A DNA stretch of 64,000 bases from an uncultured Acidobacteriota bacterium (GTDB lineage Bacteria; Acidobacteriota; UBA6911): the NCBI GenBank assembly GCA_963827655.1, contig CAWHCF010000023.1:224001-288000 (forward strand), read 5' to 3'. Made by a program: the position numbers and the translations under genes. This document shows positions 1-64,000 of the stretch, piece after piece (within the stretch, counting starts at the first letter, position 1; every line of letters starts with the position of its first letter). The notes beneath the pieces were generated by a model. That model was not told the DNA's origin, did not search any database, and saw only the letters and a program-made list of their open reading frames with translations.

Positions 1-1
1 C

Positions 2-976
2 AGCCTGCTTGCGGGCAGCCACGAACAGGTCCTCGAGGGCGTGTATGAGTCGAGCGTGGCAGACCTTCCGATTGAGGTACGGCGGTTTGTTGAGGACCGC
101 CTGCTGACCGTTTCCGGCTATCGCGACAGTGTTGCCCTTGATAACGCGCTCAGTGCGCCCGGCGTCACTCGCGAGTCCATTGCCCGTCTCGTGGACCGCA
201 GGCTTGTGCGCCGGGAAGATCGGGGTGGTGTGCAACGCCTGGAGCTGACGCATGATCTTCTTTGTGGAGTCGTACGCGCCAGCCGCGACCACCGCCTCCA
301 GCTCGAGGCCGCTGAAAATGAGCGGCGTGCTCTTCTGGAAGCGCAGGAACGTGAGAAGCTGCAGCGAGATCGCCAGAACTTGAAGAGAACCCGAGTCGCC
401 GCCGCTTTGTTCCTGATTTTGACGATCGCAGCCGTCGCGGCTGCAATTTGGGCGGTCAAATTACGAACGGTGGCCGAGAATGCCCGGACAATTGCGGAGA
501 CGGCGCGATCGGAGGCAGACAAGGCGCGGCTCGATGCCGAACAACAGCGCAAGAGGGCGGAATCCGCAGTTGAAATGATTCAGAGAAGCCTGCTCATCCG
601 GCAGGCCGCGCTGTCCGGAGATAAAGTCAGCCTCGCCAGGCTGCTATCGTCACTGGATCAGAACACCACCATCCGCTTCACAGCCAGGGCCACCGACCTT
701 GGATACAAGAATCCCAGTAACCAGCAGGTCTACAAGTTTGATCTCTACCCGGAACCTGGGACAGCCGGCAAAGACGCAGTCGCCTTCGTTACCTACCTGG
801 CGGACCATCCCACGTTCCAGAACACGCTGATGACCGCCGGCGCGGACCGAGGCTTTCGCGCTTCCTACATCGGTTGGGGATGTCTGAACCGTATTGTTGC
901 CCTGGTGGAATACAAGGATCCCACGCGCCCGCCCACCGTGGCGGAGTTTAACATGTGCAACGCACTCAGTTGGTGA
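2..976 (+). CDS. C-terminal part of an nSTAND-type NTPase protein with TM helix and C-terminal prokaryotic YEATS-like domain (5' truncated by window)
   Basis: Frame open from base 2. LVDRRLVR...ELTHDLL resembles the STAND winged-helix end, followed by coiled coil, TM segment (VAAALFLILTIAAVAAAIWAV) and YEATS-like VTYLADHPTF...F..SYIGWG. Confidence 0.7.
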   Translation, partial: SLLAGSHEQVLEGVYESSVADLPIEVRRFVEDRLLTVSGYRDSVALDNALSAPGVTRESIARLVDRRLVRREDRGGVQRLELTHDLLCGVVRASRDHRLQLEAAENERRALLEAQEREKLQRDRQNLKRTRVAAALFLILTIAAVAAAIWAVKLRTVAENARTIAETARSEADKARLDAEQQRKRAESAVEMIQRSLLIRQAALSGDKVSLARLLSSLDQNTTIRFTARATDLGYKNPSNQQVYKFDLYPEPGTAGKDAVAFVTYLADHPTFQNTLMTAGADRGFRASYIGWGCLNRIVALVEYKDPTRPPTVAEFNMCNALSW

Positions 977-1110
977 GTGTCGGAGCGCCGCCGCGGCATG
1001 CACAACTGCGTGCCGAGAAGCATGCAGTCTCCGGTTTCCAGGCCGCTATCCGGTCCGTTCGTGCGGATAGCCGGCTGTCCGTTGATCTGCGCAGTGCGGG
1101 CATGGCTGGA

Positions 1111-2052
1111 TCATGGATCGCGCAGCAGCAACCGCACGCTGGCCATCACCGTCTCCCAGGCTGGCGCCTGGGGGTTGATCCCATCGAAGTGATTGGCGCC
1201 TTCCATGATCGGCATGCGAACCGGGTCGCCCGCCTTCTCGGCCGCCGCAACATAATCCTTGAATAGCCCGAGCCACCCGTCGCGATTCTTGCCCGCCAGC
1301 AAAAGTTCCTGCTTCACGCCGATCGGCAGCAAGCCACTCGCCGAACCCTCGCGATAGCGATCAGGAACCTCCGCCGGCGTACCCCCGACAAACTGCGTGA
1401 TCACAGGCCCGCCGCACACCGGCTGCTCGATGGCGCGGGCCGCTGCGAGATCCGGAGGCCCATCGACGCTCACAACGCCTTTCAGTGGAAGCGGCGAATC
1501 CGTGTGCAGCACGCTGCCCTTCGGCAGCTTCTCTCGCGCGGCCAGCCACAACGCGAGCTGACCGCCCGACGAGTGACCGATCGCGATTGCATGCTTCAGG
1601 TCGAGATGATGGCGCGTGGCCAGTTCGCGTAAGAGGTCCGTCGCCTTGCTTAAATCGAGATAGGTGCCGGGCCAACCGCCCCCCTCATTTCCCAGACGGC
1701 GATACTCAACGTTCCACGAGGCGATCCCGGCTTTGGCAAGCGCCGCGGCCATCGGGCGCAGCAGCTCGAAGGAAGTGACGGGCTCGGGCAGCTTCCCCAG
1801 CCTGGCCGACCAACATCCTCCATGAACAAGGATCGCAACGGGAAACGGTCCGGCTCCGGCCGGCAATCGCAGTTCGCCGAACTGGAGCGGGTCCTTGCCG
1901 TAGACAATCCGCTCATTCGCGGGCGGCGTCTCCTGCTTGATCAATTCCAGGGGATTCGTTGCCTGGCCGTGCAGGAAACCGGCTGAAAGCAGAGTCAGTG
2001 CAGCGAGCCGTTGCACAAGAGTCCGACTGCCGATCGGTTTGGCCAATAGCAT
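1111..2052 (-). CDS. Secreted alpha/beta hydrolase (esterase/lipase)
   Basis: HGGCW oxyanion motif, GHSSGG nucleophile elbow, GANHF catalytic His, N-terminal signal peptide. Confidence 0.88.
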   Translation of the reverse strand: MLLAKPIGSRTLVQRLAALTLLSAGFLHGQATNPLELIKQETPPANERIVYGKDPLQFGELRLPAGAGPFPVAILVHGGCWSARLGKLPEPVTSFELLRPMAAALAKAGIASWNVEYRRLGNEGGGWPGTYLDLSKATDLLRELATRHHLDLKHAIAIGHSSGGQLALWLAAREKLPKGSVLHTDSPLPLKGVVSVDGPPDLAAARAIEQPVCGGPVITQFVGGTPAEVPDRYREGSASGLLPIGVKQELLLAGKNRDGWLGLFKDYVAAAEKAGDPVRMPIMEGANHFDGINPQAPAWETVMASVRLLLRDP

Positions 2053-2113
2053 GAATATCCTTTCCTTGGAGACGCAATACGAATGCGCCCGCAGAAATGT
2101 TCGTCCTTTTGCA

Positions 2114-2172
2114 GGAGTGCGGTAGCTTGCTTCGCCGTTCCAATTCAGCTGCTACCTCCGCTACCGCACTGC
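2114..2172. repeat. REP-like palindrome (GGAGTGCGGTAGC...GCTACCGCACT)
   Basis: AGTGCGGTAGC at 2116 pairs with GCTACCGCACT at 2160; related copy at 8059. Confidence 0.55.
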
Positions 2173-3045
2173 AGACCCGGCCGACCTGGCGCGCGTCAGG
2201 AGATCGGGTGTGTTCAGGCGACGGCATGTTTCGGTAAAACTCGGGCGCGGTCCCCTCCAGCGAAGCTCTTCGATAGAATCGAAGACCGGCACATCGGTTC
2301 GCAACGTGGCCAGTGTGCGAAACAACATTGCTTCCTTCCAGTGACCGAACAAAACCTCGGAAAGCACCGGGCGGCTGCGGATCGACGGATGCCACTGCTT
2401 CCAATCTTTCGGAACGGCTTCCAGGTGTCCATAGCGAGAAAGGATCGCGGCAGCGGTCTTGTGCCCCCATCCGGGCAAACCCGGAAATCCGTCGGCGCTA
2501 TCGCCGATCACCGCCAGGTAATCGGGTATCGATTGCGGCTTCACGCCGAACTTGGCCTCGACGCCGGTCTCGTCGCGGATGACGTTGGTCCGGCGATTGA
2601 GTTGAACGATACGTGTGCCTTCAACACACTGGCTGAGATCCTTATCAGGCGTGCAAATGACGACTTGCCCTACGCCATCATCCTGCGCGGCTTTTCGGGC
2701 GGCGGAGGCCAGGGCGTCGTCCGCTTCATAGTAGACCATCGGCCAGACTACTACGCCCATGTCTTCGAGCGTTTCTTCGAGAATCGGGAACTGTGAAAGC
2801 AGCTCCTGAGGAACTCCCTCGCTGGTTTTGTAGCCAGGATAGAGATCATTCCGAAACGACTCCACCACGTGATCGGTTGCCACTCCAAGATGGGTTACCC
2901 CGCGCTCGATCATGGACAAAACGGAATACAGAACGCCGCGAACGGCGCCGACTTCTTGTCCATTCAGGTCGGCCGTAGCCGGCAGAGCGAAGAAGTGCCG
3001 GAACAGCTCATAGGTTCCATCGATCAAGTGAATTGTCGCTGGCAT
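2161..3045 (-). CDS. 5'-3' exonuclease / flap endonuclease (PolA N-terminal-like, stand-alone)
   Basis: LIDG, FRNDLYPGYK, EADD, DKDL, GDSADGFPGLPGWG (H3TH) motifs. Confidence 0.92.
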   Translation of the reverse strand: MPATIHLIDGTYELFRHFFALPATADLNGQEVGAVRGVLYSVLSMIERGVTHLGVATDHVVESFRNDLYPGYKTSEGVPQELLSQFPILEETLEDMGVVVWPMVYYEADDALASAARKAAQDDGVGQVVICTPDKDLSQCVEGTRIVQLNRRTNVIRDETGVEAKFGVKPQSIPDYLAVIGDSADGFPGLPGWGHKTAAAILSRYGHLEAVPKDWKQWHPSIRSRPVLSEVLFGHWKEAMLFRTLATLRTDVPVFDSIEELRWRGPRPSFTETCRRLNTPDLLTRARSAGSAVR

Positions 3046-3184
3046 TTTGCGGCACAGGGTACCATCTTTGATCTGCGGATAGAAGCTGTCCGCGCCTTCG
3101 TACGCGAGTTTCGCACAGCCTGAGCGGACGTTATCGTGGCCGGCGCCCGATGGTTTCAGAGCCCAGCGCGGTTCCGAAGATTAC

Positions 3185-3567
3185 CAGGCCTGATGAGACC
3201 GTCGCAAAACCCCCCGAAACATGTGCGGACGGGCTATCAAGCCCGTCCGGCCCCTAGTGGCACAAAAGCTTTCATTGGTCATTTCTCATTCGTCATCTGT
3301 CATTTGTCATTAGTGCGTGTTGCGGGCCGGGTTTGCGCTCGCAGACTACGCGGGCCTTGTTACAATCCCTTCCCCCCATGAATGACAAATGAAAAATGAA
3401 AAAATGGCTAATGACTAATGACAGGAAAAGAACTTCTTAAGGGTAAATCCTCCCGATCACGTTACTTGCGACGGTTTCTGATGGCCCGTCGCCACAGGGG
3501 GCTCGGATAATGTCTGAGCCGATCTACAGGGGAGCGCGTATGTTGTGCAACAGTCTCATCAGACCTG
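3185..3567. mobile_element. MITE-like element, family A copy 1
   Basis: 26-bp terminal inverted repeats (CAGGCCTGATGAGACCGTCGCAAAAC vs reverse complement of 3542-3567, 22/26); internal CGGACGGGCT-AGCCCGTCCG hairpin shared with copies near 8230, 53095 and 54355. Confidence 0.65.
3270..3425. repeat. Heptamer inverted tandem repeat (TCATTTG-type / AATGACA-type)
   Basis: About 5 degenerate 7-nt units at 3270-3311 mirrored by reverse-complement units at 3378-3424. Confidence 0.7.
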
Positions 3568-3792
3568 TGTGTCGAGCGCAATCGTGGGTTCGTACCCGTC
3601 CTTGCGATTTCTCTACGCGACCCAATAAATAATCGGCAGGCACCCCTGGATTTCCGCAAATTCTCCCTTCGTAGCATCGCCTGGTGTATGATTCGCACCG
3701 GTTAGTGGTTCTGACATGGGCGCCATTCCTGGAGGATAAACTGTCTCTCGATCCGAGATGCCTCCTGTTCACACTATGAAGGCAAGACCTCG

Positions 3793-4671
3793 ATGATCCA
3801 AAAGACTGCCGCTTTAGCAGTCCTCGTGTTCGCCGTCGCATCCGTGTCCTCCCGGGCCGATGAGGCGGGCCTCCGCCAAGCCGTCACCTTCTACGCTTCC
3901 TTCGACGCGGCTGTCCAAGGGGACTTCGGCGGCGGAGAGCTGACCCTGTCCACGCGCACCAACCACAAGACGGAAAAGGGCGCGTTCGTCTTCGAGAAAG
4001 GGTTCCCCGAGAAGGCGTTTCGCATCGCCCCGGGCAAGGGGATCTCCGGCGGCGCGCTGGAGGCCGTTGATGTCCTGCCCGATAACGGCCGCATCTTCTT
4101 CCCGGTCCGGGGAAACATCGCCTACCAGAAGGGGGGCTGGGGTGGGGCGGTCTCGATGTGGATCAACCACGACCCCGACACTCAGCTCAAGACACGCTTC
4201 TGCGACCCCGTGCAGATCACCGAGAAGGGGGCCGGCGACGGCGGCATCTGGTTCGACTTCAACGATGCCAAGCCCAATCGGAACCTTCGAATGGGCACAT
4301 TTCCGGCCGTCTCCGCGGGCCGGCAGCTCAAAGAATCGCGCGAGGCATTCTCGCCCATGGTGTGGGTCGATAAGCCGGGTCTCAAGGTGGGGGAGTGGCG
4401 CCACGTGGCGATGGTGTGGAACAACTTCGACACCGGAAAGAACGATGCCCGCGCCGCCTTGTATATCGATGGCAAGCTCGCGGGCGAGATCAAGGACAAG
4501 GACTATCCCATCTCGATGGATTGGAACCTGGACAAGGCCGGCATCTACATCGCGGTCAGCTATATCGGCCTCATCGATGAGTTCGCCCTTTTCAAGCGGG
4601 CGCTGACGGAAGACGAGATCCGTCTCCTGCGGACTCAACCGGCTGTGCTGTCGACTCTCAAGCGCCGCTGA
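3793..4671 (+). CDS. Secreted LamG/concanavalin-like jelly-roll protein
   Basis: Signal peptide; WRHVAMVW, LYIDG, GLIDEFALFKRALTEDEI LamG-like C-terminus. Confidence 0.8.
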   Translation: MIQKTAALAVLVFAVASVSSRADEAGLRQAVTFYASFDAAVQGDFGGGELTLSTRTNHKTEKGAFVFEKGFPEKAFRIAPGKGISGGALEAVDVLPDNGRIFFPVRGNIAYQKGGWGGAVSMWINHDPDTQLKTRFCDPVQITEKGAGDGGIWFDFNDAKPNRNLRMGTFPAVSAGRQLKESREAFSPMVWVDKPGLKVGEWRHVAMVWNNFDTGKNDARAALYIDGKLAGEIKDKDYPISMDWNLDKAGIYIAVSYIGLIDEFALFKRALTEDEIRLLRTQPAVLSTLKRR

Positions 4672-4984
4672 CCTCGTCCCCATGTCTGGACCCATTCCCC
4701 AAGAATGCTTAGCGCATCACCTCGATGGTAGACGCTGCCAGAGCGCCTGCAGCCGGGCGCGCCCCCGCACCGCTTGCGTGGCCTTGACTTCCTGGCAAAG
4801 CCATTGGACAATTATCGCTTGCTGGACGTCGTCGCGTCGGCCTTGTCGCTTGGCAGCCCCCGTTGAGAGAACGACAGGAGATGCGCGCTGACGCCGCCAG
4901 CACGAGGAGTGCGCGCTCGTGTCGCGCTGTCTGTTCTACACGCAGAGTTGAACCCATCCAAGTTGACCCATCCGACAGAAGGCC

Positions 4985-6527
4985 ATGACCCAGCAAAGCC
5001 ATTCGAAGGCACAACTCACCCTTTTCGGCGTATTCCTGCTTCTTCTCACTGCCGCCTGCACGAAAGAACCTACGCCGCCGGCGGCCACACCCCAGTCACC
5101 GGAGCGCCAGGCGACTCCAGAGCCGAAGGGCGCGTCCGACGTCCAGTCGCCGGAAAACCCCTTACTTGATATTGCCGCCCGGAAGTGGACCGGCGATTTA
5201 GACGGCATGATCGAGCGGCGCATGGTTCGTGTTTTGACCACGCCCTCGAAGACCACATTTTTCGTTGATCGGGGCACACAGCTTGGTCTGGTGCCCGACT
5301 CCTTCCGGTTGTTCGAGGACGACCTGAACAAGCGACTCAACAACAAGAACATTCGAGTGCACGTCGTGTTCATTCCGGTTGCGCACGACGATCTCATTCC
5401 GGCGCTGCTCGACGGGCGCGGCGACATCGTGGCAGCGACCAAGTTGATCACCGCCTGGCGCAAGGAGCAGGTCGACTTCGCGAACCCGACGAGGAGTGGC
5501 ATCTCTTCAATCATCGTCACCGGGCCCGGCGCGCCGCCGATTGCGACGGTCCAGGATCTGAGCGGCAAGGAGGTCTATCTTCGGACCTCGGACGTTTCGA
5601 CTCAGGGCGTCGAGCGGTTCAACGCCCAGCTTGCCGCGTCAGGCAAACCGCCGGTGAAGATTCGGCCGGCTCCGGAAGTGCTCGCCGACGAAGACATCCT
5701 CGAGATGGTCAACGCGGGTCTGGTCCCCATGACGATGGTAGACGATTACATCGCACAGTTCTGGCAGCAGATCTTCCCGGGAATCGTGCTCAACACAGCT
5801 GCCGCCGTCCGGACCGACGGCCAGACGGCGATGATGATCCGCAAAAACAGCCCGAAGTTGATGGCCGAGCTGAACGCGTTCGTCGCCCGTTACCCGGAAG
5901 GATCGCTGCAGCGCAACGTGCTGCTGCAGAAATACCTGAAGAGCGTCAAGTACGCCAAGGCGGCGACAGCGAAGGAGGACCTCTCGAGGTTCAATCAAAC
6001 CGTTGAGTTCATACGCAAATACAGCGACCAGTACAAGCTCGACTATCTGCTCATGGCCGCTCAGGGATACCAGGAGTCGCGAACTCGATCACAGCAAGAA
6101 GAGTCCGGTGGGAGCGATCGGTGTGATGCAGGTGATGCCGAAGACCGGCGCAGAGCTGAAGGTCGGCGACATCACACGCCTCGATGCCAACGTCCACGCG
6201 GGTGTGAAATACATTCGCTTCATGATGGATCGCTATTACGCCGACGAACCGATGGATTTACTCAACAAGGGCCTGTTCACATTCGCTTCCTACAACGCCG
6301 GGCCCGCCCGTATCCAGCAACTCCGCGACCGCGCCGCAAAACGCGGTTTGGACCCGAACAAGTGGTTCAACAATGTCGAGATCATCGCGGCCGAGAACAT
6401 CGGCCGGGAAACCGTGCAGTACGTCTCGAACATCTACAAGTACTACCTCGCCTACAAAATGCTCAGCGAGCAGAAGCAGGAGCGGTTGAAGGCCAAAGGG
6501 GGACTTGAGGCGAACAGCAGGCAGTAG
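4985..6527 (+). CDS. mltF: MltF-like lytic transglycosylase (substrate-binding + SLT domain), frameshift near 6082
   Basis: Lipoprotein signal and SBP domain in 4985..6508; SLT motifs AQGYQES / GAIGVMQV / ASYNAG / ETVQYV continue in 6003..6527 after one extra A. Confidence 0.82.
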
Positions 6528-6572
6528 GCAGAATTTCGTACTGCCTACTGCTTGCCGCCTACTGCCTGCTGT
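6515..6572. repeat. Heptamer inverted tandem repeat (GCAGTAG/CTACTGC)
   Basis: CAGCAGGCAGTAGGCAG ... CTGCCTACTGCTTGCCGCCTACTGCCTGCTG; overlaps the mltF stop. Confidence 0.7.
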
Positions 6573-6579
6573 TGTGCGT

Positions 6580-6779
6580 ATGCCACAGGTAACGAAATCA
6601 AAACCGGCTTCTTGACGGCGAACAACGAGGAGGAAGTGCTGACCGACTATTTGTGCGACTGGCCCGGCTGTGCGAATGTCGCCGTGCATGTGTTGGGCTG
6701 CGTAAAAGAAATCGCCTCGGTCGCCGCCGTGTGCGAAGAACACCTGGCGGCAATCAAAGCTCGGACCCGCACTCTGTAG
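6580..6779 (+). CDS. Small Cys/His protein (CDWPGC...CEEH), probable indel near 6596
   Basis: ATG at 6580 joins the 6552..6779 frame if one A is added to an A-run; spaced Cys/His suggest Zn binding. Confidence 0.5.
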
Positions 6780-6890
6780 TTTGCGGCCCTACCCGTCGCG
6801 CCCGTTCACCGGCTGGTTCGAGTCAAGGCTTCACTGCAAAGCAACCGCGAAGTCCCGAAGCCTGCAGGAAATCGCGCAGAGGAAATAACC

Positions 6891-7856
6891 CTACTGGACG
6901 ATGAGCATGACCTCACGCCAATTGTAGTGCTCCGCAAGTCCCAGGCCGACCAAGCTTCCGACCAGGGTTCCTACGCCAGTTCCGATCACAAAGCCGTGGG
7001 CTGAATCCTGATCGGCAGCTCCCAGGAGCGCGCCCGAAAAGAAACCTCCGAGCCCGCCGCCTATCGCGGCAGCAAGTCGATTGCCGCCGATATTCTCCCG
7101 GTAAGCCACGGTCGAAATGTGATCGGTCGAGATCCGAATTCGTCCTCGATAGGGTTTTTCGGATGCGTCGGTCACATCGAACTCAATCTCGCTCTCGGTT
7201 CCGTGGATAACCTTTCCCTTCAGGTAAGCGGCATCGCGCAGCATCAGGTGGAGCTTTCGACCTTCAATCCATCGGAAGAGCTGGTGGCGTGGAATCTTGA
7301 GCGTCCAGTTCCTGGCCGGCGCCAGGGGCCTGCCAGTGCCCCCGCGAAAGTAGAGCGCTCTTTCACGAGTCGCCAATCCGGAATCCAGCAAGGTTCCGAC
7401 ACCGGCCCCGATTCCGAAACCATACACGAGCCCGGCAGTCACAGCCGCCGCCGAAAATTCATCGCCATCTTCCGTGAAGGCCGCCCCGATGCCGATACCA
7501 ATGCCGGCGCCGATCCCGGAGCCTGCCAGGACACCATCGCGCAAGCGGTCGTCTGGAACAAGCGCAACCGCAACCACCTTCTCCCGCTCCACTCCGTTTA
7601 TGTCGAGGATCAAACTGGACTCGGTCACTGCCATGAATCTCTGGACCATTCGGCCGCCATTCTCGAGATAGACCGCGATCCGGTTTCCCGGTTTCAGCTG
7701 TTGCAGGTTCTCCCAGCTACCCACGGTACCGGAATCGGGCGGAGTCCCTGGCTGGGTTGGGGCATCGGGCAAGCCAATGTTCATCCGTCTACCGGCGCAG
7801 CCTGTGTTGGCGAGAATCAGAAGCAAAGCACCTGTGCTTGCGAGTATCGTCTTCAC
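6891..7856 (-). CDS. Hypothetical lipoprotein with two glycine-zipper segments
   Basis: GTG start with GGAGG RBS, lipobox-like NTGC, two small beta domains each followed by Gly-rich hydrophobic helices. Confidence 0.65.
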   Translation of the reverse strand: MKTILASTGALLLILANTGCAGRRMNIGLPDAPTQPGTPPDSGTVGSWENLQQLKPGNRIAVYLENGGRMVQRFMAVTESSLILDINGVEREKVVAVALVPDDRLRDGVLAGSGIGAGIGIGIGAAFTEDGDEFSAAAVTAGLVYGFGIGAGVGTLLDSGLATRERALYFRGGTGRPLAPARNWTLKIPRHQLFRWIEGRKLHLMLRDAAYLKGKVIHGTESEIEFDVTDASEKPYRGRIRISTDHISTVAYRENIGGNRLAAAIGGGLGGFFSGALLGAADQDSAHGFVIGTGVGTLVGSLVGLGLAEHYNWREVMLIVQ

Positions 7857-8058
7857 CTCGACCTCCGAATCGCTACCCGTTTGCAATGACTCCTTTTAAT
7901 CCGACCGGTGCAACTTGGAGACCGTCGACTGGAGGCCTGTAGCACAAGGAGTACTGCGGATTTACCAGAATTGTCCGATTGCCGCGACGACTGGCAACAC
8001 GCAAGATTCTTCCACCTACGACAAGATTTCTTGCACTGGGGGTTTGAAGGCACGCCCC

Positions 8059-8118
8059 TGGAGTGCGGTAGTTTGCTGAACTTGCTACCGACTTAGTTTG
8101 GCGAAGCTTGCTTCGCCA
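8059..8118. repeat. REP-like palindromes (TGGAGTGCGGTAG...; GGCGAAGCTTGCTTCGCC)
   Basis: Shares GGAGTGCGGTAG with 2114; adjacent hairpin. Confidence 0.5.
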
Positions 8119-8133
8119 TGCTCGCCCGCGAGA

Positions 8134-8490
8134 AGGTGTGAAAAATTCAGCGAACGGCTCTCGATTGACCGGCGTGCCCTTTGGCTTTTGTGGCGTGGGT
8201 CATCAGAGACTGTCGCAAAACTCGCTCGGTTCATGTGCGGGCGGGCTATCAAGCCCGTCCGGCCTCCGAGATGGCAATGAACTTGTTCGAAATACGTCCT
8301 TCGATCGGGTTTACTTACGACGGGCCAAATCAGATCCGCGCGTTTAGACGTCAGCCGATCTGCCGATTATTCACTGGGATCGCGTAAAGAAATTGCAAGG
8401 ACGGCGTACGAACCGACGGTTGCGCTTCGACGCACAGGTCTGATGACCTGCGCCACAGACCCAATTCATTCCGAGCTTCTCACAGCCCAT
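8134..8490. mobile_element. MITE-like element, family A copy 2
   Basis: 8136-8265 closely similar to 54254-54385; inverted TGTGGCG..GGTCATCAGA at 8189 and 8435-8457. Confidence 0.6.
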
Positions 8491-8682
8491 GAGCGCCGAA
8501 GGTGCTACTGTCTCAATCGCAGTGCAGTTATAATGCGGCCATGATTTCGCGCGATCCACGGCTGAAGCCCTGGGTCGCCTCAGTCCAATGCGCAGCATTC
8601 GGAGCGGTTAATGGAATTGACATGGAACGCCATTCCCGGACCCGACCGGTCGAGGTCTGGCCCAAGATAGAGTTCCCCGGCT

Positions 8683-10431
8683 ATGAGACGACTCTTGACC
8701 CTCGCACTCGCTCTTACGACCACCGCCACGCTGGCGATCGAGCTTCAACTCCCGCTGGCGGCTCAGGGACGCCGCGCCACATCAAAACCGGACGCGCCCA
8801 AGCCGTTCTCGGTGGTTGAAGCCGGAATCGCCGAGATGCGGGCTGCGATGGAGCAGGGGCGCACCACGTCGCGCGAGATCGTCCACCAGTGCCTTACGCG
8901 AATCGCGCTGTACGAGGACCAGCTGAATGCGATCATCACGGTGAACCCCCATGCGCTGAAAGAGGCGGACGAGCGGGATCGTGAACGCGCGCAGGGCAAG
9001 ATCCGCGGCCCGTTGCACGGAATCCCGGTTGCCCTCAAGGACAACATTCACACGACGGATATGGCGACGACGGGGGGTGCTCTGGCGTTTGCGGGTCTCA
9101 TCCCGCCGTACGAGGCGACTTTGACGAAGAACCTGAAAGACGCCGGCGCAATCATCATCGCCAAGACGCAGCTCACCGAGCTGGCCAACTGGATTGCCAG
9201 CGGCATGCCTGGCAACTACAACGGCCTGACCGGCTACGGCATGAACCCGTACGACCCGCGCCGCGACCCGCGCGACAACACCTTCGACGGGCGGCCGGTG
9301 CTCGGCACAGGGGGATCGAGCTCGGGCGTCGGCACCGCCGCCAGCTTCTGGGCCGGTAACGTCGGCACCGAGACATCCGGATCGATTCTCAGCCCTTCCA
9401 ACCAGAACATGCTCGCCGGAATCAAGCCCACGGTCGGCCGCATCAGCCGCTACGGCGTCATCCCGATCACCGCCGACCAGGACACCCCAGGCCCGATGAC
9501 CAGGACCGTCGCGGATGCCGCAATCATGCTGGGAGCCATGGAAGGGGCCATGGCCGATCCCAACGACCCGGCAACCAAGACCTGTGCGCCGCCTCCGGGT
9601 CGAGACTACACAAAGTTCCTCAATGCCGGCGGGCTGAAGGGCGCGCGCATCGGAATTCCGCGCGCGTTCTTTTACGACCGCGCGACACCGCCGGGCGCGA
9701 AAGAGCCGCGCGGCGGCCTTACCGATGCCCAGCGCAAGGTGATGGACGAGGCCATCGCCGTCCTCAAACAACAAGGCGCGGTCATCGTCGACCCGGCGGA
9801 CATACCCAGCGTCGTCGATCAGGATGGGAAGAACAACCTCCTGAACTGGAACACCTGCGGGGGTCTCGACAACGCCAAGGGACGCGACGCCGACTGTTCG
9901 ATCGTCTTCAAGTACGGCATGAAGCGGGATTTTAACCAGTGGCTGAAGTCACTCGGCGCGAACGCGCCTCTGAAGACGATGACCGAGCTGCGGCAATGGA
10001 ACATCGCGCACCAGCGCGCAGGAGCGATCAAGTACGGCCAGGCCAATCTCGACGTGTCCGATGAAATGGACCTGCAGGGCGATCGTTCGCGCTACGAAAC
10101 CGATCGCCGCAAGGACATTCACCTCGGCGGAACCCACGGCATCGATGAGGCGATGAAAACGCACAAGCTGGATGCGCTGCTTTTCCCTGGTTCGAACGGC
10201 GCGGCGATCGCCGCGAAGCCCGGGTATCCAACCGTGATTGTGCCCTTCGGCCTGGTGCCGAACACCCCGGTCGGATCCGCCGCGGCGTTTCCCGACGGCT
10301 TTAATCCCAAGCCGACGCCGTTCGGCGTGAGCTTCACCGGGATGGCCTGCAGCGAGGCCAAGCTGATCGAGCTTGCGTATGCCTTCGAGCAGGCCACGAA
10401 GAAGCGCGTGCCCCCGCCCTTGTTTCCGTAG
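8683..10431 (+). CDS. Secreted amidase-signature family enzyme
   Basis: GPLHGIPVALKDN, GGSSSG, GTETSGSI (Lys-cisSer-Ser triad); signal peptide. Confidence 0.93.
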   Translation: MRRLLTLALALTTTATLAIELQLPLAAQGRRATSKPDAPKPFSVVEAGIAEMRAAMEQGRTTSREIVHQCLTRIALYEDQLNAIITVNPHALKEADERDRERAQGKIRGPLHGIPVALKDNIHTTDMATTGGALAFAGLIPPYEATLTKNLKDAGAIIIAKTQLTELANWIASGMPGNYNGLTGYGMNPYDPRRDPRDNTFDGRPVLGTGGSSSGVGTAASFWAGNVGTETSGSILSPSNQNMLAGIKPTVGRISRYGVIPITADQDTPGPMTRTVADAAIMLGAMEGAMADPNDPATKTCAPPPGRDYTKFLNAGGLKGARIGIPRAFFYDRATPPGAKEPRGGLTDAQRKVMDEAIAVLKQQGAVIVDPADIPSVVDQDGKNNLLNWNTCGGLDNAKGRDADCSIVFKYGMKRDFNQWLKSLGANAPLKTMTELRQWNIAHQRAGAIKYGQANLDVSDEMDLQGDRSRYETDRRKDIHLGGTHGIDEAMKTHKLDALLFPGSNGAAIAAKPGYPTVIVPFGLVPNTPVGSAAAFPDGFNPKPTPFGVSFTGMACSEAKLIELAYAFEQATKKRVPPPLFP

Positions 10432-10547
10432 CAGCAGGTAGTGTCGTATCTTCGTTTCCGTTGTTCCCCGGCAAATCTGCGATCGGTTGTCGCTTTGTCG
10501 CTTCGGGCGCCTGGCCCGCAGTTCCGCGACCCCTACCAACAGGGCCT

Positions 10548-12984
10548 TCACTCGTAGCGGAGCGCCGCCATCGGATCTATGCGGGTGGCACGAAGTGCGG
10601 GAATGTAGCTGGCGAGGAGCGCCACAGAAACCAGCATGGCGGCGACAACAAAGTAGGTAATCGGGTCCGTGGAGGTGATGCCGAACAGCAAACCGGTCAA
10701 CAGCCGGCTCAAGGCCACTGCTGCGGCCAGTCCGATGCCGACGCCGAACATCGCGAGCCCGACCCCGAGCCTGACTACGAGCCGCAAAATGTCGCCCTCC
10801 TGAGCGCCCAGGGCGACCCGAATACCGATCTCGCGCGTCCGCTGGCCCACGGCGTAAGAGATCACGCCATAAAGCCCCACGGCAGCCAGGGTCAAAGCCA
10901 GCATGCCGAAGACTCCGAGGAGACTCCCGGCCAGACGCTGCTGGAAAGAGCTCGCGCTGATGTGTGCTTCCAGCGTTTGAATATTGAACACGGGCAAATT
11001 CGGATCGAGCGAACGCACCACTCCCTGCACGGCAGGTGCGAGGGCGCGCGGATCGGTCCCGCTTCGCACATGGATGTACGAACTCGGCTGATAGCTTTGC
11101 AGAACCGGACGAAACAACATTGGCGAAGGAGGCTCAACCAGGCGGCGATATCGAGAGTCGCGGGCCACTCCGACGACGGTGACCCAGCCCGTGCCGTACT
11201 CGACGCGCTTGCCGATCGGATCTCCTCCTTTCCAAAACCGTGACGCGAAGGAATCGTTGACGATGGCCACTTGCGATCCATTCTCGTTGTCGCGCTGCGT
11301 GAAATCGCGGCCGCGCAAGAGCGGGATCTCCATCGTACGGAAGTAGTTCGGACCGATCGTGTTGGAATAGGTCCAGACTTCCTCATCCTTGGCAGGCTGA
11401 AAGCCTTCCACCCGGATCGACGTCGTACTGTACCCGCCGAAACCCAGGGGCACGCGGCGTGAAAGGGTCGCGGAGCGAACGCCCGGCAGTGATTCGAGCT
11501 GCTCGACGAGTTGCCGGAAAAAACGCTGGCCTTGCTCTGGCGAATAACCGCTGGGAAAAAGATCCACACCCATAAGCAGGACATTCCTCGGATTGAAACC
11601 CGGGTAGAAACCCTGTGCTTTTTGCAGGCTGCGGAGAAACAGGCCCGCCGCCACCAGAAGCACCAAAGACAAAGAAACCTGGGCGACAACCAGCGCGTTA
11701 CGGAGCCAGGTCTTGCGCCCTCCCACTCCGCCGGCGGCCTCATCCTTCAAGGCTGGGGCCAGCTCGGCGCGAGTGGCATTCAATGCGGGAGCCAATCCAA
11801 AAGCGAGCCCGGTCGCGATCGAAACCGCCAGTGTAAACGCAAGGACGCGGGCATCCGGGGCGACATTGATCCGGAAGGGGATTTCAATCGGCGGCGCGAG
11901 CGCCACGAGCAGGCCGGTTGTCCATAACGAGATTACGACGCCCACCGCTCCGCTCATGAGGGCGAGTAGAATGCTTTCGACCAGGAGCTGGCGGATGAGC
12001 GCCGCCCGTTTTGCGCCCAGCGCTATGCGGATTGCAATCTCTTTGCGCCGGCTAGTGGCACGGGCGAGGAGCAGATTCGCCACGTTGGCGCACGCGATCA
12101 GCAGCACAACGCCCATCAAAGCCATCAGCGCCAGCAGGACGGACCCCATCACCTCGGAAGCGCCCCCCGGGGCTTTCCACAACGGGTAAATTTCGATTCG
12201 AACTCCATCGTTCGTGTCCGGATACGCCCTGGCCAACTGGTCGGCAATCACACTGAACTCGGCCCGCGCCTGCTTGAGCGAGACGTCCGGCTTCACCCGG
12301 CCCATCACGTTCAGCCAGCGATTGCCTCTCTGCTCGAGTCGGTCGGTACCCGGCACGATTTGCCGCTGCATCATTATGGGAACCCAGACGTCAAACCTGA
12401 GTCCCGTCACAGTCCCCTGAAACTCCGGCGGAGCAATCCCGACCACTGTAAAGGGATGATTGTTGAGATTGATAATGCGCCCCGCTGCGAAGGGCTCTCC
12501 GTGAAAACGCTCCTGCCATAGTTCATGGCTGATCACGGCAACGGGGTGGGTGCCGGGTGCCTTGTCTTCGTCGGGCAGAAAAGTCCGCCCGTACCGCGCG
12601 CGCACACCCAGCACATCAAAAAAATTACCCGAAACAATCTGACCCCAGACTCGCTCGGGGGCCTCTTCGCCCGAAAGACTCAGCGCCACGTCGTCGAACG
12701 CAATAAATCCGGACAGCGACTGATTCCGATCCCTGTAGTCCCTGTAATCCTGGTGGGAAAAACTGATCAGAGGCTGGGCGCGGGTTGCGCCGGTAATCGA
12801 CACCAGCATGTCGGCTCCCGCCACGCCGGGCAGCGGATTCAATAGAATCGCGTTAAGCCAGCTGAACGCAGTGGTATTGGCGCCGATGCCGAGCGCCAGT
12901 GTGAGGACGGCCACAGTCAGTGAAACCAGGTCGTTTGGCTAAAGTACGCAGGCCGAACCGAACATCTTGCATCAGAGTATCCAT
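10548..12984 (-). CDS. ADOP-type duplicated ABC permease (MacB/FtsX repeats), frameshift near 12915
   Basis: MDTLMQDVRFGLRTLAKRPGF start; LALGIGANT, LLIACANVANLLLARA, REIGIRVALGA, DPMAALRYE; no adjacent ATPase. Confidence 0.9.
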
Positions 12985-13026
12985 GATTCTCCTCGATGGT
13001 TTCGCGCGAAGGGCGCCGACCCTCTG

Positions 13027-13041
13027 GCAAGAGACGTGCCA
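13027..13041 (-). promoter_or_regulatory. Sigma-54 (-24/-12) promoter of the ADOP permease
   Basis: Minus strand TGGCACG-TCTC-TTGC matches TGGCACG-N4-TTGC, about 43 nt upstream of the ATG. Confidence 0.75.
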
Positions 13042-13113
13042 GGCCTGCGTGTGGTGAACTATCCGGATTCGTTGAGCTTATTAAGACATCGGCATGGCGC
13101 CGATTGGGGCGAA

Positions 13114-13150
13114 TGTCCGGCCTTGGGATCCTGATGTTCAGAATCGCACA
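13114..13150. promoter_or_regulatory. Putative tandem enhancer (bEBP) sites
   Basis: TGTCCGGCCTTGGGAT and TGTTCAGAATCGCACA, imperfect palindromes 21 bp apart, about 75-110 bp upstream of the sigma-54 box. Confidence 0.4.
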
Positions 13151-13205
13151 CCGACGTCGGACTGCTGCGTGTCGTGTCTTCGCGGCTTTGCGGTTAAAGC
13201 ACGCC

Positions 13206-14141
13206 TCACGTGTTGTCGATCTTCTCGATGATCTCGAGCAAACCCTTGAGAGACTCCCGGCTGGCCAGTTCCTTATTTTTGTCCGGTCGCTGATAGTGAG
13301 TCTCGAGGTTCAACGTACCCTGAAATCCATCTTTTACCAGTGCCCGAAGCTGGCCCAGGTTGTCCACTTCCCCTTTCCCCACCGGCAGCCACTGGCAACG
13401 CTTTGTCTCTGGATCGCGCCCGGCGTCTCTCAGGTGAACGTGGTGAATGCGTTTCTTGTCCAGACAGGCATAGCCTTCGGGAAACGGAGTCTCCCCTCCG
13501 CAATAAGCATTGTTGGGATCCCATGCGAGCCCGAGATGGGGCGAAGGGATTGCCTTTAGCAGCCGCGCTGCTTCCGCACCCGTCTCCGCAGTAGCGCCGC
13601 CGACATTCTCCAGCAGAAGGACTCGATCCGCCTTCTGCGCCACTTCAACGGATTTGCTTAGATGTTCCACGACGCGGTCGAATACCGTATCCGGATTTTC
13701 GACGCGCCAGAAGCTGAACACACGGATGAAACGGGTCCCCAGTAACTCCGATCTTTCAATGGCCCGCTTGAGCAAGGCGTCTTGTTCCTGATATGGGTAG
13801 TCGTCCCTATTGCCCCTCAGAGCCTTGGTTCCCGGCAAGGCGCATTTGTACAGAGACGTGTCCAAGACGGAGAGCCTGATTTGATACTGGTCGAGCAGGG
13901 ACCGGGCTTTCTTCACATCCGCCAGGCTCAGCTCGGTGACGTACTGATTCCACAGGTTGCGAATCTCAACCCACTTCAAGCCGAACTCGCGGCAGAATTT
14001 GAGAGATGCTTCAAGGTCCTGGCTGACTTCATCGGTAGTAATTCCCAGCCTTGCTTTGAGAGACTGAGCTGCGCGCAACGAGTCCTTCTGCAGCCAGATC
14101 AGACTTGCCCCAAGCTGTTGCAAGAATCCGCGACGGTTCAT
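13206..14141 (-). CDS. Tat-signal sugar phosphate isomerase/epimerase (xylose isomerase-like TIM barrel)
   Basis: MNRRGFLQ Tat motif; LLEN, WDPNN, HVHLRD, LETH metal ligands. Confidence 0.85.
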   Translation of the reverse strand: MNRRGFLQQLGASLIWLQKDSLRAAQSLKARLGITTDEVSQDLEASLKFCREFGLKWVEIRNLWNQYVTELSLADVKKARSLLDQYQIRLSVLDTSLYKCALPGTKALRGNRDDYPYQEQDALLKRAIERSELLGTRFIRVFSFWRVENPDTVFDRVVEHLSKSVEVAQKADRVLLLENVGGATAETGAEAARLLKAIPSPHLGLAWDPNNAYCGGETPFPEGYACLDKKRIHHVHLRDAGRDPETKRCQWLPVGKGEVDNLGQLRALVKDGFQGTLNLETHYQRPDKNKELASRESLKGLLEIIEKIDNT

Positions 14142-14290
14142 GATTCTCCTCCAATCGCTTCGGAACGATGCCCGCACAGCGTGGGATGATACACCATCAC
14201 GGAGAGATTCCTGGTGTTTCTTCGTGTCTTTGTGTCTTCGTGGTTATAAGGTTTTCATCCGATATAATGAAAGCAGCCAGGAGGACAGCG

Positions 14291-15760
14291 ATGGAATACG
14301 AACCAGTCATCGGCCTCGAGGTGCATGCGCAGCTCCTCACGCACAGCAAGCTGTTTTGCGGCTGCAGCACTCGTTTCGGTGATCCGCCCAACACCAATAC
14401 CTGTCCCGTGTGTCTGGGGCTCCCGGGAGCGCTGCCGGTTTTGAACCGCAACGCGGTTACCATGGCGACTCGCGCTGCAATGGCTCTCGGGTGCGCAATC
14501 AACCCGATCTCGATATTTGCCCGGAAGAACTACTTCTACCCTGATCTGCCGAAGGGTTATCAGATCTCGCAATATGATCGTCCCCTGGGAGAGCACGGTT
14601 CGGTAGAAGTTCTGTCCGGCGAGCGCACGCCGGCCGGACACATTATCAACCGGCGCAAGAAGGTGTTTCGGATCACCCGTCTGCACATGGAGGAAGATGC
14701 GGGAAAATCCATTCATGAAGGGATGAACGACACTGACGGGAAATCTTACGTAAACCTCAATCGGAGCGGCGTTCCCCTGGTCGAAATCGTGAGCGAACCC
14801 GACTTCCGGAGCAGTCAGGAGGCCTACGACTATTTGACCAGTCTACGCCGTACGCTCCTCTACCTCGGGGTATGCGACGGCAACATGGAAGAAGGGAGTC
14901 TGCGCTGCGACGCCAACGTATCGATCCGCCCGAAAGGATCGCCCAAGCTGGGCACCCGGGTCGAAATCAAGAATCTCAACTCATTCCGCTTCCTGCAAAA
15001 AGCTTTGGATTATGAAATCGAGAGACAGGCGGGCGTCCTCTCCGAAAATGGAAGCATTTTCCAGGAAACACGTCTCTGGGACGAAGCGAAAAATCGCACC
15101 TTCACCATGCGCAGCAAGGAAGAGGCGCATGATTACCGCTACTTCCCTGAGCCCGACCTTCCCCCGTTGAAGTTAAAGGCCGAGTGGATTGAAGAGATGC
15201 GCCGTTCTATTCCTGAGCTTCCGCAGGCCAGGCTCGAGCGATTCATGGCTCAGTATCAATTATCCGAGGAGGATGCATTGTTATTGACCTCCACACGTGA
15301 GCTGGCGGACTACTTCGAGGAAACCGCGCGCATCAGCGCGAATCCCAGAGCGGCGGCGAACTGGATCATGGGAGATCTCGCGTATGCCCTGAAGAACTCA
15401 GGCAAGGACATTGACCGGTCCCCGGTTGCACCCGCAGCCCTTGCCGGGCTTCTCAAAATGATCGACTCGGGCGTGATCTCGGGAAAGATCGCCAAAACAG
15501 TCTTCGAAGAAATGTTCCGCTCGGGCGACCAAGCCTCGGCCGTGGTCCAGCGCCTGGGACTGACGCAAATAAGCGATGAAGCGAGTCTTGTGGCGATCAT
15601 AGAGAGGGTAAAGACAGCCAACCCGAAACAGCTGGCCGATTACCGCAGCGGGAAAGATAAGCTGCTTGCTTACTTCGTCGGCCAGGTGATGAAGGAAACC
15701 AAGGGTCAGGCAAACCCTCAACTGCTCAACGATCTGCTCAGGCGGTCATTGAGGGAATAG
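14291..15760 (+). CDS. gatB: Asp/Glu-tRNA amidotransferase subunit B
   Basis: YEPVIGLEVHAQL, RKNYFYPDLPKGYQISQ, EGSLRCDANVS, KEEAHDYRYFPEPDL. Confidence 0.98.
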   Translation: MEYEPVIGLEVHAQLLTHSKLFCGCSTRFGDPPNTNTCPVCLGLPGALPVLNRNAVTMATRAAMALGCAINPISIFARKNYFYPDLPKGYQISQYDRPLGEHGSVEVLSGERTPAGHIINRRKKVFRITRLHMEEDAGKSIHEGMNDTDGKSYVNLNRSGVPLVEIVSEPDFRSSQEAYDYLTSLRRTLLYLGVCDGNMEEGSLRCDANVSIRPKGSPKLGTRVEIKNLNSFRFLQKALDYEIERQAGVLSENGSIFQETRLWDEAKNRTFTMRSKEEAHDYRYFPEPDLPPLKLKAEWIEEMRRSIPELPQARLERFMAQYQLSEEDALLLTSTRELADYFEETARISANPRAAANWIMGDLAYALKNSGKDIDRSPVAPAALAGLLKMIDSGVISGKIAKTVFEEMFRSGDQASAVVQRLGLTQISDEASLVAIIERVKTANPKQLADYRSGKDKLLAYFVGQVMKETKGQANPQLLNDLLRRSLRE

Positions 15761-15803
15761 CCCGACTGGATCTGGATAGGACGGTTACCTGCGCGCGTGT
15801 CCC

Positions 15804-16346
15804 ATGAGTAATTCCGACTCAAGAAAGAAGGCCGCAGCGCTGCGGCGCCTGAGCATCCGTTCAAAGGCTCCCAGTCTCGCCGGATCTCAATCACGGCCTC
15901 GATTCGTCGTGGACGTCATGTTAGGGCGGCTGGCCAAATGGCTCCGAATCGCGGGCTTCGACGTCCTCTACTCGAATCGCTTCACCGATGATGAACTGGT
16001 TGCGCTTTCGCGCGGCGAAGGCAGAATTTTACTATCGCGCGACACCCGTCTCCTGATTCGAAAGTCAGTCAAGGAATTCATTTTTCTCGAAAGCGACCGG
16101 ATCCAGGAACAGATCCGCCAGATCCTTCACACGACTCAGACCGAGAGGCTCTCCGAGGTTCTTACCCGCTGCCTTGCCTGCAATGACGTCCTGGTGACGG
16201 TTTCACGAGAGCAAGTGCGCGGCAATGTTCCTCCCTACGTATTCGCCACCCAACCGAGCTTCAAATGCTGTCCTCGCTGCCACAAAGTCTACTGGGCCGG
16301 AACTCATCGGCAGGCGGTAATCCGAACACTCGAGCAATTGCTGTAA
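15804..16346 (+). CDS. Mut7-C RNase domain protein (PIN + Zn ribbon)
   Basis: FVVDVMLGRLAKWLRIAGFD, RILLSRD, RCLACN...CPRCHKVYWAGTH. Confidence 0.9.
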   Translation: MSNSDSRKKAAALRRLSIRSKAPSLAGSQSRPRFVVDVMLGRLAKWLRIAGFDVLYSNRFTDDELVALSRGEGRILLSRDTRLLIRKSVKEFIFLESDRIQEQIRQILHTTQTERLSEVLTRCLACNDVLVTVSREQVRGNVPPYVFATQPSFKCCPRCHKVYWAGTHRQAVIRTLEQLL

Positions 16347-16394
16347 CCACGAAGACGCAAAGACACGAAGAGAAGCGCGGCATTACAGACTCTA

Positions 16395-16823
16395 TCAGGT
16401 GATCGTCCGGTAGAGATTCGCCGCCCAGGAAAGAGCCACAAGCAGCGCCGCTAGTAGCCAGAGCGTACGGCGCTGTGTGGGCCCAATCTCCAGGTCCAGA
16501 GCGATACCCAACACCATGCGGCAACCCAGGATATAGACAGTTGAGACCAGTACGCCGATTCCCAGAGCGGGCGCCAGGATGTTGCTCTGAAAGGCTTGCC
16601 TGATCTCGCCCCGCATCATCCAGGCACTCCCCGTAGTGAGACCGCAGAAGGGACACGGCAGATCGATGAGCATCCTCAGCGGACAAGAGGGCAGCCAGAT
16701 TCTTCGGCCGGAGTTATCTATGGGTCCCGCCAAGCAGGCAAGTGTTCCGAACAACGCAATCCCGGCCAGCAGAGCCTGGGACCGCGGATTTCTCCAGGGG
16801 CTCAATATGGGCCGAAAATACAT
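16395..16823 (-). CDS. DUF2752 membrane protein
   Basis: CPLR...PCPFCGLT motif plus TM helices. Confidence 0.8.
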   Translation of the reverse strand: MYFRPILSPWRNPRSQALLAGIALFGTLACLAGPIDNSGRRIWLPSCPLRMLIDLPCPFCGLTTGSAWMMRGEIRQAFQSNILAPALGIGVLVSTVYILGCRMVLGIALDLEIGPTQRRTLWLLAALLVALSWAANLYRTIT

Positions 16824-16916
16824 GAGCTGTCAGACCTCGAATGTCTCGTTCTTCATTTCAATACTCGTCCATAGAAATGAAATATTCAAGTGTGACACCG
16901 TAGAGTATGATCAGCC

Positions 16917-19091
16917 GTGCTCACTCAGAAACACAAACAAGAAACCCTGCGCTTCATACAATCCCACAAAGGCGAATCATTTACCTTCCGAGATCTCGTC
17001 CGCTTCCTCGACCTGAGCAATGACGACCGACGGAGCTTGCGGCACCACCTGGAAGAGTTGGACTCGGAGGGAATCATCCACCGGGTAAAACGGGGGCGAT
17101 ACGCGCTGCCCACTCGAGAGAGCCTGGTCTCGGGTGTGTTGACCTGCCACCGGGACGGCTACGGCTTCGTCGTTCCGGACGACCGAAGTCTTTACAAGCA
17201 GGACATTTTTGTTGCGGCCAGGAATATGGAGGACGCGATGCACGGCGACCGCGTCCTGATCAAGGTCGGAATGAAAAAACGACCTCCTCGCCGCGAGGGG
17301 CGCGGCCGCGGCGCGAAATCCGAACAGGAGCGCCTGGAAGGCACCGTCGTCCGTGTCCTGGAACGGAAATACTCCACCATCGTGGGACGCTTTCATGAGC
17401 ACCCGCGCTTTCCCTTCGTGGCTCCGCTCGATGCTCGAATGCTCCACGACATTCAAATCCCTTTCAATGCCTCGAAGAACGCCAGGCATGGGCAAATAGT
17501 CGTGGCCGCCCTGACGATTCCACCCGGAAAATACCAGAATCCATCAGGGAAGATTGTGGAAATCCTGGGTTATCCCGACGAACCCGGGATTGAATACAAG
17601 ATTGTTTATCACAAGTTCGGATTGCCGGTTGAATTCAGTCCCGGGACAACAACTGAAGTCGCACATATTCCCAATCGTGTATTAGCGGAAGATATCGCCC
17701 TGCGGGTAGATTTTCGCGGCGAGGTCTCGGTTACTATCGACGGCGAGACGGCGCGCGATTTCGACGATGCGATTACTCTCAAGAAACTCGACTCAGGAAA
17801 CTTTCTTCTTGGAGTCCATATCGCAGACGTGTCGCATTACGTCCGCGAAAATATGGCTCTGGACCAGGATGCCTATCTGCGCGGGACCTCGGTATATTTT
17901 CCCGATCGCGCCATTCCCATGCTCCCTCACGCGCTTTCGAATGAAATCTGCAGCCTGAAGCCGAACGAAGATCGCCTGGTATTTTCTGTAATAATGGAAG
18001 TAGATCCTCGAGGCGCTGTGATTAACAGCCGGTTCGTCGAAGGAGTACTGCGCAGCAGGGAGCGAATGACATATACCTCGGTAGCAAGAATTCTGGTGGA
18101 TCACGACCCGGGCGAAATTGAACGGTATCAAGAACTGGTGCCGTTTTTCGAAACCATGGAGGAGTTATGCGGAATTCTAATTAAGGCGAGATATCGCCGC
18201 GGAGCAGTCGACTTCGACCTGCCGGAAGCCGACATCCACTTTGATGAAAGCGGAAAAGTAATTGATATCTTGCCGTCGGAACGAAATATTGCGCACCGTG
18301 TCATCGAGGAGTTCATGCTCCTGGCAAACGAAACCGTCGCCAAGAAACTGACGGATTCGGGAGGGCCAGCCCTGTATCGTATTCACGAGGAGCCGGACCC
18401 TCAAAAGGTCGAGGATTTCGCCGAGTTCGCTCTCGCGCTGGGATTGCGGCTCGACCGCCAGCGCGGGCGTTACCACCCACGCGACTTTCAGAACTTCTGC
18501 CGCCAGCTCGAGGGCAGGCCCGAAGGGAAGTTTCTCGCCTACTTGATGCTTCGCTCGTTCATGCAGGCACGGTACTCCGAGCAGAATCTCGGTCACTTTG
18601 GACTCGCCACACAGGAATATACGCACTTCACATCACCTATTCGACGCTATCCTGATTTGATAGTTCACCGGCTTCTGAAAGAATGCCTGAAGCCGCAACC
18701 TTCCCGGCAATGGCAGGAGAATATGCAAGATCGCCTGCCGGAAATTGCACGCCACACATCGGCCCGGGAGCGGAATGCCGATGATGCCGAACGCGAGATT
18801 GAAAAAATCAAGAAAGTGCAGTTCATGGCAGATAAGGTGGGAGATGAGTTCGACGGAATTGTCTTTTCCGTTATTCGTCAGGGATTTTATGTAGAGCTTC
18901 TCGACCATTTCGTGGAAGGATTCGTGCCTATCGGAACACTCGTCGACGATAATTATCTCTACAAGGAAAAGACCCACTCGTTTGTGGGAGAGATTTACCG
19001 CAAGCATTTCAAACTCGGGTCCAAGGTTAGAGTCCGGCTGGACATTGCCGACCGCGAAAGCAACCGGCTCGGTTTCTCGATTGTTTCCTGA
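16917..19091 (+). CDS. rnr: Ribonuclease R
   Basis: N-terminal HTH, CSD, TIDGETARDFDDA, HFTSPIRRYPDL, S1 domain. Confidence 0.97.
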   Translation: MLTQKHKQETLRFIQSHKGESFTFRDLVRFLDLSNDDRRSLRHHLEELDSEGIIHRVKRGRYALPTRESLVSGVLTCHRDGYGFVVPDDRSLYKQDIFVAARNMEDAMHGDRVLIKVGMKKRPPRREGRGRGAKSEQERLEGTVVRVLERKYSTIVGRFHEHPRFPFVAPLDARMLHDIQIPFNASKNARHGQIVVAALTIPPGKYQNPSGKIVEILGYPDEPGIEYKIVYHKFGLPVEFSPGTTTEVAHIPNRVLAEDIALRVDFRGEVSVTIDGETARDFDDAITLKKLDSGNFLLGVHIADVSHYVRENMALDQDAYLRGTSVYFPDRAIPMLPHALSNEICSLKPNEDRLVFSVIMEVDPRGAVINSRFVEGVLRSRERMTYTSVARILVDHDPGEIERYQELVPFFETMEELCGILIKARYRRGAVDFDLPEADIHFDESGKVIDILPSERNIAHRVIEEFMLLANETVAKKLTDSGGPALYRIHEEPDPQKVEDFAEFALALGLRLDRQRGRYHPRDFQNFCRQLEGRPEGKFLAYLMLRSFMQARYSEQNLGHFGLATQEYTHFTSPIRRYPDLIVHRLLKECLKPQPSRQWQENMQDRLPEIARHTSARERNADDAEREIEKIKKVQFMADKVGDEFDGIVFSVIRQGFYVELLDHFVEGFVPIGTLVDDNYLYKEKTHSFVGEIYRKHFKLGSKVRVRLDIADRESNRLGFSIVS

Positions 19092-19282
19092 CATCCATTA
19101 AATGAACATCAACCACCAGGGCCTTACGAGAGCACCCGAACCGACAGTAATATACATTCACTTAAACACTTGCCTATTACTGCATGATGTCGTAACTTCT
19201 ATTTCGATTTTGAATTTTAAGCAGCTACGGCAAGAATCGACAATAGTCCCGTCACAATTCAAGAATAATTAAAGGAAAACAC

Positions 19283-19561
19283 ATGGCTGACAGGTTGGTT
19301 GAGTTGGCGCTCGAGGCACTCGAAGCACGTAAGGCGGCGATTGAGGCTGAAATACGGAAGCTGCGCTCGGCTTCACCCAGGCCGGCGAGAAGAGGCCGTG
19401 GCTCGGAGGGAGGCAAGCCGGGGACCGCCAAAGCCAGGAGACGTGGTCGGTCCGCCGCGGCCCGAAAAGCTCAGAGTCAGAAGATGAAAGAATACTGGGC
19501 AAGGCGCAGGGCGGAACTCGCCGCCCAGGCCGCAGGCTCGGGGTCCAGGAAAAGAAAGTAA
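19283..19561 (+). CDS. Small basic protein (coiled coil + Arg/Lys-rich, MKEYWARRR motif)
   Basis: AAGGA RBS, AT-rich upstream region, downstream hairpin. Confidence 0.7.
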   Translation: MADRLVELALEALEARKAAIEAEIRKLRSASPRPARRGRGSEGGKPGTAKARRRGRSAAARKAQSQKMKEYWARRRAELAAQAAGSGSRKRK

Positions 19562-19566
19562 TAAAC

Positions 19567-19590
19567 GCGCCCCCCACGGCGTGAGGGCGC
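19567..19590. terminator. GC-rich hairpin between convergent genes
   Basis: GCGCCC..CAC / GTG.GGGCGC stem just after the 19561 stop and 22 nt from the selA stop. Confidence 0.45.
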
Positions 19591-19612
19591 AATTCAGCAG
19601 CATGATCCCCGA

Positions 19613-21023
19613 TCAAGACAAAGCTTTCACAAGTCCATCAATAAGAATTGTCTCTTGCTCGGGGAAAACGGTCCGCAAATCGATCAAAGCGCGATCTTCC
19701 TCGAGCCTGAGGATGATAGGAGGTCTCTGCGAGCGCAGGCGCGATTCTATGCTGTTAGGGCGATGATATATCGGACTCGAGCGCCAGCAGCGTTGTAGGC
19801 AGATGACATTCGGGACAGGAACCGCCGCCGACTACCGAAGTCCCCTGGACTAGTTTCACGTCCAGCCCCGATGGAATTCTGAGGCGCAATTTGCGAACAC
19901 ACTCGACGACTCCGATCCTGGATTTCCTCCACCTTCGCTGAAATCATCCTCAGGACAGGGATCTCTTCCAGGGCGCGTCCCGTTCGATAACTCGCGATCG
20001 TGGCTTCCAGCGCGCCGTAGATCAGTTTTTCCACGCGATAGGTGCGCATCAGCGGGTTTTTCCGAATCGGATCAACCAGTTTCCTTGAGCCGGCGATGAT
20101 TCCCGACTGAGGCCCGCCGAGAAGCTTGTCCCCGCTGAAGCATACAAGGTCAACACCCGCCGCAATGCTCTTCTGGGCCACAGGTTCGTCCCTGATCCCG
20201 TATGCGCTAAGATCCACCAGGCATCCACTACCAAGATCCTCCAGCACGGGAAGGCGCGCCCGCCGGGCTAACTCCAGAATCTCTCCCAGCTCCGGCCGGT
20301 GAGTGAAGCCAAGCATCCGATAGTTGCTCGGATGCACACGAAAGAGCAGCGCCGTGTTGGGCCCGATGGCCGCAGCGTAATCTTCGACGCGCGTTTTGTT
20401 CGTGGTGCCCACTTCGCGCAGCACAGTCCCGCTGCGGGCCATGATGTCGGGAATTCGGAAGGCTCCGCCGATCTCTACCAGTTCACCGCGCGAAACGATC
20501 ACTTCCCTTCCCAAGGCCAGCGTGTTGAGGACCAGATAAACAGCCGCGGCATTATTGTTCACTACCGTCGCGGTTTCGCAGCCCAGGACTTCGGCAAGAG
20601 ACTGCTCTAGAAGTCTGTCCCGGTGAGATCTCTCACCCGTGTCGAGATCGTATTCAAGATTGGTATATTGGCCGGACAGTGATGGATAAGGAGCTGCTGC
20701 GCCGCCTTTGATAGCGGCGCCCGTCCCAGGTTGGTATGAAGAATAACGCCGGTACCGTTGATCACAGGGCGCAATGCCGGCAGTAATCGTGATTCCAGGC
20801 GGGCTTCAAGCAGCGATTCGAGAGAGCTGATTTCAGCGGTCGAACTCCAGCCCGGATCGCCCGATTGTATGCCGCTCCGGACTTCTCGAAGGAGCAGCTG
20901 AATTTCGGAAACCACAAAGCCACGGCTGGTGCGATCTACCCAATCAACGATCTTCGGGCGCAATAAAAACTGATCCACCGCGGGGATGAGGCGAAGCAAA
21001 TCTTGCGGCGAGGAGCGTGTCAC
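19613..21023 (-). CDS. selA: L-seryl-tRNA(Sec) selenium transferase, three apparent frameshifts (~20680, ~19900, ~19760)
   Basis: VINGTGVILHTNLGRAPL; YTNLEYDL; VNNNAAA; SRGELVEIGGAFRIP; FSGDKLLGGPQ; VGGGS; DLRTV across the joined frames. Confidence 0.92.
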
Positions 21024-21036
21024 TGCGACATCTTAC

Positions 21037-21140
21037 AGCAGTAAGCAGCAGGCAGTAAGCAGTATGCAGTAAGATGGACCAGTCTGCCTGCTGCCAGCCG
21101 CTTTTCTGCCTACCGTTACTTACTGCCGCCTGCTGCTGCT
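21037..21140. repeat. Heptamer inverted tandem repeat (GCAGTAA/TTACTGC)
   Basis: CAGCAGTAAGCAGCAGGCAGTAAGCAGTATGCAGTAAG mirrored by CTGCCTGCTGC...TTACTTACTGCCGCCTGCTGCTG; overlaps the csp stop. Confidence 0.7.
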
Positions 21141-21365
21141 TGCGCCTGCTAGTCCCGCTTCCAGCCTGACGACATTCTCGGCTTGAGGACCTCGAGGCCC
21201 CATCTTAATATCGAACTCTACTTGTTCTCCTTCACGCAGTGTCCTGTATCCATTCTCGCGAATGGCGCTGTAGTGGACGAATACATCCGCGCCGGTCTGC
21301 TGCGAGATGAAGCCATACCCCTTGGTGTTGTTGAACCACTTTACTGTGCCGCTCGTTCTCAGCAT
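21120..21365 (-). CDS. Cold-shock protein
   Basis: [31 protein letters not shown]. Confidence 0.95.
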
Positions 21366-21600
21366 CGTTATCCACTCCAGAGTACCAACCAGTTCGCACA
21401 AAAGTATCCGCTCAGATCCAAGGATCGAAATCCGGATGCCGTCAAGTCATCATGGTGACGCTGCACGTTTTGAGATTTCAGGCAGACTAGACGAGGCGAT
21501 TTCTCGGTGTCAAGGACAAAAATCTGCTTTCCCTGATCCCTGCGGGTTCGTATAGTATCCTGCGCCGCAGCCATTGTTTAAGCCTGTACGGGAGGAAGAC

Positions 21601-23167
21601 TTGAGGCAGATCCGCCGCGCGCTCCTGAGTGTTTCTGATAAGACCGGTCTGGTCGAGTTTGCGCTTTTTCTTCACGGCCACCAGGTTGAGCTAATCTCCA
21701 CGGGCGGCACTGCAAAACTGTTGCGCGACTCCGGAATACCGGTGATTGAAGCGGCGGACTATACCGGTTTTCCCGAGATTCTGGATGGGCGAGTCAAGAC
21801 TCTTCATCCGAAAATTCACGGCGGCCTGCTCGCCATACGTGACCGGGCTTCCCATCAGTCTCAGGCTCAGGAGCATGGAATCAAAGAGATCGACCTGGTC
21901 GTGGCAAACCTCTATCCGTTTCGTGAGGCGGCCGCTCGCGAGGGAGTTCCTTTTGAAGAAGTCCTGGAGCAGATTGACATCGGCGGTCCGAGCATGATCC
22001 GCTCGGCGGCGAAAAACCACGCCTTCGTCGCGGTGATCACCGATCCGCTCGACTACGGATGGGTGCGCCAGGAACTGGAGTCGAACCAGTGCAGCCTGGG
22101 AGCCAAGACGCGTCTCCTGCTCGCGCAAAAAGCCTTTGGCTGCACGGCGGCCTACGATGGAGCCATTGCAGCTTACCTGGCGAACCGCGCGAGATCCGAT
22201 AGTGGCGAAGACCCGAGTGGGAACCCGCTGCCTGGGGTTGACATCCTGCCGCTGGAGAAGCTGCGCGACCTTCGCTACGGAGAGAATCCTCATCAGCGCG
22301 GAGCGCTTTATCGAGGCGCCGGGCCGGCGCAAGGCGGAATCGCCGGGGCGGAGGTGCTGCACGGGAAGGAGCTGAGTTACAACAATCTGTTGGATGCCGA
22401 CGCAGCCTGGAATCTGGTCCTTGAATTTGACCTTCCCGCCGGGGCGGTAATCAAACATGCCAACCCGAGCGGCGTGGCACAGAACGACAATCTGAAACTT
22501 GCCTATATCCACGCCCGTGACTGCGACCCGGTTTCGGCCTACGGGTCGGTGGTTGCGTTCAACCGCGCCGTAGACGCGGAAACCGCCCAGGAGCTGGTTT
22601 CGACGTTCGTTGAAGTAGTGGTGGCTCCGGGTTACACCGACGAAGCGCTCGCCATTCTCAAGCAGCGGAAGAACCTCCGGATTCTGCTCGTGCGCTCGGG
22701 CGAACCGGCGGCTCTGCAGCGACGTCAGATCAGCGGCGGTTTCCTGGTCCAGGACAAGGATGCTCACCGCACGCGCCGGGAGGATCTGAGAACGGTGTCG
22801 AAACGCCCCCCGACGGAAGACGAAATCGAAGCCATGCTCTTTGGCTGGCGCGTCGTGAAACACGTGAAATCCAACGCCATTGTTTTCAGCAGCCCGAGGC
22901 CGCACGCTGGGAATCGGAGCCGGACAGATGAGCAGGGTGGATTCGGTAAAATGGGGAGCCCAGCGGGCCACACTCCCGTTGCAGGGTTGTGCGCTGGCAT
23001 CCGACGCATTTTTCCCTTTTGCCGATGGCATCGCGATTGCCGCGAAGTATGGCGCCACGGCTGTCATTCAGCCCGGGGGTTCAGTTCGCGACGCTGAGGT
23101 AATCGAGGCCGCCGACGCCCACGGAATGTCGATGGTCTTCACCGGAATTCGACACTTCAAGCACTGA
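21601..23167 (+). CDS. purH: Bifunctional AICAR transformylase/IMP cyclohydrolase, frameshift near 22894
   Basis: [44 protein letters not shown]; GAGQMSR...ASDAFFPF...RHFKH in the second frame. Confidence 0.96.
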
Positions 23168-23169
23168 AA

Positions 23170-24174
23170 ATGCCATTCATTGCCGTGATAGGAGCGGGGA
23201 CCTGGGGAACGGCGCTGGCCCTGCACCTGGCCCGGATCGAACGACGGGTGCGGCTGTGGGTGCGACGCCCGGAGCTGGCCGAAGAAATCCGGGCTCGTCG
23301 AGAGAACAGCTACTATCTGCCGGGATTTACCCTTCCCGACTCCGTCGACATCGCCAGCGATCCGGAGCAGGTTCTTGATAACGCCGGCACGATTATCTCC
23401 GTGGTACCCTCTCACACCGTGCGCGAGATTTTCTCGCGTCTCAAGCCTTACGTACCGCCTGATACTCCGATACTGAGCGCAAGCAAGGGGATCGAAAACG
23501 AGACGTGCCTGCTGATGACGGACGTCATCCTGCAGACGCTGGGAGAAGCTCGGAGGCCCCGGGTGGCAGCCTTGTCAGGCCCCTCTTTCGCTCTGGAGGT
23601 TGCGCGGGGCGATCCCACCGCAGCCGTGGTCGCCTCTCCGGACGCACGTCTCGCGCGAGATTTCCAGAATGACCTATCGGGGCGCAATTTCCGGATCTAT
23701 ACCAACGGCGATCTCATAGGAACGCAAGTCGGCGGAGCCGTAAAAAATATCATCGCCATCGCTGCCGGCATTGTGAATGGCCTTGGCTTCGGTTCCAACA
23801 CTTCGGCGGCGCTGATTACCCGGGGACTCGCGGAGGTGAAAAGGCTGTGCATAGCGGCGGGCGGCCAGGCCGAAACTCTCTCCGGCCTCGCCGGACTCGG
23901 CGACCTGGTTCTCACCTCGACCGGGGACTTGAGCCGCAATCGCCGATTGGGAAATGAGCTGGGACGAGGAAGGAAGCTGGATGAAATTGTCGCCGGCACG
24001 CATTTTATCGCCGAAGGGGTCCGAACCACGCGTTCGACCTTCGCCCTGGCGCAAAGGCTGAAGGTAGAGATGCCGATAACCGAACAAATGCATGAGGTCC
24101 TCTATGCCGGGAAGCCTCCTCTGGAAGCCATTCGCCATCTCATGGAAAGGGAGCTCAAGAGTGAATCCGGATAA
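23170..24174 (+). CDS. gpsA: NAD(P)H-dependent glycerol-3-phosphate dehydrogenase
   Basis: GAGTWGTALA, SKGIE, LSGPSFA, KNIIAI, GLAGLGDL, SRNR. Confidence 0.96.
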   Translation: MPFIAVIGAGTWGTALALHLARIERRVRLWVRRPELAEEIRARRENSYYLPGFTLPDSVDIASDPEQVLDNAGTIISVVPSHTVREIFSRLKPYVPPDTPILSASKGIENETCLLMTDVILQTLGEARRPRVAALSGPSFALEVARGDPTAAVVASPDARLARDFQNDLSGRNFRIYTNGDLIGTQVGGAVKNIIAIAAGIVNGLGFGSNTSAALITRGLAEVKRLCIAAGGQAETLSGLAGLGDLVLTSTGDLSRNRRLGNELGRGRKLDEIVAGTHFIAEGVRTTRSTFALAQRLKVEMPITEQMHEVLYAGKPPLEAIRHLMERELKSESG

Positions 24175-24253
24175 TCTATATCTTGGTGTTTCTTCGTGTC
24201 TTTGAGTCTTGGTGGTATTTGTTTAGAATGCCATCTGCGCTTGGAAAATCGCC

Positions 24254-25015
24254 ATGCTGATGGTCGTTGATGTGGGAAACTCCAACACGGTCCTCGGAAT
24301 TTACCGAAAGGACGAGCTTCTGAGCCACTGGCGGCTTTCGACGGAGCGGGATCGCACGGCCGATGAGTGGGGCATTCTGATTCGCTCACTTTTCGTTTCG
24401 GGCGAGATGTCCAACGCTACGGTTACGGCTATTGCGATTTCCTCCGTCGTTCCTCCTGCCAGGCCTGCGCTGGAGGAGATGTCGCTCCGCTACTTCGGAA
24501 TTCAAGCCCTGTTCATCGAGGCCACGATGGATCTCGGGATGCCGGTGCGTTACCACCCGCCTGCCGACGTGGGTGCCGACCGAATCGTGAATGCAGTCGC
24601 GGCTTACCATGAGTTTGGAGGTCCGGTCATAGTCGTCGATTTCGGAACCGCTACCACTTTCGATGCGATCTCCCCGGAAGGGGAGTACCTGGGCGGGGTC
24701 ATCGCTCCCGGGATTGGCATCTCTGCCGAAGCGCTGTTTCTGCGGGCGGCACGCCTCCCGCGGGTGGAGATCAGGCCGCCGTCAAGTGTGATCGGCAATA
24801 CCACGATCGGCAGCATGCAATCGGGCTTGTACTGGGGGTACGCCGGCCTGGTCGACGGGATTTTGCTGCGCATGAAGCGGGAGCTGGAAAACCCCTACGT
24901 GGTTTCGACGGGAGGCCTGGCCGAATTGATATTTCCTGCTTGCGCGGAAATCGACTCCGTAGAGAAGAACCTCACACTGGAAGGGATGCGCCTCATTCAC
25001 GAACGCCTGAAATGA
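24254..25015 (+). CDS. coaX: Type III pantothenate kinase
   Basis: VDVGNSNT, GADR, VDFGTATT, GGVIAPG, TGG. Confidence 0.96.
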   Translation: MLMVVDVGNSNTVLGIYRKDELLSHWRLSTERDRTADEWGILIRSLFVSGEMSNATVTAIAISSVVPPARPALEEMSLRYFGIQALFIEATMDLGMPVRYHPPADVGADRIVNAVAAYHEFGGPVIVVDFGTATTFDAISPEGEYLGGVIAPGIGISAEALFLRAARLPRVEIRPPSSVIGNTTIGSMQSGLYWGYAGLVDGILLRMKRELENPYVVSTGGLAELIFPACAEIDSVEKNLTLEGMRLIHERLK

Positions 25016-25734
25016 ATTACTTCAATTATTTCACCGAAATCGAGGATCATTTTGTCCGGCGTCGCGGCAAGCACCTTTTCGTTTCACCAATGGACTGGAG
25101 CCTGATCGCCACCTGGCGCGACTCAGGAATTCCTCTACACGTGGCTATGCGCGGGATCGATATCGCCATGGATTCTTTTTTCTCCAAACCGAATCGCCGC
25201 GGGACGGTGAACAGCCTTTTCTATTGTCACGAGACTGTGATGGAGGAATATGAGCGGCATCTCGAATCCCACGTGGGAGAGGAGGCGAAGCCCGACGAGA
25301 AGAAGTCAGCTTCCGGGGCAGAGGAAGGGCCCGACAAGGACACGGTAAAGAAATTCCTTACCGCCAGAATCTCCGAAATAAAATCCCTCCCCGCGAAACT
25401 CTTAGGACAGCAGAGTGGAACCCTTGTAGAGGCCGTTGACCGGGTTCTTTCTCGCCTGGAGGAGATTGCTAAGGACCTGGCGGATACCGTCCGAGTCAAT
25501 CTTGAGTCGCTGGATCGCGACCTCGCTATTCTGGATGATGTGCTGACGACTGAACTGCGGACCGCTGTGACTCCCGAACAGATGCGGGAGTGGGAGGAGG
25601 AGGCGAAAAAAGAGCTGAAGATATATCGAAAACGGTTGCCGAAAGAGACCTATAAAAAGATCCAGGAGAATTTTCTGCGCGGCAAGATCCACCGCCTGTT
25701 CGATCTGGGTGAGCTAAGTCTTTTTCACCTATGA
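25012..25734 (+). CDS. Hypothetical protein with DnaD-like N-terminal motif
   Basis: ATGA overlaps with both coaX and the downstream methyltransferase; SPMDWSLIATWRDSGIP motif. Confidence 0.75.
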   Translation: MNYFNYFTEIEDHFVRRRGKHLFVSPMDWSLIATWRDSGIPLHVAMRGIDIAMDSFFSKPNRRGTVNSLFYCHETVMEEYERHLESHVGEEAKPDEKKSASGAEEGPDKDTVKKFLTARISEIKSLPAKLLGQQSGTLVEAVDRVLSRLEEIAKDLADTVRVNLESLDRDLAILDDVLTTELRTAVTPEQMREWEEEAKKELKIYRKRLPKETYKKIQENFLRGKIHRLFDLGELSLFHL

Positions 25735-26996
25735 AGACCCGCCGCAAGGTCATCCCTCAAAGCTTCGAGGTTACAATCGAGAAGCTTGTTTATGGTGGTT
25801 TCGGACTCGGGCGTCACGAGGGAAAGGTAGTCTTTGTTCCTTTCACCGTGCCGGCCGACCGCGTCGAGGTGCGGGTTGTCCGGCAAAGGAGGAATTTTCT
25901 TCATGCTGCGGTGGTCAAGGTGCTGCAGCCTGGACCTGGACGGCAAGCGCCGCCGTGTGGTCATTTCGGCAAGTGCGGAGGTTGCCAATGGCAGCATCTG
26001 GAATATCCACGCCAGGTGGAAACCAAGCGCCAGATTCTGGAAGAAGTACTCCATCATCGGTTTCCTGAGTGCCGGAAGCTCGAGATCAGGATGCAAGAAG
26101 CGCCCGAACCGTTCGGCTATCGCTCCCGAGCGCGGGTCCAGCTACGGGGATTCGGGTCAAGATCGAAAGTGGGGTTTTTTCGATTCCAATCGCACGAGCT
26201 GGAAGACGTCGAATCATGTCCTTTGTTTCGGCCCGTATTGAACGAGGCTCTCGATTCCGTGCGGCAGACCCGCCGGAACGAGAGTTACGATCCGGGGACG
26301 CAGCAACTCGAGCTGGCCTGTTCGCAAGAGGATGGGACCTGGGGAATGGCCGACGCCAGCCGTGAGGCAGACGAGGGATTCTCGGCCGCTCGGGGGAATG
26401 AGGATTCTGAGGCTGATCCCGTCATCCTCCGGAGAAAAATCGGCGACTTCACCTACTCGGTTTCACCCTCGGTTTTTTTCCAGGCGAACGACCATCTGGT
26501 GGAAACGATGGTGCAGCGCGTAGAAAACCTCGCGCAAGGATCGACCGGAACGGCGGCAGCACTCGATCTCTTCTGCGGCGTTGGACTGTTCACGCTCGCT
26601 CTGGCACGACGGTTCCAGAGTGTAGTAGCTGTGGAGAGTTCGCTTCTTGCATCCCGGCTCTGCGCGCAGAACGCGACGGAGGCCCGGCTGCCGAACATCA
26701 AGACGATCTGTGCGCAGGCGGTGGAGTGGACGCAAGCGACGGCTGCCGGCGGGCAGCAAAATTTCGATCTGGTCCTTCTGGATCCGCCACGAGCGGGCGC
26801 GGGGGCTGAGGTGATGAAGCGCCTGTCCGACTGGGCACCCGGAACAATCATTTACGTCTCGTGCGATCCCCACACGATGGTCCGGGATCTTGCCTGTCTC
26901 AATCCAGGAGACTACGAGATCGACTCGATCGAAGGACTCGACCTTTTCCCTCAAACCTATCACTTTGAAAGCCTGGTCCGCCTGAGACGCCGCTAA
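25731..26996 (+). CDS. rlmD: TRAM-domain RNA m5U methyltransferase (RlmD/TrmA family)
   Basis: TRAM domain, CGHFGKCGGCQWQH Fe-S motif, FFQAN, DLFCGVG, LDPPR, YVSCDP, DLFPQTYHFE. Confidence 0.88.
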   Translation: MKTRRKVIPQSFEVTIEKLVYGGFGLGRHEGKVVFVPFTVPADRVEVRVVRQRRNFLHAAVVKVLQPGPGRQAPPCGHFGKCGGCQWQHLEYPRQVETKRQILEEVLHHRFPECRKLEIRMQEAPEPFGYRSRARVQLRGFGSRSKVGFFRFQSHELEDVESCPLFRPVLNEALDSVRQTRRNESYDPGTQQLELACSQEDGTWGMADASREADEGFSAARGNEDSEADPVILRRKIGDFTYSVSPSVFFQANDHLVETMVQRVENLAQGSTGTAAALDLFCGVGLFTLALARRFQSVVAVESSLLASRLCAQNATEARLPNIKTICAQAVEWTQATAAGGQQNFDLVLLDPPRAGAGAEVMKRLSDWAPGTIIYVSCDPHTMVRDLACLNPGDYEIDSIEGLDLFPQTYHFESLVRLRRR

Positions 26997-26997
26997 C

Positions 26998-27104
26998 GAT
27001 TGCAGATTCTTGCGGATTGCGGATTGCAGATTGCGGATTGAACAAGGAGCACGGCCTCCCGACTGCTTGTCAATCTGCAATCTGCAATCCGAAATCCGCA
27101 ATCG
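26998..27104. repeat. Heptamer inverted tandem repeat (GATTGCG/CGCAATC)
   Basis: GATTGCAGATTCTTGCGGATTGCGGATTGCAGATTGCGGATTG ... CAATCTGCAATCTGCAATCCGAAATCCGCAATCG. Confidence 0.8.
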
Positions 27105-29779
27105 ATACGGTTCCTTTCGTCGGCGTGGCTTCGTCGCTGGGCCTCGGTATTTTAGCTTCACGCGCGCTGCTCCACTACTGCTTCGCGGGTATTCTGCTGG
27201 CGGCCCTGCTTCTGATCGCCGCCTCATTGATCGCGCTCAAGCGCAATCGCCTGAAAACAGCCGTAGCTGCCGGCCTGACGTCAATCTGGCTGGCTGGAGT
27301 GGCCCTCGGGGTTACCGAGAGAGATGTTTTTCCCAAAGATCACCTCCGTTCCCTTCTGGCCGGAAACAGGTTTCCTCTCGGCGAGCTGGTCGCTTTTGAC
27401 GCGTGCATCTCGGAGGAGATAGAGCGCCGCCCACGGTACAACCTGCTTACCGTGGAACTTCACGGTATCCGGATCAAGGATCAATGGATCCCGGCCAGGG
27501 GGAAGGCCCTGCTCCGTATGCCCATTCTACAGGTCGAAGATGACTCGCTTCCTGCCGAAAATCTTCATTACGGCGATAGGATGCGCGGCTGGGCAGAGTG
27601 GACCATACCGCGCAACTTTCAGAACCCCGGGGGAAATGACTGGGTCGAATCTCTTGTCGGTCGAGACATCTTTCTTCTGGGGAGAATCAAGTCTCCGAGG
27701 GTGGTCGAGGTTCTTCCCCGGGATTGCCGAAGTTTAGGGAAAGCCTTCTTGCTGAGGGCGCGCGAGAAGGTGAGGACGAGGCTGCAATATTTTGCCTCAC
27801 GCAACCAGGGACAAGAGGCGGCGGTTCTTGCCAGTGTTCTGATTGGAGACTATTCCGAACTCAGCACAGCCACGCGAGAATCATTTCAGAATGCAGGCAC
27901 TTATCACGTGCTCGTAGTCTCCGGCCTCCATGTGGGCTGGATCGCCTGGGTCCTGATGAATCTATGCCGGCTTCTTCGATTGCCGCCCGGAACTACTCGC
28001 GCCGCCGCCGCAATCGGAATCCTGCTATACGCCAGTCTGATCGGCTTTCAGGCGAGCATTTCGCGTTGCCTTTGGATGTTTTTTCTATACCTGGGCGGGC
28101 AGGCGCTCTTCCGAGCCGCCTCCCCCGTCAACCTCATTCTAGTCTCGGCCTTTCTTCTGCTCGTGGCAAGTCCACACTGGTTGTTCGACATCGGGTTCCA
28201 GCTCTCTTTTCTGTCGGTGATGGCTATCTTTCAACTTGCGCAACCCGGCTTTGATCGCTATCTCCGCCCGCTGTTGGCACCGGTGTGCCACGCGGGTGAC
28301 CTGGCCCGGCTTCACCTCGAGGGCCATGCCCGGCCCGCCCGAATCGGGCGGCGCTGGCGCGCCCAGGTTGAAATGATCGCCGAGGAGTGGGGCGACCGAT
28401 GTTGCCGTGCTTTCGAGACTGGTCTTCTCATGCTCTCAAGAATCGGTGCAAGCGCCGGACTGCTTCTGGCCGGGATGTTTCTTGCGTCTCTTTCGGTGCA
28501 GATCTGGCTTGGTCCGGTCCTGGCTCTCTACTTCAACCGGCTGAGCTGGATCTCCCCCCTCGCGAACCTGGCGATAGTCCCACTCTCATCCCTCGTCCTG
28601 GCGGCGGGCGCCCTGGCAGCCCTGACCGTCCATACGACTTTTCCGGGCTACTGGGTGTATCAGGCCGCAGGCTGGATTTGTTCGCTTCTCCTGAAGACCA
28701 ATGACTGGATCGCCCTCGTGCCGCATACCTGGCAACGCTGCCCCACCCCCTCCCCCATTTGGGTCTGGAGTCTCCTCTTGATTATCTTTTGTTGGTGCAC
28801 ATTGCGGTTGACCAGGATCTGGATTCCCTGCTGCGCCATTGTGCTCAGTCTGGTCTGGTTCGGCCGTGGACCTGATCCCAGCGCGGCAATGTATGTGCCG
28901 ACCCATCCCGAATCAAGCCTGGCAGGCCGCTCGTGGGCAACACGCCCGGCAGAATTGCGATTGACCTTTCTGGACGTAGGTCAGGGAGATTCAATCGTCG
29001 TCCAGTATCCGGACACTTCAGTCTGGGTGCTCGACGCCGGCGGAATTCGCGACCCGGCTCCGGAAGGCGGGCGCCATGCGTTTGATGTCGGAGAGGCCGT
29101 AGTCAGCCGGTACCTCTGGTGGTTGTGGGTCCGAGGGCTGGATCGAATTGTCCTGTCGCATCCGCACCAGGACCACGCGGGCGGCATTCCGGCCCTGCTG
29201 AAGAATTTCAAGGTTGAGCGGCTCAATTATGGGGAACCGCGAAACGATCCGACTCTTGATCGGCTCAGGGCAATCGCCCTCGAGCGGCAGGTCGAATCCC
29301 GCCGCGCCTCGGCGGGAGAGATGGCGCTCGTCGGTGATGTGCGGGTGGACTTCATCAATCCACCGGCAGACGGCGAAGCTCGATCCACGAATGACAATTC
29401 CCTGGTCCTTCATCTTCATTTCGGACGTTTTTCAGCATTGCTGGCAGGTGACCTCGAGCGAGAAGGCGAACTGGCGCTCTTAGCCCGCTCTTCATCGTTA
29501 CGCGCCCTCCTCCTGAAAGTCGCGCACCATGGGAGTCGATCTGCCACCCTGGATTCATTTCTTGAACGAGTGCGCCCCCGCTGGGCCGTGCTTTCCGCAG
29601 GCAGGAACAACCCGTTCGGCCACCCCTCTCGAGAAGTCTTGCTTCGACTGGTCCATCACGGAGCGCGACCGTTTCTTACGTTGGATCACGGGGCTATCAC
29701 CATCGTCACCGATGGTGAGCGCTATACTCTGGAGAGCTTCCGGTCAGGAGTCGTCGAGAGAGGCATCCTGCCCGACTGA
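27017..29779 (+). CDS. comEC: ComEC/Rec2 DNA uptake channel (true start uncertain)
   Basis: HVLVVSGLH, GFQLSF, FLDVGQGD, SHPHQDHAGG, LKVAHHGS, NPFGHP. Confidence 0.93.
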   Translation: MRIADCGLNKEHGLPTACQSAICNPKSAIDTVPFVGVASSLGLGILASRALLHYCFAGILLAALLLIAASLIALKRNRLKTAVAAGLTSIWLAGVALGVTERDVFPKDHLRSLLAGNRFPLGELVAFDACISEEIERRPRYNLLTVELHGIRIKDQWIPARGKALLRMPILQVEDDSLPAENLHYGDRMRGWAEWTIPRNFQNPGGNDWVESLVGRDIFLLGRIKSPRVVEVLPRDCRSLGKAFLLRAREKVRTRLQYFASRNQGQEAAVLASVLIGDYSELSTATRESFQNAGTYHVLVVSGLHVGWIAWVLMNLCRLLRLPPGTTRAAAAIGILLYASLIGFQASISRCLWMFFLYLGGQALFRAASPVNLILVSAFLLLVASPHWLFDIGFQLSFLSVMAIFQLAQPGFDRYLRPLLAPVCHAGDLARLHLEGHARPARIGRRWRAQVEMIAEEWGDRCCRAFETGLLMLSRIGASAGLLLAGMFLASLSVQIWLGPVLALYFNRLSWISPLANLAIVPLSSLVLAAGALAALTVHTTFPGYWVYQAAGWICSLLLKTNDWIALVPHTWQRCPTPSPIWVWSLLLIIFCWCTLRLTRIWIPCCAIVLSLVWFGRGPDPSAAMYVPTHPESSLAGRSWATRPAELRLTFLDVGQGDSIVVQYPDTSVWVLDAGGIRDPAPEGGRHAFDVGEAVVSRYLWWLWVRGLDRIVLSHPHQDHAGGIPALLKNFKVERLNYGEPRNDPTLDRLRAIALERQVESRRASAGEMALVGDVRVDFINPPADGEARSTNDNSLVLHLHFGRFSALLAGDLEREGELALLARSSSLRALLLKVAHHGSRSATLDSFLERVRPRWAVLSAGRNNPFGHPSREVLLRLVHHGARPFLTLDHGAITIVTDGERYTLESFRSGVVERGILPD

Positions 29780-29840
29780 CGACTTGTCTTTAGTGAAGAT
29801 TCGGCGCTTATGTTCGTGCTTACGAGAATTTTGTTCACGT

Positions 29841-30050
29841 TAGAAGCCAGAAGTCAGGAGTCAGGAGCAAGAATACCAGTGAGACAGATTGATTCTGTGG
29901 CCTCCGCGAGTTGCCTCCGGCTCGCTGACCTAGGATTTTTCTGGCACACGGCTTGGGTTACGGCAGACTGGAAAGTGGGCCGCCTGCTGAATGCAAATGC
30001 AATTCTGACTTCCGGCTCCTGACTTCTGACTCCTGCTTCTGACTATCTGA
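29841..30050. repeat. Heptamer inverted tandem repeat (CAGAAGT/ACTTCTG) enclosing a probable four-helix-bundle gene remnant
   Basis: AGAAGCCAGAAGTCAGGAGTCAGGAG ... TTCTGACTTCCGGCTCCTGACTTCTGACTCCTG; interior translates to LADLGF...VGRLLNANAILTSGS*. Confidence 0.65.
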
Positions 30051-30275
30051 CTTCCAATCCCGCTGCTTTTGCCGGGATATCAAGGGCGCAGCCCTTCCCC
30101 GGTTAGTGTCTTCGCGGTTGATTCTGTTAACCTTGCCCGTGTCAGGGGCTTGGTATAAAATTCGCCATGTTTTCTTGCCGAACGGGTTGTATGCAGCGGG
30201 CCGATCCAATCGGCGCAATCTCTGCGCCATCATGAATAGATGCCGTCGATCCGGAATCTTCCAGGAGAGGTATAG

Positions 30276-31694
30276 ATGACCTATAACAGAGCACTGCTGA
30301 CCACTCTCGCATTGGTCGCTGTCTTGAGCTTCCAGATCGTTACAATTAACGGTTCCGCACAGACAACCAAAAGGACGGCCCCGGTCACCTTCAGCAAAGA
30401 CATCGCTCCGATCTTGCAGAAGCAATGCGCCTCGTGTCACCGTCCTGGCGGCATGGCCCCGATGTCCCTTCTGTCTTACAAGGATACTCGGCCGTGGGCC
30501 AAGTCAATCCGCGAGAATGTGGTAAAACGAGAGATGCCCCCGTGGCACGCCGATCCACGCTATGGCGAGTTTGCCAACGACCGCCGGCTGTCTCAGGGTG
30601 AAGTCGATACGATTGCAGCCTGGGTGGATGGCGGCGCTTTGAAGGGAGATGACAAGGACCTCCCGCCGCCGCTCACATTCAACGAAAACTGGAGAATCGG
30701 CAGCCCGGACCTGGTCCTGAGCATGACCGAGGAATTCACCCTGGCGGCAGACGGGCCGGATGAATATCAGTATTTCGTTGTTCCAACCAATTTCACAGAA
30801 GACCGATGGGTGCGGGCTGCCGAAGCGCGCCCCGGCAATAACAAGATCGTGCACCACATGATCGCATTCATCCAGCCCGCGCGCCCTAAGACTCAGGAAG
30901 GTAATGCCGGCTCGATTCGGCGGGATTCCGCGCGCATGAAAGAGAGTATCTTCTACAAGGACGGAACGCTGATTCGGGTGAAGCCATCCGCGCCTGTGTT
31001 CGACAATGGTTGCGCCACGCCGGAAGGGGGACAGGGAGTCTTCACCGATGGCACCGGTCGAGACACGATGCTGTCACTCCTCTGTGGCCAGGCGCCAGGG
31101 CGAGATGCTGACATCTGGCCTGCGGGAACGGCAAAGAAGATTCCTGCCGGGGCGAATCTCTTGATCCAGATGCACTACGCCAAGAACGGCAGCGTGGAAA
31201 AGGACCGCTCCACCGTAGGATTGATCTTCGCCAAAGAGGCCCCGGAGCGCGAACTGGTGACTATTCCCATTCAAAACCACTTCTTTTCGGTGCCGCCGGG
31301 AGCCGAGAACCACGAGGTCACGTCCTGCTTCACCTTCGGCGAAGGTATACGGATCGTATCCTTGATGCCTCACATGCATCTCCGAGGGAAGGACATGCAA
31401 ATCAAGGCTGCCTATCCGGACGGCAAATCAGAAATTCTGCTCTCGGTGCCGAACTACAGTTTCAACTGGCAGGCGACCTATTATCTCAAGAAGCCTCTCG
31501 CGGTGCCCAAAGGAACCCGCATCGAAGTCACCGCCCATTTCGACAATTCGACGAAGAATAAGTACAACCCAGACCCGACCAAAGTGGTGCGCTGGGGAGA
31601 TCCGACGTACGACGAGATGATGATAGGCTGGATGGACTACATATCGGATAGTCCGGGACAGGTCAAACCCGCTACTTCCGCAAGCAACCGGTAG
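30276..31694 (+). CDS. Secreted cytochrome c - copper type II monooxygenase-like protein
   Basis: Signal peptide, CASCH heme motif, MPPW, VHH, MHY, PHMH, DEM. Confidence 0.8.
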   Translation: MTYNRALLTTLALVAVLSFQIVTINGSAQTTKRTAPVTFSKDIAPILQKQCASCHRPGGMAPMSLLSYKDTRPWAKSIRENVVKREMPPWHADPRYGEFANDRRLSQGEVDTIAAWVDGGALKGDDKDLPPPLTFNENWRIGSPDLVLSMTEEFTLAADGPDEYQYFVVPTNFTEDRWVRAAEARPGNNKIVHHMIAFIQPARPKTQEGNAGSIRRDSARMKESIFYKDGTLIRVKPSAPVFDNGCATPEGGQGVFTDGTGRDTMLSLLCGQAPGRDADIWPAGTAKKIPAGANLLIQMHYAKNGSVEKDRSTVGLIFAKEAPERELVTIPIQNHFFSVPPGAENHEVTSCFTFGEGIRIVSLMPHMHLRGKDMQIKAAYPDGKSEILLSVPNYSFNWQATYYLKKPLAVPKGTRIEVTAHFDNSTKNKYNPDPTKVVRWGDPTYDEMMIGWMDYISDSPGQVKPATSASNR

Positions 31695-31844
31695 ATCGAT
31701 CATGTTTGCCTCTTCGCGTCCTGGCGGTGGCTTGTTCATAACTACCCACCGCTAAGACGCGAAGGCCTTGTCCCTCATGCCCCATCAAAAGCCAACATAA
31801 AGTCGTCCTTAGGTCTGGACGTACATTAGCCCGGAGGGCCCACC

Positions 31845-32765
31845 ATGCAAATTTCCATCGCTTGTCTCACACATTGCTGTTCGCTCCTGTGCGGCGTCGC
31901 GCTCGTCTGTGTTGGGCTGTCGAATGCATTCGTTTCGGGCCAGGAGCAGAAGATAAATGTCATTGCCTTCGGCGCTCATCCGGATGATTGCGATCAAAGA
32001 GCAGGGGGCCTGGCTGCCAAATACGCCGCCCGGGGCCATCGAGTGCGTTTCGTGTCGGTCACCAACGGTGACGCGGGGCATCAGACCGAAGGAGGCGGAG
32101 CGCTAGCGAATCGCCGGCGAGCCGAGGCGCAGGAAGCCGGAAAACGCATCGGGATTGAGTACATCGTCCTGGACAATCATGACGGCGAACTCCTGCCTAC
32201 CCTGCAAGTCAGGGAACAGATCATCCGGCAGATGCGCCAGGTGAATGCCGACCTCGTTCTTGCTCCTCGACCTAACGACTACCATCCCGATCATCGCTAT
32301 ACCGGAATCCTGGTGCAGGACGCGGCCTACATGGTCACCGTGCCTAATATCTGCCCCGACACACCTTCCCTGCGGAAGAACCCGGTGTTCCTGTATTTTC
32401 AGGATGGCTTCCAAAAACCGAATCCCTTCTCCCCCGACATTGCCGTCGCCATCGATGATGTGATTGACAAAAAATGGTCCATGCTGGACGCGCATGTATC
32501 TCAGTTTTACGAATGGCTGGCCTGGCACGACGGCAAACTCGACCAGGTTCCCAAAGATCCCAAGGCGCGCCTGGACTGGCTTCGCAAAGCGCGCAATTAC
32601 GAGCCCGGACCCGCGATACGGACCGCGCTAGCTAAATGGTATGGTCCCGAAACGTCCAAAGGCATCCGGTTTGCGGAAGCTTTCGAAATCTGCGAGTATG
32701 GCCGCCGGCCCTCGGAAGCAGATGTCCGATCGCTGATTCCCTTTTTTCCGGGCCAGCCCAAATAG
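31845..32765 (+). CDS. PIG-L/LmbE family deacetylase
   Basis: GAHPDD, TNGDAG, DYHPDH. Confidence 0.92.
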   Translation: MQISIACLTHCCSLLCGVALVCVGLSNAFVSGQEQKINVIAFGAHPDDCDQRAGGLAAKYAARGHRVRFVSVTNGDAGHQTEGGGALANRRRAEAQEAGKRIGIEYIVLDNHDGELLPTLQVREQIIRQMRQVNADLVLAPRPNDYHPDHRYTGILVQDAAYMVTVPNICPDTPSLRKNPVFLYFQDGFQKPNPFSPDIAVAIDDVIDKKWSMLDAHVSQFYEWLAWHDGKLDQVPKDPKARLDWLRKARNYEPGPAIRTALAKWYGPETSKGIRFAEAFEICEYGRRPSEADVRSLIPFFPGQPK

Positions 32766-32822
32766 CCGGTAGAAAAGTGTTTCTTTGTGTCTTCGCGTCC
32801 TGGGTGGTGAGTATCCCTGGCT

Positions 32823-33245
32823 ATGCTCGACTGGCTGCGCGCTAAGGAACCGCTCGCATGGTGGTTGATTGGTCTGTCTATCACGACCTTCGTGGGCAGC
32901 TTGATTGCCGTTACCGTGCTGATCGTGCGCATGCCTGCCGACTACTTCACTCACATGAAAGAACCCGCCGATAGCTGGCGAAGCCGCCACCCCTTGATCC
33001 GTGGCGCCATTCTGGTTCTCAAAAACCTTCTGGGTTTCGTGCTGGTGCTGGCCGGCTTGATCATGTCGATTCCACCGATCCCCGGGCAGGGTGTTCTGAC
33101 TATCTTGATTGGTTTATCGCTCCTGAATTTTCCAGGAAAAAAGAACCTGGAACTGCGTATTGCAAGAGCCGCGCCGGTGAGAAACGCGATTGACTGGATT
33201 CGAGCAAAGTACCATCGTCCGCCGCTGCAAATTCCGGAGTCGTAG
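32823..33245 (+). CDS. PGPGW-type membrane protein
   Basis: IPGQGVLTILIGL...FPGK plus TM helices. Confidence 0.78.
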   Translation: MLDWLRAKEPLAWWLIGLSITTFVGSLIAVTVLIVRMPADYFTHMKEPADSWRSRHPLIRGAILVLKNLLGFVLVLAGLIMSIPPIPGQGVLTILIGLSLLNFPGKKNLELRIARAAPVRNAIDWIRAKYHRPPLQIPES

Positions 33246-33248
33246 AAC

Positions 33249-33722
33249 ATGCGCAGCGTTTTTCAGGCTTTGGCACCCGCATTGGTGGCGTCTTTCATTT
33301 GGGCCGCTTGCTCCCGCCCTCAGCCCGCGGGTCCGACCGCCGCTGAACCCCCGTCCGCCCCGTCTCCCAAAGCGGAATCGGCGCCTGTTCCTCCTTTTCA
33401 TCGAAATATCAACCCCGGACAGCCCCTGCCTCAAGTGCTTTCGGCCGATGTTTTCCGTGATACGCCGGCCATAGCCGAGGTGTATCGCGCGGCGCGGCGT
33501 ATACCGGTGGTGCTGGCTCAGCAGCCTTGTTACTGCCATTGCGACCGTATGGGTCACGGCAGCCTGCTCGACTGCTTCGCAACGGATCATGGCGCCGGCT
33601 GAGATATCTGCATCAAGGAGGTCCTCCTTGCCGATCGCATGACGAAAGAGGGAGCCAATCCGACGCAAGTCCGCGAAGCCATTGTTCGTGGAGACTGGAG
33701 AGCCGAACCGCTACCGCGCTAG
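33249..33722 (+). CDS. PCYCxC-motif lipoprotein, predicted selenoprotein (UGA 33600-33602 = Sec)
   Basis: Lipobox WAAC; PCYCHC...GH.SLLDCF..DHGAG-UGA-DIC; frame stays open 39 more codons to TAG 33720-33722; SECIS-like hairpin; selA in the same window. Confidence 0.85.
33603..33640 (+). promoter_or_regulatory. Putative bacterial SECIS element
   Basis: CAAGGAG-GTC-CTCCTTG perfect 7-bp stem (33614-33630); G-initiated loop begins 19 nt after the UGA. Confidence 0.7.
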
Positions 33723-33797
33723 ACCTGCGCTTCGGCCCAGCGCCTGATGCCTGATCGTCAGCAGACCGGACGAGTCATGCGACGAAGGAGTTGACCG

Positions 33798-34334
33798 ATG
33801 GGAACGTCAGCAGTTCGGAAAGCCGCGGCCACTCGGAAGCGTCGAGCGGCGGGCAGAAAGGCAGCGACCACGCGCAAAAGCCGACCTTCCCGCAGGAAGC
33901 CGGCTCCGGCGAGCGGCACACCATCCGTCGTCCCGATGATCTCCTATGAGGATGGGATCGCGGCATTGAAATGGCTTCGCAGCGCGTTTGGGTTTCGCGA
34001 GACGGCGCGTCTCACAACGCCGGACGGGAGGCTCTCACACGGCGAGATGGAGGCCGGTGACGGATTGATCATGCTTGCGTCTCCGACACCCGATTACCGC
34101 AGTCCGAAACATCATCGTGAGGTCTGTGAACAGGCACGCAAGTGGTCCAGGGTGCCCTGGATTATCGACGGCGTGCTTGTCTACGTGGACGATCTCGATC
34201 GACACTTCACACGAGCAAAAGCAGCAGGTGCAACAATCCTCTCTGAGATCGAAGAGGGCCCTCCCGGGCGACGATATCGGGCGGAAGATTTCGAGGGCCA
34301 TCGCTGGTTCTTTTGCGAGAAGGACAAAGAATGA
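33798..34334 (+). CDS. VOC/glyoxalase family protein with basic Lys/Arg/Ala N-terminal extension
   Basis: WLRSAFGF, HGEM, VYVDDLDRH, RAEDFEGHRW; N-terminus RKAAATRKRRAAGRKAATTRK. Confidence 0.85.
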   Translation: MGTSAVRKAAATRKRRAAGRKAATTRKSRPSRRKPAPASGTPSVVPMISYEDGIAALKWLRSAFGFRETARLTTPDGRLSHGEMEAGDGLIMLASPTPDYRSPKHHREVCEQARKWSRVPWIIDGVLVYVDDLDRHFTRAKAAGATILSEIEEGPPGRRYRAEDFEGHRWFFCEKDKE

Positions 34335-34518
34335 CGCCCAAGGCTGGCTGACCAGTGACCGCAGCCGGCGAGTTGCGCGAAGCGCCGATCGGCCAGTTTC
34401 GCCCAATCGAAGTCCTCTTCAAGACCGGGCCGTCGAGCGAGGGGCGAGATCTCAAATCGCCGGCTGCAAAATCGTTTTTGTTTCAGTAGCCCCAATTCCA
34501 GAGTTATATTCTCGAATC

Positions 34519-35775
34519 ATGCTCAATTCAAACCGCGAGAAAAGCCGGCGACGTTTCCTCGGCGCTTTAGGCGCGTCGGCAGCTTGGTCCGGCTTGCCGG
34601 CCGGTTCGGCCGCCCAAAGCCGCTCACCCGAACCGCTCCCTTCAGATGACCGTAAGCTGAAGATCACTTCCGTAAAGGCCTATCCGGTTGCGATCGGCGG
34701 CTCTTTCCGAGGTGCGACGGCGAAGTTTTCGTCCGATTTTGATCCGGCGCGCTGGCGCTACCGCGGACCGTTCGCCCAGCTGGTCGGCGCCATCATCGTG
34801 GAAATAGGAACGGATCAGGGCATTATCGGCTATGGAATGGGAGGGGGCGGCGCGGCCGCTGTCGCAGTTGTTGAACGATACCTGAGCCACCTCCTGGTCG
34901 GAGCCAACCCGCTGAACGTGGAACTCCTCTGGGATCAGATGTACAGCTCAAGTTCTTATTGCGGCCGACGCGGCATTGTCGTGATGGCGCTCAGCGGCGT
35001 CGATCTGGCGCTATGGGACATCGCGGGCAAACACGCCGGGCGCCCGGTTTACCAGCTGATCGGCGGAACCACCAAGGACAAGGTTCCAGCCTACTACACC
35101 GGCTTCGAGGTGGAAAAGGCGAAGGCGATGGGCTTCAACGCTTTCAAGATTCCCTTGCGCGAAGGCGTCGTGGAAGGACGAGATGGGATGAAGCGAATCG
35201 AGGCGCAACTGGCGGAGGTGCGCAAGGCGATTGGGCCCGAGGCGCAGCTTCTGATCGAGTGCGGCTCGCTCTGGGACGTCCCGTACACCCTGGAGATGGA
35301 CAAGCGCCTCGCCGAGCTGCGTCCCGAGTTTTTCGAAGAGCCGCTGCTGCCCGACGATATCGAAGGGTACGAAACACTCTGCCGCGAAGTCCGTAATACC
35401 AGAATCGCAAGCGGCGAGCACGAATATACCCGCTTCGGGTTTCACGAGTTGATCCGTCACAAAGCCGTGCACGTGCTTCAGCCGGATATCACCTGGTCTG
35501 GAGGGCTGACCGAGCTGCGCCGAATCGCGGCCCTGGCCGCGGCGCATTCACTGCCTGTCCTCCTGCATCGGGGCGGAAGCTCCTATGGCTTGAACCTGAT
35601 TCTGGCGACTCCAAACTGTCGCGTCGCCGAAAGCTTCGGGATTCTCGAAAACACCAACGAAATCATGACGGCCATGATGCCGAGATTCGAAAACGGGTAC
35701 TACTATCCTTCGCAAAAGCCCGGCTTCGGAGTCGACCTGAACGAAGCCCTGATCCGCAAACACTTGAGGGAATGA
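34519..35775 (+). CDS. Tat-signal enolase-superfamily sugar-acid dehydratase (L-rhamnonate dehydratase-like)
   Basis: SRRRFLG Tat motif; ALSGVDLALWD, FEEPL, GEHEYTRFGF, LQPD, PGFG. Confidence 0.85.
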   Translation: MLNSNREKSRRRFLGALGASAAWSGLPAGSAAQSRSPEPLPSDDRKLKITSVKAYPVAIGGSFRGATAKFSSDFDPARWRYRGPFAQLVGAIIVEIGTDQGIIGYGMGGGGAAAVAVVERYLSHLLVGANPLNVELLWDQMYSSSSYCGRRGIVVMALSGVDLALWDIAGKHAGRPVYQLIGGTTKDKVPAYYTGFEVEKAKAMGFNAFKIPLREGVVEGRDGMKRIEAQLAEVRKAIGPEAQLLIECGSLWDVPYTLEMDKRLAELRPEFFEEPLLPDDIEGYETLCREVRNTRIASGEHEYTRFGFHELIRHKAVHVLQPDITWSGGLTELRRIAALAAAHSLPVLLHRGGSSYGLNLILATPNCRVAESFGILENTNEIMTAMMPRFENGYYYPSQKPGFGVDLNEALIRKHLRE

Positions 35776-36791
35776 GCCCGGGAGGGAAACCGACGATGAT
35801 GGTTCCAACTGCCGTGACCAGGCGCGGGTTTCTGAAAGCTGCGGCCGCAAGCTCGTTCGGGCTTGCGTTCTCCGGCTTGAATACCTTCGGAGCGGATGGG
35901 AAGAAAAAACTCGCGGGCATCTTCCCGATAATGCAGACCCCTTTCACCGATTCCGATGGTCTCGACCTGGAGGCTCTAGCCCGCCAGGTGAAGTTTCTCG
36001 ACCGCGTGGGCGTGCACGGCATGGTCTGGCCCCAACTGGCGAGCGAGTATTTCGACCTGACCGTCGAGGAGCGCTTTAAAGGCGCGGAAGCCGTGATGGA
36101 AGCCGCAAAGGGAACACGACCGGCCATCGTTATCGGCGTGCAGGGTCCGGACACCGAAGCAGCCGTGCGTTACGCGCGCCACGCGGATAAGCTCGGTCCA
36201 GACGCGGTCATTGCTCTGCCACCGCGCGGAGTCACCGAACTCGAGCGCGTTCTCGCGTACTATCGCGCCGTGGGCGGCGCGTGCAGCCGGCCTCTTTTCG
36301 TCCAGAGCATCGGTGACATGAGCGTCGATTTCGTCCTGCGTATGGCCAGGGAGATTCCCACACTGCGCTTCGTGAAGGATGAGGCAGGTCAGACGCTGCC
36401 AAGAATTACTGAATACCGTGCGAAGGGCGCCGATCTCATCCACGGCGTCTTCACCGGGGCGCATGGGCGGACGCTGCTCGACGAGCTCGCGCGGGGTTCG
36501 TCGGGTACGATGCCGGCCTCCCCATTCGCCGACCTTTACGTCCAGACCTGGGATCTGTGGCACGCCGGAAAGCGCAGCGACGCTATCGACCGATTCTCGA
36601 AGGTCATGCTCATGGTATCGCAGGTACAGGCTTACGGGATGCCCTCGCTTAAATACCTGCTCGAGTTACGTGGGGTCTTCAAGAATCATCGTTGCCGCTC
36701 GGAGGGAGCCAAGGTTGTATTCGACGACCAGGCACGCCGCTCGCTGCGCGAGACCTACGAGTTCATCCGTCCTCTGCTGAAAGCCCGGTAA
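35772..36791 (+). CDS. Tat-signal DHDPS/NAL-family aldolase
   Basis: TRRGFLK Tat motif; GIFPIMQTPF, FVKDE Schiff-base Lys; ATGA overlap with the upstream gene. Confidence 0.83.
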   Translation: MSPGGKPTMMVPTAVTRRGFLKAAAASSFGLAFSGLNTFGADGKKKLAGIFPIMQTPFTDSDGLDLEALARQVKFLDRVGVHGMVWPQLASEYFDLTVEERFKGAEAVMEAAKGTRPAIVIGVQGPDTEAAVRYARHADKLGPDAVIALPPRGVTELERVLAYYRAVGGACSRPLFVQSIGDMSVDFVLRMAREIPTLRFVKDEAGQTLPRITEYRAKGADLIHGVFTGAHGRTLLDELARGSSGTMPASPFADLYVQTWDLWHAGKRSDAIDRFSKVMLMVSQVQAYGMPSLKYLLELRGVFKNHRCRSEGAKVVFDDQARRSLRETYEFIRPLLKAR

Positions 36792-36846
36792 AAAGTGGAA
36801 AGTGCTGAGTAAAAAGTGGAAAGTACTCAGCACTTTCTACTCTTAA
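36791..36846. repeat. Heptamer-type inverted repeat (AAAGTGG/AGTGCTG)
   Basis: AAAAGTGGAAAGTGCTGAGTAAAAAGTGGAAAGTACTCAGCACTTTCTACTCTT. Confidence 0.55.
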
Positions 36847-36859
36847 CCATACTCTCTAA

Positions 36860-37716
36860 CCAGCGACTGATACTCGGCCTGACAGCATTTGGACTCTCTG
36901 TGTGCGACGGCGGCGGCGCATCCCGGCGTCGGAATCGTCATGGATAGTCGCGGCAATGTTTTTTACACTGACCTGTCTCATGTATGGAAAATCGCGCCGG
37001 GCGGCGCGAAATCCATTGCCGTGCGGGGCGTCCACACTCATGAACTGTACATCGACCGTGAAGACAACCTCTACGGCGAACATCTATGGTACGAAGGCGA
37101 CCGTACCAAAAAATGGGGCCATCGGGTATGGAAATTAGCCGCAGATGGCAAGCTGAGCGACGTCATTCCCGCCCGAGAAGGATTTTTGCAAGAACTACAG
37201 CTTCGTGCGCGACGGCCGCGGGAACATGTACTGGGCGGAACGAGGCGCGCAGACGATGCTTCGAAAACGCACGCCATCAGGACAAATCGAAACCGTGGGA
37301 CCAGTCGACATTTTTCGAGACATCCGCTGGATGACCTGTACGACCGAGGGCACGATATACCTGATCGACGGTCAAGACCTGCGCCGCGTCGGCTCAGACG
37401 GGACGGTCCACACCGTCGCGCGCGACCTCGGGGAGCGAAAGCTCTTACAATTCCTGGTCGGCGACCGTCATATTCTGATGGGACTATGGACCGACACGGT
37501 CGGCGGAATGTCTTCGTGGCCGTTTACGGGGCGCGCCTGGTCAAGAAGATCGACCGCGACGGAAAGGTTACCATTGCGGCCCGCTCCCAGGCTCCCTGGT
37601 CGCCTACCGGAGGACTGGCCGTGCCCAACGGCGATCTGTGGCTCCTGGAATACTCCATAACCAATGCCGCCCGGGCGCGGCACATTCAACGAGACGGCAA
37701 GGAAAACATATATTAG
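36860..37716 (+). CDS. Secreted NHL/beta-propeller protein, frameshifts near 37190 and 37500
   Basis: HPGVGIVMDSRGNVFYTD, RDGRGNMYW, WSPTGG...GDLWLLE repeats split across ORFs 36889..37716 and 37205..37660; start uncertain. Confidence 0.68.
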
Positions 37717-37791
37717 CGAAGCAATCCTCTCGCTTCATTCGCCGCTCGTTTACCGCAACGACTCAAAGACGCGTGGTCATGGGAAACTGAA

Positions 37792-39336
37792 TTGATAAAT
37801 CGCCTTGCGTTTCCGGTTTGTCTCTCCGCTCTCTTCGTGATCGGCCTGGAGAGATTGCCCCAGGACGGTCGCCGGCAACCAGCCTCGTCCGCTATCACAG
37901 GAATGCAGGAGGACGCGGCCCAGCGCATCTCGGCCGACTCGCTGCGCGGCCACCTTTCTTTTCTGGCTTCCGACGCGCTGGGTGGACGCGACACTCCCTC
38001 GCCGGGTCTGGACGTGGCCGCCGAGTACATAGCCGCGCAGTTCCGTCGAGCGGCCCTCGAACCTGCAGCCGGAAACGACTATTTTCAGACGGCTCCCGGT
38101 GTCGTCACCGTTGCCAACCAGGAAAACTTCCGGTTCACACTGAACGTGGCGGGAAAGAGCCTCGATATTCCGGCGGCACGCTTCAGCATGTCGACCATTG
38201 CGCCGTTGAAACTGGCTGACGTACCGGTCGTGAAAATCCCGTTCGACGGGCAGCTTCCGTCTACCCTGGAGGGGAGAGTAGCAATTGCCGAGCTACCGAG
38301 TGATCGGGATTCACGGACCGCATCGGACCATATCTTCACTCGACTGGCCCCGCTCAAGCCCACTGCCGTTATCACGGTCGATCGACGCGAACGAGAGAGC
38401 TCCTACTTCACGCGCCGGGTTCTGAGGGAACCGCCGCCGCTAGGAACAACCTGGGACGCAGTCGGCTCATTGAATCGGGCGCCAGGCGTCCCTTTGATCA
38501 CGATCTACGGAGCGCTTCCGGCTGGGGTCCTCGAGGGAATGGGCCCGAGCGATACTCGCGTCTCACTCGAACTGGCGCCGCCGCTCGATACCAGGGTTGT
38601 TCTTCGAAATGTGGCCGGGCTGCTGCGCGGTTCGGATCCGACTTTGAACCAGAGCTACATCCTGGTTACTGCGCACTACGACGGCACCGGTCCACGTCCC
38701 GGCGCTACAGGGGACACGATCTGGAATGCCGCCAACGATGACGGGAGCGGCACGGTGGCTGTGGTCGAGCTCGCATCGGCCCTGGCGGCGCTAAAGGACC
38801 GGCCGCGGCGATCCATCGTTTTCATGACTTATTTTGGCGAGGAAAAAGGTCTGCGCGGATCGGCGTACTACGCTCGTTATCCCCTTTTCCCGCTCGACAA
38901 GACCATCGCCAACATCAACATCGAACATGTCGGCCGGACCGACAGCACCCAAGCCGGTGACCGGCGCGGGACCGCGAGCCTCACCGGCTTCGACTACTCC
39001 GATCTGGGCGAGTTGTTTGCCGAAGCGGGGAGGCTTTCGGGCATCAAGGTCTACAAGCACGAAACGAAATCCGATCCTTTCTTCAACGGCAGCGACAACC
39101 TGTCCCTGGCTGAAGCTGGTGTGGTCGCCCACACGATCTGCGTCATCTTCGATGACTTTTCCGACTATCATGGTCCGGGCGACCACTGGGAAAAGATTGA
39201 CTACCCGAACCTGGAGAAGACGGTCGAGATGATCGCGACCGCGGCGCTCCTGCTCGCCCAGCGTGAAGCCCCGCCGCAGTGGAATGCCGCCAACCCGCGC
39301 ACTGAGCGGTTTCGCAAGGCCCGCGAAGCGCGTTAA
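37792..39336 (+). CDS. M28 family metallopeptidase
   Basis: LASDALGGR, TAHYD, ANDDGSG, GEEKGL, NIEHVGR, SDN, DYH. Confidence 0.9.
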   Translation: MINRLAFPVCLSALFVIGLERLPQDGRRQPASSAITGMQEDAAQRISADSLRGHLSFLASDALGGRDTPSPGLDVAAEYIAAQFRRAALEPAAGNDYFQTAPGVVTVANQENFRFTLNVAGKSLDIPAARFSMSTIAPLKLADVPVVKIPFDGQLPSTLEGRVAIAELPSDRDSRTASDHIFTRLAPLKPTAVITVDRRERESSYFTRRVLREPPPLGTTWDAVGSLNRAPGVPLITIYGALPAGVLEGMGPSDTRVSLELAPPLDTRVVLRNVAGLLRGSDPTLNQSYILVTAHYDGTGPRPGATGDTIWNAANDDGSGTVAVVELASALAALKDRPRRSIVFMTYFGEEKGLRGSAYYARYPLFPLDKTIANINIEHVGRTDSTQAGDRRGTASLTGFDYSDLGELFAEAGRLSGIKVYKHETKSDPFFNGSDNLSLAEAGVVAHTICVIFDDFSDYHGPGDHWEKIDYPNLEKTVEMIATAALLLAQREAPPQWNAANPRTERFRKAREAR

Positions 39337-39339
39337 CAA

Positions 39340-39425
39340 ATACCACCAAGGCTCAAAGACACGCAAGAAACCACGAAGGCAATGTTTCTTGGCGTTCCTT
39401 CGCGTCTTTGCGTCTTTGTGGTTAA
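39340..39425. repeat. Octamer (ACACGAAG-type) inverted repeat between convergent genes
   Basis: ACCACCAAGGCTCAAAGACACGCAAG ... CTTCGCGTCTTTGCGTCTTTGTGGTT. Confidence 0.7.
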
Positions 39426-39430
39426 AATCG

Positions 39431-41110
39431 CTAGGGTCGCCGGCGAGCCTCGACCCAAATCGGGCTCGACCAGGCGATCTGGCCGTTCGCCTCGACCACG
39501 CGAAGGTAGTACCAGGCCACCTGTTCCCCGCGATCCTGATCCGCCACGCTGTAGCTGGTCTGGTAGTTTTCGGCGAAAACCAGGCGATGGACCAGGGCGG
39601 ACTCTCTGGGAAAATCTCCAGTGAAAATCGTCTCTCCCGATTCGGCGAGTTCTTTGAAGCTCTGGGTGAGCGAGACCTTGGACGGAGATGCAAGCGTAAC
39701 TATCAGTTTCGTGTCCGGGCCGCCGCGAGCCTTGAGAACGACCGCCTTCGTGGGCACGTCCTCGAGCTGCTGACGGCGTGCGGTGAACGATTCCACCCTG
39801 ACACCCTGTTCGCTTCGGTCCAGGATCCGGTCCCGGCGCCCTTCTTCGAGCGGGCCGGACTGGAAACAGGGATGGACAGCCTCCAGGACGCCGCCCTCGA
39901 GACGGATTCGAATATCCCAGTCCGCGACCTGAACCATTCCCAGGGCGGCCCACGGACCCCAGCCATACTCGACCCGGATCAAGACCGGCCGGCGCCAGCT
40001 CTCCGAACCGGGTAGCCGGTCTGACGGAAAATCGCGGTGAATGACCCGGTTGTTCTTGAGCAGCTCGACACGGTCGATCTGGTCCCATCCGGATACGGAG
40101 ATTTTCAACTGGCGCTCGGGGACATACGGGATCTCTCGCCCCATGACCTGGCCTGCCAGCGAAAAATCCAGCTCGATGCGGTCCCCGGTCACGGCATAGG
40201 TACGGCGGTTCCGCAGCGCTTCGAATAACGCCGGGCGCGTGAGTTCGGTGGCCTTGACGGCGGCCAGTCCCTCGCGATAGGCGCCCGGGTAACCCAGATG
40301 ATCGTCGCTGCTGGCGATCACGCCCACGCGGTGTCCCTCGGCCAGCAGGTACTGCAGAGTATTACGGGTCCAGCGTCCTCCATGGCTATGGCGGATGTAG
40401 GGATAGGGCCCACGGTCGTGTTCGGCGTTGCCCCATTCGGAGAATATCTCGAGCAGCGGCGACACCGCAGGGTCGCGCATCGCAAAGTTGGCTCCCCGAT
40501 GTCCTCGACGGTTGGCCGGGTGGTGTGGAATCAGCAGGCAGCCGCGCGTCTTGGCGAATTTCTGAAACTCCCGGAGATCGTCCATGGGAGCGTACTCGGC
40601 ATCGAGATCAGGGAAAATAATGTGGTAGTCGCCCAACGATGTGGAATGCCACTCGTACCCGACCAGCGGGACGAACTTCCCGGGGGCGTCGAACTTCCGC
40701 GCCATCTCGATCACTTCACGCCAGCGCGCGCGCGTAACGGCGAAACCTTTGATCCACCTTTCTTCGATCTTGTTCTCGTAGTGCCCGATGTCGTGCCAGT
40801 GGCCGTGCGGAGTAAAGGCGAAAAAGTCCAGATGGTTACGCGCGATCTCGAAGGTACGCTCGAGCGATCCTTGTGCATAACCGACCGCATTGTGGTTGTG
40901 CAGGTCGCCGAAATAGGTCTTGTAGTCGCCGGCCCGAGGCTGCGCCCGGTTTTGCAGCGCCGGGTTCAATGCGGCGGCCGCGACGGCCAGCGAGGAACGC
41001 CGGATCCAGTCGCGTCGCGAAAGCCGCGTGACGATGGCGGATTGCAGATTGCGGATCGGGGATTTCGGATTGTCGGAACGGTGCTTATGGCTGGCCAGGA
41101 GTTTCAACAT
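39431..41110 (-). CDS. Tat-signal PHP-type metallohydrolase (DUF3604/CehA-McbA-like)
   Basis: SRRDWI; YFGDLHNH, LDFFAFTPH, GYEW, IPHHP, SSDDHLGYPG, YYLRV...AWSSPIWV. Confidence 0.82.
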   Translation of the reverse strand: MLKLLASHKHRSDNPKSPIRNLQSAIVTRLSRRDWIRRSSLAVAAAALNPALQNRAQPRAGDYKTYFGDLHNHNAVGYAQGSLERTFEIARNHLDFFAFTPHGHWHDIGHYENKIEERWIKGFAVTRARWREVIEMARKFDAPGKFVPLVGYEWHSTSLGDYHIIFPDLDAEYAPMDDLREFQKFAKTRGCLLIPHHPANRRGHRGANFAMRDPAVSPLLEIFSEWGNAEHDRGPYPYIRHSHGGRWTRNTLQYLLAEGHRVGVIASSDDHLGYPGAYREGLAAVKATELTRPALFEALRNRRTYAVTGDRIELDFSLAGQVMGREIPYVPERQLKISVSGWDQIDRVELLKNNRVIHRDFPSDRLPGSESWRRPVLIRVEYGWGPWAALGMVQVADWDIRIRLEGGVLEAVHPCFQSGPLEEGRRDRILDRSEQGVRVESFTARRQQLEDVPTKAVVLKARGGPDTKLIVTLASPSKVSLTQSFKELAESGETIFTGDFPRESALVHRLVFAENYQTSYSVADQDRGEQVAWYYLRVVEANGQIAWSSPIWVEARRRP

Positions 41111-41135
41111 CGAAATCCGAAATCTGCAATCCGCA
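41037..41135. repeat. Heptamer inverted tandem repeat (GATTGCG/CGCAATC) straddling the start codon at 41110
   Basis: GCGGATTGCAGATTGCGGATCGGGGATTTCGGATTG ... CGAAATCCGAAATCTGCAATCCGCA. Confidence 0.75.
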
Positions 41136-41141
41136 CCATCG

Positions 41142-42683
41142 TCAGAGAATGTCGTGAATCACTCGGCCCGCAACATCGGTCAAGCGCATTTCGCGGCCGC
41201 TGAAGTGATAGGTCAGCCTGGTGTGGTCCAGGCCTAACAAGTGAAGAATCGTGGCGTGCAGGTCGTGGACGTGCACCTTATTCTCGATGGCAAAATAGCC
41301 GTATTCGTCGGTTGCGCCATAGATCGTTCCTCCCTTGACGCCTCCGCCGGCCAGCCACATGGTAAAACCGAAGGGGTTATGATCCCGGCCAACCTCCTTT
41401 ACGTAGCCCTCGTCCGGCAGCTGCGCGGTCGGCGTCCTCCCGAACTCCCCTCCCCAAAGCACCAGTGTCTCACCCAGCAGACCGCGAGTCTTCAGGTCCT
41501 TCAGGAGCGCGGCAATCGGCTTGTCGACCGCCTGCGCGTTGACTCGATGACCTGTCTCCAGGCTGCCGTGTTGATCCCACCGGTCGATGCCCTTCCTCGA
41601 GGGGGGAAGCAGTTCGACAAATCGCACCCCTCGCTCAACCATGCGGCGCGCCAGCAGGCACTGCCGGCCGAATTCTTCCGTATCCGGCTCGTCCAGCCCG
41701 TAGAGTTTCCGCGTGGCTTCCGATTCACTCTTCAGGTCCAACAATTCGGGGACTCCGGCCTGCATGCGGAACGCAAGCTCGTAGTTGGAAATCGTGGCTT
41801 CGAGCTCGCTTACCGCGCCCAGACGATCGAGCACACCCTGGTTGAGTTTGCCGAGGAGGCCGAGTTTGTTCGTCTGCAGCTCGGGGGCTTTCTCTCGCGC
41901 CTGGATATCCGCGATGGGATGCTCGCCGCGCCTGAACAAGGTTCCCTGGTATGATGCGGGGAGGAATCCGCTGCCGAACAGGTCGAGACCGCCCGGCGGA
42001 ATCAAGCCGCTCTCGAGCACGGCGAACCCGGGGAGGTTGTCACACTCACTCCCCAGGCCATAGTTAACCCAGGCGCCCATACTGGGCCGCCCCTGAAAGC
42101 CCGAACCGGAATGCATGAAGTAGTTCCCTGCCGTGTGCTCTGAATGATCCGCTACCATGGAGCGGATTATGACCATGTCATCGACGCACGTGGCGAGGTT
42201 GGGAAAAAGCTCGCTGACCTCCGCTCCGCACTGGCCATATTTCTTGAACTTGTACGGCGAGGGGAGAATCTTGTTGCTGATATTGAAAACCGTCGTTGGC
42301 GTCTCAAAAGGTATGGCCCGCCCGCTCTCCTTTTCGAGCCGCGGCTTTGGATCAAACGTGTCGATCTGAGAGGGTCCGCCGTCCATGAACAGGAAGATGA
42401 CCGATTTTGCTTTCGGCGCGTAATGAGGCGGTCGCGGAGCCAGAGGATTTCCGGCGCGAGCGGATGCTGCAGCGGCGAACTTGTCCGCCAGCAGATAAGC
42501 CAGCGCCAGCCCGCCAAAACCGTTGGCACACCGGCACAGCATTTCTCTGCGGCTCACTCCAGGCCTGGAAAGATCGACTCTATGGATTGACGATTTACGA
42601 TTGACGATTGACGATTGAATCCTACTTTCCTCAATCGTCAATCGTAAATCGTCAATCGTAAATCCCTTCGGATTACCGGACAT
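41142..42683 (-). CDS. DUF1501 (sulfatase-like, Tat) protein
   Basis: SRREML, IFLFMDGGPSQIDTFDPKP, RPSMGAWVNYGLGSE, WDQH, GEFGRTP, GRDH, HDLHATILHLLG. Confidence 0.9.
   Translation of the reverse strand: MSGNPKGFTIDDLRLTIEESRIQSSIVNRKSSIHRVDLSRPGVSRREMLCRCANGFGGLALAYLLADKFAAAASARAGNPLAPRPPHYAPKAKSVIFLFMDGGPSQIDTFDPKPRLEKESGRAIPFETPTTVFNISNKILPSPYKFKKYGQCGAEVSELFPNLATCVDDMVIIRSMVADHSEHTAGNYFMHSGSGFQGRPSMGAWVNYGLGSECDNLPGFAVLESGLIPPGGLDLFGSGFLPASYQGTLFRRGEHPIADIQAREKAPELQTNKLGLLGKLNQGVLDRLGAVSELEATISNYELAFRMQAGVPELLDLKSESEATRKLYGLDEPDTEEFGRQCLLARRMVERGVRFVELLPPSRKGIDRWDQHGSLETGHRVNAQAVDKPIAALLKDLKTRGLLGETLVLWGGEFGRTPTAQLPDEGYVKEVGRDHNPFGFTMWLAGGGVKGGTIYGATDEYGYFAIENKVHVHDLHATILHLLGLDHTRLTYHFSGREMRLTDVAGRVIHDIL
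42583..42666. repeat. Heptamer inverted tandem repeat (GATTGAC/GTCAATC) inside the DUF1501 N-terminus
   Basis: GATTGACGATTTACGATTGACGATTGACGATTGA ... TCAATCGTCAATCGTAAATCGTCAATCGTAAATC. Confidence 0.8.
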
Positions 42684-45600
42684 AGATGAACTCCGCCGAG
42701 TTGAGCAAAACATGGCACAGATCCGCCCACGCTTCACGGGACTCATCCCCGGTGCCGCCCGAACCGGAGAGATCCCGATACCTCGCGGCTTGCGATTCGA
42801 CGAACTGCAGGGCTTGCGCTATTTCCACGTTCTCCGGAGGCCGGCCAAAACCCGTCAGGTAAAGTCGTTCCACACGCTTCCGGTTGTCGTCTTCGGCGCC
42901 CATGATCCGGCGCGCCCATTCCCGCGCTTCAAGCGCAACCAATTCGTTGTTCATCATCAAGAGAGCCTGCGTCGGCACGGTTGAAACACTGCGGTTCCCG
43001 ATGGTCGAGATGGGAAGCGGGTAATCAAAAGCCAGGAACATGGGTGTAATGAAGTTTCGACGCACTTGAATGTAGACACTGCGTCTCCCGGCCCCGTCCA
43101 GCGGTCCCGATTCAGGCTTCCCTCGACCATCCTGATACTTGCTGATATGGGGCGGCACGCCCGGCCCGAACAGTTTCCCATCAAGCGTTCCCGCAACAGC
43201 GAGAATGGAATCGCGGATGACCTCGGCCTCCAGCCGCCGCACCGGCATGTGATGAAGGAGCTTGTTTTCGGGGTCGATCCCGGCAGCGGCTGTGTCGGCC
43301 TGGCTCGACATGCGATACGTGCTGCTCAGCAGGATCCTGCGCTGGATGGACTTCACCGACCATCCGCCTTCCCGGAATTGATGAGCAAGGTAGTCCAGCA
43401 ACTCCGGGTGGGTAGGACGATCTCCGGTTTTTCCGAAATTATCGGTCGAGCGAACAATTCCAGAGCCGAAGTGATGCTTCCAGACCCGATTGACCATGAC
43501 CCGCGCTGACAGTGAATTCGCCGGGTTTGAAACCCATTCGGCCAGCTGCAATCGTCCGCTCTGCTGAGCGACGGCGGGCTGATCGCGGCCCGCAATTACT
43601 TGCAGGAAACGCCGGGGGACTTCCTCTCCCAGGGTCTTGTGGTTTCCTCGAAGGTGAATCCGAATGTTGCGGGGATTCTCATCGCGCGCGACCATGGCAA
43701 ATGCAGATTCCGGCACCTCCCTCTCCAGCTCTGACCGGCGATTCTGAAGTTCGGCCAGCTTCGCCAGCTCCTGACCGGAAAGCAGGCAGGCAAGGTCTTC
43801 CAGTTTCCTCGTCGGACTGAACGCTGAGACCGTCCGGCGCGCGTCGTTATCCAACGTTCCGGTTCGCGCCCATGCGCTGCTGAATAGCTTCTGGTAGGCC
43901 TCCGCCAGCGCCTCCAGAGTCGTCACATCGGGCGTCCGGAGCAGCGACTCCACAAGCGCATTCGGGGGCGAAGTTTCGGACGGAGGTTGCTTCGAATCGG
44001 AGAGGACGATCTTGTCGACAGCGATATGACCCTCACGGCTGCGATCGACGATCTCAAAATAGCAGATCCGCCCGATCTCTTTCGTCAACCGCATCGTCTT
44101 CCACTGAAAATCGGGATTCCCGTCCGGCACGACGTGCAGGCTCTTGTGGCTATCGGCCACGATCGTAAGACGCAGCCTGGCCTTGTCTCCCCTCTGTGGT
44201 TCCTTGCTTCCCGCGATGCGCGCGTGAAGATAAAGCTTCGGCACCTTGAATTTCACGGAAGTCAGACTGCCAACGAGTTTGTCGGAGCCGCTGCCGAACG
44301 AACTTGCCGAACTTTCGCCGCGAAAGCCGCGCAGCTCCTGATTGGGAGGGACTTCGCGCGTCGGCCCTTCGCCGAAAGCCTGACCCGAGGCGCTCCACGC
44401 CTGATAGTCCGAGGCTTCGAAATCTTCGTAGAGAATCTCCTCCGAGGCCTTGCCATCGGCCGGCCTCACGCCGACTCGCTCGCTGAGACGTTTGCGGATA
44501 AGCGCCCAGTGCATCTGCGAAGGAAACGCCCTCCCTTGCCATATGCTCCACCGCCGCGGCGAACGGATAAAACAGGTGATCGGTTTCCTTTTGGGCCTGC
44601 TCAAGAGAACTTACCCAGGCTCGCAGCAACGCCTCATTCAGGCCGCCGGCCTTGGCCAATTGTTCCTCGCGCGACTTCTGTCCGTCTTTTTCTGAAGTGA
44701 GCACCCCGGCTGCCGCCACGAGGTAATCCTTCATCCGCTCCGCCAGCCTGGCCTGGGCCGGTTGAATCATCTCTCTGATCTGGTCGTTTGCATCTGAGAT
44801 CTTCCGGCGCAGCGAGGCAATCTGTCGAGAGCGCGCGGGCGCATCCACGACAGCCTCGGTGACGTCGGTGCTATGCATCATGCCGGCCAGGGCGTAATAG
44901 TCGGAGGTGGGGATGGGATCGAATTTGTGGTCGTGACAGCGGGCGCAGGCCACGGTCAAGCCCAAAAAGGCCTTGCTCAGAACATCGATCTGATTGTCCA
45001 CCTGGTCGGCGCGGGATTTCACCGAATCGGTCGCGCTGTTGAGCACCTCGCCAAACCAGTAGAAATTGGTGCCGAGGGGGGATTCCCAATAAGATCCGTC
45101 GGAACTGATCCGCTTTTCGGCTATGAGGTCTCCGGCGATGTGTTCCCTGACGAACTGATTGTAGGGAACATCATCGTTGAAAGCCCGAATGACGTAGTCC
45201 CGATAACGCCAGGCATCGAGCTTGTCATTGTCAAACTCGTGGCCGTTGGTTTCGGCAAAGCGCATCAGGTCGAGCCAGTGTCGTCCCCAGCGTTCGCCGT
45301 AATGAGGGGAAGCAAGGAGTCGATCCACTACCTTTTCGTATGCGCCGGCGGAATCATCCGACAAGAAGGTGTCGATCTCCTCGGGAGCCGGCGGCAAGCC
45401 GATCAAGTCAAAAGTGACACGACGGATCCAGGTACGCTTGTCGGCCGGCGGCGCAGGCTTCAGGCCTTTCTCCTCCAGTTTTGCGAGAATGAACCGATCG
45501 ATGGGAGAACTGGGCCAATCGCTCTGCTTGACAGTCGGTAGAGGCGGATTCTGAATCGGTTTGAAAGCCCAGAATTTCCGGCCCTCCTCCAGATCGATGC

Positions 45601-46042
45601 CCTTACGCTCCGCTTCCGTGGCCGGCACAGCTGCGGCAGTACGCGGGTCCGGAGCTCCCATCTTGATCCAGTCGATCAAGTCGGCGATCTGCTCGTCGGG
45701 CAGCTTGCCGTTGGGCGGCATCTTCAGATCGAGGTGCCTGTAGGAAATCGCCTGGATGAGAAGGCTTTTTTCCGGATCTCCGGGAACGATCGCCGGTCCT
45801 CGATCGCCTCCCTTCAGGAGACTGTCCCGAGCGTCCAACCGGAGGCCCCCCATCGGCGGTTTCGATGATGCGCTGTGGCAGAGATAGCACTTCTCAACCA
45901 GGACGGGGCGGATTTTCTTCTCGAAGAACTCCTCCTGCTGGGGATTTCCTGCGACTTCCACGTGCGAGTAAGGGAAAAGCAGGGCTGTGGCTAAAGCCAG
46001 TGCGGAAGCAAAGAATCCGAGTGCGGACCGAAGATTGCGCAT
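42673..46042 (-). CDS. Planctomycete-type cytochrome c / PSCyt2 (DUF1549) / PSD1 (DUF1553) protein, frameshift near 44500
   Basis: CYLCH, YGERWGRHWLD, CARCHDHKFDP in 44150..46138; ARVMVNRVW, THPELLDYLA, RRLEAE, EFIYVR in 42673..44604. Confidence 0.9.
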
Positions 46043-46238
46043 GAGGCGATGTTTTTTTGTTACCAGCCGACTTCCGTTAGCGGTCAGTAGTATCCCACGA
46101 ATCAGCGTTCCAGGCGAGGCATAATAGGCCACCACCAAGCCGCGAAGACGCCAAGGAATACAAAGGCGACCCTAGCGCGGCCTGATGCCTTCGATCGCGA
46201 CAGACTGATGTATGATAGGGTAACCGAGAAGATTACAA

Positions 46239-46586
46239 GTGAACGATACGACTTCCACGATTAACGACAGAGCCCAGGAAATAATCGGCGAGATGGTTCG
46301 CCGCATCGTTGAGCGCTTCCACCCGGAGAAGATCATCCTCTTCGGCTCGTACGCTCGCGGGACTGCGGGACCGGATAGCGATGTGGACCTTCTGGTCGTG
46401 ATGCCGGTTTCGGGGTCGAGAAGGAAGCTCGCTGGCGAAATTCAAACGGCAATTTCCGGAATGGGTCTCCCGAAAGATGTGATCGTCGTTACTCCAGAAG
46501 AAGTCGAGCGCGATCGCAATCTTGTCGGCACAATCATTCATCCGGCCTTGCGCGAGGGGAAAGTGCTCCATGACCGTTCCGTCTGA
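46239..46586 (+). CDS. Minimal nucleotidyltransferase (MNT antitoxin-like)
   Basis: PEKIILFGSYARG...DSDVDLLVV, D.IVVT, ALREGKVL. Confidence 0.9.
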   Translation: MNDTTSTINDRAQEIIGEMVRRIVERFHPEKIILFGSYARGTAGPDSDVDLLVVMPVSGSRRKLAGEIQTAISGMGLPKDVIVVTPEEVERDRNLVGTIIHPALREGKVLHDRSV

Positions 46587-46625
46587 GCTTTTGGAAGCGG
46601 TCAGAACCTGGATCAAGAACACACC
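46570..46625 (+). pseudogene. Probable 5' remnant of a HEPN toxin gene
   Basis: ATG overlapping the MNT 3' end gives MTVPSELLEAVRTWIK, resembling HEPN N-termini, then runs into the repeat. Confidence 0.5.
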
Positions 46626-46821
46626 GGGGCGTCCGTTAGGATGCTTCGCGTTTCTTGGTGTCTTCGAGTCTTCGTGGTTAGTGCGGCGGAACAAAACCAA
46701 CCACGAAGACACGAAGGCACGAAGAACCACTAAGAGCACTTTAGGTTACGCCTTCCGGGCCTCCTGCGTCGTAGCCGTAAGGTTGGTTTTGTTCTTGTCT
46801 TCGCGGTGAACGACTAACCGG

Positions 46822-47338
46822 TTAAATGATCGGTCTGGTTCCTATCCAGAAGATCAGGACATAGGCCACCCAGCCGATCAAGCACACGACGGCAGCGCGG
46901 GGGGTGCTCTGATAGTCCAGCGCCTGCCGCACGGCTATGATGTTGGCCACGAGCAACCAGACGGTGATCAGGAAAACCAGGAGCCACGCCGATAAGGGGG
47001 AGGATGCCTACAAACCGCAGTAATCCGGGGGCGCTGGCGAAACCGATCGTGCGCAGCATCTCCGGGATGTTCGATTTCGTCTGGGGCTCCGGCAGGAGCT
47101 TGGTGCCGATGAAATAAATCAGAACGGCCCAGATGGCCCACCCGATAAGCGACACGGCAGTCAGGCGCAACATCCCGGTGAAACCTCCAAGACCGTACGA
47201 GCCAAGGCCGGCAGCAAGGCTCGACAGTACGACGACCGCCATTGCCTGGCCGGTCGCCGCCGGGTCGCTCTCTACTTCTTCGAAGATTCGGACTTCCAGC
47301 TTTGCAGCCCCGATGACGCGTTCCCCGAAACTGGACAT
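46822..47338 (-). CDS. Yip1-family membrane protein, frameshift near 46985
   Basis: R.IGAAKL...FEEVESD..ATGQA, LRTIGFASAPG; second frame AVRQALDY.ST.RA..VC.IGW ending at TAA 46822. Confidence 0.8.
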
Positions 47339-47380
47339 ACGCTTTCCTCCCTCTCTGTACTCTGATGGTAAGACGGTTTC

Positions 47381-50300
47381 TTAAGACGGCCTCAGCACAA
47401 GCACGGGAGTAATCCGCTCCAGGGTCGAAGGCCCGCCATGCGAGAAGGCTCTGCCGTCAAGCCCAAGGCGGAATCCATGATCTCCAAAAACGACGACCGG
47501 TTGGCCAGGGTCGAGCCGCGGGACTATTCTCCTGAGGCCGACCTCCAGCTCGGCGCGGGTAAGGCGCGCAAGACTGTCGAGATCGGATCTCCGATTATGA
47601 ATCAGAGTATCGATACCATCCAACTTCTCGAACGGTTTCTGCAAGCCCTCGTCGATAAGAGCGCGGTAGAACTCGTCGGTCGAGGTTTGACGCGAAACCA
47701 GACCGAATTCAATCGCCTCCATTTTCCAGCGCGCCAGGCAATCACGCAGGGTTTCACGCACAGTCGCGAGCAGCGGAAGACCGAGCGCGTCGATCACGAT
47801 CCATTGCGCATTGAGATGGCGCCGAAGCACGCTGGCAAGGAGGCAAGGGGAAGGCGACAGCTCGATCTCAGCCAGCTGGTTGAGCCGCGTCAGCCAGAGT
47901 TGCGGCCGCAACTCCAGGAACCGCTCGTTCTGCTGGTAAAGGCTCGAGACTTTTTCGGCCAGGATTTCCGGAGATGCCGGCTGTTGAGGAGCCAGGAGCT
48001 CTAACGCCGCCGCGACCGCACCCCGGGATGGCCGGGACTTCGGCGCAGGCACGAGCCCGTCCAGAACCATAGACAGGATACGCCGGACGGCCTCCTCGCC
48101 CAGCTCCATCTGCTCGAGCTTGAGGAGACTCTCTTCCGCCACCCACTTGGGTTCAATAAGACCGGCGATGATGGATTGCTCCGCAGGCGAAAGAACGGCG
48201 GGCAGCGGGGAGCCATGCCTGAGAGCTTGTTCCGCAGCCCAAGCCAGAAGGTCGGTTCCCCGGGCAGGCTCGCGTCTCCGAAAGGTGATGCGCGATCCCA
48301 GACTGCTCAAGAAGCGCTCCAGTTCTTCGAGCAGGGCCGATTTTTCCCACAGCCGTTCTCCCAGGAGATCCACAAGTGTTTCGGCGCAGACTGTTTGAAC
48401 CAATTCAACACCCGAGAGGTGCTGATCGAAGAGCGACAGGTTTTCAACATCGGGATAGCCGGCCTTTCCTTCCAGGTAAGAGAGGGCCTGGGTGTTCAGT
48501 TCGAGCTTCTGGTCCACCCATTCCTGAATCCGCATCTTTACCTTATCCTGCTGGAAAAAGAGCTCGAGCTCCTGCTCGAGCCGTTTCTCGGCCTTTTCAA
48601 AGCGGCTCAATGTTTCACCCAGCGGGCTTTCTCGTCCATCGAATCCGCAACGGCAGACAGGCTGGAAATCCAGGGGACTCATTCCGGCGCAGCGCTCGGC
48701 CTGGGCCTTGGCTTTCAGGCTCTGAAGCTCGCTCACCAGATCCTGGGCCGCGAGATGGCGGCTGCGCGCCATGCGTGGGATCTGGTAAGACCATACCGCA
48801 TGACGGCCCACCGACTCGCGCCACTCTTCGTGGCGCCGGCGGTACCAGTGCCGGTATTTTTCATACACGGCTTGAGCCTGCGTCAACCACGCTTCGAGCT
48901 TTTCCGGCTGGGCCAGCGCGGGAGCCGGGCCCAGTGTCTCGAAGCCGGCGCGAACGCCCGGATCTTCGCAACCCGACAGGGAGGGATAGCCGAACAGGTG
49001 GCGGAAGCGCTGCGCTTCACGAAGGAGCTTCTCGAAGCGCGGCGGCAACGTCATCATCTCGCGCGCCTCGTTAACGAAGCGCGGGGGCGATCCTATGGCA
49101 AAAAGGAAATGCTGCAAGCCTTGCAGTTCATGCTCGCCCTTTTCCAGCGCCAGCCACGCGGCGATCAGCTTCTCAACCCGGTCGCTCAGGTCGCCGGTCT
49201 CTTGCTCCCTCTGCAGCTGAGCCAGAAAATCACCGAGCCGGTCCCGCTGGCTGCCGCCGAATTTTCGCAGCTGTTCGATCGCGCGCTTCTGCGCCAGCAC
49301 GGTCCACTGTTTGGGAATCGAGACATCGAAACCTTCACACAAGACTTCGAGGTCGCGAAGCTGGTTGAGAGTCAGGGCGCGGCCGGGGACGATCTTGTCG
49401 TATTGCAGTGGCTTGATCAGCGTCTGGTAAATCTCCCGATAGGAACGCTGCCCCTTGAGGATATCGATTTCCCCCTGGATCAGGAGAGTCAATAACAGCA
49501 GATGGATCTGATCCGGCACCAGGCCATAAACCGGGCCGGCGAGATTCTGATAAATGCGAGCCGGCGAGGGATGGTGTTCGAGAATAGGAGCGATCAGCCG
49601 GACCAGCTCGTGGCCGTCGAGCCTGGGATTCATCGCGTAGTCGGCCCCGCGCCGCTGCATCAAGCGCATCGGAACCAGGTAGGCCTCGCGGATCAGTTTC
49701 ACGAATTCGGGCGCCTCTTCCGCGCCCAGGTCGTGCTCGGTCGAGTACTTCATGAATTGACGGTACGCTTCCTTGGGGAGCGGGCCGTGGCTGGGAGCGA
49801 ATCGCTCGAAGAGCGGATAGGTCTGTCTCAGCAACCATTCACCGTAGGCGTTGAGCCACGCGGTTTGTCCCCCTTGCATCGCATCGATCGGCGCGCCTGT
49901 CTGGGCGCCGGTCGGATCGAACACAGCCGCATCGTTGTAGGCGGCGCGCACCAGAGAGGAAAACCAGGAGCTTCGCCCGGCAATGCGTTCCCCAACCTGC
50001 TGGAGCACGCGACCAGCCAACGGGCGCTCCCGCAGTTGATACAGCGCCGCCAGCTCGAGCACCTCGGGGCCGAGTTCCAGCTTTCGTGGCACAATCCTGA
50101 AACACCCGGTTCCTTCGGCCGGTGGCCCCCAGGGAATGCCAATTTGAAGGGCCGGACCGGCGGCTTCCGGCGGAGTGCCGCCGCCTAGATAGAACTGCAC
50201 CTCACGGTCGTGGAAGTACCAGCGCAGGTTGCGAGCATGCCAGCGATCCCGCGGGAGCGTAAAAGGATTAAAATCCGATCGCGCCAGGCTCTCGAGCAGG

Positions 50301-51664
50301 GTCTCAAAGACCGCATCGCCGCGAGTCTTCAATTCCTCCACGCTGCGTGCAATCAATCGGTCCAGGGACTCGCGGCTTTCGCCTTCCAGGTCGAGCGCGT
50401 AGCGCGGCCCCTTGCGCTTGAGGAAAGCCCCTTGTTCCACCAGCGTATCGAGAATCCGCTTGCAGATCTCCCGGTTCCGGGCTGGATCGAGCTTCGACAC
50501 TTTCAACAAAAGCCACTGGGCCGCTTCCCCGGCATCGAGCTGCTCGCGGCGCGGGGAGAGGTGGACGAGGATCAACAGCTTCAGCAGGCGCCAGGCGAGC
50601 TCCTGCTCAGGCTTCCGGGCGAACAGCGACGGTATCTGCTTCCGGTAATACGGGAGCAGCTTTTGACCCAGGGGCAAGAACTCCGGCTGAATCTCGAACA
50701 GGTCGGCAAAATGGTCGGCGATACAGTCCGGCGTTATGAGCTGCCCCCAGGGTTCATCAAGAAACGGCTGTATACCCCGGGCTTCGTTGCCCAGCAACCG
50801 AGTCAAGGTAAAATCGATGATGCCGCGCGCCTGCGAAAAGCGATCGCGCACCTCTTCGAGCAGTTCCAGGGTGGTTGGATGAAGCGGATAGATTTCGCAA
50901 AACTCGGCGAAATTTACCGAGTCCTTCGGATAAACTTCCATCAGCTCCTTGGCGAGACGCGCTACGGCGGTCGAGTACGACGGCTTCTTGCGCAGAATGC
51001 GCTGCGCGATCAGGTCCTTGACATGGGCGGGAGTGAGCAGGAAGCGGATCGGGTACCGGTCTCTGATCTTGCGGTAAAGGTCATACTCCATTTCGCCGGC
51101 GTGCTCGATCTGCTCCTGAATCGCGCCCAGAACCCACAAGGAATGAGACTGGGCCCATTCGCCCAGGAACTGAAGGAACCTGAGATCTTCGTTGAAGCTC
51201 TGGGGAGAGGGCTTGGAGCGCAGAAACTCGGATAGTTCATCGAGAATCAAAACCAGACCCTGGGGGTATCGTTGCTGGATTCCTTTCCAGCTCACGCGCC
51301 GGTCTGATTGCTCGTGTGTGGCCCCGAGCGCCTCGTTCAGTATGGATTCGAGCGACTGCGAGGATCGATAGTGCAGCAGCGACAGCGCCAGCACCGCAGG
51401 GTTGCGGGAAACAAAAGCGCTGCCTTCGAGCTGCTGGGTCAGGTAAGCCAGGAAATGCGACTTTCCCGCGCCGTAGTGGCCGATCAGGAAAATGCCGCAA
51501 CCGGTTTCCTTGGCAAGCAGGAGTCTGAGCGACTGAAAATGCCGTTCGACTTCTTCGGTAATATAGTATCGATCGCTGATCCAGGAGGAATCGGCCTCCT
51601 TGAGTTGATCGAGGCGCACCACAGTGGGCTGCGCCAAAACGTCGACGTGGTCGCGAATCTTCAA
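47381..51664 (-). CDS. BrxC/DUF6079-type P-loop ATPase fused to a C-terminal PglZ-like (alkaline phosphatase fold) domain
   Basis: MKIRDHVDV..PTVVRL start, GHYGAGKSH Walker A, LILDE Walker B, KIRDRY, YPLHP, C..PVCRCGF; C-terminal WIVIDALG, QTST, IDTLIH, GDHGF, HGGPSTLERITP. Confidence 0.8.
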   Translation of the reverse strand: MKIRDHVDVLAQPTVVRLDQLKEADSSWISDRYYITEEVERHFQSLRLLLAKETGCGIFLIGHYGAGKSHFLAYLTQQLEGSAFVSRNPAVLALSLLHYRSSQSLESILNEALGATHEQSDRRVSWKGIQQRYPQGLVLILDELSEFLRSKPSPQSFNEDLRFLQFLGEWAQSHSLWVLGAIQEQIEHAGEMEYDLYRKIRDRYPIRFLLTPAHVKDLIAQRILRKKPSYSTAVARLAKELMEVYPKDSVNFAEFCEIYPLHPTTLELLEEVRDRFSQARGIIDFTLTRLLGNEARGIQPFLDEPWGQLITPDCIADHFADLFEIQPEFLPLGQKLLPYYRKQIPSLFARKPEQELAWRLLKLLILVHLSPRREQLDAGEAAQWLLLKVSKLDPARNREICKRILDTLVEQGAFLKRKGPRYALDLEGESRESLDRLIARSVEELKTRGDAVFETLLESLARSDFNPFTLPRDRWHARNLRWYFHDREVQFYLGGGTPPEAAGPALQIGIPWGPPAEGTGCFRIVPRKLELGPEVLELAALYQLRERPLAGRVLQQVGERIAGRSSWFSSLVRAAYNDAAVFDPTGAQTGAPIDAMQGGQTAWLNAYGEWLLRQTYPLFERFAPSHGPLPKEAYRQFMKYSTEHDLGAEEAPEFVKLIREAYLVPMRLMQRRGADYAMNPRLDGHELVRLIAPILEHHPSPARIYQNLAGPVYGLVPDQIHLLLLTLLIQGEIDILKGQRSYREIYQTLIKPLQYDKIVPGRALTLNQLRDLEVLCEGFDVSIPKQWTVLAQKRAIEQLRKFGGSQRDRLGDFLAQLQREQETGDLSDRVEKLIAAWLALEKGEHELQGLQHFLFAIGSPPRFVNEAREMMTLPPRFEKLLREAQRFRHLFGYPSLSGCEDPGVRAGFETLGPAPALAQPEKLEAWLTQAQAVYEKYRHWYRRRHEEWRESVGRHAVWSYQIPRMARSRHLAAQDLVSELQSLKAKAQAERCAGMSPLDFQPVCRCGFDGRESPLGETLSRFEKAEKRLEQELELFFQQDKVKMRIQEWVDQKLELNTQALSYLEGKAGYPDVENLSLFDQHLSGVELVQTVCAETLVDLLGERLWEKSALLEELERFLSSLGSRITFRRREPARGTDLLAWAAEQALRHGSPLPAVLSPAEQSIIAGLIEPKWVAEESLLKLEQMELGEEAVRRILSMVLDGLVPAPKSRPSRGAVAAALELLAPQQPASPEILAEKVSSLYQQNERFLELRPQLWLTRLNQLAEIELSPSPCLLASVLRRHLNAQWIVIDALGLPLLATVRETLRDCLARWKMEAIEFGLVSRQTSTDEFYRALIDEGLQKPFEKLDGIDTLIHNRRSDLDSLARLTRAELEVGLRRIVPRLDPGQPVVVFGDHGFRLGLDGRAFSHGGPSTLERITPVLVLRPS

Positions 51665-51680
51665 TAGGGACCTGCTCTAA

Positions 51681-51912
51681 GGGTTCGCGCAGAAATAAGT
51701 TCGCATTCTGCTGCAGGCCCCCAGGCCCGCTGGCGAGGCGCGAGCGACGATGCGTACCCGGTGCGGTACGTGAGGAGCGAGCAACAAAGCCAGCGGGCCT
51801 GCGGGCCGCAGCCCGAAGGGGCGCGATCCTCAGCGTGCTTAGCGAACAGAAACCGGTTCATGATTGACACAGACTCTCGCGCCAGAATGTGAAGTGATTT
51901 ATGCGCGAGCCC
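51681..51912. mobile_element. 232-bp MITE with TAA target duplication
   Basis: 16-bp TIRs GGGTTCGCGCAGAAAT / GGGCTCGCGCATAAAT (14/16), TAA on both flanks, internal long palindrome with central CGTACC-GGTACG. Confidence 0.75.
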
Positions 51913-51964
51913 TAAGTACCCTGTTTGCTTTCTGAATGTACCATAGACTCTTCGCGTCCCGGCG

Positions 51965-52991
51965 GTGGATTCCTTTTCAATCATTGACCGCGAAGTCCGG
52001 AAGACGCAAGGAAAGTCAGCGAAATTGTCCAAGCAGTTCCTTCAAGCTCTGCAGCGTAACCTGCGGCAAGCTTTGAACCAGAATCATGCCGACGAAGCCG
52101 CCGAGATCCTCGACCGCCTCAAGAAGGAGGACCCGCTGTCGCTGGAGACGCGCGGGTTCGAGCTCGAGTTCTACTTGAAATCAAACCGGCTGAGCGAAGC
52201 CGAATCCCTCGCCCGGCAGCTCTGTCACCTGTTCCCGCAGTCGGCCCGAATATTTCCTGTTGGCCGGAAAAGTGGCCTACCGGCAGAAGCGCTACCTGGA
52301 GGCAGAGGCTCGCTTTCGGGAAAGCCATCGGATATTTCCGCACTGGCGCACCGCGCACTGGCTCGGGAAGACCCTTACTCAGTCGGGGAAACTCGAGGAG
52401 GCCGAGCCGCTTCTGCTCGGCGTCGTCGAGCATTCCGGCAACGCGCGACTCGATCTGGCCTGGCTTTACGAGAGGCGAAACGATTTCGATGGTGCGCTCA
52501 AGCAGTACGATGCCTTTCTCGAGCACAACCCGGCTCACACGTTCGCAATCGAACAACAGAAGCGCCTGAAGGCGAAAATCCTCGATCCGGACGCTTTGAT
52601 CGAGGAGGTCGACGCACTCGCCGAGTGGGGAGAGCAGATTCCGGACGCGCTCGTTTCAGAGCTCGTGGAGAAGCTGTTTCAAACCGGCGACAGCCTGCGT
52701 GCCCGCGCCGAAATCACGGCGCGGCTGGGGAAATTCGATACCCGTTTGGGAGTTCGGGTCGCATGGGTTTGCCACAAGTATCAGGCCTATGATCTGGCCT
52801 TGAGCCTTTTCCAGGCATTTCTTCCAGCCAATCTGTCGAACTACAAATACCTGAGGGCGCTCGAGTCGGCTGCAGCCCGGTGTCATCGTGTGCCACAGGT
52901 CATCGAGGCTTATCGAGCGCTGGCAGGGCAGGCTCCGCATCTCCACGGCCGCATCAAGTCGCTGGCCCGGCGCAGTCCGCGTGAAGCATAA
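51965..52991 (+). CDS. Tetratricopeptide-repeat protein, frameshift near 52253
   Basis: Helical TPR-like repeats (AGKVAYRQKRYLEAEARF, WLGKTLTQSGKLEEA, LAWLYERRNDFDGA); ORFs 51965..52792 and 52260..52991 join after one extra T; no signal peptide. Confidence 0.78.
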
Positions 52992-53055
52992 CAGCCGAAC
53001 TGGAGTGGCGACGCGCTTCGCCAAACCAGGGCGCGAAGCGAGCTCTTAACCTTAC

Positions 53056-53276
53056 GCGCGGGTCATCAAAGGCTTCTTGCAAAACCACCCGTCATGTCGG
53101 ACGGGCTATAGCCCGTCCGGCCTCCTAGCGGCACAAATGAAGTTCAAGGCTAAGCCCTCCCGATTTTCCTACTGGGCAACGGGCCAGATGGCCCGTTGCC
53201 ACAGAAGGCTCGGAAAGTGTCCAAGCCAATCGGCGGGTCGCAGCTGAGTTTTGCTACAGTCTCTGATGACCCGCGC
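53056..53276. mobile_element. MITE-like element, family A copy 3
   Basis: TIRs GCGCGGGTCATCAAAGGCTTCTTGCAAAAC / reverse complement GCGCGGGTCATCAGAGACTGTAGCAAAAC; internal CGGACGGGCTATAGCCCGTCCG. Confidence 0.68.
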
Positions 53277-53491
53277 CACACTAACGTATCGACTGCAAAA
53301 GACTATACAACGGCTTTGTGTTGAGAGTATTTTATCGTCGCGGCCTCCCTCCACGCTGGAGCCCGGCATCATCGTGCTAATCGTAGAACCGTTGGATTTC
53401 TCGCGCGCGCCTTGCCTGGCGCAGCCGCTGCTCAGCACGACGTCAAGCCGATAAGGCCGTTGTGCAATCGAACCCGAGAAAGGAGTCATGC

Positions 53492-54196
53492 ATGGCACTG
53501 AGTAATCGCTTGGCGGCCGAGTTCATCGGCACCTTCTGGCTGGTTCTGGGTGGCTGTGGCAGTGCTGTTCTGGCGGCAGCATTTCCAGATGTCGGAATTG
53601 GTTTGCTGGGGGTATCGTTCGCTTTCGGACTTACGGTGCTGACTATGGCCTATGCAATTGGCCACATCTCCGGCTGTCACCTGAATCCCGCGGTGTCGGT
53701 CGGCCTGAACGTCGGTGGTCGCTTCAAAACGTCGGACCTGCTTCCGTATATTGTTGCCCAGGTCCTTGGCGCAATTGTTGCCGCCGCGGTGCTGTATTTT
53801 ATCGCAAGTGGAAAAGCGGGCTTCGATGTCAGCGGTGGTCTTGCGTCCAATGGATACGGGGAACATTCTCCCGGTGGCTATTCGCTGGCCGCCGGGCTTG
53901 TCACCGAGGTCTTAATGACCTTCATGTTCCTCATAATCATCCTGGGCGCCACCGACGAGCGCGCACCCAAGGGATTGGCGCCGATCGCCATCGGGCTGGG
54001 TCTCACGCTGATTCACCTCATAAGCATCCCAGTTACCAATACCTCGGTTAACCCGGCGCGTAGCACCGGACCTGCCGTGATCGTTGGCAGCTGGGCACTC
54101 GGCCAGCTCTGGCTGTTTTGGATAGCGCCGATCATCGGAGCCGCGCTTGCGGGTGTCGTATATCGCTGGCTCGGTGGCGCCAAGAGCCAGGCGTGA
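53492..54196 (+). CDS. aqpZ: Aquaporin Z
   Basis: [38 protein letters not shown]. Confidence 0.96.
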
Positions 54197-54253
54197 CAAC
54201 GGCATTCAGCCGCCGTCGGTCAGGGTTCGCGTCTGGTTGTCCCCGGCCTCAGA

Positions 54254-54400
54254 AGTTGTGAAAAAATTCAGCGAATGGACCTCGATTGACCGGGAGTCCT
54301 TTGGCTTGTGTGGCGCGGGTCTGATGACCCTGTCGCAAAACTCGCCCGGTTCATGTGCGGACGGGCTATAAGCCCGTCCGGCTCCCTAGTGGCACAAATG
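54254..54400. mobile_element. MITE-like element, family A copy 4 (partial)
   Basis: Similar to 8136-8265 over about 130 bp, including CTGTCGCAAAACTCGC and the hairpin. Confidence 0.6.
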
Positions 54401-54473
54401 AACTCGCGGCTGGGATTAAATTTCCAGTTATGGTGAGCGCACAAGGCGCGGCCACATAAAAACGGAGGCCGAG

Positions 54474-54968
54474 GTGCAAGTGAAGACGCGCCTGGCAAAG
54501 TGGTCGTTGATTCTGCTCTGCTTTTCGATGGCCGGGGCGATCGGGGGAGGACTCTACGAGCACATCGTGTTGATTCCTCTTTGGAGCCCATCGCCACCTT
54601 CATCCTTCTCAGTGATTCAACCCGGCACCGGAGTGCCCCTTCAGCGCTTCTGGATCCCGGTTCACGCGGCCATTACCATCTTCCTTCTCCTGTCGCTGTT
54701 CGTGACCTGGAAGGAAGGCAAGATCCGGCGTTTACTTCTCATTGGTCTCGCTTCCTATCTCGTCATGCGGGTGTGGAGCGCCTTGTTCTTCATCCCCGAG
54801 ATGCTCGAGTTTCAGAAGGTGCCTCTTGATTCCCCTCCCTCGGCAGATCTTTCCGCCCGAGTCGCGAGCTGGATCTTCTGGACGTGGTTCAGGGAGCCTT
54901 TGGACATCGTCTCGTTTCTGTGCTTTCTGCTGGCTCTGTTCTGGTGTAACAGACCTTCCCAGGCCTGA
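54474..54968 (+). CDS. Four-TM membrane protein (DUF1772/anthrone-oxygenase-like)
   Basis: GGGLYE..V..P.W, FWIPVH, FFIPE, W..W...R; hydrophobic helices. Confidence 0.6.
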   Translation: MQVKTRLAKWSLILLCFSMAGAIGGGLYEHIVLIPLWSPSPPSSFSVIQPGTGVPLQRFWIPVHAAITIFLLLSLFVTWKEGKIRRLLLIGLASYLVMRVWSALFFIPEMLEFQKVPLDSPPSADLSARVASWIFWTWFREPLDIVSFLCFLLALFWCNRPSQA

Positions 54969-54982
54969 CGGCTCCCGTCCAC

Positions 54983-55052
54983 TTCGCGTTTCTTCGTGTC
55001 TTCGCGTGTTAGTGCGGCGGACAAAACCAACCACGAAGACTCGAAGAAACGT
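54983..55052. repeat. Octamer (ACACGAAG-type) inverted repeat
   Basis: Near-duplicate of 46644-46720, including the spacer TTAGTGCGGCGGA.CAAAACCAACCACGAAG. Confidence 0.75.
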
Positions 55053-55085
55053 TATAATGCGCCGCATTCTTCCGGGGATCGACGA

Positions 55086-57624
55086 ATGAAGCCGTTGAGC
55101 GAACTTCGACAGTTTAACCTTTCTATGGATCGGTGTCTTACTCCTTACCCTGGCCGCCGCCCATCCTCAAGATCAAGTCGGCGACAGGGTCTTCGAGCAG
55201 GAGGTCCAGCCGATCCTGCAAGCCCGCTGCATGCCCTGTCACGACGCCAAGACGCGCTCGAGCGGCCTGTCGGTCCTGACCAAGGCAGATCTGCTCGCCG
55301 GCGGTGCGCGGCGCGGACCGGCCGTTGTGCCCGGCGATCCCGAGTCCAGCGCCCTGATCAAGATGCTCTACGGCCAGATCTCTCCGCAGATGCCCTTCGG
55401 GCAGGATCCCCTTCCCGCCGAGCGGATCAATCAGATCGCGGCCTGGGTCCGGGGTCTGAAACCTGAAGCCGTGTCGCAGGCGGTTAACGAGAAATGGTGG
55501 GCGTTCCAGCCCGTGAAGAGAACCGAGGCGCCCGCGGTAAAGAACTCTTCCTGGGCTCGCAACGACATCGACCGCTTCGTCCTCCAGAAACTCGAAGCGA
55601 AAGGTTTAGCGCCGTCACCCGAGTCTCCGAAGCAGATCCTGCTGCGACGGGCATTCTTCGATCTGGTCGGGATGCCGCCCACACCCGAAGAAGCGATGGC
55701 TTTTCTGAGCGACAATCTGCCCGATGCCTATGAGAGGCTGATCGAGCGTCTGCTGGCCGATCCCCGGTATGGCGAAAGGTGGGGACGGCACTGGCTTGAT
55801 CTTGCCCGATATGCCGATACCCAGGGTTTCGAGGCCGATCGCGAGAACTACCACATGTGGCGGTACCGCGACTACGTGATCCGGGCCTTCAACGATGACA
55901 AGCCTTACGACCGGTTCATCCAGGAACAAATTGCGGGGGACGAGCTGGCGCCCCAGCCGCCCGAGGCCCAAATCGCCCTGGGCTTCCTCCGTCTCGGCCC
56001 GCGCTTCCAGACCACCATTGTCAGAGAGGCGCGACAGCTGATGCTGGATGAGATCACCTCCACCATTGGATCGGTCTTCCTCGGCCTCACGATGAAGTGC
56101 GCCCAGTGTCACGACCACAAGTACGATCCTATCCCTCAGAAGGACTTTTATCGCCTGCAGGCTTTTTTGCTTCCCGTCGAGGTTGTGGATCGTCCGTTCC
56201 AGTTCACAGACCCGGAACTGCGCGCGAAGATGGAGCGGGCCCATGCCGAAACCAGCGCGCGCCTGAAGAGCGATGAGGCGAAATTCAAGACCTATCAGCA
56301 GGCGTTGATGGCCAGACTGAGTGATCCGGCAGACAAGGCCGCCGCTGATACCGACGATGATGAAGGCGCGCCCGGAAAGATCGACCCGAGGATCGCGAAC
56401 CTGGAAAGGCGGATCTACCGGGTTGACGCCAATGCGCTGACGCCCAATGCCGAGGATTCAACCTTTACCCTCGAGGAGAAAGAGAAATATCTCGATCTGC
56501 TGAGCTACGTCGACGGAACCCGGGGTGGACGCGACATGGGATTGACCCGGCGCCAGCTCACGCGATATGAGCCGAAAGCGCACACGGTCAAGAATGCCGA
56601 TAACTCCGCGCTCGGACCCGCTCTTCCCGTGGCGCACGTGCGCATCCGAGGTGAGTACAACCACCTGGGTGAAATCGTGGAGCCCGGGTTTCTCAGCGCG
56701 GTCATTGGTAAACCCGATCCTGCGGTTCTGCCGGCAGACCGATTCGGCAACGTCCGGGCCTGGCGGACGCCGCTGGCCAACTGGATTGCCAGCCCTGAAA
56801 ACCCATTGACGGCCCGCGTGATGGTGAATCGGATCTGGCAATACCATTTCGGCAACGGCATCGTGACCACTCCGAGCGACTTTGGCCGCAACGGATCACG
56901 CCCCACACATCCCGAGCTGCTCGATTGGCTCGCGCTGAAGTTCGTCGAGAGCAAGTGGAGTATCAAAGCGATCCATCGGCTCATGATGACCTCCAGCACC
57001 TATCGACAGACGTCGCTGGGGCCGGCCGAGAAAAAATGCGAAGAGGTCGACCCCGGAAATCTGCTGCTCTGGCGTATGAACCGACAACGCCTGGAAGGTG
57101 AGATTATCCGGGATAGCGTCCTGGCCGTCAGCGGACTGTTGAATCCCGACCGAGGGGGACCCGGTGTCTTTCCGCGCTTGCCCGCGGCGATGTCGGAGCG
57201 TCTGCGAATCAAGAACCTGCCCATCTGGGAACCGAGTGACGGCCCCGAAACGCGCAAGCGCTCCGTGTATATCTATCAGCGCCGCCAGCTGGAAGTCCCG
57301 TTCCTCTCTGTGATGGATGCGCCCGTTTTCCAAACGTCGTGTGAACGGCGCGGGGTCTCGACCACGGCCCTCCAGTCGCTCATGATGCTGAACGGAGATC
57401 TGGTCTCGCAGGAGGCGGTTCATTTCGCCGAGCGCGTGGCCCGCGAGGCCGGCCCGAAGCCCTCGGAGCAAATCCAGCGGGCGTTTCAACTCGCTCTGGC
57501 GCGGCCACCGACGGCCGAGGAGTTGAAGGAAGCACGCGATTTTCTTGCGGCGGCAGACAAAGAAGGACTCGTCGGCCTTTGCCGAATCCTCTTCAACACG
57601 AACGAGTTTGTCTATGTGGATTAA
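55086..57624 (+). CDS. Planctomycete-type cytochrome c / PSCyt2 / PSD1 protein (probable indel near 55115)
   Basis: Signal peptide and FEQEVQPILQARCMPCH lie in frame upstream of 55231; YGERWGRHWLD, CAQCHDHKYDP, THPELLDWLA, EFVYVD. Confidence 0.9.
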
Positions 57625-59071
57625 TGATCGCGACGGCCTGCCCTTGTCACGCAGGGAGCTGCTCTTCCGTTGTTGGAACGGAATCGGTTCGGTGGCCTTG
57701 ACTTCGCTTTTATTGCGCGAGACGGCGTCAGCCGCCGAGAAGACCTTGCTCAACCCGTGGGCGCCGAAGCGGCCGCACTTCGCGCCCAAGGCCAAGAACT
57801 GCATCTATCTGTTCATGTCGGGCGGGGTCAGCCAGGTCGACACCTTTGACTACAAGCCGGAGCTGGAGAAGCTGGCCGGGAAACCGCTGCCGAAGATTGA
57901 AGGCGTTACCGGCGAGATCGAGGCCTTCTTGAAAGAGCCGCACCAGGCGATGCCGAACCGGTACCCGTTCGCTCGCGCCGGGAAATCGGGACGATACCTG
58001 TCGACACTCTTTGAACACCTGTCGGCCTGCATTGACGATCTTGCCTTCGTGCACGGAATCAAGGTGGACAGCAATAATCACTCCCCGGCGACCATGCACG
58101 TCAATACCGGCTCGGTTTTCCAGGGAAATCCTTCCGTCGGCGCCTGGGTAACTTACGGCCTCGGGAGTGAAAACCAGAATCTGCCGGGCTACATCGTGCT
58201 CCACGATCATCGGGGCGGGCCGGTCAACGGCTCGGCCGTGTGGCAGGGGGGGTATCTGCCGGCAACCTACCAGGGAACCTCGCTCCGTCCCACCGGAGAC
58301 CCGATACTTCATCTGACTTCGCCTCCAGGGATGACTCGAGAGCGCCTCCGGCGAGAGCTTGACCTTCTTCGCCGGATCAACGAGAAACATGCGGCCGCGC
58401 GCGCGGCCGCCGATGACCTCGAGGCTCGCATCGCCGCCTATGAACTCGCCTTTCGCATGCAAGCCGAGGCGCCCGAAGTAGTCGATGTTTCGCGCGAGCC
58501 CGAGCAGATCAAAAAGCTCTACGGGTTGGACAATCCCGTTACCGAGCCGTTCGGCAGGCAGTGCCTGCTGGCCCGGCGCCTGGTGGAAAAAGGAGTGCGC
58601 TTCGTCCTGCTGATTCATGGCTGGGAAAACGGGGCTTATAGCTGGGATCATCACCGGGAGCTGAAAGAACAGCTGCTCCCACGCGTGCGCGAGGTCGATA
58701 AGCCGGTTGCGGCCTTGCTCACGGATCTCAAGGCGCGAGGCCTCTTCGACGAAACCCTCGTGGTCTGGACGTCGGAGATGGGGCGCACGCCCTTCGCCGA
58801 AGGAATCAAAGAACGGCCCGGACGTAATCACAACCAGTATGGCCTGGTGAGCTGGTTCGCCGGCGGCGGCATCCGGGGCGGCGCCACGGCGGGCCGGACC
58901 GACGATTTCGGTCTCAAAGCCGCGGGAGAACCGATCCCGATCCGAGACCTCCACGCGACCGTACTTCATTTACTGGGTCTCGATCAGACGGCTCTCACGT
59001 ACCTCCACGAAGGGCGTTTCAAGAGATTGACCGACACAGGCGGCTCGGTTCTGAAAGAGATCCTGGCCTAG
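57614..59071 (+). CDS. DUF1501 (sulfatase-like, Tat) protein
   Basis: SRRELL, YLFMSGGVSQVDTFD, PSVGAWVTYGLGSE, WDHH, EMGRTP, DLHATVLHLLG. Confidence 0.9.
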   Translation: MWINDRDGLPLSRRELLFRCWNGIGSVALTSLLLRETASAAEKTLLNPWAPKRPHFAPKAKNCIYLFMSGGVSQVDTFDYKPELEKLAGKPLPKIEGVTGEIEAFLKEPHQAMPNRYPFARAGKSGRYLSTLFEHLSACIDDLAFVHGIKVDSNNHSPATMHVNTGSVFQGNPSVGAWVTYGLGSENQNLPGYIVLHDHRGGPVNGSAVWQGGYLPATYQGTSLRPTGDPILHLTSPPGMTRERLRRELDLLRRINEKHAAARAAADDLEARIAAYELAFRMQAEAPEVVDVSREPEQIKKLYGLDNPVTEPFGRQCLLARRLVEKGVRFVLLIHGWENGAYSWDHHRELKEQLLPRVREVDKPVAALLTDLKARGLFDETLVVWTSEMGRTPFAEGIKERPGRNHNQYGLVSWFAGGGIRGGATAGRTDDFGLKAAGEPIPIRDLHATVLHLLGLDQTALTYLHEGRFKRLTDTGGSVLKEILA

Positions 59072-59110
59072 AAATCGATCACACGAAGACGCGAGACAAC
59101 TCGCGAACCG

Positions 59111-60224
59111 ATGACAAACCTCCGCTCAATTCAGGACTGCGCAGCCGTGTTGATGGCGGCGCTCGTTGGCCCGGCCGGTGATACCAAGGCGATCTCCGAT
59201 GGTTCTGAACCGTGCCGTCAGCGAAAAACGCATCCCGGGTGCCGTGGTTCTCATCAAGCAGCGCGGAAAGATCGTCTTCGAAGAGGCTGCCGGTTACGCC
59301 GATCTTGAAAGCGGTCGCCGGATGCGAGGCGACGATATTTTCATGATCGCCTCGTCGACCAAGCCCTTTGCCGCCAGCACAATCATGGCTCTGGTCGACC
59401 AGGGCAAGATTCGTCTCGACGATCCCGTCGCGCATTACCTGCCCGCGTTCCAGGGAAAATCGACGATACGGCAGCTGCTGAGCCACACCTCCGGCATCTT
59501 CGGGAATGCCGCGAAGCCGGAACAACTCGAGTCCATCCGGAATTTCAACCGCAGCCTCAAAGAGGCTGTCGAGCTGATCGTGCGGCAACCGCTTGAATAC
59601 GCTCCCGGCGAAAAGTATTCCTACGGCGGCGCCTCTTTTTGCGTCGCCGGCCGGATTGTCGAGATGCTCACCGGCCTCGAATTCGATGGCTATATGCAAA
59701 AGGTGCTGCTGGAGCCGCTGGAGTTGCGCGAGACCTTCTACCGCGCAAATGAAAAAGAGAGTGCCGGGCGGTTTGCCATCGTTTACAGCAAGACCGGCGA
59801 TACCTTCCAGCGAACCAAGGCGATCACGGAACCCCCGGATCGCCCGGGCCCGCGGAGCAGCGGTTTCATTCTGGTTCCAGGCGGAATCTACTCGACCGCG
59901 CGCGACGCGGCGGCATTTCTCGAAATGCACCTCAACCAGGGGATGTACAAGGGGAAACGAATCCTGTCGGAATCCTCGACGCGGGAAATGCGCACGAAGC
60001 AAACCGGCGCGCTCGAGACCGCCTACGGGTTGGGCTGGCAACTATCCAGGCTGGGAGCCGGAGGGGTGGCTCTGTCGTTCGGGCATGGCGGCGCCTACGG
60101 AACCGACCTTTGGATCGACCTGGAAAAGAAGCTGGTCGGCGTGATCTTCACTCAAATGCCGATGGCGCAAGCACGCCCTTTCCTCACCGAGATCAAGGAA
60201 TGCATTGAAAAGACGATCCGCTAG
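59111..60224 (+). CDS. Serine hydrolase (beta-lactamase class C-like), frameshift near 59197
   Basis: SSTK (SxxK), LLSHTSG, PGEKYSY, GHGGA. Confidence 0.88.
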
Positions 60225-60239
60225 ACCCGAAGATTTTCT

Positions 60240-61673
60240 GATAAGAACGGTCAGGATCATCGCCGCGCTGCTGTTCCTGGGGCTGGGGGCGCAGGTCTCG
60301 AGCCGGCCGGCGCAGAAGATGTCTGGCCCCCAGATCCAGGCGGACGCCACATCATTCCACACGGCTTCGTAGTACTGACGGGAGATCTCGCAAGCGAGTA
60401 CAACTACACGCCGGCTGATTACCAGCGCATGGTCTCCCTGGGCGCAAACTTTCAGGTCATTCGAATCTTCGGCGGCGAGATGGGCGCCTGGCCCGGCTAC
60501 AGCCTGAAGCAAGGCTACCTCGACAAGCTCCAGCGCATGGTTCAGCTGGGGAAGAAGGCGGGCCTCCAGACCTCCTTCAAGATGACCATCTACGACATCA
60601 AGGGCTCGGGCAGGTCCGACACCAACGCCTACACGTTCTCCGAGGATGACTGGACCGATTTCTGGCTCAACAAGGCCGGCCGGCAAGAGATCATGATCGA
60701 GGCCTGGCGCCGGCTTTTCGAACACTTCAAGAATGAGCCTGCCGTGGTCGGTTACGATCTGCTCAACGAATCCAACAAGGGAAAACTCGAAATCGACTAC
60801 GCCAGGTACGCTTCGGACTACCTGGTTCCCTATTACCGCAAGGTCATCGACGTCCTGCACAAGGTCAGTCCCGGACAGTGGGCCATCTACCAGCCTCCCA
60901 TCGGCGCCCAGCCAATGCCCGTTCCCTTGGATCGGCCGAGGATTGTTTACGCGCCCCATCTCTATCCCGATTTCAGAGACTACCTGGCCAGCGGAGGAAC
61001 TCCCGATCCGTCAAAATATGCCCCGCTGCTGGATCGCGTCGAGCGCGAGGCCGCGCTTTCCAAGGCGCCGCTGTGCATCATGGAATACGGCAATCCGGCC
61101 CTCCTCGCCAACGATACAGTCCTGGAAAAACAGATCCTGCATGCCAAGGGGGAAAGGGCCGCGGTCGCCGAATTCGACCGGCGCGCCCTCGGCTCGGTGC
61201 GGCCCTGGTTCTGCGGGACCCGGCGGGTCAGCACGAGAGGAAACTTCAAGCTGACCTGGGGCATGTTCCTGGGCGATTCGGACGCTGGCGGTCCGGAACG
61301 CAAGTATATCCTGGACGTTTTTGCGCGCCCGATACCGCTGGTTACGGCTGGAAGAGTCGAGACCTTCGGGTTTGATTTCGCCACCCGGCATTTTGAAATG
61401 AAGTTCACGCCCGATTCAGCCAAGGGGGAATCGGAGATTTTCGTACCTCGCGAGCGGCACTTTCCGGACGGTTTTCGCGTGATCCACGGGAAAGGGCTCA
61501 CCCTGGTGTACGATCCATCGGCGCCGTCGGGCTTTCGAGTTATCACAAATCCAAACCAGCTTGACGCCACGGTCTACCGATGGGATGCCTCTCGAAGCCG
61601 GATCGTGGTCAAGCGGTGGGATACGACATCTGAACCGTTGACCTTGAAGATCGTACCCGGAACCAGGGATTAG
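60240..61673 (+). CDS. GH5 glycoside hydrolase (endoglycoceramidase-like); N-terminal boundary uncertain
   Basis: GRHIIPHG in frame upstream of 60429; GYDLLNE acid/base, YAPHLY, IMEYG nucleophile, RP.P...AG beta-sandwich C-terminus. Confidence 0.8.
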   Translation, partial: DKNGQDHRRAAVPGAGGAGLEPAGAEDVWPPDPGGRHIIPHGFVVLTGDLASEYNYTPADYQRMVSLGANFQVIRIFGGEMGAWPGYSLKQGYLDKLQRMVQLGKKAGLQTSFKMTIYDIKGSGRSDTNAYTFSEDDWTDFWLNKAGRQEIMIEAWRRLFEHFKNEPAVVGYDLLNESNKGKLEIDYARYASDYLVPYYRKVIDVLHKVSPGQWAIYQPPIGAQPMPVPLDRPRIVYAPHLYPDFRDYLASGGTPDPSKYAPLLDRVEREAALSKAPLCIMEYGNPALLANDTVLEKQILHAKGERAAVAEFDRRALGSVRPWFCGTRRVSTRGNFKLTWGMFLGDSDAGGPERKYILDVFARPIPLVTAGRVETFGFDFATRHFEMKFTPDSAKGESEIFVPRERHFPDGFRVIHGKGLTLVYDPSAPSGFRVITNPNQLDATVYRWDASRSRIVVKRWDTTSEPLTLKIVPGTRD

Positions 61674-61763
61674 CACCAACCAAGGGGCTTCGCCCCTTGA
61701 AATCCCCGCGCGTCCCCTGAGTCCGGTCCAAACTCCGGGAATCATCCCGCGCGCGGGGATTTG

Positions 61764-61797
61764 AGAAGTCAGAAGCCAGGAGTCAGAAGTCAGAATC
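61764..61797. repeat. Heptamer tandem repeat (CAGAAGT), single arm
   Basis: AGAAGTCAGAAGCCAGGAGTCAGAAGTCAGAATC; same unit as 29841. Confidence 0.65.
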
Positions 61798-61847
61798 CGA
61801 TTGAGTCGATACTAAGGCCTGAACTGTTTTGACGATAAGGAAGGACT

Positions 61848-64000
61848 ATGGCAATCCAACGAGTTTGTCTGATTCTCCTTCTCCTGGGCGGAATGCCGGC
61901 GGCGTTGCCGGGACAGATCGTCTCCGGGAGCATAGTGGGCTCGGTCACGGACCCGTCGGGCGGCACCATCCCCGGGGTGAAGGTCGTGGTAACGAGCCAG
62001 GAGACCAACCTTACACGGTCAACGCTCACCAATGACACGGGCGACTATTCGTTTCCCAGCCTCCCGCCCGGCCGTTATAACCTGTCGGCGTCGCAGCCTG
62101 GATTCAAGGAGGCGCTCGTCTCGGGCTTCGAGCTATTGATCGATCAGACGGCCCGCGTCGACCTGAGGCTCGAGGTCGGAAACCTCTCGGAACAGGTTAC
62201 GGTCGACGCCTCCGCCGTTCAGCTTCAGACGGAAAACCCGACTCTCGGCCAGGTGATCGAAGAGAAACCGATCGTCGACCTGCCGCTTAACGGCCGCAAC
62301 TTCGTGCAGCTGGCCAATCTCACGGCTGGAGTGGTTCCGGCGACCGCGACCAGCAACCCATCCGGCCGGCTCGGGCGCACCCAGATTGCCACGCATGTCG
62401 GCGGCGCGCGAGGGAGCTTCAATAGCTTCTTGATCGATGGCATGGAGAATCGCGGCGCGCGCTTCGGGGAGATTCCCATCCTTCCTTCGATCGACGCCGT
62501 CAAAGAGTTCAAGATTCAGCGCAACTACTACTCGGCCGAATACGGGCTGAATGCGAGCGTGATCAGTCTCACCATCAAGGGGGGAACCAACAGTCTTCAC
62601 GGCACCGTTTACGAATTCTTGCGCAATGACAATCTCGACGCCCGCCAGTTCTTCGACCGTGGCGATGCGCCTGAGTTCAAGCTGAACCAGTTCGGCTTTT
62701 CTCTCGGCGGGCCGATTGCGCAAGACCGTACCTTTATCTTCGGCGCCTACGAAGGCCGGCGGCAGCGGCGCGCGAACCAGGATTTCGCACTGCTGCCTGA
62801 TCCGCAATGGCTGCAGGGCGATTTCTCAAATCAGTCGATTCCGATCCGGGATCCCTTCGACGGGAACCGTCCGTTCCCCAACAACATCATTCCGCGGAGC
62901 CGGATTTCCCGGATCGCAGCCAACTTCAACCAGTTCATCCCCGCTCCCAATACCAACCTGCCTCAGGGAAATTACGAAGGCGCGCCATCGAGCAACGACG
63001 ATTTCGATCAGTACCACATCCGGATAGACCATCGTTTCTCAAGTTCCGACGCGATCTTCGGGCGCTACTCTTTCTCGAACTGGGACATTGCCAATCCCGG
63101 CCTGACGCCCTACAGGGGATCGTCGTTTCCGCTGGACGGCCAGAACGTGGTGATTCAGGAAACCCATATCTTCAGCGCAGCCACGGTCAACACGGTCAAG
63201 GCCGGTTACAGCCGTGGTGTTCTCGCCAGCGCTCTGGTCGCCGCCGATCGAGACCTGGCAAGCGAGGTCGTCGGCTTTCAGAATCTGGCGGTGACGCCCG
63301 CCGATTTCGGATTGCCGCAGATGAGTATGGCCGGATTCACCGCGTTGGGGCATGGCGATCAATACATTCCAGACATTGGACGAACACATATGCTCTGAGC
63401 GACACGCTCGCCATGTCGCGTGGCCGCCATAATCTCAGCATCGGCGGAGATGTGCGCCATGAGAGGATTCCGCAGATGACGACGAACGGAGCCAACGGGC
63501 GTCTTACTTTTACCAATCGATTTACGGGTTTCTCGGTCTCGGACTATGTAATCGGCGCCTTCACGAATGCTACCGCCCAGTCATTTACCTCGCCGGATGA
63601 CTTCCGTTTCACGCAGTACGCTTTGTTCGTACAGGACGATTTCAAGGCTAGTTCCAGGTTGACTCTCAACATCGGATTGCGGTGGGAGTACAACCAGCCC
63701 TGGAGGGAGAAGAGCGGAGGCGAGGGCTTCTTCGACCCGTCGATCCCGGGCATGCGGCTGGCGAACGATCCGAGCATCTACGGGTTCAACATCAAGGCGC
63801 CCTGGATTGTCGTCGGCGGTGTGAGACCCGGGGTGGTTCGTCCCGATTTTGCCGATTTCGCGCCCCGCTTCGGGATCGCGTATCGGGTTGCAGAAAACAC
63901 CGTCATTCGGAGCGGATACGGGATTTTCTATGCGATGAACATGGGCAACGACTCGGGCTCAGTCGCCATCAATCCGGGCAAATCGGTGAGCACGTCCGTG
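61848..64000 (+). CDS. TonB-dependent receptor with carboxypeptidase-regulatory-like N-domain (3' truncated; frameshifts near 63360-63380)
   Basis: GSIVGSVTDPSG, LPLNGRNF, YSAEYG, GTNSLHG..YEFLRN, NQFG..LGGPI; later FVQDDFK, LNIGLRWEY, FAPRFGIAY, RSGYGIFY. Confidence 0.92.

Follow-up and report, generated by a model that had tools for sequence, protein, structure and literature searches.

We have found that a BrxC-like ATPase and a PglZ-type catalytic module are joined in a single conserved protein encoded in the window (the whole stretch of 64,000 nucleotides analyzed here), and that this gene has a conserved partner, coding for a TPR protein, with no other BREX gene recurring around it. The explanation that we prefer, at a probability that we judge to be about even, is that a BREX-3-like BrxC has been fused to the connector and core of a PglZ and forms, together with the TPR protein, a two-gene module for methylation-independent interference. 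By analogy with BREX, the most likely role would be interference of this kind with foreign DNA, i.e., phage or plasmid. We found no published description of a module made of a TPR protein and a BrxC–PglZ fusion.

The reading frame and its BrxC-like part

The features of the locus are collected in Table 1. The frame opens with a TTG start (51662–51664) and runs without internal stops to the stop codon at 47381–47383, in line with the earlier note, which had described one uninterrupted ORF of 1427 aa; every motif that it listed can be read from the translation, in the order given. Elsewhere on the contig there are extra single bases (47355, 47361, 47377, 52001, 52008 and about 52255).

Table 1. 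Features of the fusion gene and its surroundings (positions in the window).
Feature	Residues (aa)	Position	Strand	Basis
Whole gene, BrxC/DUF6079-like ATPase plus PglZ-type module	1–1427	47381..51664	-	
ORC/Cdc6-type AAA+ ATPase core with lid	1–375	50540..51664	-	
Middle region: winged-helix-like, beta-rich alpha+beta, winged-helix-like (putative naming)	376–785	49310..50539	-	AF2 secondary structure
Long helical, coiled-coil-like arm	786–1055	48500..49309	-	AF2 helices
Small terminal alpha/beta sub-domain closing the BrxC-like part	1056–1130	48275..48499	-	
Helical connector	1131–1285	47810..48274	-	AF2 pLDDT 96
Minimal PglZ/alkaline-phosphatase core	1286–1427	47384..47809	-	
Partner TPR protein gene, divergent from the fusion gene		51965..52991	+	Pfam TPR repeats
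MITE-like repeat, 234 bp, in the divergent intergenic region		51679..51912	.	

Short-read contigs from four runs of four studies (at least 92% identity) had no inserted or deleted letters over positions 47378–51866, and the X3 contigs bridged the BrxC/PglZ junction (47300–48688). Among the 120 homologues listed (44–99% identity, 1411–1480 aa), 117 covered at least 99% of the query, i.e., the fusion is conserved, and across the phylum each match to the C-terminal module sat at the end of an open frame of 1426–1468 aa. The homologue L020 carries an in-frame stop where the two domains meet, and L022 and L023 end about 10 aa past the sub-domain that closes the BrxC-like part. These three cases, together with the extra bases outside the ORF, would suit an assembly artefact fusing two genes, an explanation that becomes vanishingly improbable in view of the four independent assemblies that report no indel within the ORF, the full length of nearly all the listed homologues and the position of the phylum-level matches. 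The BrxC–PglZ fusion is natural and not an indel artefact.

The N-terminal part had been assigned to the DUF6079/BrxC family of type 3 BREX, and Pfam, PADLOC, hhalign and Foldseek agree on this. The motif LKIRDHV..PTVVRL lies within aa 1–18, followed by the Walker A GHYGAGKSH (aa 62–70, nt 51455–51481), the Walker B LILDE (aa 139–143, nt 51236–51250), KIRDRY (aa 199–204), YPLHP (aa 259–263), the Cys motif C992..QPVC1004RC1006 (cluster at nt 48647–48691) and RFLSSLGSRITF at about aa 1116–1127, near nt 48290. The ATPase residues G62, G65, G67, K68, S69, H70, D142 and E143 were invariant in 44 sequences. Pfam DUF6079 (PF19557) scored 83.5 bits (gathering cut-off 23, E 8.6e-24) in two stretches, the best at 130–286, and the ATPase core also matched AAA_22, NACHT and AAA_16. 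The PADLOC BrxC profile matched at 8e-21, and in a longer clade of relatives (see below) positions 1–1186 of the 1238 of the DUF6079 profile were covered. The NCBIfam model NF033441 (BREX_BrxC) reached 55.8 bits, below its cut-off of 400, which counts against the preferred explanation. In the structural search by Foldseek the best matches were the solved Acinetobacter BrxC chains 9zll_A (9.6e-10) and 9zdx_C (2.2e-9), of only about 550 residues, followed by Cdc6/ORC (7.5e-6).

As reference for BREX-3 BrxC (PF19557) we have used the 1241-aa protein of the Leisingera thetidis plasmid pBMJM1_5, from an operon with the order brxF-DUF6079-methyltransferase-helicase-pglZ. The hhalign comparison with the DUF6079 protein of the BREX-3 operon gave a probability of 99.5% (E 3e-22, 525 columns); with this one protein the alignment ended at aa 544 and no similarity was recovered past about aa 545. 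Both proteins have the ORC/Cdc6-type AAA+ ATPase, the N-terminal motifs and a long helical C-terminal arm. However, the fusion is about 300 aa longer, carries the PglZ-type module at its end and lies outside a BREX operon, with the TPR partner in place of BrxF, methyltransferase, helicase and PglZ. The order of AF2 secondary structure fits the BrxC series of wHTH, alpha+beta, wHTH and coiled coil with a tip sub-domain; the boundaries of the middle region were read off this secondary structure, and its domains may be named as in the accessible part of 10.1101/2025.10.09.681413. The arm residues H945, C992, C1004 and C1006 did not vary among 44 sequences drawn from both clades and would lie at the arm tip as a candidate Zn site.

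The PglZ-type module

The C-terminal end had been predicted to have a PglZ/alkaline-phosphatase fold, and the AF2 model (pLDDT 96.1, pTM 0.91) allows us to assign it confidently to this fold, closest to PglZ-domain proteins, with a set of metal ligands and nucleophile that is complete and invariant. The motifs are IVIDALG (1289–1295), QTST (1326–1329), IDTLIH (1351–1356), GDHG (1394–1397) and SHGGPSTLERITP (aa 1408–1420), and they hold the core set of D1292, T1329 (candidate nucleophile), D1352, H1356, D1395, H1396, H1409 and E1416. Ten residues were invariant in 45 sequences, including the full two-metal and Thr set (D1292, T1329, D1352, H1356, D1395, H1396 and H1409 each among them). Presumably the ligands sort to metal 1 or 2 as in NPP enzymes. 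In PorX the catalytic residues correspond to the positions D, PT.T, D..H and HGG; in BREX-3 PglZ their counterparts are D, PT.T, D..H and DHG. The core is predicted to be a two-metal phosphodiesterase or nuclease of the alkaline-phosphatase superfamily.

The helices before the core had been taken for a linker. They are indeed helical, but they are more than a linker and belong to a PglZ/PorX-type module: the profile match to PorX (1e-6; PglZ, 3e-4) begins within the connector, and the VIA structural alignment paired model residues 11–298 with 297–750 of PglZ 9zn5_B, and 86–298 with 129–517 of PorX. The solved BREX PglZ proteins (9zn5_B, 9nv3_C) have the same helical connector followed by the core, with the catalytic residues in identical order. 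In contrast, their N-terminal region of ca. 300 residues (before 297) is unmatched in the structural alignment, and their core inserts and C-terminal domain have no counterpart in the core of ca. 140 aa of the fusion, where the BrxC-like arm precedes the connector. The module is joined to BrxC itself, whereas BREX PglZ is tethered through BrxB, according to the available part of PMC13326643. Pfam at E up to 1 matched no family in the last 298 or 198 aa, and the match of the PADLOC PglZ profile was confined to the final 28 aa (E 0.015). The genome scan with Pfam PglZ (PF08665) did not report the fusion site and the core is nearer to PorX than to BREX PglZ, both of which count against the preferred explanation.

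This closeness to PorX raises an alternative that we consider unlikely, i.e., that the core hydrolyses cyclic or linear oligonucleotide signals instead of DNA. The pair would then serve signalling or regulation, with the TPR protein providing the input, and would not be a nuclease-based restriction module. PorX (7pv7, 8thp, 8ted) is the response regulator of type IX secretion with a PglZ domain, a dimeric signalling protein that acts as oligonucleotide phosphodiesterase and lacks an AAA+ ATPase. It differs from the fusion by a receiver domain at its N-terminus and by a large insert, of about 60 residues in the profile alignment. Against the alternative, Response_reg gave no match to the fusion when searched at E up to 1, and signalling domains of other kinds were also not found. 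Furthermore, the core is welded to a BrxC-type protein of 1130 aa with relatives that work on DNA, genes for a cyclase or for making another signal do not recur in the flanks, and the higher PorX scores may reflect only the comparison of high-resolution PorX structures with 9zn5, a hybrid model.

The TPR partner and the neighborhood

The fusion gene is not strictly stand-alone, as the earlier note had it when describing the ATPase (the fusion itself held), since it has a conserved TPR partner. This makes it a two-gene module, one of the two possibilities that had been raised. Among the loci with room upstream, the TPR gene lay next to the fusion gene in divergent orientation in 38 of the 48 from the short clade, and next to it in the same direction in 17 of the 21 from the long clade. 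The fetched flanks had no TPR gene at 6 of the 48 and 3 of the 21, which counts against the preferred explanation. No other neighbor cluster was found in more than eight loci. The pairwise identities of the fusion and TPR proteins correlated (r 0.90, 23 loci), which shows only co-inheritance because related loci are not independent.

The family profile of the partner (321 positions, built from 30 partner sequences) finds homology from nt 52028. Its positions 3–78 matched at 52028–52255 (E 2e-32) and 78–318 at 52254–52976 (E 4e-101), in different frames, due to one extra base near 52252–52257 that changes the frame after ..SARIF. The X1, X2, X3 and X5 contigs are all one letter shorter there and lack the frameshift. 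The MITE-like repeat between the two genes has ca. 32-nt inverted ends and 40 full-length copies with 95–100% identity (40 candidates scored of 188), and in the X1 and X2 contigs its site is empty, with 51678 joined to 51913. The MITE is not a part of the module and may affect its expression. Both the frameshift in the window and the MITE in the shared promoter region count against the preferred explanation.

The neighbors named before, Yip1 and aqpZ besides the TPR gene, were located (Yip1 at 46814–47338 on the minus strand, MIP/aquaporin at 53462–54196 on the plus strand). The surroundings are no defence islands, which also counts against the preferred explanation. In the 134 ORFs close by, the Pfam families that recur (those shared by at least two ORFs, top 25 listed) were ABC transporters and metabolic enzymes, and PADLOC gave mainly ABC-like cross-matches, one Septu pair and two AbiEii. 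Since the neighbors are mostly housekeeping genes, a defence role for the module is no more than plausible. Among the families listed for the flanks of 45 homologous loci there was no recurring methyltransferase, helicase or other BREX gene, in agreement with the earlier statement that the window has no pglX, brxA, brxF or helicase. In the genome itself we found no match to the BrxB profile and no second DUF6079; BrxA was also unmatched, although its control matched in no genome at all. The only other PF08665 match was rejected as a PglZ, being an ordinary NPP-type phosphodiesterase (PF01663, 1.7e-36). The genome is just 90% complete, which leaves some room for an ordinary BREX with methyltransferase and remaining genes located elsewhere, but these searches and the 45 loci make this highly improbable.

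Distribution, possible mechanism and relatives

The family is found in several bacterial phyla and falls into two clades, of about 1430 aa and 1540–1824 aa, that split in the tree with 100% support and end in the same C-terminal domain. Judging from these sequences, the BrxC–PglZ fusion is ancient. In the phylum 5 of the 301 genomes carried the gene, in the same family 7 of 36 and in other families of the class none of 24; within two genera of the same family the figures were 1 of 16 and 1 of 9. The module is thus rare and patchy, as accessory genes would be. Cultured carriers, both harmless, are Sulfidibacter corallicola and Neomoorella stamsii DSM 26217, as named by the sources. About 150 database clusters are labelled just "DUF6079 family protein", which passes over both the catalytic C-terminus and the TPR partner.

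Phyla mostly stayed together in the tree, with 17 label changes where shuffling gave a mean of 32.8, and the domains were evenly conserved (mean pairwise identity 0.36–0.62). A hypervariable region, reported for BREX BrxC in the accessible part of 10.1101/2025.10.09.681413, was not found in the fusion family, and no family member appeared among 72,556 plasmids and 50,697 phages; both results count against the preferred explanation. The uniform conservation, the grouping by phylum, the housekeeping genes in the flanks and the invariant residues of the helical arm (H945, C992, C1004 and C1006) would fit a machine for housekeeping or stress-related DNA maintenance, with an SMC/Rad50-like arm, a Zn tip and a nuclease, and no role in immunity. 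We regard this as rather improbable, since the gene is far too sparse in the phylum and in the two genera for a core function, and the recognisable relatives of both halves are all found in BREX or related conflict systems.

Under the interference explanation, which draws on the analogy to BREX, ATP and DNA would be bound by the ATPase part, with its putative DNA-binding middle, and this part would pair by way of the AAA+ faces and the Cys/His tip of the arm. The covalent link would take over from BrxB, which in type 1 BREX bridges BrxC and PglZ. The TPR protein would act as a sensor or brake and, upon a trigger, the PglZ core would use Thr1329 and two metal ions to cleave phosphodiester bonds, most likely of DNA, with ATP gating this activity. 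As far as the available text of PMC13326643 goes, BrxB joins BrxC to PglZ, and DNA is both nicked and cut by PglZ. This makes a BrxC–PglZ fusion mechanistically sensible. It is possible, if somewhat doubtful, that the two proteins are a self-contained methylation-independent system of immunity or DNA surveillance derived from BREX, with the ATPase and the effector nuclease in one chain and the TPR protein as the trigger.

The closest known systems also include the BREX-related (BR) systems and a HerA/FtsK-centred system with DUF6079 and PglZ (Rakesh & Krishnan; 10.1101/2025.10.09.681413, PMC12839542). From the accessible parts of these sources, they too employ an ATPase of the BrxC/DUF6079 or DUF499 kind and a trimmed PglZ in settings other than canonical BREX. 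They are made up of three to seven genes, among them helicase, methyltransferase, STAND and HerA, and their BrxC and PglZ are distinct proteins. Those parts mention no TPR and no BrxC–PglZ fusion, and the supplements could list some. What is new here is a TPR gene of ca. 320 aa as the sole conserved neighbor of a BrxC–PglZ fusion.

Recent indications on phage restriction by BREX, in the available parts of PMC13326643 and 10.1101/2025.10.09.681413, are that PglZ is the nuclease and BrxC the ATP-driven scaffold, linked by BrxB. The fusion makes it testable whether BrxC and the PglZ core are sufficient for activity and how binding of ATP would gate the phosphodiesterase, in a two-gene module that is far smaller than the six genes of BREX and that may be a stripped-down BREX relative. 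If the self-contained immune system is real, the BrxC–PglZ pair alone would be the restriction engine of BREX, and the module would provide a two-protein model for how BREX stops phage.

The reading frame of the fusion protein

The fusion protein, in which a BrxC/DUF6079-like ATPase is followed by a C-terminal PglZ-type module, is encoded by a single uninterrupted ORF with a TTG start. Every sequence motif that the earlier note had listed was found in the translation, in the order claimed, and its neighbours (Yip1, TPR and MIP/aquaporin genes) were confirmed. The TPR gene lies upstream on the opposite strand, and PSCyt/PSD1-type genes are located farther away.

Features of the window around the fusion gene
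Feature	Position	Strand	Remarks
PSD1 ORF	42673-44604	-	overlaps the following ORF by 455 nt, in a different frame
PSCyt1 + PSCyt2 ORF	44150-46138	-	
Yip1 gene	46814-47338	-	flank of the fusion gene
Fusion gene	47381-51664	-	1427 aa
Codons of C992, C1004 and C1006	48647-48691	-	in the fusion gene
Codon of H945	48830-48832	-	in the fusion gene
123-aa ORF	51661-52032	-	overlaps the fusion start; rejected as a gene
MITE-like repeat	51679-51912		234 bp, between fusion and TPR genes, ~32-nt inverted ends
TPR gene	51965-52991	+	
MIP/aquaporin gene	53462-54196	+	flank of the fusion gene
PSCyt1-PSCyt2-PSD1 gene	55231-57624		intact paralogue, all three domains in one protein

The earlier note had raised the possibility that two ORFs were joined by an indel at the junction of the two parts. 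We have compared the region 47300-53000 with Logan contigs (at least 92% identity) from four metagenome runs belonging to four studies (X1, X2, X3 and X5); stretches of the ORF uncovered in single runs are not to be taken as absence. None of these contigs showed a single-letter difference in length between 47378 and 51866, and those of X3 were continuous from 47300 to 48688, junction included. All the single-letter length differences were found outside the fusion ORF, i.e., just beyond its stop codon (47355, 47361, 47377), within a repeat (51867) and at 52001, 52008 and 52252-52257. In addition, a homologue search over 5.8 billion proteins gave 408 matches, and 117 of the 120 listed covered at least 99% of the query (44-99% identity, 1411-1480 aa), so that the fusion is a conserved architecture. 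Where a source name was given among them, it was solely “DUF6079 family protein” or “hypothetical protein”. The claim that both parts form one ORF is therefore borne out by near-full-length homologues and by four assemblies free of indels within it. Among 80 homologous loci taken from species-representative genomes, an in-frame stop falls precisely where the BrxC-like part meets the connector in one (L020, 8206-8211), and in two Planctomycetia MAGs (L022, 4108-4834, and L023, 6266-6402) the protein stops ~10 aa past the BrxC-like part, with the connector/PglZ sequence absent from the next 690 nt of L022. These variants indicate that the boundary near aa 1130 is a true module boundary.

At each of 47355, 47361, 47377, 52001, 52008 and 52252-52257, short-read contigs from one to four other studies are one base shorter than the window, which fits insertion-type assembly errors or strain differences. 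The stretch 42673-46138(-), with its two overlapping ORFs, is probably another frameshifted gene. The 123-aa ORF was rejected since it belongs to no family and sits over the MITE-like repeat. This repeat has 40 full-length copies (95-100% identity) in its own genome among the 40 scored of 188 candidates, and the related strains of X1 and X2 have an empty site at its position. In four soil/rhizosphere metagenomes it was extremely abundant, with a summed depth of 3000-7000 vs. ~10 in the flanks. Four RNA runs contained 0.05-0.07 of the sampled words, a value that is not a measure of expression.

The two halves of the protein

The N-terminal part (aa 1-1130) matched Pfam DUF6079 with 83.5 bits (cut-off 23) and the PADLOC BrxC models with E-values down to 8e-21, SspC and DndF being weaker, whereas the score for NCBIfam BREX_BrxC (55.8 bits) fell below the 400 required. 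As a reference for the canonical form, we used a “DUF6079 family protein” from a Leisingera plasmid, found within an annotated brxF-DUF6079-methyltransferase-helicase-pglZ operon, i.e., a type 3 BREX. A profile of 44 fusion-family members aligned to this protein with hhalign at a probability of 99.5% (E 3e-22, query 1-544). The AlphaFold2 model of residues 1-1130 (pLDDT 86.5, pTM 0.44) retrieved in a fold search first the solved Acinetobacter BrxC (9zll_A, 9.6e-10; 9zdx_C, 2.2e-9) and then archaeal and eukaryotic Cdc6/ORC proteins. Walker A (62-70) and Walker B (142-143) were invariant over 44 sequences of both clades described below, as were H945, C992, C1004 and C1006 in a long helical arm. 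The latter four residues are a candidate zinc site at the tip of the arm, which we take to be reminiscent of the Rad50 hook.

The C-terminal module was more elusive for family models. By themselves, the last 298 aa matched zero Pfam families, including PglZ, and the PADLOC PglZ match was confined to the final 28 aa (E 0.015); over the whole protein some family tests were thus positive, and those of NCBIfam for BrxC and Pfam for PglZ negative. Ten positions (D1292, T1329, D1352, H1356, D1395, H1396, G1397, H1409, G1410 and E1416) were invariant in a 45-sequence alignment that included the distant clade. Their order, D / T / D..H / DH / H, is presumably that of the two-metal enzymes of the alkaline-phosphatase superfamily with a Thr nucleophile, such as the NPP enzymes. 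When the 45-sequence profile was searched against the PDB, the first match was PorX (7pv7, E 1e-6), with BREX PglZ chains at 3e-4 (9nv3_C) and 0.016 (9zn5_B). In the structural comparison of the module, the next families, with scores of 6-8, were ENPP, sulfatases, MCR-1/EptA and phosphoglycerate mutase. The core is nearer to PorX, an oligonucleotide phosphodiesterase, than to BREX PglZ, a point against a role in defence; a PorX-like signalling role of the fusion protein nevertheless appears unlikely to us. The segment preceding the core had been taken for a helical linker. It is helical, but not a mere linker, being the counterpart of the helical segment that both PorX and PglZ carry ahead of the PglZ core (section 16 of a 2025/2026 survey, 10.1101/2025.10.09.681413). 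A PglZ core lacking the large inserts makes up the final ~140 aa.

Short proteins (270-356 aa) that match the entire C-terminal profile were considered as stand-alone PglZ modules and rejected as fragments; the 10 examined either continued upstream into the BrxC-like end or began at a non-Met position. One of them, the 308-aa fragment P0186, looks like a decayed copy, with replacements at four catalytic residues, namely the first-strand D and one residue in each of the motifs D..H (the H), DHG (the G) and HGG (the H).

A TPR partner and two clades

The neighbour families were obtained by clustering all the ORFs of the 80 loci and the window, called crudely (longest non-overlapping, at least 70 aa). 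The sole family common to more than eight loci was a ~320-aa protein with TPR repeats, present at 48 loci by this clustering, and there were no other recurring neighbours. FastTree on 58 full-length proteins split them into a short clade (~1430 aa, including the window protein, which clusters with Acidobacteriota) and a long one (1540-1824 aa) with 100% support, with a warning of long-branch joins for loci L063 and L026. The phylum labels on this tree required 17 changes vs. a minimum of 11.

For loci with at least 1100 nt upstream, the TPR gene was tallied by a six-frame profile search. In the short clade (48 loci) it was found within 600 nt upstream in 38, always on the opposite strand, elsewhere in the locus in four, and in six not within the fetched flanks. 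The corresponding figures for the long clade (21 loci) were 17, always co-directional, one and three. Two loci (L024 and L054) are outside the tally, the ORF picker having taken the opposite strand; both carry the full fusion gene and L054 also the TPR gene. Pairwise identities of the fusion and TPR proteins (means 0.44 and 0.41) correlated with r 0.90 over 253 pairs from 23 loci, which shows co-inheritance only, since related loci are not independent. In the window, the match of the TPR gene to the family profile is spread over two frames (positions 3-78 at 52028-52255, positions 78-318 at 52254-52976), split by one extra base near the TTT at 52252-52257. All four compared assemblies have one letter fewer here, so that the frameshift probably either reflects an error of assembly or is peculiar to this strain. 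A search of the ESM Atlas with the TPR partner gave nothing beyond generic TPR clusters.

The long clade (L053-L080, e.g., L060:10001-15370 and L076:5377-10851) is a deep sister clade whose hosts are Bacillota, Nitrospirota, Calditrichota and others, one of them the cultured Neomoorella stamsii DSM 26217. Its proteins have the identical type of C-terminal catalytic half, preceded by ~350 additional residues, and the TPR gene is located directly upstream in the same orientation.

Of 36 other genomes belonging to its own family, 7 had the full fusion protein, against none of 24 from other families of the class. Among 301 genomes of the phylum, five (its own included) had the C-terminal module, always at the end of an open frame of 1426-1468 aa. 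A profile search over 1.84 billion representative proteins gave 1132 matches at E ≤1e-3, 408 at 1e-10 and 148 at 1e-30, those listed being fusion-family members or fragments. No member of the family was found in 50,697 phages or on 72,556 plasmids, where only distant BREX-3 DUF6079 proteins appeared (21-24% identity). This lack of plasmid and phage copies speaks against a defence role.

Relation to BREX and proposed role

The flanks of 45 short-clade loci were scanned over 134 ORFs (4 of the 138 were left out for size). The commonest Pfam families were ABC_tran (6), AAA_21 (5) and SMC_N (5), with metabolic enzymes next, and the commonest PADLOC matches, mad3/mad8 (6), AriA (5) and ATPase-Toprim (4), are probably the same ABC-type ATPases; in addition, a Septu pair was found once and AbiEii twice. 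Methyltransferase, helicase, BrxA, BrxB and BrxL were absent among the listed families found in at least two of these ORFs. The genome to which the window belongs, 90% complete at 8.18 Mb, contained no second DUF6079 and no BrxB match; BrxA had no match either, its control being silent in every genome searched. The single other PF08665 match there (C9:62255-62500; L081:1057-2229), unrelated to BREX, is a type I phosphodiesterase/NPP of 391 aa (PF01663, 1.7e-36), whose gene adjoins one for an alpha/beta hydrolase.

Judged by the defining features tested, the module does not qualify as a BREX system, since it lacks methyltransferase, BrxA and BrxB; by analogy, the fusion protein would work like BREX parts and descend from them. 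The text of the broad survey of BREX and BREX-related systems (10.1101/2025.10.09.681413, PMC12839542) presents BrxC/DUF6079 and PglZ as separate proteins and mentions neither a TPR partner nor a BrxC-PglZ fusion, although its supplements may list such architectures. None of the texts found on DUF6079 and PglZ, including 10.64898/2026.10.19.760177, describes such a fusion or partner, and their supplements may likewise list them. The two-gene architecture of fusion and TPR partner is well supported and, in these texts, undescribed.

In type 1 BREX, as reported in the text of PMC13326643, BrxB links the AAA+ domain of BrxC to the PglZ N-terminus, the complex is stabilised by ATP binding and DNA is nicked and cut by PglZ. 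In contrast, the fusion joins the PglZ connector and core covalently to the BrxC-like protein, and its system has no BrxB, no BrxB-binding PglZ N-terminus and no methyltransferase. For these reasons we propose an ATP-gated nuclease: the fusion protein would be a DNA-bound two-metal phosphodiesterase/nuclease gated by ATP, its activity would be controlled by the TPR partner, and its target would be foreign DNA, without epigenetic self-marking. Against a defence role stand the housekeeping genes around the loci and the even conservation across the fusion domains (0.36-0.62), unlike the DNA-binding parts of BREX BrxC, reported as fast-evolving in section 14 of the survey (10.1101/2025.10.09.681413). 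A non-immune role in DNA maintenance is still, in our judgement, improbable. We hold the anatomy of the fusion protein with high confidence, and give about even chances to the full statement of anatomy plus mechanism, including the role of the ATP-gated nuclease against mobile DNA. Its biological role being a proposal, the two-gene module could be a minimal model for the unsolved mechanism of BREX.
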